Shown: positions 1 through 64,000 of the stretch, in pieces
How the letters are laid out: every line of letters starts with the position of its first letter
How positions within the stretch are numbered: position 1 is the stretch's first letter
Origin: Callorhinchus milii
Taxonomy: Eukaryota
Assembly (NCBI RefSeq): GCF_018977255.1
Contig: NW_024705146.1
Location: 1-64,000, forward strand
DNA length: 64,000 nt
Direction of reading: 5' to 3'
Program-made: the position numbers and the translations under genes
The notes under the pieces: generated by a model
Database searches by the model: none
What the model was told of the DNA's origin: nothing
The model's input: the letters and a program-made list of their open reading frames with translations, nothing else

Positions 1-506
1 GGTCTGCCACCGTTGTGGTCGAGAGGGGCATGTGGCGAGGGGGTGCCGCACGGAGCCGGAGGCCGCCAACGTCACCTGGAACCCGCCGGGGCCGAACGCC
101 GACAGGATCCAGGCGAGTGACGCCGTCCCGCCCGGCCTCTCGTCGGGCCGAGCATTACAATTTCGACGCCGCGAACTTACCGGGAGTCTCCTCGGGGTGG
201 GCGCCGTCGGTGTCGTTCCCCGGTCCCCATTGTCCGGGTCAGGGGAAGGGGATCGCGCCGGTGATAGCGCGGGGCCTGTGATTGCGTCGCGACCCGGAGT
301 GGCGTCGCAAACGGACGTGACGTTGCATCCGGAAGTGACGTCGCGGCCAAAAGTGGTGTCGCGGATCGCGCCGGGAATTGCGCCGGGCCGTGGACCGCGT
401 CGGGAGTCGCGCCGAGGCCAGAGACCGCGTCGGGAGTCGCGCCGAGGCCGGGAGGGACGTCGCGGGCGGACGTGACGTCGCGGGCGGGAAGTGACGTCGC
501 GAGGAG

Positions 507-3500
507 GTGACGTCGCGGGCGCGTGACGTCGCGGGCGGAGGACGTCGCGGGCGGGGACGTCGCGTGACGGCGGGGCGTGGTTTCGCGGGCGGGCATGACG
601 TCACCAGTTTACCGCGACGCCGGCGAGTTGCCAGGGGCAACGGCCCGTGTGCGGAGACGGCACACAAAATTGACATTGCGCCCTGGAGCAGTTCCACGGC
701 CCGCCTCGCCACCGCTTTGCGGCGGAGCGAGACGGAACCAGGGGGACCACGCCCCCGTGACAAAGGAAAGGGAGGGAGAAGGGAGGGGCTCACGGGAAGG
801 CCCACCCCCCAGTCCCCACCGCCCCCTACAATGGGGGGGCCCCCTCCCCACACCACAAGGGGGGCCCACCCTACGTCACCAAGGGGGGGCAATTTGTACC
901 ACATAGAGAGCCCAGCCCGCAACCCAGGAGGAAGCCCACACTATGTAACAAGGGCGCGCTCACCCTGCTGCGACGCACTCCAAAGGGAGGAACCCCATCT
1001 TCGGTCCATTCACATCCATCCCCCATCATCTCACCATGCACCACAGGATAACGAGACACCGCCTGGTCAGTGGCCGGACTCAGCCACACAATGGAGGAAG
1101 CTGGCAAGGCGGGTGGTAGCGGCCACGTCAGGAACCTCGGTCCTGGTCGGTGAAATCGCGGGAGTGTCGGCACGTATCTTGGTGGATACGGGGGCATCAG
1201 CCACGATCATCTCGAGCACCATGCATGAGATGCTGCCGGATAAAATCCGACCTTTAGTCCCCGTCAAGACAACGTTCATTGCAGCAAATGGAGGCAGCAT
1301 GGGCTTCCTGGGCCAGGTTGAAGCCCCGACACAGATTGGGCAGCTTTCGGTAGCAGGACCCATCCTTGTCTTCGCAACGTTGCCCGTACCCTGCCTGTTG
1401 GGGACGGACTTTCTGAGGCGGATGCCAATGAAAATCGATCTGGCCAATGGGCGGGTCGAAGTCCAGGGAACGCATCTCCATTTCCTAAAGGCGGAGGGGG
1501 CCAGCCGGGGTGTACCCTATGTGCAGGCTCTGGTCAGTAAGTCTGTCTCCATTCCCCCGGCAGCCCAGATGCTGATTCCGCTGCAATATCGGTCCCCCCT
1601 CGTGACAGCCCGACCAGACTCACCCATCCTGGTGTCTCCGGCGTCAGCTGCCATGGATCGCCATGCGCTGGTGGGAGCCGAAACTATTGTACAGAGGAAC
1701 TAGCATTTGTTCATTCAGGTGCTGAACACCTCCGATAGAACAGCGACGGTGCAGGAGGGAACAGTTCTGGCCCACGTTAGTCCCTTGTCACTAGGAGCCC
1801 CAGGGACAAAGCCCGAGCTTGTAGGCAGCATCAGCCAGTCCAAGGACAGAGGGGCCGAATCGTGGATGGACCAGCTGGCGGGGCCTGAGCCGGGATTGCC
1901 GCCCGACCAGAAACAGCAGCTGCACTCGTTATTGCATGAGTTCTCGGACGTGTTCAGCCGGGGACCGTTCGACCTAGGGTGCACAAATCTGTCGCAGCAC
2001 CACATTAACACGGGAGATGCCGCACCCCTGCGCCAAAACACATATAGAATGAGCCCAATGGAAAAAGGGCACATTCAACAAGCGATGCAGGAGATGCTGC
2101 GGGCCGACATAATTTCTCCCTCCTCGAGTCCCTGGGGGGCACCGGTGGTCCTAGTCAAGAAGTCAGACGGGTCACTGAGATTCTGTGTGGACTTCCGACG
2201 CCTCAATGCCGTCACGCTGGCCGACGCATATCCCCTACCACGTATTGACGACTCATTGGATGCACTGGCGGGAGCAAAATTTTTCAGTACGCTGGATTTA
2301 TTGTCCGGGTTCTGGCAGGTCCCACTAGACGCGGACTCCCGGCCTAAAACAGCGTTCCGGACACCACAAGGGCCTGTTCGAGTTCAACTGCCTGCCTATG
2401 GGCCTCCAGACTGCGCCGGCGACGTTCCAACGCATAATGGAGTTGGCCTTAGCAGGCCTCCAATGGGAAACGTGCCTCATCTACCTGGATGACGTCATTG
2501 TCTTCAGCCGATCATTCGAGGAACACATTGACCGATTACGTCAGGTATTCCTGCGGTTCCAGAACGCGAACTTGAAGCTCAAGCCGTCGAAGTGCCACCT
2601 TATGCAGTCGTCGGTACGCTACTTGGGCCACGTCGTCAGTGAGTCTGGAGTGGCTACAGACCCGGAAAAGACGGCCTGCGTGAGGGCCTGGGCTGTTCCC
2701 ACAACGGTTCCAGAGGTACGCCGGTTTGTGGGTTTCGTTTCTTACTACCGCCGGTTCGTACCCAACTTCGCAACCATTGCCAAGCCCTTGCACGTGTTGA
2801 CGGCGAAGAACCAGAGGTTTTATTGGGGCCCTCTGGAGGAAGAGGCATTCCAGCAGCTGCGCTCGCGTCTGACAGATGCACCACCATTGGCCTTTCCGGA
2901 TTTTGGCCTCCCCTTTATCCTGGACACGGACGCCAGCGATGTGGGCATCGGCAGTGTTTTGTCGCAAGTCCAGCAGGGTCGCGAGGTGGTTATCGCCTAT
3001 GGTAGTCGCGTGCTTTCATCAGCGGAGCAGCGCTACTGCGTCACACGTAGGGAACTCCTGGCAGTCGTTCACTTCGTGCAGCAATTCCGACCCTACCTGT
3101 ATGGTCGCAAATTTACGGTCCGCACTGACCACGCGGCCTTGCAGTATTCGCTCCGCATCGACCAGCCTTCGGGCCAGCTGGCCAGATGGATAGAGCGCCT
3201 GCAGGAGTACAGGTACCAAGTAGTGCATCGCAAAGGGACCAGACATGCCAACGCAGACGCATTGTCCCGACTGGCGCCCCAGGGCCCTTGTGCATGCACC
3301 ACAGGCGGGGCACGCTGCAAGGAGGCGAGGCCGGAGGGACGGTCATCGCTCCCGTACGCACGGCGGAGGACACACAGGGTGAGGTCCAGCTGACCGACCA
3401 CGACCTGGGGCTGACCTTGGACGATTGGCGACGGCTACAGCTGGAGGAAGCCCCACTGCGAACGCTACGCGCCTCAGCAGAGGCAGGGGGGAGGAGTACA

Positions 3501-4761
3501 TCGTATGGGAGGACCTCCTCATGCGATGGGACCCGACAGGGCGCCGACGATGCCTGGTAGTTCCGGAGTCGCTGCGTCAACAATTGGTTATGGACGTACA
3601 CGGCCACCAGCTGCTGCACCTGGCGGGGCGGAAGACACTGTACACATTACAGAGTTGGTACTTTTGGCCAGGTATGACCGCTGACGTGCATCGATGGGTC
3701 GCTACCTGCGTCGAATGTGCGCGGCGAAAGCCGCCACCCCGGGTAAGCCGGGCGCCCCTACAGCCCATCACGGTGACCAGGGTCAACGAATTGGTTGCGT
3801 TGGACATCCTGGGACCACTGCCGGTCACGCCACGGGGAAATAAATACCTGTTGGTCGGAGTCGAGTACTGCACGAGGTGGCCGATGGCGTGGGCCCTCCC
3901 GGACCAAACGGCACAGACCATCGCCGATGCCTTCGTGGGAGGCTATGTCCTTGATAAGGGGGCACCGGAGCGGTTGCTCACGGATCAGGGCAGGAATTTC
4001 TCCTCACATCTATTGAAGGACGTCTGCTCTATCCTGGGCACTAAAAAGGTCCAACATCTCCGTATCATCCCCAGACCGATGGGATGGTAGAGCGGCTTAA
4101 CCGCACCATAGCGGCCATGCTGTCCCAAGTGGTGGACGAAAACCATTCCGACTGGGACCTCCACATTCCATCGGTCTTAGCGGCGTACAGGGTGGCCCCA
4201 CACGCGGCGACGGGGTTCTCGCCGTTTTTCCTGATGTACGGACGGGATCCCGTTCCGCCTATTGAGGTGCAGCTGACGGACATTCCCGCAAGAGCCGACG
4301 CATGGCCGAAGGCACTAAAGACCTCCCTCATTTATTTGAGAGAGGCCCGCCAAGCAGCCGAGGCCGCATCGGCCACGAGCCAAGAGAGTAATGTACGGAT
4401 ACGGGAGAGGACAGTGACAGCCAAGCCCTTTAAAGTCGGGGACCAGGCATGGCTACACTGTCCTCAGGTGCCGGTTGGCCTCTCACCAAAGCTGCACGGA
4501 CCCTGGAAAGGGCCGGTCGAGGTCATTAAAGCACTCCGACCGCAGTGCGTCCAGGTCCAACTGGGTAAGCGACGATGGTTTGTACACCCCACCCGCCTTA
4601 AGCCATACATCTCTCCACCGTCATCTTCACCAACATCACCACCAACATCACTGCCAACATCATCATCATCCCTACCCAGGCCAAGGTCGCCGACCACCAC
4701 GCGCCGACCGGCAGGGGTTCGGTGCCCTGTGTTCCCTTGTCACCTACAGCACCCCATGTGA
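507..4761 (+). pseudogene. pol: Gypsy pol polyprotein, disrupted by a stop at 1701-1703 and several frameshifts
   Basis: Protease ILVDTGASATII (~1185); RT LRFCVDFRRLN, YPLPRIDD, YLDD (2482-2493); RNase H FILDTDASD...RELLAVV...TDHAAL; integrase H..H/CVEC, ALDILGP, LLTDQG, GMVERLNRT; GPY/F-like GPWKGPVEV. Confidence 0.95.
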
Positions 4762-5113
4762 GGCCTGACGGAGCGGCAGCACGAGCGGGGGCCGGAGAGA
4801 CAGCGGCGCCAGGCAAGGCGACACCGGCACCACCGAACCAGGGACCGCGACGAGAGGGCCTTCGAAGGAGGGGGCCGCCACGGTCATCTGCTGCCTGTGG
4901 ATGTCCGGGCTGTTACGGGATGCTGGCTGGAGACCTGGGCAGGCCGCGCAATTGATTTCGTTGTGTTATGTTGCATTGTATGGTTGTGGGGGGGGGGGGG
5001 TAAGGGCTGTCGTCACTGTCAGTGGTGGGAGGCATGGGGAGATTTAAATGGTCCATGGGGGAGGCAGAACCGAGGACGGTTATTTTTTCTCCGGGGGGGG
5101 GGGGGGGGGGTGA

Positions 5114-5308
5114 TGTAGGGGTGTCAGGGGAGGATTCCCACCAATAGATGGGTTAGTGGGAGGGTGATCGAGGAGATATAAGGAGAGAACGGGCGGGAAG
5201 AAGGGGCCTTTGGCGGGAACGAGATTGGGACGGCTGGGGCAGGTGTGGGTGGAAGGAAAGGAATAAAGGACGAGACCCCTGCAATCTGGTGTCGGCTCCC
5301 CCTTTACA
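5114..5308 (+). repeat. 3' LTR of the first Gypsy element (~195 bp)
   Basis: Follows the poly-G PPT, has TGTAGGGG...CCCCCTTTACA inverted termini and AATAAA at ~5262. Confidence 0.8.
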
Positions 5309-5771
5309 CATGTGTAAATCAGTCCTGAGCCTCCCCCTGGACGACTCAACGGTAGTACCTGGTGCAGTGTGTGTACATCAGCAGTGGGAAGACAAAGGCA
5401 GGCAAGGTTGCCCACACCGACCCCTCATGTGCCATGCCGGCCTTCACAGGTGCTCGCTAATAACAAGTCTATACAGTACGGGGTGTCTCTTTGTGTGTCT
5501 TTGTCAGTGGTTCACATGTGCCGCATCCCCTGCAAACTGGGCTCGATTCCTGACCATGGGATACCATCAGCATTGATATCTCCCATGGTTGGCGTATCCT
5601 TCACTAAATAACTGCTGCAGTGTCAACAAGAAAAATCATCAATGGGGAGACAAAGACGGCCAGGCATGGCGTGGGTCACACCACCGCCTTTTATATCGAG
5701 GCAGCCTTCACTGGGCGCTTATAGTAGATGCTCCATGGTGTGTCTGGCTAAATTTGGTGCGTACATATGTT

Positions 5772-6060
5772 GGGGGAGCGGTGGTGCAGCAGTTAGCGCG
5801 CTGTGCTACGAACCCAGTGACACGAGTTTGATTCCCGCCCACGTGCAACAACAGCGAAGATTATCTGAACCGGTCTTGGGCCTCCCCTAGGTCAACTCAG
5901 CCTCAAATTAGTACCGAGTGCGGTGTGGAAACATCGAGCATGGTGCTGGCCACTCACTCCCTCGTGTACGGTGCCGGCTTTCATGGGTGTTCGCTTACAG
6001 CACTTGCCCTAACAGTCTGGCAAGGCTTTACGGGGGATCTTTGTCTTTGTACATATGTAT
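5772..6060 (+). mobile_element. tRNA-derived SINE with Nin/Deu-like core
   Basis: A-box-like TGGTGCAGCAGTTAGCG, B-box-like GAGTTTGATTCCC, core CTAGGTCAACTCAGCCTCAAATTAGTACC; related copies at ~8189-8420, ~32400-32660 (minus), ~54700-54830 and ~63660-63790. Confidence 0.6.
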
Positions 6061-6335
6061 TCAAGTTTGTGTACGTTTGCAGCTAAGTATGTGTGCGTGT
6101 ATATGTGAATGCGTATGTACAGTGAGGGAAAAAAAGTATTTGATCCCCTGCTGAATTTGTACGTTTGCCCACTGACAAAGAAATGATCAGTCTGTAATTT
6201 TAATGGTAGGTTTATTTGAACAATGAGAGACAGAATAACAACAACAAAATCCAGAAAACGCATGTCAAAAATGTTATAAATTGATTTGCATTTTAATAAG
6301 GGAAATAAGTATTTGACCCCTCTGCAAAACATGAC

Positions 6336-7768
6336 TTAGTACTTGGTGGCAAAACCCTTGTTGGCAATCACAGAGGTCAGACGTTTCTTGTAGTTGGCCA
6401 CCAGGTTTCCACACATCTCAGGAGGGATTTTGTCCCACTCCTCTTTACAGATCTTCTCCAAGTCATTAAGGGTTCGAGGCTGACGTTTGGCAACTCGAAC
6501 CTTCAGCTCCCTCCACAGATTTTCTATGGAATTAAGGTCTGGAGACTGGCTAGGCCACTCCAGGACCTTAATGTGCTTCTTCTTGAACCACTCCTTTGTT
6601 GCCTTGGTCGTGTGTTTTGGGTCATTGTCATGCTGGAATACCCATCCACGACCCATTTCCAATGCCCTGGCTGAGGGAAGGAGGTTCTCACCCAAGATTT
6701 GACGGTAAATGGCCCCGTCCATCGTCCCTTTGATGCGGTGAAGTTGTCCTGTCCCCTTAGCAGAAAAACACCCCCAAAGCATAATGTTTCCACTTCCATG
6801 TGTAATAAAGGACTCTCTCTCAGATGTCGATCTCCGTTGTCCTTTATTGGGTTCGTAGAATCTCGATACCACGGCGTCTCGCTCAGGTCCGCGTCCCACC
6901 GACGACCTCTCCACAGCCCTCGGCTGCTCCGTTATGCAGTCTCCCTGCTGCTCCGTCAGGCAATCCTTGCAGCCACACCGCTGCCCCGCTGTCTAGCGTC
7001 ACCGCTGCCCTTTACACAGCTAGCCTCTCACTGCCCTGTTAGCTCTCTTCGTCTGACACCGATGGCTGATGATGTCGACGTCTCCCACCGCGTGGCGACC
7101 GCGCCACTCTCTCCGTCTTGCCCAGCGTGGCCTCCTCGTGTTTCACTCCGTCTCAACTCCCCCTTCCCCTTCCGGTTCTCTCCCTAAATCCTCTCCCTCA
7201 CGTGACCCTAACTCCACCCACTCCCCACGTGACCCAGACTCCACCCCCCCTCAATCCTTGCTCGCATTACACATGTTTGACGGTGAGGATGGTGTTCTTG
7301 GGGTCATTGGCAGCATTCCTCCTCCTCCAAACACAGCGAGTTGAGTTGATGCCAAAGAGCTCCATTTTTGGTCTCATCTGACCACACCACTTTCACCCAG
7401 TTGTCCTCTGATTCATTCAGATGTTCATTGGCAAACTTCAGACGGGCATGTATATGTGCTTTCTTGAGCAGGGGGACCTTACAGGTGCTGTAGGATTTCA
7501 GTCCTTCACGGCGTAGTGTGTTACCAACTGTTTTCTTGGTGACTATGGTCCCAGCTGCCTTGAGATCATTGACAATATCCTCCCGTGTAGTTCTGGGCTG
7601 ATTCCTCACCGTTCTCATGATAATTGCAACTCCACGAGGTGAGATCTTGCATGGAGCTCCAGGCCGAGGGAGATTGACAGTTATTTTGTGTTTCTTCCAT
7701 TTGCGAATAATCGCACCAACTGTTGTCACCTTCTCACCAAGCTGCTTGGCGATGGTCTTGTAGCCCAT
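6336..7768 (-). pseudogene. Tc1 transposase (DD34E), split by the insertion at 6801-7271
   Basis: GYKTIAKQL (HTH), [31 protein letters not shown]. Confidence 0.92.
6801..7271 (-). mobile_element. Solo LTR (Gypsy-type) with 4-bp TSD CATG
   Basis: TGTAAT...ATTACA termini, CATG at 6797-6800 and 7272-7275, AATAAA on the minus strand at ~6843-6848; removing it rejoins the two halves of the Tc1 transposase. Confidence 0.85.
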
Positions 7769-8188
7769 TCCAGCCTTGATTGCTTCTGTGAACAGGTGTC
7801 TTTTATACAGGTAACAAGCTGAGACTAGGAGCAGTCCCTTAAATGTGTGCTCCTAATCTCAGCTCGTTACCTGTATAAAAGACACCTGGGAGCAAGAAAT
7901 CTTTCTGATTGAGAGGGGGTCAAATACTTATTTTTCTCATTAAAATGCAAATCAATTTATAACATTTTGACGTGCGTTTTTATGGATTTTGTTGTTATTA
8001 TTCTGTCTCTCACTGTTCAAATAAACCTACCATTAAAATTATAGACTGATCATTTCTTTGTCAGTGGGCAAACGTACAAATCAGCAGGGGATCAATACTT
8101 TTTTCCCTCACTGTATTTGTGCATGTGTGTTCATGCATGCGTGTGTCCATATGAATGCATGTGCATGCGTGTGGGTACACGCATGAAT

Positions 8189-8420
8189 GGGGGGCGTTGG
8201 TGTACTGGTTAGCGCGTTGCGCTACGAACACAGTCCTGGGCCTCCCCTAGGTCGACTCCATCTTAAATTATGACAGTACCTGGTGCGGTGTGTAAACATC
8301 GCCACCGGGGAGACAAAGACGGCCGAGCGTGGTACTGGCCATCCACCCCTCGTGTGCATTGCTGGCCTTCTTCATAGGCAATCATTAACACAACTTGTCC
8401 CAACAGTCTGTTCGACTACA
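8189..8420 (+). mobile_element. SINE, same family as 5772-6060, internally deleted
   Basis: TTAGCGCGTTGCGCTACGAAC...GGGCCTCCCCTAGGTCGACTC matches the 5772 copy. Confidence 0.6.
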
Positions 8421-8697
8421 CGGAAGATGAGAATAGGATTTCCCCTTTTTTCTGGCAACAAAACAGGTGTTAAGATGTTAAAACACCAAACTGAAACCTT
8501 TTATAAGGAATCATGTCTGCATTAACCACAATACTTGTGGTCAGAATGTAAAAAAAAACATACTCTGATTATATATATATGCATTGTCTTTGAAACTGAT
8601 TGGCCCACACCAGAGACAGCTTTCTTTTGAGCCTCGTTCAAAAGGTGTTAGACCGCGTCCTCTGGTCTAACACCGTTTGGGATTAGGATGTTTTTTA

Positions 8698-9262
8698 TTT
8701 ACATGCTTTTATTTAACTCTGTCTGTTGTACCCTTAACTTTGGCAGTTGTATCCTCAACTCTGGCAGTTGTTGTATCCTCAACTCTGGCAGTTGTTGTAT
8801 CCTCAACTCTGGCAGTTGTTGTATCCTCAACTCTGGAAGTTGTTGTATCTTCAACTCTGGAAGTTGTTGTATCCTCAACTCTGGCAGTTGTTGTATCTTG
8901 AACTCTGACAGTTGTTGTATCCTCAACTCTGGAAGTTGTTGTACCCTCAACTCTGGCAGTTGTTTTATCCTAAATCTTGTAACTAAATTTTAACCCACTT
9001 CCCAATGTGGTATCGACTGCAAACATGGTAAACGTATGTCATACCGGTGACAATACTATATTCTATCATTGAAAAAAAGAATGTAAGCAATCTTTTTTAA
9101 ATCTTATGTTTCGGTTTGGGTCTAATTGTCCACGCTCAACTGACGTTGGCTGTAAATCACAACGGCCCTTACGTTGTGGCAAGCCTCGGGGCCACTTCCT
9201 GGAGTCGTGGAGTTTTGCCATTACTCGTACGGTACATTTCATTAAAGCGTGTTTAAAAAAAA
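8698..9262 (+). mobile_element. Unclassified dispersed repeat with short inverted ends (ACACGCTTT...AAAGCGTGT)
   Basis: Core TCTTGTAACTCAATTTTAACCCACTTCCCAATGTGGTATCGACTGCAAACTTGG recurs at ~46760, ~50610, ~55340, ~55510, ~55870 and ~59550. Confidence 0.65.
8720..8975 (+). repeat. 24-bp minisatellite (ACTCTGGCAGTTGTTGTATCCTCA), ~10 units
   Basis: Directly visible tandem units. Confidence 0.9.
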
Positions 9263-9409
9263 AGTTTTTGAAATATTACTTATTGTGTTTGGTTTGTTGT
9301 TGTCCTTCCCGCGCACCTCCGATTAGCGCGGTTGGCAACGTACGGCGCGGTGGATCGCAGTGCTCAGTGGATTGGTCACCACTGGTCTAGACAAACATAA
9401 CATTCTGCA

Positions 9410-9622
9410 CTCTTTGGTTCTTTTGGTAAAGTCACGTAGGTATAAAATAAAATAAATCACGAATTTTCGGGCGCAACACAAGCGTCCGTCATCAGGTGGG
9501 AAAGCATGGTCTGCTGTTGAGGCAGACTGTTTTAAAACAGTTTATTTGATTTTATACCTACGTGACTTTACCGAAAGAACCAAAGAGTATGGATTCCTGC
9601 AGTCACGAAAGCTTCAAATCAA
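9410..9622. mobile_element. Short fold-back Penelope-derived element
   Basis: TTGGTTCTTTTGGTAAAGTCACGTAG is inverted against CTACGTGACTTTACCGAAAGAACCAA, then CTGCAGTCACGAAAGCTTC as at the 3' end of the element at 39195-41798. Confidence 0.75.
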
Positions 9623-10285
9623 GATAACAATCCGCCTTAAAAAAATATAACCCACTCTAGTTTCATGAACATACTTGACAATCCTCCTCTAATCATATAC
9701 CCACATTATGAACCATACAATGAACCATATAATTGCCTCACTTCATCTGTTTAACGGTCGGTCCCTACAAAAGAACACATTTTGTTGAGATGAGCTTTCA
9801 TGAATTATCAGCTGTTTCAAGGCCACCACCTACCATATACAAGATGCAGAGCTGCCCTATGCGAAGCATCGATTGCACAAAGCACTGCCATCCTTACCGT
9901 GTCATTTTCTCCTTTCCCGTTTGCCACATGTCAGTGGGAGACACCTGGAACCTGCCAGAAACAATGACGCACCTCAATCACGTCTGATTTCTAATAGTGT
10001 ACATTATTTCCTCCGTTACTTTCTGGTAGGCCAATCAAATCGCACGCCCCAAGTCCTACCCCGATCCCTCATCCCCGACTGAAGGCCCAGTCCCCCTTTT
10101 TAATTTCTGATAGTCAATTCAAACAATGTTGGTACAATATTTCTCATACAGCATGACAGACAAAAGCCGTTCTAGTAATGCATTCGTTTAAAGTTTGTTT
10201 AGCTCTGTGTCGTCCCCTTGGTTTATGTATGACCCCCCCCCCCTTGAATGAGGTCTTGCTACATGAGTTGCCCTCATCCGAAGGC

Positions 10286-10456
10286 TAGTGGTTCCCAACC
10301 TTTCTGGACCGCCGTGCACGAAAAGCATACAGTACGTGTCAACATTAAACGCGTCAACATTACTCCAAACCGTAGCATCGGCAACAGTGCTGCAAACCAC
10401 TTGCCACTGCGTCATCAGCCACCTGTGATCTCTGGACCACGGGTTGGGAATCACTG
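10286..10456. mobile_element. hAT-like MITE
   Basis: TIRs (T)AGTGGTTCCCAACC / GGTTGGGAATCACTG. Confidence 0.65.
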
Positions 10457-12000
10457 TTCTAGGAATACACACAGTAAATACTAATCCCATGGAAAGCGAT
10501 GGTACACACTGCACATGTACATGTGTTGCTGTACTAATGCTGCAGAGTGAGAGAGAGAAAAACGTACCTTTTGTTAATTCAGCCACAACTTTCCACTTTC
10601 CCTTTGGGTCCAATTTGTTGATGTCCTGTGAGAGTTTGAATATCTGTCTGCATAAAGACACGTTTTCAAAACAATTACACGTTTAACTATCTTGCCGATG
10701 AACACACTTTGCGATCAAATGGGGAGCAGGTAAATACAATAGATTATATTACTGCATAATATTGAGATGTGTGTCCGAATGCGACCGCACTTCAAGACAG
10801 GCAATATAACCCCTAAAAATATACCGACACAATTTTTACTTATAGTTTACTACAAACTCTACCACTGTCAGCCACGAAATGAAGAAAATTATTTTATAAC
10901 TCGTCCAGTCAGCAAGCCCTCACTTCCTGTCACGGAACCACCCCAAATGTCAACACCACAGAACTACTATTGCAGTCAATTACATTGACAAATCTCTCTC
11001 AACACACGCAGTGCGAATTCATGCTGTCAAGTGCGGTTCGCCTTGTGTCATTTAACAGAAAATATATACACATTATAGACCCCAGCTGAGATAGGCATAA
11101 CTTGGTGAAAAGTCAAAGTGCTTTCCTGCTCAAATGAGCATTACACTAAAAACGAAACTTTTTTTATTTTACCAGTTAAGGCCCACTGAGCTATATAGCT
11201 CTTTTTCAGAAGCGACCTGGCTACAAATGATAGCTCAACGAAAGTGGCTTATCACGTGGAAATGTATAGCAGCCAATACTCTACACCAGTGCATATCCCC
11301 AGTTTACAGCCCTGTGCCAGTGGTGGAAAATCCTCATTCATATCATGTGGATGAGATTATTCATAGGACAAACACTGTTGACTTACCTACAAAGTGGTAC
11401 TTGTTTTTATCAACCGTGGAGGGCTAATGGGCTATCAACCTTCCTACTGATCGCTTTACTGCTGGAGCCACCTGGGCAGATATTTAATTTAAATGTGCTT
11501 TTTCTATAAGACTTAATTTAGGAAATGATAATATATTGGGTTGGAAAGTGTGCAAAGAAGCATGGGAAGATGGTTTCTTAATATGAGACAAATAGGCAGG
11601 AAGAGGAACAAAAGTTAGACATACTATTGACTTCAAAATGTTAGTGCGCTTGGGCAGACCACATAGCTGGGAAATAGCGAAGGGGAGATTGGTGACAGAA
11701 TAGCAGCAAAGGAGAGAACGTGCCATAGAGGACGTCCATCCCAATGTTGGGGTTAATAGATTAGTTCACGTGAACTCGCAACATTGGTTATGGCATCATA
11801 TAAATAAAAGATCAGATGCGTGTGTTTTTGTACAGCTATTGGTAGGGCATAGACCATAAAGCTCATTAAACTTTAAAACCTAGTTGGACTATGTGGTATG
11901 AAAGAGAACATAACGTTTCTGTAGACTAATCCATTGCAAACTTTAAACATCTACATCGGCCAGTGCTCCATGAAACGCAACAGATGAGCATTATGGCAAT

Positions 12001-12209
12001 CTTCTTGGTTCTTTCGGTAAAGTCACGTAGTAGGGAAATAATAAAATAATAAAAATAAAACAGAATAAAATACAATTCTCACAACGTTCTGACCACAACA
12101 CAAGCAGCCGTCCTCGGGTGAAGAACAGGTCTGTCGGAAAGACGTGACTTTACCGAAAGAACCAATAAGATGAATCCCTGCAGTCACGCAAGCTTTCAAT
12201 CGAAATTTA
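12001..12209. mobile_element. Short fold-back Penelope-derived element with a decayed hammerhead motif on the minus strand
   Basis: Same inverted terminal motif as 9410; 12078-12121 resembles the reverse complement of the HHR at 41279. Confidence 0.75.
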
Positions 12210-15200
12210 ACTGTCATTAGGGCAATGTTTATATATTTTGGCAACATTCCACATTCCCTGAACAGTGGCCAGTCTATCCAAAGGACAACCACTGTGGACT
12301 TCCCGCAATGTGTTATTAATTTCAGAAACTAGTGAGGGATTATAGGTTGAATCGACCTCCAGCCAATTATTTTAACTGGTGACCTTTGAATTAAGAGTCA
12401 AGAACTTTAACTCCAGTGAAACCCAGCTTGACGCTGCAATGCATTGCCTTCTTATAAAGGTCTTGAGACTCAATGAGATCTGCCTAAGCAAGAGACAACA
12501 CTGTATTATTCATATTTTACTCTTTTTAAAATGGGGTTATAGAGTAATGTTCTTAGCGGGTGAAACATAAAATACAGTATTATCACTATTATATGTACAG
12601 ACTTTCATCAGTCCACTACGTGATGAAGGCCTGCCCCACGGGGTTAATTGACCATACTTCACTGTGATGGTCATTGTGTTGACGAAGGAGGATGGGGCCC
12701 AGGACAGGTTCAGATATCACTCGCCACTGTGTTAGCCATGGGCGGAAATCAAACTTAGGTCATCGTTCTAATAGAGCACTGTGCGAACCTCTCCAATCAT
12801 TTTTTTTAATAAATTAGGGACATTATGAAGATGGAACGTTTCGCCATTTTTCTGCAAGCGATAAACTTGTTTGACCATTTGTTTTTATTTTATTTTAAAG
12901 AGGAAGAAAGCACAGCTGCAGAGGGATGAGTGCACACAAACGGATACAAAGTTATCGAGCGAAACCACAAAGTCAGCCGCATTTCGAGACACGTTGGCGA
13001 AAGCCTCGTACAACGCCAGTGGAACCTTGCGCTAATGCGGGCATTGAACCAGCACCCACTTGTCTTGGTCACCCTGAGCCAATGGTGGAAAGAGTGCGGC
13101 CGTATGGTGGGAACTAGTCTGTGACAGGAGCAACCATCGGGAAATTCTCACTACTGAGTGGTACCTGTTTTATTAAACCTGGAGGGATGATGGGGCGATG
13201 TGGCTAACTATACATTCTCAACACAAAAGGAATTTTCTAAAAATCCCAATTCAAATCAAATCAGGTGTCAAAGTGTCTCCCTTGCTCAAGTGAGGAATAT
13301 TTTAGCAAAGACATCCTGACACAGTGGTGGGAATTTGTCATCCCTATGGTGAGGGTCAGTTCTCTATAGGACAACCGCTGCTTATGCTTTTCAAAGTGAT
13401 ACTCATTTTACTGACTTCAGAGGGATGGTGATGATGACGACGATGATAGGCTGCTTTGACCCCTAACTGGAAACTGAATTCACAGCATTCTGATTGCGTT
13501 AAGCATTCTAACCACATCGTCATCCTTCTCAGTTCCTAACAAGACGATTTGAGTTATGAAGCTGAATGCTCTCACAGCTCAAAATGCTAATTCAACATTA
13601 TTAATGATACGCTATTAACATTAAAACGAGTGGGGTTACAGTTCGTCAATCCACCGCCAAATAAAGGTATCCCCGTGCTCTATTAGTCATGGGTGTTATT
13701 TGAGCATACTTCAATATGTCAATGTGGGTTGGTGAAGGAGGTGCCCATGACTGTTTTGATATCACTTGCAAACTAATGTTAGCCATGGCCTGGTGTGCCA
13801 CCACGACTTGACTCTTAACATTATTGATATTGACGAAAAACAACAATATTGAGTGTATTCAGCTGAATGCTCTAAATATGTACGAACCTTGTCATCTTGA
13901 CATTTAGCCCGTTTATTGTTATTTTAATCTTTAAAGCAATCAAAGTCCAAGCATTTTTTTCACATGTTAAATTTTTTTTTACAAATACTAAGTTTATGGG
14001 TACAAATAACATCTGTGGAAATGAATAACCTCGGCGTGTGCCAACACAACCACTGCTTGCACCACTGATAAAAATAAATAAACTGAAACCGCAAAATAAA
14101 AACTGTCAGCCGACTTCCGCTTGGTGTAAAATGGCTCTGAAACTACAAAATTATAAAATAATTGGAGAATAATATTTGACAAGACTTTGATCGAAGCCTC
14201 TCCGTAGCCTGACATAACAAGCACTGAAGCTGTTATTTTGTATACAGTATGTGGTTCCCAAGAAGTGTGATGTAATTCCAGTAGCCCATGATGACTGTTG
14301 CAAGACTTTAATCTCCACCTCAAAGGAGTATTTGTCTTTTTCCTGACACTAGGCAGGCAGTTTATTGGCAATCGAGGATTCCTAGCGGGGCTCTTCAGAG
14401 CTCTTCAGAGCCCCTTCTAGTGGAGACCCTCTCTGCTAACAGTGGTGTGAGCAGGTAATTGCAGGGCTTCACCTTTACCTATTAGAACTGACAAACAATG
14501 CTTCAAGCACAGGTGCTGGGAGTCACACTTACGGCTGGCAATTCACGGGGAACTTGTGCAGGTCCATGTGGCTGAGAGCCTGAAACAGAGATGTTTGTGT
14601 TAAATTTAGTGCATTACTGCTCCATTCCAGCTTCATCACATTCCGCAGTTGAGAAAATCTAACCTTATGCAATAACAATAGCGAAGGTTTGTTAAGTGTA
14701 AAGTCGCAATATGCATTTCCACGTATGCATATATATGACACATCAAGGCTATAGCTCATAACATTCTGGTCGTTGTGCTAACAGTTGTTCGTTCGTTCGT
14801 TTCTCAGTCCGATTGTTCTGGTGAGAGTCACAACAGCAGCATGTTGAGTAGGACAGTCCAGACCTCCTTTTCCCTGGGGACAGACTCTAGCTCTTTCTGG
14901 GGAATTCCTAGGTGTTCCCAGGTCAGTTGACGGCATAGTCAGCGTGTCCGGGCCAGCCCCGGGGTCTTCGCTCAGTGGGATGTGTCAGATAGAGCTCCAG
15001 GGGGAGTCAATCGGGGGGCATCCTTACTAGGTGCCTGAACCACCTCAACTGGCTCTTCTCGATCCGGAGGAGCAACGACTCTACTCGGAGGCTCTCCTGG
15101 ATTACCGAGCTCCTCACCCGATCACAGAGAGTAAGCCCAGCAACCCTGCGGAGAAACCTCATTTCGGGCCCCTTGTACCCATGATCTCATTCTTTCGGTC

Positions 15201-15840
15201 ATTACCCAAATCTAATGACCATAGGGGAGGGTGGGAATGTAGATCGACCTGTAAACCGAGAACTTTGTTCGAGAACAGTACAGTGCCCTCAACACTGTGG
15301 ATGCCGCACCGATCCGCCGGCCGATATCCGGCTATCACTTACCATCACTTACGAAAGAGACCCCCAGGTATTTAAACTCCTCCACTAGGGGCAGCTATTT
15401 CCCCCTCACTTGGAGAGAACAATTTGCCGTCTTCCGGAGTGAACCATGACCTCAGATGTGGAGGTGCTGATCCTCATCCCAGCTGCTTCACACTCGGCAT
15501 AAAACCGTTCAAATGCATTCTGCAAATCACAGAGCGAGGACAACATAATCTGCAAAAAGCAGCGACGCCACCTCCATGCCCCGATACTAGATACTCTCCA
15601 TACCTTGGCTGTGCTTTGATATCCTGTCCATGAAGATCACGAACAGGAGACAAGACGCACCCTTGGCGGAGTCCAACAACCACAGTGAACGACTTTGTTT
15701 TAACACCAAGAATATGGACACAGCTCTCACTCCGGGAATATAGGGACCGGATAGTGCACAAAAGCGGCACTGGTACATGATACTCCCACAGCACCTCCCA
15801 CAAGACATTGTGGGGAACATGATCATATGCTTTCTCCAAG

Positions 15841-16084
15841 CCGAGCTTGGCCCTCGCCGAGCTTACATTTACAAGCAAATTTATCTCTCCTACTCGCTCT
15901 CTCCTACTCGCTCCTACATTAACATTAATTGCCCCGCTCATCTCTAAACCTTTATAAACAGCCTGTCTCAGCCGATTTCCCTCTTTTTCACCTGAAGACG
16001 ATTGCTTGTCTTGCGATCGAAAGGTCATGATTTTGATTTTTGTATTTTTTTCTATCTACGTGGCTTTACCGAAAGACCCAAAGA
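15841..16084 (+). mobile_element. Penelope pLTR fragment inserted in the LINE with a 16-bp duplication
   Basis: ATATGCTTTCTCCAAG at 15825-15840 and 16085-16100; HHR-like TCACCTGAAGACG...GAAAGGTCATGA and the CTACGTGGCTTTACCGAAAG motif. Confidence 0.75.
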
Positions 16085-17800
16085 ATATGCTTTCTCCAAG
16101 TTACAAAGCAGAGGTAGACTGGAGAAGCATACTCCCATGACCCCTCAAATATCTGTGAGAGGGAAAAGAGCTGGTTCGTTGTTCCACGACCATGATGGAA
16201 TCCACATTATTCCTCCTGAATCTGAGGTTTCACCACCGGGCGGAGCCTCCTCTCCAGCACTCTGGCATAAGCTTTACCTCGGACGCTGAGGAGTGTGATT
16301 CCTGTGTAGTTGGAGCACACCCTCTGGTCCCCTTTTTTAAATGGGAACCATGACCCCAGTTTGCCAATCCAGAGGTACTGTACCCGCATTTCCATGCAAC
16401 ATTGAAGAGGCGTGTTAACCAAGACACTCCTACACTCTCCAGCACTTTCAACAACTCTGGGTGAATCTCGTCCACCCCAGCAACTTTGCCGCTATGAAGG
16501 CCCTCAACCACCGCAGCGACTTCAGCAGCCTTGATGGATCCGAACCCTCCAGCTGTTTCCAGGGCTGTCTCCTGAGAGGAGGGCATGTTCCCCGAATTGA
16601 GGAGCTCACAGTGTTCCTTCCACCTCTTGACTATCTCCTTAGTCGAGGTTAATGTTCCACCACTCTTACTGAAAACGGCCGGGGGCACGTCCCACCTCTC
16701 CTAAGGTGTCAGATGGTTTGCCAGAACATCTTTGAGGCTGCCCGGTAGTCGCTCTCCATGGCCTCTTCAAACTCCTCCCATGCCAGGGCTTTTGCTTCAG
16801 TGACTGCTGCAGCTGTCACCCTCTTGGCAAGCCAGTACCTCTCAATCGAGTCGGGAGACATTTTTCAAGCATAGCTCAGAAAGCCTCCTTCTTCAACTTG
16901 ATAAGTTCCCTCAGCGGACACTAGGGTTGTCGCCATAACAGGCACCAACTGCCTTCAGGCCACGGATTTTGCAGTTGCATCCACAATCGAGGTCCTGAAC
17001 ATCACCCACTCGGACTCAATGCCCACGATCTCTCCTGGAGTGCAGGAGAAGTTTTCCCGGAGGTGGAAGTTGAAATCTTTCTGCATTGGGTCTTCTGCCA
17101 GATGTTCCCAGAAAACCCGCACTATTCATTTGGGCCTACAAAGTCTATCTGGTCGGTGCCCTAAATGTCGGATCCAACTTATTACCAGGTGGTGATAAGT
17201 TGACAGCTCTGCCCCTCTCTTCACCTGAGTGTCCAGAACATATGGCCTTGGGTCCGATGATGCAAAAAGTCAATCACTGACCTAGAAAGTCAATCATTGA
17301 CCTATACATTCTCAACACAAAAGGAATTTGCAAAAATCCCAATTCAAATCAAGTCAGGCGTCAAAGTATCTCCCTTGCTCAAGTGAGCAATCTATTAGCA
17401 CTGACATCCTGACACAGTGGTGGAAATTTGTCATCCCTATGGTGAGGGTCAGTTCTCTATAAGACAACCGCTACTTATGTTTTCAAAGTGATACTCATTT
17501 TACTGACTTCAGAGGGATGGTGATGATGACGACGATGATAGGCTGCTTGACCCCTCACTGGAAACTGAATTCACAGCATTCTGATTGCGTTAAGCATTCT
17601 AACCACATCGTCATCCTTCTCAGTTCCTAACTAGACGATTTTGAGTTATGAAGCTGAATGCTATCACAGCTCAAAATGCTAATTCAACATGATTAATGAT
17701 ACGCTATTAACATTAAAACGAGTGGGGTTACAGTCCGTCAATCCACCGCCGAATAAAGGTCTCCCCGTGCTATATCAGTCATGGGTGTTATTTGAGCATA

Positions 17801-18410
17801 CAGTGATCCCTCGTTATCGCGGTTAATGGGGACCGGAACCCCTCGCGATAGGTGAAAATCCCGAAGTAGGATTGGCCCCCTAGGAATTTCCGTATATGTG
17901 TGTGTGGGTACCAGAATGTTTAAAATATGTATATTTATACTTTATATATATATTTTTACTTAAATCTATTTAATTATAAAACCTTAATATTATACATTCA
18001 CTCACTCACATATATTTACTTAAATCTTTTTAATTATAAAACCTTAATATTATACATTCACTCTCTCTCTCATACGATACGTATTATGATGCGCAGCCAA
18101 TCAGCTCACGGGATACTGTACATCCACTCGTGCTCACATTCGTCGATCTCGCGCCGGGAACCAATCACGTGCCTTGTCTGAGTGCCCGTGGGTACAGTAT
18201 GTACAAAGCCTCTAAGAGAGTTTCTCTCTTTGTCTGACATCCTGGGAAACCGTTTCTCTCGCGCATCACGATGAAACAATGCTGCTTTCCGCAATACGGC
18301 TGCCGATATGGCGGTATTTTAGAATTTTTATTTTTCGATGAATATTTTTGAAAAATCCGCAATGCACTGAGGCCGCGAAACTTGAACCGCGAAGTGGCGA
18401 GGGATTACTG
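17801..18410. mobile_element. pogo/Tigger-like (Tc1/mariner) MITE
   Basis: TIRs CAGTGATCCCTCG / CGAGGGATTACTG, TA TSD; empty site TGAGCATACTTCAAT is present in the paralogous segment at ~13701. Confidence 0.85.
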
Positions 18411-19545
18411 TACTTCAATATGAGCATCTTTCTGCATTGGGTCTTCTGCCAGATGTTCCCAGAAAACCCACACTATTAATTAGGCCTACAAAGTCTATCT
18501 GGTAGATGCCCCAAATGTCGGATCCAACTTACTACCAGGTGGTGATCAGTTGACAGCTCTGCCCCTCTCTTCACCTGAGTATCCAGAACATATGGCCTTG
18601 GTCCGATGATGCAAAAAGTCAATCACTGACTAGAAAGTCAATCATTGACCTTCGGCCCAAGGTGCTCTGGTACCAAGTACACTTATGAGCATCCTTGAGT
18701 TCGAACATGGTGTTATCAACATTCTGTGACGAGTGCAGAATTCCAATAACATCTCACTGTTCAGGTTCAGATCAAGGGTGGGCATTCCTCCCAATCACGC
18801 CTCTCCACGTATCCCATAATTTCCCACTTGAGCATTGAGTCGCCCAGTAAGACTATGGAGTCGGTAGGCAGCACTTTGTCGAACACTGCACCTACCATCC
18901 TCAAGAAGGCCAAATACTCTGAACTGCTGTTTGGTGCATAACGACAGACGCCAGTGAGAGTTTTCCTTTCTGAACCCGAAGTCTCATTGAGATGACCTCT
19001 CATCCAATGGGACAAACTCCAACTGAACCGCACCCAGCTGAGGGCAGGTGAGTATCCTCACACCCGCCCGGGGCCTCTCACCAGGGGTTATTCCAGAATA
19101 GGAGCGAGACCACCCCGATCAAGAAGTTTGGTTCCAGTGCCAATGCTGTGTGTGGAGGTGAGACCAACTATATCTAGTCGATACCTTTCCACCTCCTCCA
19201 CAAGCTCTGGCTTCTTCCCCCCCAGTGCTGTGACATTCCACGTCCCAATAGCTAGTGTCCATCGCCAAGATCGAGTCTGTCTGAAACCACCCCTCTCCCT
19301 GCCATACTGCCATTGCACCCGCCACTCACCATTTGACCTGCGGATCGTGGGCCCACGGGATGGTGCCACGTAGCCATTTAGGGCTGTGCCCGACCAGGTT
19401 ACGTGGGTCACCTGGCGCTTTCCTGCGAACACCACCCCCAGGCCTGGCTCCAGGTGTGTGTCCCGGTATCCCTTGCCTGGGGGAGGTTCTGATCTTTGTA
19501 TTTTTTGTCATTCATGAAGTGATTTTTTGTGGAGCATTATTTGAA

Positions 19546-19868
19546 CCTTATGGCGGGACCCCGGCGTCCCATAAGCCCCCGGCTCTCACACAAACTGCGT
19601 TGCGACGTCATTCTATGTCTGTTGAAGGCAGACGATACATCATATATTCCTCTCGACGAGCTCTACACGATGTGCTAATCAAAGTTTCAAAGTTTTGTTT
19701 CTTCTGCGCATTCGTCCTCGCTGCACTTGGATGACATGACAACAGAATGATCCGCGCCAGGTGGGTCGCGGCATTTATGTGTGCGGTGGGACGGAGTCGC
19801 CAAAAATAAATTAATTATTTACGATTTTGACTTCCGTTTATTTGGGAACCCAGGGTCCCGCCATAAGG
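19546..19868. mobile_element. piggyBac-like MITE
   Basis: TIRs CCTTATGGCGGGACCC / GGGTCCCGCCATAAGG; TTAA on the right and TGAA on the left. Confidence 0.7.
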
Positions 19869-19980
19869 TTAATTTGTCTGGACCTCCCTCAAGACCTGTT
19901 CGCCAAGGAAGACCCTACCAGGAGAACAAGACTCCAGGCGACATAGCTGGAGGACGATACACAACTCAAATGCTTCAGTT

Positions 19981-20183
19981 CCATGGTTCCCAACCTTTTC
20001 AAGTGTGCGGACCCCTTTTCAACCTATAAACATTTCAAGGGACCACCACATGGTAGTAGTTATTTGAAATTGGACATTTCCTTGGCGTTGATGTGATTCT
20101 ATTTCTTTCTGTGCCCCCCCCCCTCCCCTGTCATAGCCTTACGAACCACCAGGGGTTCACGGACCACAGGTTGGGAACCACTG
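19981..20183. mobile_element. hAT-like MITE
   Basis: TIRs (CCA)TGGTTCCCAACCT / AGGTTGGGAACCACTG; flanks CTTCAGTT and CTCTAGTT. Confidence 0.7.
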
Positions 20184-20191
20184 CTCTAGTT

Positions 20192-20522
20192 TAGGGGTTG
20201 GCAACCTGCGGTTCTGGAGCCGCATGCAGCTCTTTAACGATTTCAGTGAGGCTCTTGAAATTCGAAAAAAATGAGCCCTCTATGTTACTTTGGTTGCTGA
20301 CCCCCGACCACAGAAGTCCAGTTCACCATGAGAGTTCAGTTTATCATGGGCAGTGGTCAGCAACCTGCGGTTGAGGAGCATGCATGTGGTTCATTCATAC
20401 TGCTTCGTGACATTATTATTAAGGACCACCAACTCGTATTCAATTGCATCGCAGCTCTTGAAATATTGGGGGTTTTACTGAATTCCCCAAAAAATGGCTC
20501 TTGTTTTGATTGCCGACCCCTG
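20192..20522. mobile_element. hAT-like MITE with 8-bp TSD
   Basis: TIRs TAGGGGTTGGCAA / TTGCCGACCCCTG; CTCTAGTT at 20184-20191 and 20523-20530. Confidence 0.8.
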
Positions 20523-22797
20523 CTCTAGTTGATGTGTGAATCTGTAAGACGTGCCTGTATTTGTGACCTTTGTCGGCACGGTGGAACTAATGCAGAGCGT
20601 GTAATTGACAATCCAAAGGCACAGAGTGAAATCCTAGTTGGAATTCCACTAAATGTTATTATCTCTCAAAGGTGCAAAGAAGATTTGTTCCATTTTCATG
20701 GGAAGTCAATATCGATTATTCCATGGCTCTCGCCATGAGATTGTGCCATTTATACAACTGGCTCAGGGCCACGAACAGAGGTGAGTGTTGTCACATTGCT
20801 CGTGTGAGCAAAAAGACACTTTGATTTAGGGTAGGTAGCCTATTATCTCGTATCAAGGCTACATTGTCAGTGGAGGACTGCAAAAACATCCATTGTTGTA
20901 CTGTACTCTGCTTAAACCTATATGCTCTCCACCTTCACAAACCCACATTGAGCAGCGTGGTGAAGTAGGATCAAATTAACCCCATGACTCGCACGATGTG
21001 GGGAAGCCCTAATCCAGCAGTGGATTGACAAAAAGGCTTTACACATATACATGTACACATATACATAACCTAACTGGGTGTTGCTGTCATAATACGGTAT
21101 GACGCATGTCCAATGCTTTGTGTCACGAGACAAATAAGTGTAACAACTGATGTGGTTGGATGAGTCACTTCTCACTACGTCTGATGAAAGCACCCATGCA
21201 CTGCATTACGTGGAAATCAGGCCCACTTCGTGTGACAAGCAGAGGTTTAATGTGAATTCGTCAATTTAAAAAAACCTCACCACGTGCATGGTGAATGGTA
21301 CCATTAACCATATACAGCAATAGAATTTCACTTGCACTTGTAATACAATGTCAGAGTAAAGCGTGTGATGCACATAATCATTATAATTAATTTGAGTGGT
21401 GGTGCAGTGGTTCACACACTGTGTTGACATCAGTGGCGAGTTGATATCTGAACTAGTTCTGGGTCCCCCCCCCGACTTCACCAACCCACCAAGAACAACG
21501 TGGTGAAGTATGGCCAAACAACTCCCATGACTAACGTGGAAGAGCATATAAGCAGATAAGAAAAATGACCACCAAATCTATAAATTAATACCAAACAATA
21601 TTCTACAGCCAACACTACAAACATGAACAGGGAGCAAACATCTACAGTGTAGTCCACATAGGAAAGTTAACACACACAAAATATGCTATTCAACAGTATC
21701 AGTGTGTGCAAATCACCATAAAGATATTTGATATTTATTCAAATGCACATGAATATTCATATCATCTGGAATAGTCTGCCAACTAAAGTCTGGTCGGCCT
21801 TGGCAATCGACTAAAAACATTTATATTCTCTTCTGCTCTCCACGTTTAATTCACATTTTCTCATTGACATCTATGCTTCCGTCTCAGATTTTTGCTGAAC
21901 TTGGCGCGTTTGCTTTTCCTGCTAGGTGGCACTGCTCACAATCAGGTACACATTCCCATCTTGATCAGGTGTAAACTCAGCCAAAAATTCCTCCATGGCT
22001 GATAAAAAGAAGTACTACTTGTGGGAAGTCAAGAATAGTCCTTTTATGCAAACTGGCCCCTATAATCGGAATGTAAAATTTCAACCACAGGTTCTGGGTT
22101 ACCAAATATAGATGAGGTCTGCCTCATTGATTGTTTGAAAAGGAAACACTATTACGCTTGACCAACAGAAAGCGTGTTAGTTTGTACCTGCATAACAAAT
22201 GCAGAGTGCTGTGCCAACAGTATAAAGTACTCAAATAATCAGCAAAATAAATCGTTCACTTGCAGGCCTGACTCCAGTTCCTCTGGGATTTTGGGGACTA
22301 CCGAGCGGTTGTGTGCGCCACTATGCCACAAATATAGTAAACCTGGATGAGCCAAAAATGCCATTTGGTGGTGCAGGGCAAAGCCCAGCACGCCCCTAGC
22401 GCCGGCCCTGATTCACCTGGTTCTGGGCCTGGGGCCAAGCATGGCTGGCATGGGCCCGTCCACCTCTTCGTACCCCGGGCCCCTTGATAGCCACTGCACA
22501 TGCACTCGCTGACGTTTTGGCCACGCAAAATGCAACCAATTTCTCACACAAGTTCTCTATTGGCGGCCATGTGCTCAAATAAGTGTGGAATTGTATCCGT
22601 GCCTTACCAGAAACCTGGCTCCATCGATGTTGAACCGCTGGGCAATGGCAGCACAATCCTGCAGTCCTTGCTACAACAACATTACACCAATCAACATGGT
22701 TAATTAAAACATGCAGCGTGGCTACACATACTATGGCCAGTGACGTTTCAATCATATGCGACTTTTACTGAATCGCTACTCACAGTGACTATAAGAT

Positions 22798-23219
22798 CAG
22801 GGCTGTATTATCCAATAAAAAAGTAGGCACTGTGCCTATGGTCTACGTAAACTCAAGGGCTTTCCAAAAAAAATGTGAGCATGTTTTTTTGTTTGTAGAA
22901 ACAACAAAATTTAACCAAAATATATTCATGAATAAATATATTTTATAGCAAGGATAGGCACAGTGTATATACAAAGAGGAAGTCATGTCAATCGGTTTTT
23001 GTTCATAAGGTGAGAGTAATTAACACCGGAGATGAACTTTTCTAGATTTTTCATTGCAAAATAAGCAAATAACATCTTAACATGGTGTGTTTCGCACAAT
23101 CAAGCAAGTGAAGCGGCGGAAGTAACATGAGGCAGCAGCAATACGAACTGTAGGAAGTTATCACTGAAGGTGTACGAAACAAAGTGCATAAAGCCTACAA
23201 GAACCTTAATCCGGCCCTG
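22798..23219. mobile_element. hAT-like MITE with 8-bp TSD
   Basis: TIRs CAGGGCTGTATTA / TAATCCGGCCCTG; TATAAGAT at 22790-22797 and 23220-23227. Confidence 0.8.
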
Positions 23220-23247
23220 TATAAGATTAATTAGCTGATAGTGCAAG

Positions 23248-23977
23248 TGTAGTGCCTGAAATACGCGCCACACGCGGGAGTGGGTGTACACGCGTGCAGA
23301 GTACAGTGGGAGCAAACGAGGTCGAGGTTGTTATTGTCGTTAGGCGTGAGGAGAAGGCCAGAGACGGGTAGGGGGCGATAAAGGACACAGGGCGCTGATT
23401 GGCCGGGAAGTTGTTGTTGTCGCTAAGTGGCGCCGTGTTGTCTGGAAACGTGGCAGGTGCCAGCGGGGGTGGGGGCGAGGGGCGTTGCGGGGGATGCCAC
23501 CGATTAATTGGAGATTAATTGGCTTGGGATAAAGAGAGGGGGTTTTGAAGGAGACGGGAGTTCCCGCCTGGGAGTAGAAGAAGGATGTTGGAGCTGAAGC
23601 AGCGGAGCCAGAAGCAGTGGAGAAGTATAGGGTAGCAGCGGAGAAGTATAAGTTAGCGACGGAGAAGCCAGCAGAAGCGGCTGGAGTGTGACGACGAAGC
23701 CAGCAGAAAGCGGTTGGAGTATGGCGGAGAAGCCGATGAGATACGGCTGAGTGTGATGGGGGAGCCAATAAAGAGTGGCTGAACTGTAACAGAGAGAATG
23801 GGGAGGAGAGTCGACGGAGAAGAGACGCGGAGCGAGCGAGGCCGGCGGAACGCGGTGAGTGAGCGGCGAGCGTGAGGGAGGAATGTTGATTGGTGTTAGC
23901 TAGAGGAATGTTGATCGGTTTTAGTGAAATAAAGAGAGAGAAAAGCAAGAAGCTGTCGTGTCAGGTCGAGCACTACA
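23248..23977 (+). repeat. 5' LTR of the second Gypsy element
   Basis: TG...CA termini, AATAAA at ~23928, homologous to 29238-30679. Confidence 0.92.
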
Positions 23978-24012
23978 ACTGACGTCAGAAGTAATTAAAG
24001 AACCGCGCCGAC

Positions 24013-27000
24013 ATGTCAAAGAAAGTTGTTAAGAAGAAAAACGTATCAGCGGGCTCGTCGGCGACAGCAGCGATGCAGACGTGGTGCCCCATCGGGGCTG
24101 GAGGCTGTCGCTCCTCCGGAGGACCTGGATGGAGGGGCACCTCCGCAGGAGGAGGACGACCCGGACGACGATAAAAACCGAACCCGCCTCACGTGTGGAG
24201 GGCTGCGATAGCTGAGTGGGAGGCCAGGATGATGGCGCTCGCGAAGGAGTTCGAACGATTCATGCTAACGATACGGGAGGCGCCGACGGGATCGGACTAG
24301 CCACCTCACGAGCCTGCGACACCAGCGTTGGCCGACGGCGCAGCAGTGTCGCCCGCTATGCCAGGAACGAAGCCGGACACTGAGGGGGCGCCGGGGTCAC
24401 TGACTTCGGGCTCACGACGCCGGCTGCACGTGGAACGGTTTGAGACGAAAGTCGGCGACTGGACAGCATTTACGCGACGTTTCCGAGCAGCGTACGAGTC
24501 ACTCGGTTGGACAGAAAGTGATGCGTTACGGGCCCTACCGACGGCCCTGGATGACGATGCACTGGTGGCATTCTACGGCTTCTCTGAGGAAGTTCGCTCA
24601 TCATTGACGGAGGCATTCGCGGCAATGCAGACATTTACGAGCCGCGATCGGTCGCCAAGTGCAAGTTTCAGTTGAGAAAGCGGGCGGAGATGGAACTCCC
24701 CTCGCGTACCGCAGTACACTGTTGACCCTCGGCCAAGCGGCTTACCCGGCGATGAACCATGCCGCCCTTGACTCCTTGGCCCAGGAGAAGCTGTTGCTGA
24801 TGGCGAAGGAGCTACGGGTCGTCTTTTCGCTTCCCAGCAACAGCGACGACGACGGGTCGTCTTTGCAGATCGCCAGAACATCCAGACCAACCTGGATTTT
24901 CGTGACGAACCAGCGGCGGTGATGGCACAGCCTCTGGTGGTGTGTGCTGGTGTGGCCGGGGGCCCATCAAGTTGGAGGAACCGGGGTTGCTGGCAGCAGC
25001 GGCCGCACGGCCACTCGCGAGCCTGCCTCGCTGCCCCGAGACATACGGGGGTGGCGCCCTGCGGACGTGCTACGTCGAGGACACTTCGCACGGGACTGCT
25101 GGAGACGGAGAGGCGTCTTCCCAAGGGCGACAGGAGACTATGATCACAGACTCTCCCCATTCCGGGACCAACAGGCGAGTCGTGACACATTTAATACATG
25201 GCCGCATCCTTCACATCACCCATCCGCGACACCACACACTGTAAATCCCCCTTCGTACGAATCACACGGTAATGCTGTATGGGGCGCGTTGGTTCATCAC
25301 GTTTTGGGTGCCGCGCCGGGTTCATCGGATGTGATGGTGCTTGTTCAAGGGGTACAGATTAGAGTAATTGTCGATACGGGGGCTTCAGCGACCCTCATTT
25401 CCTTGCAAACTTTTGTTCGTTGCCAACCTCACCCCAGGCTTTGGAACCAGTGGATGGCCCGTGTATAGCGGCAAATGGGGGCAGTTTGGGAATTTTGGGT
25501 CGCGTGCTCGCAACAATTCAAATTGGGGAGGTGTGTGTAACGGGATATATTTTGGTTTCGACTGCTCTAGCCGTGCCATGTTTGTTGGGCACAGATTTTT
25601 TATGAAGGATGCCTCTTAAGATCTCAATAGAGAGGGGATGTTTGGAATTGCCATCGGGGGAAATGCCTTAAATTTTTGGGGACTCCATCTAAATTCGCTC
25701 ATGTAAACGCCGTGGTGCAGGCGGTGGTTAGTCGCACAGTGCGTGTTCCGCCTGCGACGCAGATGCTCGTGCCGTTGTGCTTGAAAAAGGGCCTGCCATT
25801 GGATAACCTGGGGGAAGGTATATTGTTGACGCCGTCAAACGCCGTGGCACGGACGCCCTCCTTATACAGATTGTTAATACGGGGCACGAGTCAGTTGTTA
25901 TTCAGGAAGGGACTACGTTAGCGCATGCATCGGCTGTGCATAACTCGGATGGGGATGCGTGCTTGGCAGCGGGCGAGGGAAATGCGCTGCCGTAGTGTGG
26001 TGGGGAACCGGGCGGGTTCTGGGATTTGTACGAATGTAATGATGATTTGAAACCCGAGCAGCGGTCGCGTCTTCGTAAGCTGCTTTTGGAATTTAAGGAC
26101 GTATTCAGCAGGGGGAAATATGATGTCGGTCGCACGTCCCTATTGAGACATCACATTGATACTAGAGATGCACCTCCGATTCGCTTAAATTCTCACCTTG
26201 TGAGCCCGCTGGAGAGGATTGTATTCGGAAAATGATGGACGACTTGTTGCAACAGAATATTGTCTCTCCTTCTTCCAGCCCTGTGGGGGGCTCCAATTGT
26301 ACTGGTTAAAAAACGTGATGGTTCCCTGCGATTTTGTGTCGATTATCGTAAACTTAATAAGATTTCGGTGGCGGACGTGTACCCACTCCCGCGCATTGAT
26401 GACTCATTGGACGCCTTGTCTGACGCGAAATTTTTCTCGACTCTTGACCTCTTGTCGGGCTTTTGGCAATTGCCCCTGGACGAAGAATCTAAGCCAAAGA
26501 CGGCCTTTCGAACACCGCAGGGATTGTTCCATTTTAACGTGCTTACGATGGGGCTGAACTCTGCACCAGCCACCTTCTAGCGATTAATGGAACTTGTATT
26601 GTCTGGATTGCAGTGGGAGTCATGTTTGATATACCTTGACGACGTCATTGTGTTCAGTAAGGATTTTGAGGGGCATTTGCAACGGTTGCTAGCTGTGTTT
26701 GGCCGGGTACCGGATGCCAATTTGAAATTTAAACCCCAAAAATGCCATTTGTTGAGAACGTCTGTCAAGTATTTGGGTCATGTTGTCAGCGCGGCGGGAG
26801 TCGCCACTAACCCGAGTTGTGTATGCACGTGGCCAGTGCCAGTAACGGTGTCGGAGGTGCGTAGCTTTGTGGGATTTGCCTCGTACTACCGTCGATTTGT
26901 CAAGGATTTTGCTACGATTGAGAGGCCATTTCATACACTGACTGCTGAGGGTAAAAAGTTCCTATGGGGTGACGAGGAACAGCGTTCGTTTGAAACGCTT

Positions 27001-28770
27001 CGGGACGCTTTAGCAGACGCACCGCCGCTCAAATATCCGAATTTTGGAGAGATGTTTGTTCTTGACACCGATGCCAGTGAAACGGGCATAGGTGCTGTTT
27101 TGTCGCAGACAATCGATGGAGTGGAAAGAGTCGTTGCATACGGCAGTCGTGTGCTGTCCCCCGGCGGAGCAAAAATATTGTGTAACGCACAGAGAATTGT
27201 TGGCGATTGTACACTTCGTGCAGTTGTATCGACCATATTGGCACGGTAGGGATTTCTTGGTCCGCACTGACCACGCGGTGCTGCAGTACTCCTTGCAGAT
27301 TGACCAACCATCAGGTCAAATGGCCCGTTGGCTTGAGGTTCTGCAGGGATACTCCTTTACAGTACAACACAGTAAAGGGACGCGCCATGTCCATGCAGAC
27401 GCTCTGTCCCGATTGCCTCAGCCGTTAGGCTCATGTAGATGTACCAAAGGATCGCTGCACTGCAGTCCACCGCTGCAGGGCATTCCGGCCATGGCCGCTG
27501 CAGCCGATTCGGGCCCAATTGATGGGGCCCCTGCTAAAGAGCCCGGGTTACTGGGATTATCATGGGATTGTTGGGCACGCTTACAGGTGAACGATTCTTC
27601 ACTAACCAGATCCCGTTCTAAAGGGTCAGAAGATCGGCCCTTCCTTTGGCTCATAGACGATCTCCTAGTGAGGTGGGATGTCGTGTTGCAAAAAATTGCA
27701 TTGTGGTACTGTTGTGATTGAGGGGAAAACTTATTCACGATGCACACGAGCATTTTATGCATTTGAGTGAGAAGAAAACCGCATTGACCTTGAGTAACGA
27801 TTTTTACTGACCGGGGATGCAGAACAAGGTTGATTTGTACGTTAAGGCCTGTCACGAGTGCGCACGGCGGAAGGCGCCGGTGCAACCATATCGATTACCG
27901 TTGTAATCGATACGAGTTTCACGGGTAAACGAAATTGTCGGCCTGGATATTTTGGGGCCGTTCCCCGTTACCCCACGGGGTCACAAATATTTGCTGGTGG
28001 GTGTTGAGTACCTCACTCGGTGGCCTATGGTATGACCACTGGTAGACCAATCGGCAGGATCGATAGTGGAGGCCTTCCTGCAGGGTTACGTTTTTGATAA
28101 GGGTGCCCCGGAGCACCTGCTTACTGATCAGGGCAAATTTTTTTTATTCCCGCCTGTTCAAATAAGTGTGTGACGCATTGGGTACAAAAAAATCCAGACG
28201 TCCTCGTACCACACGCAAACCGACGAGATGGTTGAACGTCTTCATAGGATGCTGACGTCTATGTTGTGCCAGCAGGTTAATTCGCCACAAACTGATTGGG
28301 ATCTATATGTTCCAGCGACTCTGGCCGCTTACAGATTGGCCCCGCATGCCTCAACGGGGTATTCACCCTTCTATTTAATGTACGGTTGAGAACCGGAGTC
28401 CCCGGCCCTGGTCAAGCTAGGTTTCAAACCAAAGGGGAAGTTGTCAGCGGTGCCTACCCCCATGCAAGTGGCATTGGACCGTCTGAAGGAGGCTAGAGAG
28501 GCCTCACTGGGTAATACGGAGCGGAGGCAGGCGGCTAATGAGCACTTGCACGGTACACAGCCTCCGCGGGAGCCATGGCAAGTGGGAGACAGGGCTTGGT
28601 TGCATTGTCCTATGGTGCCAGTGGGCACATCACCGAAATTCCATTGGCCCTGGCAGGGTCCTGTTGAATTGTGGAGGTTCGAAGGGACCAGAGTGTACGG
28701 ATTTGGTGCGATCGTCGATTGTGGCATGTTTACCCATCGCGGTTGAAGAAATATGTATCGCCTTATGATG
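24013..28770 (+). pseudogene. Gypsy gag-pol with many stops and frameshifts
   Basis: Gag-like DWTAFTRRF...LPTALDDDAL; protease VIVDTGASATLI; RT LRFCVDYRKLN, YLDD; RNase H VLDTDASE; integrase LDILGP, LTDQG, WPWQGP. Confidence 0.93.
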
Positions 28771-29390
28771 CGTCATCTCCCATCCCGGAGCGGCCTGTAT
28801 TGGATGTGTCCGACGAGCGTGTTGTGTGGCGGTGTGAGAACGCACCTCAGCAGTTTACCCCCCGTATGTCTGCAGGATCACCGTTTTTGAGTCAGGTGCC
28901 GCCCCGGGACGCATGGGAACGGAATGCGGTCTCGCCAGCGGGCGGCCGATGTTATGAGGAGAGGCGCACGTCACGGGCAGGACGCTGCCCTGCGCCCACG
29001 GAGGGATGCTCCCCGCCCTTGTCCCCTGTTCACCCAGGCCGGGGTGATGTACCGGCTGCGGAAACCCGCTCCCGAAGAGTGACTTTTTCTTGACATTCTG
29101 TGGCGTAGTAGTTGTGTTGCGTTGTCGAGGGGGGTATCGTGTATCTATGTATATGAGGGTTGTTGTGTGTTGCCGTGTGACGCGTTATGTTTAGCCGGGA
29201 CGGCTAATTTTTTAAACATGGGGAGGGGGGGGGGTGATGTAGTGCCTGAAATACGCACCACACGCAGGAGTGGGTGTACGCGCATGCAGAGTACAGTGGG
29301 AGCTGATTGGCCAGGAAGTTGTTATATTCTTAGGTTTTTTCGGTAAAGTCACGTAGGTAAAAAACATTAAAAAGTAAAATAAAATAAAAA

Positions 29391-29433
29391 TCACGACGTT
29401 TCGGAGGCAACACAAGCTTCCGTCTTCAGGTGG
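29391..29433 (-). ncRNA. Minimal type I hammerhead ribozyme motif
   Basis: Minus strand reads CAC-CTGAAGA-C-GGAAGC-loop-GCCTCC-GAAA-CGTC-GTG. Confidence 0.65.
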
Positions 29434-29907
29434 TACCGTCACAGCCACGACAGCTGTATCAAGTAAATGAGAGATTGCAGAAGCCACCACTCCGTTTATA
29501 TAATGGTTGGAGGAGGTGGTGGAGCAAGGGCCGCATACTTTTATTAATATGGTAAGGTGAGGCTTAAGACTAAGAATAGACTGCATAACAAAGGCTGAGC
29601 CTTTGATTAACCATGCAAAAGATTTAACTACACTTATTTGCCAATCTTATTTGACAGACAACCATCACAGTTTTACCATGTCTAGTGGTGGTCTCCCTGT
29701 TACAGGTTGAGTCACAAACCGCACCTCTCCATAACAAAGGCTCAGCCTTTGTTATGCAGTCTATTCTTAGTCTTAAGCCTCACCTTACCATATTAATAAA
29801 AGTATGCGGCCCTTGCTCCACCACCTCCTCCAACCATTATATAAACGGAGTGGTGGCTTCTGCAATCTCTCATTTACTTGATACAGCTGTCGTGGCTGTG
29901 ACGGTAC

Positions 29908-29949
29908 CGCCTGAAGACGGAAGCTTGTGTTGCCTCCGAAACGTCGTGA
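29908..29949 (+). ncRNA. Minimal type I hammerhead ribozyme motif
   Basis: CGC-CTGAAGA-C-GGAAGC-TTGTGTT-GCCTCC-GAAA-CGTC-GTG. Confidence 0.62.
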
Positions 29950-30879
29950 TTTTTATTTTATTTTACTTTTTAATGTTTTTTACCTACGTGACTTTACCGA
30001 AAAAACCTAAGAATATGAATCATTGCAGTCACGAAAGCTTCAAATCTACAGGAAGTTGTTGTTGTCGCTAAGTGGCGCCGTGTTGTCTGGAAAACGTGGC
30101 AGGTGCCAGCGGGGCCTGGGGGGCGAGGGGCGTCGCGGGGGATGCCACCGATTAATTGGAGATTAATTGGCTTGGGGATAAAGAGAGGGGGTTTTGAAGG
30201 AGACGTGAGTTCGCGCCTGGGAGAAGAAGGATGTTGGAGCTGAAGCAGCGGAGCCAGAAGCAGTGGAGAAGTGTAGGGTAGCAGTGGAGAAGTATAGGGT
30301 AGCAGTGGAGAAATGTAGGGTAGCAGTGGAGAAGTATAGGGTAGCAGTGGAGAGGTATAAGGTAGCGACGGAGAAGCCAGCAGAAGTGGCTGGAGTGTGA
30401 CGGCGAAGCCAGCAGAAAGCGCCTGGAGTGTGGCGGAGAAGCCGATAGGGATACGGCTGAGTGTGACGGGGGAGCCGATAAAGAGCGGCTGAACTGTGAT
30501 GGAGAGAGTGGAGAAGAGAGTCGACGGAGGAGAGACGCGGAGCAAGCGAGAATGTGGCGAGCGAGCGGCGAGCGCGAGGGAGGAATGTTGATTGGTGTTA
30601 GCTGGAGGAATGTTGATCGGTATTAGCGAAATAAAGAGAGAGAAAAACAAGAAGCTGTCGTGTTAAGTCGAGCACTACACGAGCAACTGCCAAAGTAACT
30701 TGTGCAAACATTACACTTTACATCTCTTCATGAACAATTTGAGTCGTCATCATTATCAGACATGACCAATCCACTGCTAGATGGAGGCATCCCCACTGTG
30801 CCACCATCCCACGCATTCCCGGTGCTCATTATGGCACTGATGATTTTTTACAGCAGCGGGGTCCCAACCTGCGGTGCAC

Positions 30880-31082
30880 TGACCACCGGTGGCGCTGCAC
30901 AGACCACCGGTTGCGCTGCACAGACCACCGGTGGCGCTGCACAAACCACCGGTGGCGCTGCACAGACCAGCAGTGGCAGTGCACAGACCACCGGTGGCGC
31001 TGCACAGACCACCGGTGGCGCTGCACAGACCAGCAGTGGCAGTGCACAGACCACCGGTGGCGCTGCACAGACCACCGGTGGT
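30880..31082 (+). repeat. 21-bp minisatellite (ACCACCGGTGGCGCTGCACAG), ~10 units, within a hAT-like end
   Basis: Visible tandem units, preceded by CAGCGGGGTCCCAACCTG. Confidence 0.88.
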
Positions 31083-32399
31083 CCGCAAGGTCATGGAATG
31101 TGGTCTGCCGAGCTATCGCAGATTCTACAGTCTTTCACAAAACAAAACAAATTACTGCCCATAATATTCAGATTCGTCAATAAAAAGTCTAGTGATTATT
31201 TTTGTTATTACTATTCTTCAGCTCTTTTAGTTGACTGTGGGTTTAATTTGAATAAAATATGTATTTGGTGCAGGGTTGTCCTTGAAAATTATTTGAGGGT
31301 TGAGGGTGGTTGTCCACGAGTCCATAGTTCAGTTCACTTTGATTATCTTCGGAGAGATGTTACATCATAAGCAGCCAATAAAAATACAGAACAATAATAA
31401 AAAAAAGTTTTCAACACGGCTGTGTAACACTGCTCTACAGCCTTGCCACGTGCACACAGACAGACACGCAGCACACACAACACGGCATTCGTGAATGAAA
31501 AAAAAGACAAAGCACCAGCGCAATACCTGCACAAGAAAGTTGGCTACATCCTGACAGATCCACGTCTTCACGTCCTCCTTCGTCGGCATCGCAGCTTCGG
31601 GCTGATACGAAAAAAAGAAAGCACGGTCTGATAAAGACTTCCACCTCGATAATAGCCGCAATTAGTTTGAAGAGATGACTATCAGCAGACAATATGTCTG
31701 TAGCTCTGACGGGTCGCTGTGCGGGGTGAACCAACCTGGTACTGGACGGGGATGCTTCCCATTTCCCCTTTATCAGTAAATTACCAGAACGAATGACTTT
31801 TTGACTGACACCCCCACATGTAAATATGTACCCACCCACCGCACAACACACATGCACATGTACAAACGTAACTGTGTACACACAACACGATATATGCACA
31901 CAAAATACACACATGTTACACCCAACACACACAACATACATAATACAGTACAACCAAAACAGGCATAAAAACAAATTACACCAAACACACTCCCAACACA
32001 AAAACCACACGCACACGCGACGCATTTTTTCCATGTGCTCCGGATTCCTTAAAATTGTACAAACTCATTCATTGGCCAAAAACATATCAGAATATAAAAA
32101 CAACACAAGACCCTCCAGAAAAAGAGTTATATGGCTATCTTGGATAAATGGCTAAATTACTATTCTACACATGCACGTACAGTATAAAGCGTGGTCCAGA
32201 TGTCACATGACCTAATGTAATTCTCTAAAGCTTAATATGTTGTATACCAATAGGAGTGAACACAGAAACCAAAAGCAATGGGAAAAAATAATGGAGGTCA
32301 ATTAATTGGGGGTCACATTACATCTGGACCACCCTGTACACCCACCTAACACAAAACAAAGATCCCCGTCTAACCTTAACTGACTTTTAGGGCCAGTTC

Positions 32400-32660
32400 T
32401 ATTAGCAAGCACCTATGAAAACCGGCACGGCACACGAGGAGGTGGGTGGCCAGCACCATGTCGGACCACCTTTGGCTCTCTCGTGGCGGTGTTTTTTTAC
32501 GCACCGCATTCAAATACTAATTTGAGCTGAGTCGACCTAAGTGGGGGGGGGGGGGGGCAGGACCAGTTTAGAAAATCGTCAGTGGTGTCGGCCGTGAGGA
32601 AGAATCGATTCTGGCCGCCAGGCTCGTAGCGCAGCACGCTATCCGCCATACTACCGAGTT
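32400..32660 (-). mobile_element. SINE, same family as 5772-6060
   Basis: Reverse complement contains TAGCGTGCTGCGCTACGAGCC and TAGGTCGACTCAGCTCAAATTAGTA. Confidence 0.55.
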
Positions 32661-34404
32661 AGTACATGACGCATACATGCACACATCCAACACACACGAA
32701 TATTGAAGTAAAGTTCAGTTTAGGTAGTGAGTGGCCCTAGCTGCGGGTGTACAACTGTGGCAGAACATCTGCTTGCCTGTGGGACGTGCTGGTGTCGGTT
32801 AGCCCTGACCTTTATGAAGGGGGCTCAATGTGTACAAGGAAGTGGCCTCGAGAGGAACACGTGTGGGGTGGGTTGTGCGTGGTGTGCACGCACGCCAAGT
32901 GCAATATGAATGGCTCCTGCATCTGATGTGTGGAGAACAGCCCAGCGACTGGCACTCAACTACAAATCTGCAAGGAGACCCGTGCTTCAGGCAGCAATGA
33001 TGGAGATTCAAAACAGAAAGACATACATATGAAAATCTAAAATGTGTTAAAGAAAAGGAATGAAACTACAGTATGTAGATTGAAATTTTTATAAGTTACA
33101 TTTTCTGAATCACAGTAATTAATTTTCTGACTGAACATTTATAACATTTTATGCGAGAACCTGCCTGTGATGCATATCCAAAAGTTTGTGGTATTTTTGT
33201 GTTTTATCATGGCCGGCAATTTGGAGTGTCTAGGAAAAACTCCGGATAAGAGAAGAAGACGCGATCAATAATTGCACAGTTATGTCCCATGTATGGATTT
33301 AAATCAGTGGTGAGCATACTGCACTTATACACTCGGCTCCCAGAGTTTTGTCTCCTGGCCACGGCGAACATCAGTGGCAAAGTGACCTCTGAACCGGGCC
33401 TGAGAACCACTCCTTCTCTCGTCCACCCCCTTGCGACGCGGCCCCTTACCAAGCTGCGTGTTGAAGTATGTTAAACACAATACACACGCTTAGACACCGC
33501 GTGGGGGAGCCCTTTCTATCCATACAGCACGTTTTAGGATAACGTCACAGTGTGTGTTGGTGTTTACTGAACAAGTGACTTCTGTGGTTATGAGCTTGAC
33601 GTTACTCCGTTTGGGAGTAAGAAGGCTGCTTTCGGTCCAGGCATTGCAAAACTTTTATAAACAATGTATCTCGTCACTCCAGGGACAGCAAATGCTGGCC
33701 GAGGCTTCCTTCTGTCCTCGCAGCTGGTGGGATGGGATTTAGACACCACCGCGACTATCGCACGGTGGAGCCAAGGAGTGTAACGATTGAGATTATTATT
33801 CAATAAATGAAAACTGCATGCAAATCACAAGCCATTGTTACATTTAGGCTAGGAAACAAGAAAAATTAACAAACTTATTTTTGAATTCGAAACTTGTCCA
33901 GTTCATCAGTCAATAGTAATGCATTTAATTTAAACACATCTTTTGGAATTGTTTCAATACTCAAAGAAGGGCTTTGAGACGAGATTAAAAGGTAATCACG
34001 TTTCAAAGGTGGTCAAAGAAGGGCATCAGCTTACCGCATAAAACTAGGTCATGAAGGGGTTTTTACAATGGAGTATCATGATGCAATTTGTGTTTTGATG
34101 AAATTTGTATAAAATACCCGATCATACGTTATAATGTAAAAAAGAAATCTGGACTGATAGTGAAAGGATATTTTTGATCCATTGTTTTACTTGCTATGGA
34201 CATAGCATCCCATGAAGAGAATTGGTGACATTCCGCATGTATAGAACTGCGCAACACTCACTGTCCTCACTGGAAGTGGAGTCTTGACTGAACACACTGC
34301 TGATCAAATTATTCGCAGATGTAGAAAGGAATGCCTCCAAACACATGACCGCATACTCCGATTGCTGAAGTATTTCTTAAATGGTTTGCGCATAATCTCT
34401 CAAG

Positions 34405-34475
34405 GCATCGGTGGTTCAGTGGTAGAATTCTCGCCTGCCACGCGGGAGGCCCGGGTTCGATTCCCGGCCGATGCA
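34405..34475 (+). tRNA. tRNA-Gly-GCC: tRNA-Gly(GCC), intact
   Basis: GCATCGGTGGTTCAGTGGTAGAATTCTCGCCTGCCACGCGGGAGGCCCGGGTTCGATTCCCGGCCGATGCA forms a full cloverleaf, followed by an oligo-T Pol III terminator. Confidence 0.97.
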
Positions 34476-35082
34476 CATTTTTTGGTATTTTATTACAACA
34501 ATTAATTTAATAGCATTTATCTTTGCTGCACTGCTATTAGTGTGAATAATGTGGTATCTATTTTAATCTAATGATTGTTATTCACGTTTATATGTTTTCT
34601 AGATGTAGAAGAGAATTTCCATTGGAAAACGTTTTTCAGGGTTTTTACAGTATTGACTGCATTCGGTAGTTGCAGATGGAGACCCCTAGTGATCAGGGGC
34701 CTCCATGACATGCATTCCTCGGTCACGCGCTATTAACAAGGGCCCCGATAAGGTGTGGAATAGCATATAATGCCAACATTCATCACGCCAGGAAAAAAAT
34801 TGCATCCATAATAATGATGATTAGTCAAAGGCCATTTTCTTATTTTAGTCTGTGTTGGCACAGGGTAGAACCAATCCTTCATTGGTGACTGGTACCTGTG
34901 GTACAAAAAACTCATACATATTTTCAGGAGGTTCGTCATAAATAGCAGATCGTAGAAAAAGTTGCACAATAATAATCAGATTTTAAAGAAAAAGCCAAAA
35001 GCCACATTTCCAGATAAAACTTGCACAGGACTGAAAGATCAGTATTCATGAATGTCATATAAAAACAGCTGGGAAGTGTGAA

Positions 35083-35153
35083 GCATCGGTGGTTCAGTGG
35101 TAGAATTCTCGCCTGCCACGCGGGAGGCCCGGGTTCGATTCCCGGCCGATGCA
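35083..35153 (+). tRNA. tRNA-Gly-GCC: tRNA-Gly(GCC), intact, identical to the 34405 copy
   Basis: Identical 71-nt sequence followed by CTTTTT. Confidence 0.97.
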
Positions 35154-35631
35154 CTTTTTAGAATATTTATTTTTGCTTTTATCACGATATGTAACATTGT
35201 AAAGATTTAATGCACATTTAGTAGTATCGAAAAATATTACGTTCCATGTTATTGAAGAATATTAATCACACCCACTTCATTTCCTAGTATGCTAGTGGCA
35301 ACCATATCTTGAGGCCGCTTTCAGCTGGGAAAATTCGGTCGCAGTAATTGTACCAACCCAGTTCAATAACTAGTATTGGAGATGAGTAGTGACAAATTAT
35401 TTCTCTGGTCAAAATAGTTTCCAGCTATTCATCATAACAGGTGAAGAAATAGTTTTTAGCAACATCCCAATAATATAATTTGCATATAATCAATTAACTC
35501 CAGCATCATATTCGGATATTCATGAAAAATGGAAAAGTCAAAAGCCAAATATACACAGAGAAGATGCTTCCACACGACTGAAAGAAGATCAGTATTCATG
35601 CATCTGACGTAAAAAACTCATGGAGTATGTG

Positions 35632-35702
35632 GCATTGGTGGTTCAGTGGGAGAATTCTTGCCTGCCTCGTGGGAGGGCCGGGTTTGATACCTGGCTGATG
35701 CG
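35632..35702 (+). pseudogene. tRNA-Gly(GCC) pseudogene
   Basis: About ten substitutions relative to the intact copies, including a damaged B box (GGTTTGATACC). Confidence 0.85.
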
Positions 35703-35892
35703 CTTTTATCATGCTAAACAACATATTAAAGCATACATTTGCAGCTAATCGAACAAAACACCCACTATCATCTTCGGATGTTCATGAAAATGTTAAAAGT
35801 CAGAAGCAAATACACAAAGAGAACACTCAATTTTGTGCGACTGAAAAAGATCAGTATTCATCTATCTCACGTAAAAACTCAAGGAGTATGTG

Positions 35893-35927
35893 GCATCGGT
35901 GGTTCAATGGTATAATTCTCGCCTGCC
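35893..35927 (+). pseudogene. 5' half of a tRNA-Gly(GCC), truncated just after the anticodon
   Basis: GCATCGGTGGTTCAATGGTATAATTCTCGCCTGCC followed by unrelated sequence. Confidence 0.85.
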
Positions 35928-36559
35928 CTGAGGTCCCCTCCTGGGGCCCCTCTTTTCCTGTCAGTGTGGCCTGACTCCGTCCCGGCCATGCCCCCCTTCT
36001 GGAACCTACTAGCAGGTTCTCGATGTGCCCCTTCTGTAACCTTTCCCCTACATCCCTCTCTCTGGTCTATCAAGTGACCTGCTGTAAGTCAGGGCTGCTG
36101 TAACTGCAGATACCCTTCCCTGCCAGCAACCAGTGCTATGCTGCTAAGTGATTCTATGTCACTACGCCCCCCCACGCCGTGAAAAAAATCAGCCGTCGTG
36201 GCTGACCTCCATCCTCCTCGTAGTGCAAACAACAAGAACAATATAAACCTTCCGGGATAATTAACAATTACCGACGAGAACCTACAGTAATGAACCTAGA
36301 CCCCAGAGATTGAAAAATGTCCGACGACCGTCAGCGTGCCGCAGCCCACGAGCATCAGGAAGGACCCCAGTACAACTAGTAGTCACACCCCGGCTCGTGT
36401 CTGCGGCCACCAGCCACAGCGTAGGAACTAACTTGGTCAACAACAAAAAGGGGCAGGCTATCGAAACCTAACAGTTTTAGAGTGGGTCCTCGTCGCCGTG
36501 CCCCCAGGCGGGACAAAAATGGGCTTCCTGTAGACCCCAGGACAATATGTAAATGGCCT

Positions 36560-39105
36560 AACGAGCGTGGCCCCTCCGAGAAGAAGACGAAGGACAAGAA
36601 GATGAAAGCCGTTCCGTCATCCTCGGTCCGTCTGTAGACAGTGCCGTCGGTGGGTCTGCGGGTGTCAGGCGCTGGAAACCTGCAGAAGAAACAACAGAAT
36701 CCTGCTGAATTGCACCCTCCGCGACTCTTCGCCTTGGCTCGCCGGACACATCAGACACCTGCACTCAGGTGGTGGGGATGAAGTGACATCACAAGGTGGA
36801 AAATAGGGTTTCAGCCGCGACGGATGCTCAAACCAGCGCCTGCGACCGACCTGGATATGCACGCACTGCGGCCTCCTCACCTCGATCACCTTAACTGGGT
36901 CCTGCCATGGCCGGTGCAATTTAGGGGATGTGCCCAGGGGCTCGTGGGGGCAATACAACCATGCCTTGTTCCCATGGGTCTATGGGTTTCTGGATTCACG
37001 GAGTCCCACAAGCTTCTCATTGGCGGCCTGCTGTTTGGCCGAATTTTTCCGAGACGCCTCCCGTGCTTCTGTCAGCTGTCTGATCGTAAGCTGCATGGGC
37101 ATGGGCACAGCAACCTTCTTTTTGCCCAGGTCCATGACAAACTGAGCCTCCATGGCGGGATCACATTCCCTCCCATACATGAGGAAAAAGGGGGAGAACC
37201 CTATTGAGGCGTGAGGCGCCATCCTATATGCGGCCAGAACACCTGGAACCTGCAAATCCAGTCGGACTGTGCCTTGTTAACCTGTTGGCACAGCATGGAC
37301 GTGTAATGCGAGAGCGCCATCTAATGGGCAGAATGGGGTAGCCGCACGGCCACCACCGGGTAGCGGGTATTGAATCCCAAGCGGGGATATATCTGGGCCA
37401 AAGGTAATGGGCGGAGTCAAAGGGGAACGTTCGGGAACCATCGAGAAGGTTCCAACAGGGAGCGTGGCTAGAGGCGGAGCTTAGCTCCGCCGTAAGGGAT
37501 ATAAGCACTCAGGGGTCGGTGTGTGAAGCTTCAGTCCGGACTGCGTCGCTGCACAAGCCTCTCCCCGTCACCGACCATGTGGCGAACCCAGTGAGGCTCG
37601 TTCCTCCCGGCATGCCGCCAGCCAGCGGCGGGATCGGGAGTGGAAGAGAGGCAAACAGAGAGAATGACTCGTCCCCAGCCACAGAAAGAGAAGGGAAACA
37701 TATGGGGAGAGCGGAAATGAGCTGTGCAAGAATTCTATCAATAAAAGACGCCAGTAAAGATCGTCGTGGAAGTCGTTTATTACATAAGAGTCCTGTGCAA
37801 GCGCTCTACCATCCCGGATGGTAGAGCGACGTCCAGATCTTTTTATTACCCAGAGAGTTGCACACCTCCTTTAACAATTTAGAAAAAAAATTACGAGCTT
37901 GGTCTGTAAGGAGACGTTCCCGGGGCCCCCTTGTCTAAAACGTACCCATGTAGGAATGCGTCCGCGATGGACACGGCCGACTGATCTGGCAAAGGCTATG
38001 CCACCGGCCACAGGGACAGGTACTCCACCCCGACAAGAAGAAATGTATTTCGCCTCTAAGTGGCGGGAAATGGGCCGAGGGACACCTTGATAGATTGCAA
38101 CGATGGCCAGGCCTGACTTGGCGGGGGCTTTCGGCGAGCACACTTCACACAACCTTTGACCATGTTGTACACATCCTCTGACATTCCGGGCCAAAATAAG
38201 TCGCGCTTCAGGGTCAACAAGGTTTTCTGCACCCCAAGGTGCATTAACTTCACATGGACAGCCCGTGTAACTCTACTCGGCAGAACAGTTGGCACAACGA
38301 TGCAGTAACGCTGCACTTCCTCATCTCACCTCATCAACTATGAGAGACATTCCCACTGGCACCTTTTTACCACCCCTCGTTCTGATGCGATGCTGTAACT
38401 TCAACATGTGCATGAGACAATCATGTTGTCACAGGGAGCGGTTGCCGCGGATTGTGGAACATCAACCGACGCTACAACAGTGCACGGCAATCCTGCAGCC
38501 GCAGGTTTACATCGGCCGGCACCCATCATACACGCATAGCGGTCCCTCGGCGGTAATCACGACAATGCGTCCGCATTACAGTGACATGCACCTTTCCTGT
38601 AGGTGACCGTGAAGGAATAATCTTGCAAAATTTCTAACCAGCGGGAGAGCTGGCCGGATGGCTGGTCAACCTGCAACGTATATTGAAGAGCTGCATGGTC
38701 CGTGCGCACAAGGAATTGCCTACCATAAAGGGACGGTCTGTACTGCAGTACAAAATGCACAATAGCCAACCATTTGAGGCGCGTTACACAATAACGCTGC
38801 TCTGCAGGGGACAGCACACGGCTTCCATAAGATACGACCTTCTCTACTCCGTTCACTACCAGCGACAGTACAGCGCCGATTCCGGTGTCGCTGGCGTCTG
38901 TATCCAACACAAATGGCAGAGAGAAATCGGGGTACCCAAGGGGAAGCGCGTTGGCGAGGCCATCGCGCAGCGCGACAAACGCAGCCTTCTCTTCCGCCCA
39001 TCAAAATTTCTGGCCCTTTGCGGTGAGGGCTTGGAGCGGTTTAGCGATCGTCGCAAACTTGGGTACGAAGAGGCGATAGTATGATGTGAACCCGCCAAAA
39101 CTGCG
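36560..39105 (-). mobile_element. Third Gypsy remnant (RT C-terminus, RNase H, integrase) inside the tRNA array
   Basis: LDTDASDTGIGAVLS...TDHAALQY...NADALS; HLGVQKT...CVKCARRK; YRMAPHASIGFSPFFLMYGRE; PKLHRPWQDP. Confidence 0.92.
37302..37784 (+). mobile_element. Lone LTR inserted in the Gypsy integrase
   Basis: TGTAATGCGAG...TTTATTACA termini (same ends as the solo LTR at 6801-7271), TATA-like GATATAAG at ~37498, AATAAA at ~37740; integrase sequence resumes on both sides. Confidence 0.78.
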
Positions 39106-39194
39106 GAATCAACCCATATATTAAATTAACTCCATGATCATCTTTGGATATTCATGAAAAATGGGAAAGTCAGGAGCCTAAGAAACACAGAAAA

Positions 39195-40410
39195 TGTCCC
39201 TGTTCCCAGACGACCTGCTTGTCAGTTTTGATGTGGTTTCCTTATTCACCAAAGTTCCTGTACCTGACACCATCGCAATCATTGAAGACTTGGTTCATCA
39301 AGGACTGAATACTGAGGTACCCCCCTGGTGAGACACTGCTTAACTAATACATGCTTCACATGGAATGGAACTTTCTACAAACAAACTGAGGGCACCCCAA
39401 TGGGATCCCCCCTATATCCGGTTGTAGCCAACGTTTTCATGGAGAAATTTGAGACTGACGCCATCCAGACTGCCACTCTACGCCCGACCTTATGGAAGAG
39501 GTACGTAGATGACACTTTTGTCATCTGGCCACATGGCCGGCCTGCTTTAGACCAATTCCTCGACCACATCAATTCCATACACCCAGCCATCAGATTCACC
39601 ATGGAAGTCGAAAAAGATGGCAAGCTACCCTTTTTGGATGTCCTAATTAAAAGGAGACCTGATGGTTCAATGAGCCACTCTGTCTACAGGAAAGCTTCCC
39701 ATACGGATGCTTACCTAAAACCGGATTCCCACCACCATCCATCCCAGAAGAATTCCCTCATCAAGACTCTACACCATAGAGCGTAATGCATCTCTGACCA
39801 GGAACACATTACCAGTGAACTCAAGCACGTACGCCAAGCTCTTAAGGCTAATGGTTACTCCGACTACACAATCCGCAAAGCCATCACTCCAACCATCAAG
39901 AAGGATCCGGTTGAGGAGCCATTCAAAAGCATCACCTTACCCTACATTGCGGGGGTCACAAATAAGATCTCCAAAATCCTGAATTAACACAAGATCCAGG
40001 TCCGATTCAACACAGTACATAAAATCCGTGATCTGGTCCCGTCTGTAAAATATGTGGTTCCAGACATACAGTACCCTGGCGTCTACAAACTAAGTTGCCT
40101 CTGTGGTAGCAGTTACACTGGAGAAACCAAACGACATGTCTCGGACCACATCCGTGAACATAAAGCAGACCTGAAACACGGCAGGACAAACACCTCAGCC
40201 GTGGCAGATCACTGTTACAATTCAGTGGGCTCACATGACATTGACTTCACCAAGACAGAGGTTCTCTGCAAGCCATCTGGCTACCATTAGAGATTCGTTC
40301 ATGAGGCGATCCACATATACAAACACAGAGACAATTTCAACCGAGAAGATGGATTCTGGCTCAGCAATCATTGGAAGGACGTAATAAAACCATTTCGGAT
40401 CTTAACTGAT
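39195..40410 (+). pseudogene. Penelope RT + GIY-YIG endonuclease, disrupted
   Basis: ORF fragments 39328-39786 and 40054-40290 with stops and frameshifts between and after them. Confidence 0.9.
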
Positions 40411-41278
40411 TTTGTTCACGTTTACGGTGACTTTCAGACCACAGTCCACTCACTGTCATTGACTTATATATTTTGTATTCTCCGCAGGGAATGGAGTCTT
40501 TGCTCCGCTGCAAGTCTCCTACACCACTCTCCCATTGACATATTTCGTTGCTTCCTCTTATTACCTTTCACGGGACGGTCAATGGTATAGTGTATAGCAG
40601 ATTGTATAATAATAAATAGTATAAAAGTGTAATGTTTAATATAATGTATAAGGTAATATAGTATCGTAATTGTATTGTGAATATACAGCAGTGTGGTATA
40701 CAGTAGGTTAGGTAGAATAATACATAGTGTAATATTACAATGTATAGTCTAAGGTGGTATATAATAACGCAGTATATAATTTAATGTTGGCTTTATCTAT
40801 GGCAGTATATAGTACGGGGTAGATCCGTGTGATGTAAGGAAAAAGTTTAGCTGGAGGCATATTATATTTTTTGCGACAAAGAATTGTAATGTATGACGTA
40901 GCTCAGCTTATTGGAGAGTATATTTAGTAAATTTATGATATTGATATAGTATTTATTTTAGTTTTTTTACGTGGTGGTTTGGCTGCTACAGCTCCTTACT
41001 ATTAAAATTCCTTCCCTTTATTACTGCTAACCCTACCTCCTCCCTTTGTTGCTGCTAATCCTACATAATGCACGGGCATAATATGACTTTGAGACCCCCC
41101 CCCCCCGCTAATACGCATTCCACAAGTAGTGACTAATCCCATATCTGCATTTTCCATAAATATGCTAAATTACTCTGTTGATATGCAAATTACTCTTCCT
41201 CCCCTAACCCAGCTTAAATATACGCTGCCAAGCTTGGTGGTGTTCATTCAGACGCTGTTTTTCCGACAAACATGTTCT

Positions 41279-41321
41279 TCACCTGAGGACGGCTGCTTGC
41301 GTTGTGGCCGAAACGTCGTGA
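41279..41321 (+). ncRNA. Minimal type I hammerhead ribozyme motif in the Penelope pLTR
   Basis: TCAC-CTGAGGA-C-GGCTGC-TTGCGTT-GTGGCC-GAAA-CGTC-GTGA: helix I TCAC/GTGA, helix II with two G-U pairs, palindromic ACGT in place of helix III, GUC cleavage triplet ending at 41317. Confidence 0.72.
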
Positions 41322-41365
41322 GAATTGTATTATTGTATTATGTTTATTTTTAAATATTTTATATT

Positions 41366-41710
41366 AAATTCGCATGCTTGCTTGCTTGCGTGCTTGCGTG
41401 CTTGCTTGCTTGCTTACGACCGTGCAAATCTTTCGGTCGTTTTTTAACCCACTTCCCGTGATCCAATCGAGCTGACATTTTCCACACAGACTCGTTGTGC
41501 GTGACAATTAATTTTGTGAAATTTTTTCCAAAATTTTACACTGTTTAGGGAAAACAAATTAAATATTTAATTACCAATTGCTTAATACTGGCAGACAATC
41601 ATCTGACCCATAGATGGCAGCCATCTCAAGCCAGAGGACGAGAGGACTCTAGCCGCCACGCATATAAAGGATTTAGAGTGAAAAACTTTGTTTTTACGGG
41701 TTTACTTGTT
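41366..41710 (+). mobile_element. Helitron/HINE-like non-autonomous insertion in the Penelope pLTR
   Basis: (GCTT)n microsatellite near the start, CCAATCGAGCTGACATTTT motif; reverse-complement partial copy at 46374-46490; classification tentative. Confidence 0.5.
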
Positions 41711-41881
41711 ATAATTTTATTATCTCCCTTCTACGTGACTTAACCGAAAGAACCATAAGATGAATCCCTGTAGTCACGAAAGCTTTAAATCGAAATTTAA
41801 ACACAGAAAAGTCTCACTTACACGCAACTGAAAAAGATCAGTATTCATGCATCTCACGTAAAATCACACCAGACACACGAG

Positions 41882-41952
41882 GCATCGGTGGTTCAGTGGT
41901 AGAATTCTCGCCTGCCACGTGGGAGGCCTGGGTTCGATTCCCGGCCGAAGCA
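41882..41952 (+). tRNA. tRNA-Gly-GCC: tRNA-Gly(GCC) variant with three stem substitutions (possible pseudogene)
   Basis: Matches the intact copies except CGTGG, CCTGG and GAAGC; directly before the N gap. Confidence 0.8.
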
Positions 41953-41953
41953 C

Positions 41954-41983
41954 NNNNNNNNNNNNNNNNNNNNNNNNNNNNNN
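41954..41983. other. Assembly gap (30 N)
   Basis: Run of n. Confidence 1.
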
Positions 41984-44900
41984 CTTCACTTGCAGCGTAA
42001 TAGGACCCTGTCTTGCGTCAAATGGTGAGAGCTCGGAGCGAGAGAGTCCGTCCGGGTCACAAATTTGTTCTGTACTAACAATAAATCGACGCCAGACTAC
42101 TTTCTTTGCGAGGTCGGCTAAATACATTTTCCGTAGTTGAATACCACTGTTAGCCTGGACTTCTGAGGTTTGGGAGCCCGTCCTGCAAGCGGTTGTGCTC
42201 TCCTTATACGGGGTCATGACTAAGAATTCGTAACACTACATATATAATGGTGCGTTGAGGAGTCCGTCCTCAACTAGCTCCGTACGATTTCGACTCAATT
42301 CCGCTACTCGGTTGTACCATGCGCTCTTCTTTACACATAGTACGATAACTTCAGGAACGTCGGGCGAAATTTAGCACCCATATCTTTAACAACGAGACGG
42401 GCCTGCAAGTATAGAATGTGGCTTCGAATAGCGCATGGTTGGTAGGTTGACGTATGTGGCACTTACGTTTAATTAGTTCGGACTATGCCGATTGACTAAC
42501 ATGAGGAAGGAAGTCTTGTCACCGTTCCACTTCACCACTGCGCTCTATCCCATTAAATGAGGTAGACAAGCGAGTCTCCCACCCGTTGTTGAGCCCCTAG
42601 CATGAGATTACTCGACACTTGTCCAGGGACCCATCATTCAGGATCAACTGTCGTCTAGGAGCGAAGAGCACAACTTGAGCGTGTCGGTCGGTTAATAACG
42701 CCCGTCGGCAGGGCGTCGCACCATTTTCGTACACAAGCGATTCTTGACTAGGCTAATGATTAACGCTTCATTGAAGGTAATTGAGCCGTCTCGTCGTCAC
42801 GGGGTACGCGCTTTCTGAAAGCCTCCTTTTCGTAGGCCACCGCTGCCATAGGACTTAAGACTATACTTGGAAGACCATTCATCTGCCAGGGAGGTAGACA
42901 AATCGGTGAAATGAGAGTATGACCTACTACAGGCATTTTGTGTACTACCGTTAGAAAAAGACATGCAGGTATCGTTATGTTAATCGAGACAAATTGTAGC
43001 GACTAAGCGTAAGGCGACCTATCACTTTGCTGGATCGAATTAAAATGAAGGCCTCGTCAAGTATTGCAGTTGTTCCCCGGCTACGCGCATAGACGAGTCC
43101 CGCTTGGCCTGGAAGACGTCCAGACATGATATCCTGTCCGATCAACTAAAGCCCGAGTAGGGCATGGCCTGATTGGTACTCGGTCTTAGGATTCTTTCTT
43201 ACATACATCCGTTTTACAGAACCGCCAGAAAAGGAGCTCTTTTAAAAGGCTGACCCGATCTCGTCCGATGAGCAGAACCCGACCTATTACCGTTGAGTTC
43301 AGAAACCCTGAATAGGGCGTTTAGGCACACCAACGGTAGAACGACTATAACTCGGTTTAGGCCCTCAACGAACAACTGTGCCCGTAACACTCTCTTAACG
43401 TAACTGTCCTCTGCATTAAGATAAGCCATACGGATCGCCGGGCGGAGGTGGGTACCGGGACGTACGAGAAGCGGCTACATTTTGACAACTTGAAACGCCA
43501 AGAGCTTGTGTGCGAAACGTAATGCTGCGGCCTCTCGGTCCGATAATACCCTACTACCCGCTGTCATTTGCCCTTTAATCCGTTATAAAGGTTGGGCTTA
43601 AGCCATAGGCGCACTCCAGTAATACCTACCAGGGGCATCCTATGCCCATTATGCGCCGGTGCATTTCTATTTCCGAACCGAACCAAGTTACTCTTAAAAT
43701 GGCATGTTACCTCCGAAGCTTTGGGCACCGCGGCACCAGCACTGCTAATAGACATTTTTAACCACAATGGGCTGACTGTCAAACGGGGCCTCCGTGTGGA
43801 CCTTCCTAGCGCTGGGCCCAGGTAACGTTCGGTCGATACACGTGTAGGGGCTGGCGGTGGAACCCTTATTGATCGAACAATGGTAATTTCCTGGTACAGG
43901 GTCCAAGTTAGGGCCTACAATTGTCTCTGAAAACGTCGCACTGCCAGCAGCGAACTGAATCAGAAACCCTTCGCTCTGATCGTTCCACGAGCGATGCCCT
44001 GGGAATGCCAGTAATACCGGTTTTACAAAAACACATACTGTGCTAAGGTCCTATTGGTTATGACCTGTGATTGGCAGGATCATTACCAGTTTCACGTTGG
44101 CTGATCATATCGGCCAGCTTTCAGACCAAGTACAACATCCAGAGCTTTCGTCTGACAGATGAGAGTCACACGCTGAAGGAGGAGGTCAAGTGAGGGAACT
44201 CTACTCCGTTCGATTTATCACCCCTCTGGCGCTATCAGTTTTCCCGTGGAAAGATCCCAAACAGCCGTGAAGGCGGACAAATCTCGGACAAGCGCCTACT
44301 AGCGACAGTGTATCTCGCGGAACGAATCAGGAGTACCTGTCTGGTGTAAGTGTGTGGTATATCTAGTTGTACAAGTCGTGTCACTGTATCTGGCTATTGA
44401 GCTTCTCACAGGAGCCTGATATCGAAGCGTGCGCAGCCTTTCCTGGAACTCGGGGGAATTGTATATGGAATGAATGAAACCGCTATATCGCTTCCGCCGG
44501 TGCAACGGCAGTCAATTGGAAGTCTACTTAGCTCGGGAGGGACAGACGCCCTTACGCTTACCATGTGGGTTCTATGTTCGAACGGAGATTGTAATCCCCA
44601 GTAGCTGAGATGTTTTACCCTCGGGTTTGCTCGAGAGAACGTTATACGGTGAGCCCTTCCGTGCGTTGCCCATTTGCGCGTGTATTGCCTTGTTGGCGGC
44701 TTGCAAGTCTTAACAGAATCCCTTCCACTAGATGTTAGTTTGTCCCCCCTTTAGTCATGCAGGCAGGCTCAGCGCATCACGGCCCGCAGCTTATCTCAGA
44801 CAACATTATGCGGGTTGGGTCTGGTGGTGCCCCACATACTAAGTTGATGCTCCCAGCCCTATCATGATACGGGATTAACGTGTATAAAGGAAAGAAAAAA

Positions 44901-46373
44901 AGACCGCCCGTGTGGTATGCGTAGAGCCGAAATCGCAAAGAGCAGACGTCTTGATGGGCACCGTCGACAGACGGGCGATACTAATACTCCAGCGAGCTTA
45001 TTCCATACTAGACCTTAGGATAAGCTAGGGCATACCCACGGTGATGGTCGTGAGAGAAATGACCATACGAGCAATCAACCAATGAATGAGTGCCTGCATA
45101 TTGGCTAACGGCCGAAGCTTCTTGTGCTGGCCATGGAAAGATAATGTTTCATACCATGGGCACCGAAACGGTGGCAGTAGTGAGCGTGTATATAATTACG
45201 ATGACCATAATCCACGGGAGCCGTGAATATCAAAGAGTTCCGTTACTATGTGTTGTGATTGTGAGGTACCTAAAACGCCTGGAAAAGTCACATCGCTCCA
45301 CAGCGAAGCGAACACTTCGCCCTAGTAGCCTATGTTACGCGGCTCATGATAGGTTGCCTCCCGCCCCACGCCACCCCCATTTTCCCCTGGTTAGCCCACA
45401 CGTGACGGTGCAGGTAGAAAATGCTGGAGTGACACAGTGCCTGACGGTTCAGTATTTGGCTCATCGCAACTGCATCGCGGACTAAGCTGCCAGATCTCTT
45501 AATGAAAATCTTTGAGTTAGAGATAACGGTTGTCCACTGGGCTGGTGCCCACCTGGGTGTTGTCATAGGCCACCTCCTTACGGCTACACTCGTCTATGCG
45601 CTGGAGTGGGGTTTGGTGGTAGCCATGCGTAATTACATGTGGGAGGCTCGAATACTTCGGTAAAATGCAAACCACGCTTATCACGTATACTTTAGGCAGA
45701 CATGACCAATAGCAGTACCCCTAGGACCAAGTACGAGTACGTATTGTCTGTGTTCCGCAAGGAAGGATCCGAGGGGGCCTGCGCAGTGTCGCCCACCCAA
45801 AGTGGTTCTACGCCGAATAAAATCGGGCCGTAGGCCGTGATCGCACTGAGGAATTTCAAACATGTGGGTATAACGAAATAGCTTCCAACGTCAAAAAGGG
45901 TCGTCGAAGATTGCTTAACGATATAACTAGTACAGGGTTCAATGGTGCCCTCCAAGACTCAAGTCCACTTCTTAAAATGATCTTATCCTATATATCCTCT
46001 TGTTTCGAATCGTGTCCCTCACGGGTAAGCGTGATATTCGAGTACTACACAACGGCACGTTAATCCAAGGTGGCAGAGTAGTACCATAGCATTTACAGCT
46101 TGGGCCAGCCCTAAAAAATTCTCCTCCCATATCTTCCCATCCTGTCCATCTCTTAGAATGCCGGGGTCCACTCTTCACAGACCATATTCAATAGGCTCTA
46201 GGAGCGCTTTGCCGGACAATAGAAAAGTTCCCCAAACTCTTTATTGACGCCCCAAACCGAGGTGTTCTAGCGGGGTATGTGACAATAAGCCTGTGACAAC
46301 CCATTTACTATAGGCCGTCTGTGTGTAGGTGACGCGACTATCTTGTGCCGATAAACACTCCCACAGCTCAGGG
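41984..46373. other. Featureless random-like sequence of non-host character
   Basis: ~50% GC by sampling, CpG and TpA both common, no repeats, microsatellites or recognisable ORFs; abrupt return to a host repeat at 46374. Confidence 0.8.
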
Positions 46374-47279
46374 CGCACAACGAGTCTGTGTGCAAAATGT
46401 CAGCTCGATTGGATCACGGGAAGTGGGTTAAAAAACGAGCGAAAGATTTGCACGGTCCTAAGCAAGCACGCAAGCAAGCGAACTTAATATAAAGGATTTA
46501 AAAATATATCTTTTTTAACTTCTTAACGGCTCTAATTGTCCACGATCAACTGACGTTGCCTGTAAATCACCGCGGTCCCTTACGTCACGGCAAGCCTTGG
46601 GGAGCCACGCCCAGGGGCGGGGCATGTGGGAGGGGAGGGGCGATGAGAAGGGGGCAGGGGCAGCTCGGACAGTACATTTCATTCAAGCGTGTTTAAAAAA
46701 AAGTATTTAAAATATTTTATTTTAACTGTCTGTTGTCATTTTTGTCATATTCTCAAATCTTGTAACTCAATTTTAACCAACTTCCCAATGTGGTATCGAC
46801 TGCAAACTTGGTATACTTATGTCATACTGATGACAATACTATATTCTTTCATTATAAAATATATATTTTAAACATTCTTTTTTATATGTTATGTTTCGGT
46901 CTAATTGTCCCCACAGTCAACTAACGTTGGCTATAATTGGCCAAGGTCCCTTACGTTGTGGCAAGCTTCGGGGCCATTTCCTGGAGTCGTGGAGTTCTGC
47001 CATTACTAGTACATTTCATAAAAGCATGTATGAAAAACAAGTGTTTTTCTTAATTATTTATTTATAGTCAAAATCGCCAAATTTGCAGAGCTTCGCTGCA
47101 AGTACAGGGAGAGACGAGAGGTGAGGCAGCGACACGCTCAGCCTCCCCTCAGACACTGGATGGACCGCGGGCACTAAGGGCTTGCCTGTTACTATCTCAA
47201 CATGTCACCAATGGAATGTTTGTAGACCCTTTCATTACATGTCCTCGCCTTCCATAGTCCAGGTAACTGAGTTCAAGTA

Positions 47280-48078
47280 CAGTAGAACCTCTGGTCACGA
47301 CCATAATTCGTTCCATAACTTTGGTCGCAACCCGATTTGGTCGTGACTCAAACCTAATTTCCCCATTGGATTGTATGTAAATATGATTAATCCATTCCAG
47401 ACTCCTACGAACTGTATATAAAGTTTTTAAAAAAATTTAAGGACAAAAATAGTTAATTATGCCATAGAATTCATTGTAATAGTAAACTAAATGTAAAAAC
47501 ATTGCATAACACTGAGAAAACCTTGAAAAACAGAGAAAACTGACAAGGTTTAGAATTGTTCAACAAGATTACTGTTTCGTCTGCTACATCAGTCCGGTCG
47601 ATTCTGAGAGAGCATATTCGTATGAGCAATTTATGTTTCTATTGAAAGTTAACAGTAATATTTGGGTACAGTATTGTTTTGGAAGCATTCACCGTAATAT
47701 CGTATGAACGTTTACTTCACCGCATCATCGTATTAATGATGCGAGAAGAGATTAACGGGTTCTTATGTTAGCGATTGATGTACTCAGCGCTTTCGCTCTC
47801 TAAACTATGGCTTGAATGAGGAAGGAGGGGTATGACTACACTTACAAAATGTATACATATCTTACTAGGAATTTTATATTACAAAAGATATATACATAAC
47901 TGTTACGCTTTGTGTAATTCAACAACAAAAATGGCGCGGAAGGGGAAATCGGCCGCGGCCGTGTTTGATCTCCACCCGAGTATGTGTTCGTGACCAGATT
48001 AAATAAACTGTTGTAAATGTTTTGGTCGAAACCCAATTTGGTCGTGGTCAGAAGCATTCGCGACCAGAGGTTCTACTG
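47280..48078. mobile_element. pogo/Tigger-like MITE
   Basis: TIRs CAGTAGAACCTCTGGTC / GACCAGAGGTTCTACTG, TA TSD. Confidence 0.88.
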
Positions 48079-48544
48079 TATGTGCATAAAGATACGTAGG
48101 CTCGCTGGTCTCGTCATGAAAGTGCAATGAAAAAGCACCAGGGGAGGCAGCTATCACATCTGCCTCACTGAGGGGGGTGGGCGTGTCAGACACACCGGTG
48201 AGGCCACGCCCCCAGTGCCTCCCCAGCCACTGACCTCATGCCATGTCACTGGCTCCCATCCATCGCGTTCAGTGTTAATTACCGAGGCTCACAGAGCAAG
48301 ACTAAGGCTCCCATAGGCTTCAGTGTGAATCACTGAGGCTCACAAGAGCCAGATGAAGGCTCCCATAGGGTTCAGTGTGAAACACAACGAAGCTCCTGGT
48401 GAGATATCTACCCAACCAACAGATCCACCAAGACTGGCCGCTCTTACCCTGCAGGTTGAACCTAAGATTTCAATGTTCTACTTCACGTTATTTTCATTAA
48501 AGGCCTGTGACAAAGGTGCATCTATTGGGCGCGACATCTCAAGC

Positions 48545-50185
48545 TTACACATCTACCGGGTCTCCATTTGACTTTATATTGTCTAGGAAGTCCACCCACA
48601 CCTCCACTTCCACAAACTGCTGTGAGTTGCCTCGCTCTGCCTTACAGTCAGAATTCCCCTCTTGCTTCACGTTGCCTCCACCGATGTGAAGGTCCCATTC
48701 TGGAGTCGAATTTTCATCTTCACATTTTACCTTCACTTCTTCGCTATTCAACGTCACCTCTTCACATTTCACAATCACCTCTTCAAATTCCGCCTTGATA
48801 CCTTTCAAAGTGCCCAAACTGGGATTTTTTTCCGGTACTTGTTTCATGAAGGATGGGCTCCTTACGGCACTTTGACTTTCACAAGCTGATTTCAGACTCC
48901 ACTCCTTGTGGATCTTCTGATGCTTTTGTGTTCTCTGGTGTTCTTGAAGATGTTGTGAACGTGCAAACGCCTTCCCGCACAGAGTGCACCTGAAGGGTTT
49001 CTCTCCTGTGTGTGTTCTCTGGTGTCTTGCAAGAACAGATGAGTATGAAAATGCCTTCCCACACACACTGCACTTGAGGGTTCTCTCCTGTGTGTTTCTC
49101 TGGTTTTGCAAGATCACTTGACTCTGAAAATGCCTTCCCACACCATGCACTTGAAGTTCTCTCCTGTGTGTGTTCTCTGGTGTTTTGCAAGATCACTTGA
49201 CTCTGAAAATGCCTTCCCACACACACTGCACTTGAAGGGTTTCTCTCCTGTGTGTGTTCTCTGGTGTCGTGCAAGATGTTGTAACTGTGAAAATGCCTTC
49301 CCACACACACTGCACTTGAAGGGTTTATCTCCGGTGTGTGTTCTCTGGTGTTGTGCAATTTGTTGCAACTGTAAAAATGCCTTCCCACACACACTGCACT
49401 TGAAGGGTTTCTCTCCTGTGTGTGTTCTCTGGTGTGTTGCAAGATTTGAGGACTGTGAAATGCCTTCCCACACACTCTGCACGTGAAGGTTTCTTCCTGT
49501 GTGTGTTCTCTGTATTGCAAGATCAGATGACTGTGAAAATGCCTTCCCACACACACTGCACTTGAAGGTTTCTCTCCTGTGTGTGTTCTCTGGTGTATTT
49601 GACAATTTGATGGACCTGCAAACGCCTTCCCACACACACTGCACTTGAAGGGTTTCACTCCTGTGTGTGTTCTCTGGTGTGTTGCAAGATGTTGTGACCG
49701 TAAAAATGCCTTCTCACACACACTGCACTTGAAGGGTTTCTCTCCTGTGTGAGTTCTCTGGTGTCTTGCAAGATCATATGACTGTGAAAATGCCTTCCCA
49801 CACAGAGTGCACTTGAAGGGTTTCTCTCCTGTGTGTGTTCTCTGGTGTATTGCAAATGTTGTGACCGTAAAAATGCCTTCCCACACACACTGCACTTGAA
49901 GGGTTTTCTCTCCTGTGTGTGTTCTCTGGTGTCGTGCAAGATATTGTGACTGTGAAAATGCCTTCCCACACACACTGCACTTGAAGGATTTCTCTCCTGT
50001 GTGTGTTCTCTTGTTTGCAGATTAGATGACTGTGAAAATGCCTTCCCACACACAATGCACTTGAAGGTTTCTCTCCGTGTTTTTCTCTGGTGTCTTTGAA
50101 GAGTTGATGAATCTGCAAACGCCATCTCACACCGAGTGCACTTGAAGGGTTTTTCTCCCGTGTGTTTTTTCTGGTGCTGTGTCAA
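48545..50185 (-). CDS. C2H2 zinc-finger gene, terminal exon: 15 fingers plus acidic C-terminal tail; frameshifted in this sequence
   Basis: Tandem 84-bp units encoding [22 protein letters not shown]; stop at 48545; many 1-3 bp deletions (pseudogene or long-read error). Confidence 0.85.
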
Positions 50186-50389
50186 AATTTCAGTCCGATC
50201 CGTGCTGTATGCACGCTGGTCGGATTGTTGCCTTGCCGTACCGAGCCGCGCTGACTGCCTGTGCTCCATCAGACCAATTCTGCAGTGGAAGCGTCAGAGG
50301 AAGCGACAGCTGCAGACAGAAAATAGCATCTACACGTCCAGTATCGAGGCACAGAGGAATGAATATACGCATATATAAGTACACAATCT

Positions 50390-50952
50390 TGATTGAAGCT
50401 TTCATGACTGCAGGAATCCATACTCTATGGTTCTTTTGGTAAAGTCACGTAGGTAGAATTAACATAAATGACGTTTCGAACGCAACACAAGCGTTCGTCT
50501 TCGGGTGAAAATTGCGATAGCTGAGATGTCTGCTGTGATTTATTTAATAAACGCTTTCATTTAACTCACTGTCTGTTGTTGTTGTCATTGTTGTTGTTGT
50601 ATCCTCAAATCTTGTAACTCAATTTTAACCCACTTCCCAATGTGATATCGACTGCAAACTTGGTATACTTATGCCATACTGATGACAATACTATATTCTA
50701 TCATAAATAAAAAAAATTTAAACAATCTTTTTACATGTTATGTTTCGGCTTGGGTCTAATTGTCCACGGTAAACTGACGTTGGCTGTAATTGACCACGGT
50801 CGCTTGTGTTACGGCAAGCCTCGGGCCACTTCCTGGAGTCGTGGAGTTCTTCCATTACAAGTACATTTCATAAAAGCGTGTTCTTAAAAGTTTTTTAAAT
50901 TGTACTTATTTTATTTCTACCTACGTGACTTTACCGAAAGAACCAAAGAGTA
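50390..50952. mobile_element. Fold-back Penelope-derived element with a nested unclassified repeat (duplicate at ~59337-59895)
   Basis: Inverted terminal motifs at ~50425-50455 and ~50915-50952; HHR-like motif on the minus strand at 50470-50508 (CCGAAGA variant); nested repeat at ~50548-50885. Confidence 0.7.
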
Positions 50953-52454
50953 TATATAAATACAGTCACACATGACTAACACGTCTATACGTATTAATAT
51001 ATTCATGATAGAGTTAAAAGTTTCCCAAATTCATCACACGGGCTGTTATGGCGCACTATGAGAGGGCAAATGGTCATAAACATTCCTGGAAGCCCTCGTA
51101 TCTTCAAAATGAATGTTAACCCAAAACTCCAAGCACACAATTTTGGCTGTCTGGCTACAAAATGAATATTCATAAGAGCTAAATTCAGCTGACATAGCAA
51201 AGGGTGTTGAAAATAATACTACTTGTGTTATGCATAAATTCATGTTCAATCGCAACTTAGAGGTGTGAAGCCAGGCTCAGGTTTCTTTGAATGCTGGGAT
51301 GAACAGATCTAACGTCAGCTGTATGTGTGCTGTGTCAACTTCCTGACTGCTTCCATTCTCATAAAGAGTTCCAGATAAAACAAAAAACATAAACCATGCT
51401 TTGATATAACCTCTTGTTCAATAGAATTAATAGACTTTACTGCAAACACAAACTTGACACTGCACACACTGCCGTGGTAAACAGGTGGTGTCGTGTCCAG
51501 AACCATGCCTGGCCCCACACCTTCATCTGCTCAGTATTAATGTTTCAGTTTCATTTATTAGGTACTAGCTTTACTACCTGGCTTCGTCCGAGACTTGGAT
51601 TCTTGTCTTGAATGAATCCACGGCCAACGCGGAGGGTGGGAGATGCGTGACGTCAGCAGCACACTGCGTGACACTGCCGCATGCGGGTGACATCACAGAC
51701 GTGAGGTCACCGCTCACTTGCCATGCAAAATATATCCATTATTGCGCCCACCCCCAAAAATGCAAAAGTAATTTTTATACTTTTTACATTGTGTACAGTC
51801 TGGAAGTACCCACATGCCAAATTTCAAGTTTGTTGCATGTCGAAAGTATGCTAAACATTTCGAACAGACACACATTCACAAATTTCCCTTTGCCATAGGG
51901 ACAATTCAGATTAAAGTTGTCAGGCTAACTCTGTACTACAAGCAAACATGGCTAACCAAAAGTTTTCAATGCTTCCTCACTCCATCAAGTAATTGAGGAT
52001 AAATCAACATAACAGAGTTTGCGTGTCTCCCTCTCTCTCAGTGGTGGCGTGGATTTTCCTCCGGATGCCCCTCCACATTAAGAGTGAACATCAGCACGCG
52101 TTTAGAGCCTTTGACCGATAGTCATTTCCACACGTTGACAAAGCCCACCTTTAATTTTGATTTAAAGCTTCGTGACTGCAGGATTCATATTCTTGGTTCT
52201 TTCGGTAAAGTCACATAAAGGGAAATAACAAATAATATCATATAAACAACAATGCACTTACGAAGCTTCAAATCATAAGAGCGGTAACAGCCACAATGGC
52301 TCGGCCTGGTTACAAAATAGAAACTTAAGTTGTCCTCGTTTGTATTTCCTGCAGTCACGATAGCTCCAAATCTCTCATTGCCATGCTCATTTCTCTACAC
52401 CCCCCCCCCCGTATCTCTCTGCCCCCCTCTCTATTTAAGCCCTTAACACAGAGG

Positions 52455-52750
52455 TGTTGTTTCTGTGTGTGCCTATGTGTGTGCCTACGTGTCTGTGTTA
52501 TCTCTCCCTGTGTGCCTATGTGTCTCTCTCTGTGTGCCTGTGTCATCTCCTCTGTGTCTCTGTGTGTCTCTGTGTGTTTATGTGTGTCTGTCTCTCTGTG
52601 TGCCTATGTGTGCCTATGTGTGTGTCTATCTCCATGTCTATATGTGTCTCTTTCTCTGTGTCTCTCTGTGTGCCTATGTGTCTCTCTGTCTCTGTGTTAT
52701 CTCTCTCTGCTTGTGTGTATGTGTCTCCATGTCTGTGTTTAGTTCTCTCT
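52455..52750. repeat. TG/TC low-complexity microsatellite (duplicate at ~61416-61700)
   Basis: Visible low-complexity tract. Confidence 0.9.
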
Positions 52751-53564
52751 CTAAATTTAGCAATCTTTGGAAGAACGTTAATAACCAGGTGGGTGTTACT
52801 GTTATGTGAGCCGACTCGCTGTGTTGTGTTGTATTGCATTGTAGTTCTAAGTTTATTTTATTTATACCTATGTAACTTTACCGAAAGAACCAAAGACTAT
52901 TGTTCTAAGTTTACAATCTTTGCTTTCTCATTCATTTGTACCTGATGGTGATTGCTCGTGTTGCAAAGGAAACGTCGTATGCTATTATTTAATTAATGTG
53001 TTCTTTCTACGTGACTTTACCGAAAGAACCAAAGAGTATGGATCCCTGCACTCACGAAAGCTCCAGATCAAGTTTAACCGAGATAATTATTTGTTTTTTC
53101 GGTAAGGTCACGTAGGTAAAAAAATTAATGAAACGAATAAATTATGAATATTATTTAGTATTAAAAAGTTTTAATGAAAAAATTGTATTAAAATTAAATA
53201 TGAAAAAAAGAAACTAAATACATTTGTTTTTCATTTATGAAAAAAAGTTTGGATAAAAAAATGATATAACTAAAATAAATGAAAAAAAACCACCACATTA
53301 AATTGGTTGTTTCTTCATTTATTGTATTTCTGCTGCCGTCACGAAAGCTTCCAGATCAAGTTGAAGCGAGAGAATTCAAACAAAGGCCTTCAGGCGAGGG
53401 CAGGAGGCGAGGCCCCGCGTGGGTAGGCCCCGCGTTGTAATGTCCCAACATGGACATGGATTCCCATACTCGCTGCGACTCAATTGACATCCATACGAGA
53501 AAGAGAGAGGCTCTACCTTGGTAAACAACAACAACCACCACCACCACAACCACCACGATGAAAA

Positions 53565-53670
53565 TCTCTCACCTCGGATTTCATCGGCAGCTTCTCGTTA
53601 CCTCGCTACGTTATGGCGGCAGCAGGATGTGACGTAATATTCACTTCCGGGGTACAAGACACGCCCCCAA
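53565..53670 (-). promoter_or_regulatory. Candidate CpG-rich promoter and first exon of ZNF copy 1
   Basis: GC/KLF box CACGCCCC (53660), ETS CACTTCCGG (53642), CRE-like TGACGTAA (53630), YY1-like ATGGCGGC (53613), minus-strand donors GAG|GTAACG and GAG|GTGAGA (~53600, ~53572). Confidence 0.5.
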
Positions 53671-54130
53671 CGAGCGGTGCTGGGTAACTGAATAACTTAT
53701 TCGAGAATTGAAGCTTTCGTCAACTGCAGGAATGACTCAACTCGTTGTACACTCATTGGCTCTTTCGGTAAAGTCACGCGTCGAGGGATGATGGGGCGTG
53801 GGTGCTGAACCCGTCGCAATAAAAAACAAACTCGCGACGGCTTTTAACGAATATATTATGTTAATTTTATTTAATTTCTTTACCGAAATAACCAATGAGC
53901 AATTCCTGCAGTCACCAAAGCTTAGATCCTAGATTATGTTAATGAGCCGCCAGTCACTGGGCGTAGCTTTGCCCAAATAAGGATTGTACGGGTCAGACAT
54001 CGACGGGACCAAGCAGGGGTGACATGACGTCACTAGCGAGGCGCACCGCCCCCCCTGGCGTTTCACGCCGATGAGGTAATGCTTAGTGGTGACGTCAGAG
54101 AGAGGGGTCAGAGTTCAAGTTTTGCGTACA

Positions 54131-54674
54131 GAGGCCGTCCATAAATGACGTCACGCGATTTTGGACAATTTTGATCCCCCTCCCCCCTCGTCACACAGCG
54201 TCACAAAAAGTCAGACCCCCCTCAAATATGACGTCACAAAGCTCTACCCCCCCCCCCTTCAAAAAAAACACGCTTCAAATCGCTTTAAACTATTGTCATT
54301 GTAGTGCGTATTTAATGTGGCGCTGCACTCTGATTTTGTAGAAGAAAACATTTATTAAAAAGGAGACCAGGGGGGTGGGGGTTGAGAAATGTGACATCAC
54401 ATCAAAATGCGCAACTTTAAATACATATAGACAACACATTCTACATAATTAAAGACTTTTTAATGTTTTCTCCTACAATCAGAATGCAGCGCCACATTAA
54501 ATACGCACACAATGACAATAGTTTAAAGCAATTTGAAGCGTGTTATATTTATTTGGGGGGCAGAGCTGTGTGACGTCATATTTGAGGGGGTTTGACTTTT
54601 TGTGACGCCGTGTGACGCGGGTGGGGGGGTCAAAAATCGTCCAAAATCGCGTGACCTCATTTATGGACGGCCCC
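54131..54674. mobile_element. Fold-back MITE, PIF/Harbinger-like (duplicate at ~63083-63631)
   Basis: Long imperfect inverted arms beginning GGCCGTCCATAAATGACGTCACGCGATTTTGGAC; no clear TSD. Confidence 0.7.
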
Positions 54675-55039
54675 CATAACCAGTGGAGATGATTTTTTTA
54701 ACCGGTCCTGAGCCACCCCTACATCGACTCATCCTCAAATGCGTACCCGGTGCGGTGTGCGAACATCGCCACCCGCTAACAGCACTTGCCCCAATAGTCT
54801 GTGAAGGCTATACCGGGGGGATCTTTGTCTTGTATGTACACACACACACGTGGCCGATTACACAGATTAAAGGTCTCGACACACGTTGCCGTGAAAGTTC
54901 ACAAATTCACGTGTCTGGTTTATTGTGTTTGGTTACAATTATTCAAAACTCGTAAATTACAGGGCGTTTCAGAAGGGTGGACCGCATCTGCTTTGAAATT
55001 GGGTGTTATGTCATTTCTGTACGATTCCAATCATTTTCG

Positions 55040-55275
55040 ATTTAAAGTTTTCGTGACTGCAGGGATTCATCTTCTTGGTTCTTTCGGTAAAGTCACGTAA
55101 AGGGAAATAAAAAATAATAAATAAACATACTAAATAAATTCTCACGTTTCGGCCAAACGCAAGCAGGCGTCACCTAACCTGCTGCGTGTGGCCGAAACGT
55201 CGTGAGAATTATTTTAAAAATTTTATTTTTATTATTTCCCTTCTACGTGACTTACCGAAAGAACCAAGAAGATGA
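55040..55275. mobile_element. Fold-back Penelope-derived element with remnants of two opposed HHR halves
   Basis: TTCGGTAAAGTCACGTA...ACGTTTCGGCC...GGCCGAAACGTCGTGAG...CTACGTGACTTACCGAAAG. Confidence 0.72.
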
Positions 55276-56384
55276 TTCCAATCATTTTTACACGCTTCTA
55301 TTTAACTCACTTCGTCTGTTGTATCCTCAAAAACGAAATCTTCTAACTCAAATTTTACACACTTCCCAATGTGCTATCGACTGCAAACTTGGTATAGCGA
55401 TGTCATATTGATGACAACACGATATTATATCATACAAAATCCATAACATAGATTTTTTTTACATTTAACACGCTTTTATTTAAATTTACTGTATGTGTTG
55501 TATCCAAAAATCTTGTAACTCAATTTCAACCGTATTCCCAATGTATCGAATGCAAAATTCGTATAGGTGTGTCATACTGATGACAATACCATATTTTATC
55601 ATTAAAAATAAATAAATATTTTTTACAATCTTTTTTACGGCTCTAATTGTCCACGCTCAACTGACGTTGCCTGTAAATCACCGCGGTCCCTTACGTCACG
55701 GCAAGCCTTGGGAGCCACGCCCAGGGCCGGGGCATGTGGAAGAGGAGCGATGAGAGAAGGGGCAGGGGCAGCTCGGACAGTACATTTCATTAAAGCGTGT
55801 TTTAAAAAAAGTATTTTAAAATATTTAATTTTAACTGTCTGTTGTCGTTTTTGTCGTATTCTCAAATCTTGTAACTCAATTTTAACCAACTTCCCAATGT
55901 GGTATCGACTGCAAACTTGGTATACTTATGTCATACTGATGACAATACTATATTCTATCATTAAAAAATATATTTTTAAACATTCTTTTTTATGTTAAGT
56001 TTCGGTCTAATTGTCCCCACAGTCAACTGACGTTGGCTATAATTGGCCACTGTCCCTTACGTTATGGCAAGCTTCGGGGCCATTTCCTGGAGTCGTGGAG
56101 TTCTGCCATTACTAGTACATTTCATAAAAGCACGTATGAAAAAGCAAGTGTTTTTCTTAATTATTATTTATAGTCAAAATCGCCAAATTTGCGGAGCTTC
56201 GCTGCAAGTACAGGGAGAGACGAGAGGTGAGGCAGCGACACGCTCAGCCTCCCTCAGACACTGGATGGACCGCGGGCAGTAAGGGCTTGCCTGTTACTAT
56301 CTCAGCATGTCACCAATGGAATGTTTGTAGACCCCTTCATTGCATGTCCTCGCCTTCCATAGTCCAGGTAACTGAGTTCAAGTA

Positions 56385-57179
56385 CAGTAGAACCTCTGGT
56401 CACGACCATAATTCGTTCCATAACTTTGGTCGCAACCCGATTTGGTCGTGACTCAAACCTAATTTCCCCATTGGATTGTATGTTAATACGATTAATCCAT
56501 TCCAGACTCCTACGAACTGTATATAAAGTTTTTAAAATATTTTTAAGGACAAAAATAGTTAATTATGCCATAGAATTCATTGTAATAGTAAACTAAATGT
56601 AAAAACATTGCATAACACTGAGAAAACCTTGAAAAACAGAGAAAACTGACAAGGTTTAGAATTGTTCAACAAGATTACTGTTTCGTCTGCTACATCAGTC
56701 GGTCGATTCTGAGAGAGCATATTCGTATGAGCAATTTATGTTTCTATTGAAAGTTAACAGTAATATTTGAGTACAGTATTGTTTTTGGAAGCATTCACCG
56801 TAATATCGTATGAACGTTTACTTCACCGCATCATCGTATTAATGCGAGAAGAGATTAACGGGTTCTTATGTTAGCGATTGACGTACTCAGCGCTTTCGCT
56901 CTCTAAACTATGGCTTGAATGAGGAAGGAGGGGTATGACTACACTTACAAAATGTATACATCTTACTAGGAATTTTATATTACAAAAGATATATACATAA
57001 CTGTTACGCTTTGTGTAATTCAACAACAAAAATGGCGCGGAAGGAGAAATCGGCCGCGGCCCTGTTTGATCTCCACCCGAGTATGTGTTCGTGACCAGAT
57101 TAAATAAACTGTTGTAAATGTTTTGGTCGAAACCCAATTTGGTCGTGATCAGAAGCATTCGCGACCAGAGGTTCTACTG
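56385..57179. mobile_element. pogo/Tigger-like MITE (duplicate of 47280-48078)
   Basis: Same TIRs and TA TSD. Confidence 0.88.
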
Positions 57180-57646
57180 TATGTGCATAAAGATACGTAG
57201 GCTCGCTGGTCTCGTCATGAAACTGCAATGAAAAAGCACCAGGGGAGGCAGCTATCACATCTGCCTCACTGAGGGGGGTGGGCGTGTCAGACACACCGGT
57301 GAGGCCACGCCCCCAGTGCCTCCCCAGCCACTGACCTCACGCCATGTCACTGGCTCCCATCCATCGCGTTCATTGTTAATTACCGAGGCTCACAGAGCAA
57401 GACTAAGGCTCCCATAGGCTTCAGTGTGAATCGCTGAGGCTCACAAGAGCCAGATGAAGGCTCCCATAGGGTTCAGTGGTAAACACCGAAGCTCCTGGTG
57501 AGATATCTACCCAACCAACAGATCCACCAAGACTGGCCGCTCTTACCCTGCAGGTTGAACCTAAGATTTCAATGTTCTACTTCACGTTATTTTCATTAAA
57601 GGCCTGTGACAAAGGTGCATCTATTGGAAGCGACATCGTCTCAAGC

Positions 57647-59132
<1,486 letters not shown>

Positions 59133-62100
59133 AATTCAGTCCGATCCGTGCTGTATGCACGCTGGTCGGATTGTTGCCTTGCCGTACCGAGCCGCGCTGA
59201 CTGCCTGTGCTCCATCAGACCAATTCTGCAGAGGAAGCGTCAGAGGAAGCGACAGCTGCAGACAGAAAATAGCATCTACACGTCAGTATCAAGGCACAGA
59301 GAATGAATATACGCATATATAAGTACACAATCTTGATTTGAAGCTTTCATGACTGCAGGAATCCATACTCTATGGTTCTTTCGGTAAAGTCACGTAGGTA
59401 GAATTAACATAAATGACGTTTCGAACGCAACACAAGCGTTCGTCTTCGGGTGAAAATTGCGATAGCTGAGATGTCTGCTGTGATTTATTTTAATAAACGC
59501 TTTCATTTAACTCACTGTTGTTGTTGTCATTGTTGTCGTTGTATCCTCAAATCTTGTAACTCAATTTTAACCCACTTCCCAATGTGATATCGACTGCAAA
59601 CTTGGTATACTTACGCCATACTGATGACAATACTATATTCTATCATTAAATAAAAAAATTTAAACAATCTTTTTTACATGTTATGTTTCGGCTTGGGTCT
59701 AATTGTCCACGGTAAACTGACGTTGGGTGTAATTGACCACGGTCGCTTGTGTTACGGCAAGCCTCAGGGCCACTTCCTGGAGTCGTGGAGTTCTTCCATT
59801 ACAAGTACATTTCATAAAAGCGTGTTCTTAAAAGTTTTTTAAAATTTTACTTATTTTATTTCTACCTACGTGACTTTACCGAAAGAACCAAAGAGTATAT
59901 ATAAATACAGTCACACATGACTAACACGTCTATACGTATTAATATATTCATGATAGAGTTAAAAGTTACCCAAATTCATCACACGGGCTGTTATGGCGCA
60001 CTATGAGAGGGCAAATGGTCATAAACATTCCTGGAAGCCCTCGTATCTTCAAATGAATGTTAACCCAAAACTCCAAGCACACAATTTTGGCTGTCTGGCT
60101 ACAAAATGAATATTCATAAGAGCTAAATTCAGCTGACATAGCAAAGGGTGTTGAAAATAATACTACTTGTGTTATGCATAAATTCATGTTCAATCGCAAC
60201 TTAGAGGTGTGAAGCCAGGCTCAGGTTTCTTGAATGCTGGGATGAACAGATCTAACGTCAGCTGTATGTGTGCTGTGTCAACTTCCTGACTGCTTCCATT
60301 CTCATAAAGAGTTCCAGATAAAAACAAAAAACATAAACCATGCTTTTGATATAACCTCCGTGTTCAATAGAATATAGACTTTACTGCAAACACAAACTTG
60401 ACACTGCTACACACTGCCGTGTTAAACAGGTGGTGGCGTGTCCAGAACCATGCCTGGCCCCACACCTTCATCTGCTCAGTATTAATGTTTCAGTTTCATT
60501 TATTAGTACTAGCTTTACTACTGGCTTCGTCCGAGACTTGGATTCTTGTCTTGAATGAATCCACGGCCAACGCGGAGGGTGGGAGATGCGTGACGTCAGC
60601 ATGCACACTGCGTGACACTGCCGCATGCGGGTGACATCACAGACGTGAGGTCACCGCTCACTTGCCATGCAAAATATATCCATTATTGCGCACACTCCCC
60701 AAAAAATGCAAAAGTAATTTTTATACTTTTTGCATTGTGTACAGTCTGGAAGGTACCCACATGCCAAATTTCAAGTTTGTTGCATGTCAGAAAGTATGCT
60801 AAACATTTCGAACAGACATTCACAAATTTCCCTTGCCATAGGACAATTCAGATTAAAGTTGTCAGGCTAACTCTGTACTACAACAAGCAAACATGGCTAA
60901 ACCAAAAGTTTTCAATGCTTCCTCACTCCATCAAGTAATTGAGGATTAAATCAACATAACAGAGTTTGCGTGTCTCCCTCTCTCTCAGTGGTGCGTGGAT
61001 TTTCCTCCGGATGCCCCTCCACATTTAAGAGTGAACATCAGCACGCGTTTAGAGCCTTTGACCGATAGTCATTTCCACACGTTGACAAAGCCCACCTTTA
61101 AATTTTGATTTAAAGCTTTCGTGACTGCAGGGATTCATATTCTTGGTTCTTTCGGTAAAGTCACATAAAAGGGAAATAACAAAATAATATCAATATAAAA
61201 CAACAAATGCACTCACGAAAGCTTCAAATCATAAGAGCGGTAACAGCAGCACAAGTGGGCTCGGCCTGGTTACATAAAATAGAAACTTAAGTTGTCCTCG
61301 TGTTGTATTCCTGCAGTCACGATAGCTCCAAATCTCTCATTGCCATGCTCATTTCTCTACACCCCCCCCCCGTATCTCTCTGCCCCCCTCTCTATTTAAG
61401 CCCTTAACACAGAGGTGTTGTTTCTGTGTGTGCCTATGTGTGTGCCTACGTGTCTGTGTTATCTCTCCCTGTGTGCCTATGTGTCTCTCTCTGTGTGCCT
61501 GTGTCATCTCTCTCTGTGTCTCTGTGTCTCTGTGTGTTTATGGTGTCTGTCTCTCTGTGTGCCTATGTGTGTGTCTATCTCCATGTCTATATGTGTCTCT
61601 TTCTCTGTGTCTCTCTGTGTGCCTATGTGTCTCTCTGTCTCTGTGTTATCTCTCTCTGCTTGTGTGTATGTGTCTCCATGTCTGTGTTTAGTTCTCTCTC
61701 TAAAATTTAGCAATCTTTGGAAGAACGTTAATAAACCAGGTGGGGTGTTGACTGTTATGTGAGCCGACTCGCTGTGTTGTGTTGTATTGCATTGTAGTTC
61801 TAAGTTTATTTTATTTTATACCTATGTAACTTTACCGAAAGAACCAAAGACTATTGTTCTAAGTTTACAATCTTTGCTTTCTCATTCATTTGTACCTGAT
61901 GGTGATTGCTCGTGTTGCAAAGGAAACGTCGTATGCTATTATTTAATTAATGTGTTCTTTCTACGTGACTTTACCGAAAGAACCAAAGAGTATGGATCCC
62001 TGCACTCACGAAAGCTCCAGATCAAGTTTAACCGAGATAATTATTTGTTCTTTTCGGTAAGGTCACGTAGGTAAAAAAATTAATGAAACGAATAAATTAT

Positions 62101-62514
62101 GAAATATTTTTTAGTATTAAAAAGTTTTAATGAAAAAAATTGTATTAAAAATTAAATATGAAAAAAAGAAACTAAATACATTTGTTTTTCATTTATGAAA
62201 AAAGTTGGATAAAAAAATATGATATAACTAAAATAAATGAAAAAAAACCACCACATTAAATTGGTTGTTTCTTCATTTATTGTATTTCTGCTGCCGTCAC
62301 GAAAGCTTCCAGATCAAGTTGAAGCGAGAGAATTCAAACAAAGGCCTTCAGGCGAGGGCAGGAGGCGAGGCCCCGCGTGGCTAGGCCCCGCGTTGTAATG
62401 TCCCAACATGGACATGGATTCCCATACTCGCTGCGACTCAATTGACATCCCTACGAGAAAGAGAGAGGCTCTACCTGGTAAACAACAACAACCACCACAA
62501 CCACCACGATGAAA

Positions 62515-62620
62515 ATCTCTCACCTCGGATTTCATCGGCAGCTTCTCGTTACCTCGCTACGTTATGGCGGCAGCAGGATGTGACGTAATATTCACTTCCG
62601 GGGTACAAGACACGCCCCCA
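62515..62620 (-). promoter_or_regulatory. Candidate promoter and first exon of ZNF copy 2
   Basis: Same motif cluster as 53565-53670. Confidence 0.5.
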
Positions 62621-64000
62621 ACGAGCGGTGCTGGGTAACTGAATAACTTATTCGAGAATTGAAGCTTTCGTCAACTGCAGGAATGACTCAACTCGTTGTA
62701 CACTCATTGGCTCTTTCGGTAAAGTCACGCGTCGAGGGATGATGGGGCGTGGGTGCTGAACCCGTCGCAATAAAAAACAAACTCGCGACGGCTTTTAACG
62801 AATATATTATGTTAATTTATTTAATTTCTTTACCGAAATAACCAATGAGCAATTCCTGCAGTCACCAAAGCTTAGATCCTAGATTATGTTAATGAGCCGC
62901 CAGTCACTGGGCGTAGCTTTGCCCAAATAAGGATTGTACGGGAACAGACATCGACGGTGACCAAGCAGGGGTGACATCACGTCTCTAGCGAGGCGCACCG
63001 CCCCCCCGTGGCGTTTCACGCCGATGAGGTAATGCTTAGTGGTGACGTCAGAGAGCGGGGTCAGAGTTCAAGTTTGCGTCCAGAGGCCGTCCATAAATGA
63101 CGTCACGCGATTTTGGACGATTTTTTATCCCCCCTCCCCCCCTCGTCACACGGCGTCACAAAAAGTCAGACCCCCCTCAATATGACGTCACAAAGCTCTA
63201 CCCCCCCCCTTCAAAAAAACACGCTTCAAATCGCTTAAACTATTGTCATTGTAGTGCGTATTTAATGTGGCGCTGCACTCTGATGTTGTAGAGAAAAACA
63301 TTTATTCAAAAGGAGACCAGGGGGGTGGGGGTTGAGAAATGTGACGTCACATCAAAATGCGCAACTTTAAATACATATAGACAACACGTTCTACTTAATT
63401 AAATAGACTTTTTAATAAATGTTTTCTCCTACAACATCAGAATGCAGCGCCACATTAAATACGCACTACAATGACAATAGTTTAAAGCAATTTGAAGCGT
63501 GTTATATTTTATTTGGGGGGCAGAGCTGTGTGACGTCATATTTGAGGGGGTTTGACTTTTTGTGACGCCGTGTGACGCGGGGGGGGTCAAAAATCGTCCA
63601 AAATCGCGTGACCTCATTTATGGACGGCCCCCATAACCAGTGGAGATGATTTTTTTAACCGGTCCTGAGCCGCCCCTACATCGACTCAGCCTCAAATGCG
63701 TACCCGGTGCGGTGTGCGAATATCGCCACCCGCTAACAGCACTTGCCCCAATAGTCTGTGAAGGCTATACCGGGGGGGATCTTTGTCTTTGTATGTACAC
63801 ACACAACACGTGGCCGATTACACAGATTAAAGGTCTCGACACACGTTGCCGTGAAAGTTCACAAATTCACGTGTCTGGTTTATTGTGTTTGGTTACAATA
63901 ATTCAAAACTCGTAAATTACAGGGCGTTTCAGAAGGGTGGACCGCATCTGCTTTGAAATTGGGTGTTATGTCATTTCTGTACGATTCCAATCATTTTCGA

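Follow-up and report, generated by a model that had tools for sequence, protein, structure and literature searches.

The 64,000 nucleotides of Callorhinchus milii DNA analysed here (positions 1 to 64,000 of contig NW_024705146.1, assembly GCF_018977255.1; referred to as the window in this text) contain a single run of Ns, and flush with its right end lies a block of 4390 nt that is the subject of this report. The features of the window are compiled in Table 1. To the left of the N run, four copies of a tRNA-Gly(GCC) gene are clustered on the forward strand. Three of the four reach the Rfam threshold; the copy at 35632 is degenerate and fails. The N run starts one base after the last called base of the rightmost copy. 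On the other side, a tandem duplication of ~9 kb starts ~130 nt past the block. Its two copies are 94-96% identical, and each of them carries an 84-bp C2H2 zinc-finger array on the reverse strand. Either a genuine duplication of a gene or a haplotype left uncollapsed could explain this arrangement.

Several mobile or repetitive features were observed elsewhere in the window. A pol region resembling that of LTR retrotransposons encodes protease, reverse transcriptase, RNase H and integrase in this order and is split across several frames. Related RT/RNase H remains are found at two further places, one of them inverted. Together with the C2H2 zinc-finger arrays, these retrotransposon remains are in keeping with an animal genome. 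We also noticed an inverted repeat with two arms of 282 nt that are 99.6% identical and lie ~130 nt apart, which is either a fold-back element or an assembly artefact, and an unclassified family of dispersed repeats of ~300-330 nt, the five copies of which are 80-86% alike.

Table 1. Positions of the features in the window (+, forward strand; -, reverse strand;., no strand)
Feature	Positions	Strand	Remarks
LTR-retrotransposon-like pol	495-4761		split across several frames
Dispersed repeat, five copies	8959-9290, 46731-47046, 50580-50916, 55840-56174, 59522-59861		unclassified
RT/RNase H remains	near 26265-27415		related to the pol region
Inverted repeat	29324-29605 vs 30016-29735		within 29324-30016
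RT/RNase H remains, inverted	38552-38919		related to the pol region
tRNA-Gly(GCC), first three copies	34405-34476, 35083-35154, 35632-35703	+	third copy degenerate
Partner repeat copy	41396-41501	+	context; used for placing the right junction
tRNA-Gly(GCC), fourth copy	41882-41953	+	ARAGORN; Rfam RF00005, 55.8 bits; host context, not artefact
30-N gap	41954-41983	.	sole N run of the window; flush with left end of block
drand48 pseudo-random block	41984-46373	+	cut-offs 0.26/0.51/0.76 (A,T,G,C); 4390/4390 reproduced
Host repeat fragment	46374-46479	-	left end cut abruptly; resumption of real sequence
Tandem duplication, ~9 kb	46502-55040, 55610-64000		two copies
C2H2 zinc-finger arrays	48927-50176, 58029-59123	-	one in each duplication copy

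A first, sequence-only reading had noted that the DNA after the gap is ~50% GC and rich in CpG and TpA. The base fractions of the block (A/C/G/T = 0.253/0.250/0.246/0.251) and its dinucleotide odds ratios confirm this. After strand symmetrisation, all 16 ratios lie between 0.96 and 1.04 (CpG 0.97, TpA 1.03), whereas both dinucleotides are depleted in the rest of the window (CpG 0.78 to the left and 0.76 to the right of the block, TpA 0.76 and 0.70). Serial tests against uniform, independently drawn bases gave p values of 0.93, 0.91, 0.95, 0.85 and 0.61 for k = 1-5. Dinucleotide independence is not rejected for the block (p = 0.77), but it is rejected for all 13 other 4390-nt tiles of the window (p <= 1.1e-6). 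Compressibility, homopolymer runs and autocorrelation agree with simulation as well. The comparison with an i.i.d. model had been proposed in the same reading. When 30 features were compared with 500 simulations, four fell into the lowest 5% (0.020-0.046), namely the GC variance at three scales (100, 200 and 400 nt) and the evenness of 4-mers; none lay beyond the simulated range.

The coding potential and the repeat content of the block are likewise those of random DNA. Its longest stop-free frame of 131 aa, described before as lacking a recognisable motif, is about as long as the simulated mean of 134.5, and none of the four frames of >100 aa lying wholly within the block matches Pfam at E <= 0.1. 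Searches for tandem arrays and Rfam families found none between 41984 and 46373, in line with the arrays reported as absent. Two short internal repeats that had been quoted are indeed present (42044/42260 and 42559/42891), and so is an 8-bp hairpin at 42254-42274. Against the remainder of the window, the block gave nothing better than 14-mers at E = 2.9, and neither an inverted second copy nor a terminal repeat of it was found there. A viral or cellular homologue, named earlier as something that would refute an artefact, did not emerge from the collections searched: the block is without a match in 72,556 plasmids and 20,395 E. coli records, and 50,697 phage records yielded only fragments with E >= 1, in 5 records. 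A look-up screen against these collections would therefore miss it. In a further search with the query 41984-48900 (63% block, 37% right flank), 20 of the 22 sequencing runs listed contain a part of the query and none contains half of it (best share 0.16). These shares cover the block and the right flank jointly and were not used as evidence.

A random look is insufficient proof of an artificial origin. Therefore, known generators were tested against the letters of the block themselves. The generator that fits is the 48-bit linear congruential one, x -> (0x5DEECE66D*x + 0xB) mod 2^48, with the state read as a fraction. We took its constants to be those of drand48 and Perl rand(), and running Perl 5.32 and glibc verified this. 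The state was searched for in a reduced 44-dimensional lattice from 44 observed bases, allowing for 24 base orders, both directions and four offsets. Eight of the 192 targets were solved, namely two offsets with four equivalent base orders each (Perl positive control: 10/10 solved). Between the states recovered at these two offsets lie exactly 2800 steps, as many as there are bases between the offsets. With cut-offs at the quarters, the stream matches 4252 of the 4390 bases. Among the 138 differences, every one of the 40 listed is a swap between neighbouring bins. It was the assumption of quarter cut-offs that had left the other two offsets unsolved at first. When the generator values were grouped according to the base seen at each position, the cut-offs could be bracketed at 0.25964-0.26062, 0.50995-0.51005 and 0.75986-0.76044. 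If values under 0.26 are read as A, the next ones under 0.51 as T, then those under 0.76 as G and the remaining ones as C, with one draw per base, 0 of 4390 bases mismatch and there is no indel. A fit of this kind would arise by chance with a probability of ~10^-2600, with all 2^48 states, the 24 base orders and the 2 directions allowed for. The block is exact drand48 output and not natural DNA.

The same letters can be obtained with ordinary tools. Real Perl 5.32, given int(rand(100)) and the rule <=25 A, <=50 T, <=75 G, else C, writes 4390/4390 bases, and glibc drand48 reproduces all of them as well. Used in this way, <=25, <=50 and <=75 constitute an off-by-one error that gives 26/25/25/24%. 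The language of the script is not fixed, since drand48 in C yields identical letters. Multiplier, increment, modulus and the single step per base are all those of POSIX drand48 and Perl rand(), so the generator itself is identical to a known system; the mapping to bases is a user's rule. As there is no substitution or indel, nothing has changed the block after it was written. The slight over-evenness mentioned above is chance, because the generator yields every base. The block encodes nothing and does nothing; it is without biological function.

We could also look backwards along the stream for the point where it may have been seeded. The seed-shaped state nearest to the block lies 2889 steps before 41984 (seed 4211096374), which would mean that the script had made just 2888 earlier draws. 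This link is only suggestive, because such nearness arises by chance ~4.4% of the time (2889/65536, ~0.044). None of 250,000 small or default seeds tried comes nearer than 1.9e9 steps.

To delimit the generated DNA, the window was scanned with 44-mers at a step of 4 on both strands, using the correct bins. Inside the block, all 1087 of 1087 were solved on the forward strand and 0 on the reverse strand; elsewhere, 0 of 14885 were solved on the forward strand, and the reverse strand gave 0 of 15972 in all. No other match to the window came from 3 million draws to each side of the block (best E = 0.63). A 16-base match of an earlier draw at window position 14725 was rejected, being AT-rich and near chance. 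To the left of the gap the generator does not match. On the right, the stream fits through 46374 and then drops to chance (6 of the 29 following bases). Base 46374 (C) agrees with both the generator and the repeat partner, and the right end is therefore either 46373 or 46374.

As described previously, host sequence resumes abruptly at 46374 in the middle of a repeat: the fragment is 95% identical (101/106) to the reverse complement of its partner, and of the 40 bases just before 46374, 10 agree with the continuation of the partner, which is the chance level. The ends of the block share an inverted match of at most 5 nt, and no direct match longer than 6 nt links the two flanks, so neither a TIR nor a TSD exists at the block ends beyond these chance matches, as had been stated before.

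Other generators were tried and discarded. The rules lrand48()&3, MSVC rand()%4 and ANSI-C (s>>16)%4 reached at best 25-27 of 40 bases (27/40 over all states for lrand48()&3) in a test that had no positive control. Additive lagged generators with 8385 lag pairs gave a best p of 0.0002, which is chance, and the lag-3/31 relation of glibc rand produced a chi2 of 60.6 in the block compared with 6566 in a control (the two glibc controls of the additive-lag test gave 6566 and 4401). Small-state GF(2)-linear generators did not fit either, with a linear complexity of 2194-2197 against an n/2 of 2195 and 128 for an xorshift control. For the Mersenne Twister, seeds 0 to 3 million and 45 popular seeds, each followed through 49.9 million words, gave 0 matches, and 4/4 controls were found. 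The drand48 generator run at two steps per base solved 0 of 96 targets.

Some of these rules are of interest as known systems. Some aligners and assemblers swap N for random bases, for example by lrand48()&3 in BWA-type indexes or by rand()%4 in some long-read assemblers. The block shares with them the idea of uniform random bases in place of Ns. However, their low-bit and additive-feedback rules do not fit, whereas the block uses high bits and skewed cut-offs. Narrow literature searches brought up no description of generator-made filler in assemblies, which counts somewhat against such a step; methods supplements may hold one.

How the generator output came to be in this place has to be judged from its surroundings. 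It has contig-like ends on both sides: a tRNA copy followed by the N run to its left and a cut repeat to its right. The block was therefore likely written by an assembly script that replaced the Ns of a scaffold gap, a step that we infer from this position. The site would be that of a sized scaffold gap between two contig ends, the left one made up of a multi-copy tRNA gene and 30 N, and the right one belonging to a contig that starts inside a repeat. A script probably turned the Ns into random bases, either for a tool that does not tolerate N or for a scaffold that looks free of gaps, and the random bases would afterwards never have been re-masked. Two observations speak against gap filling. 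A plain script replacing all Ns would leave none, yet 30 N persist, so that either an incomplete fill or a scaffold broken and rejoined afterwards must be assumed. Moreover, the 44-mer scan and the 3 million draws on either side show that a second filled gap is absent from the window.

The perfect identity with the generator and the presence of only one block in the window would also fit output added after assembly, whether planted deliberately as a negative control or written over a masked or gapped stretch during data preparation. We regard this as rather unlikely. An arbitrary insertion would rarely be placed flush with the sole N run and end within a repeat as contig ends do, and the off-by-one drand48 idiom appears to resemble a hand-written Perl or C utility. 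It is also conceivable that a computer-made test or spacer string, such as a random contig linker or a simulated sequence, entered through a merged file instead of by N replacement. Starting from the seed-shaped state, such a string may have been up to ~7.3 kb long and trimmed on the left, and it too would account for a single block. This seems improbable, since a seed-shaped state can lie that near by the chance given above and gap filling offers a simpler reason for the position at a gap.

The earlier suggestion of a sequencing control turned out to be unlikely. Designed controls can consist of random sequence, and a deep consensus can lack errors, so a real synthetic molecule (a sequencing control or spike-in) made with a random-sequence script might have been assembled perfectly and mis-joined to host DNA. 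Even so, we give this very little credence, slightly less than the test string: there are zero edits across 4390 bases, no inverted second copy or terminal repeat, no plasmid or E. coli match and only the insignificant phage fragments, and the junction with the cut host repeat is seamless. Synthetic controls and adapters that persist in public assemblies exist as physical molecules; they turn up in many data sets, and a look-up can catch them. The likeness of the block to them ends with its being artificial sequence in a genome record; it is an unedited generator stream without a match in the plasmid, E. coli and phage collections. Natural foreign DNA (a virus, a horizontal transfer or an unknown element), for which nothing more speaks than ~50% GC without CpG depletion, is excluded by the exact reproduction from a 48-bit generator, the lack of compositional bias, open frames as in random DNA and the absence of Pfam, Rfam or nucleotide homologues and of terminal repeats. 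Shuffled host DNA is rejected too, the generator alone supplying the letters.

Gap filling thus remains the likeliest of these origins. The sequence-only reading had called the block probably non-biological and listed filler, shuffled or synthetic DNA and controls side by side; its main claim stands, now with an origin from random bases established base by base. Extending this beyond the window, we are inclined to think that pseudo-random DNA written by a script stands for the Ns of a gap, and probably of other gaps as well, in a public vertebrate reference assembly. Contamination screens based on look-up would be blind to such DNA, which can be recovered exactly from ~44 bases.

The block is the DNA of no organism and does not represent the true sequence at the gap, and we advise masking it as N. 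How the flanks are ordered and spaced across the gap, with the tRNA-Gly cluster on the left and the zinc-finger duplication on the right, is best regarded as unverified. If the block is present in the deposited record, the filler conceals a gap that no database match flags, and it could pass for orphan DNA or for DNA acquired horizontally. Its biological importance is nil; it matters as a problem of assembly quality. The state-recovery test provides a yes/no proof from ~44 bases and covers the whole window in ~10 seconds, which makes it usable on whole assemblies. If such filler is systematic, a scan across the genome and across assemblies would map it and show to what extent it inflates contig continuity.
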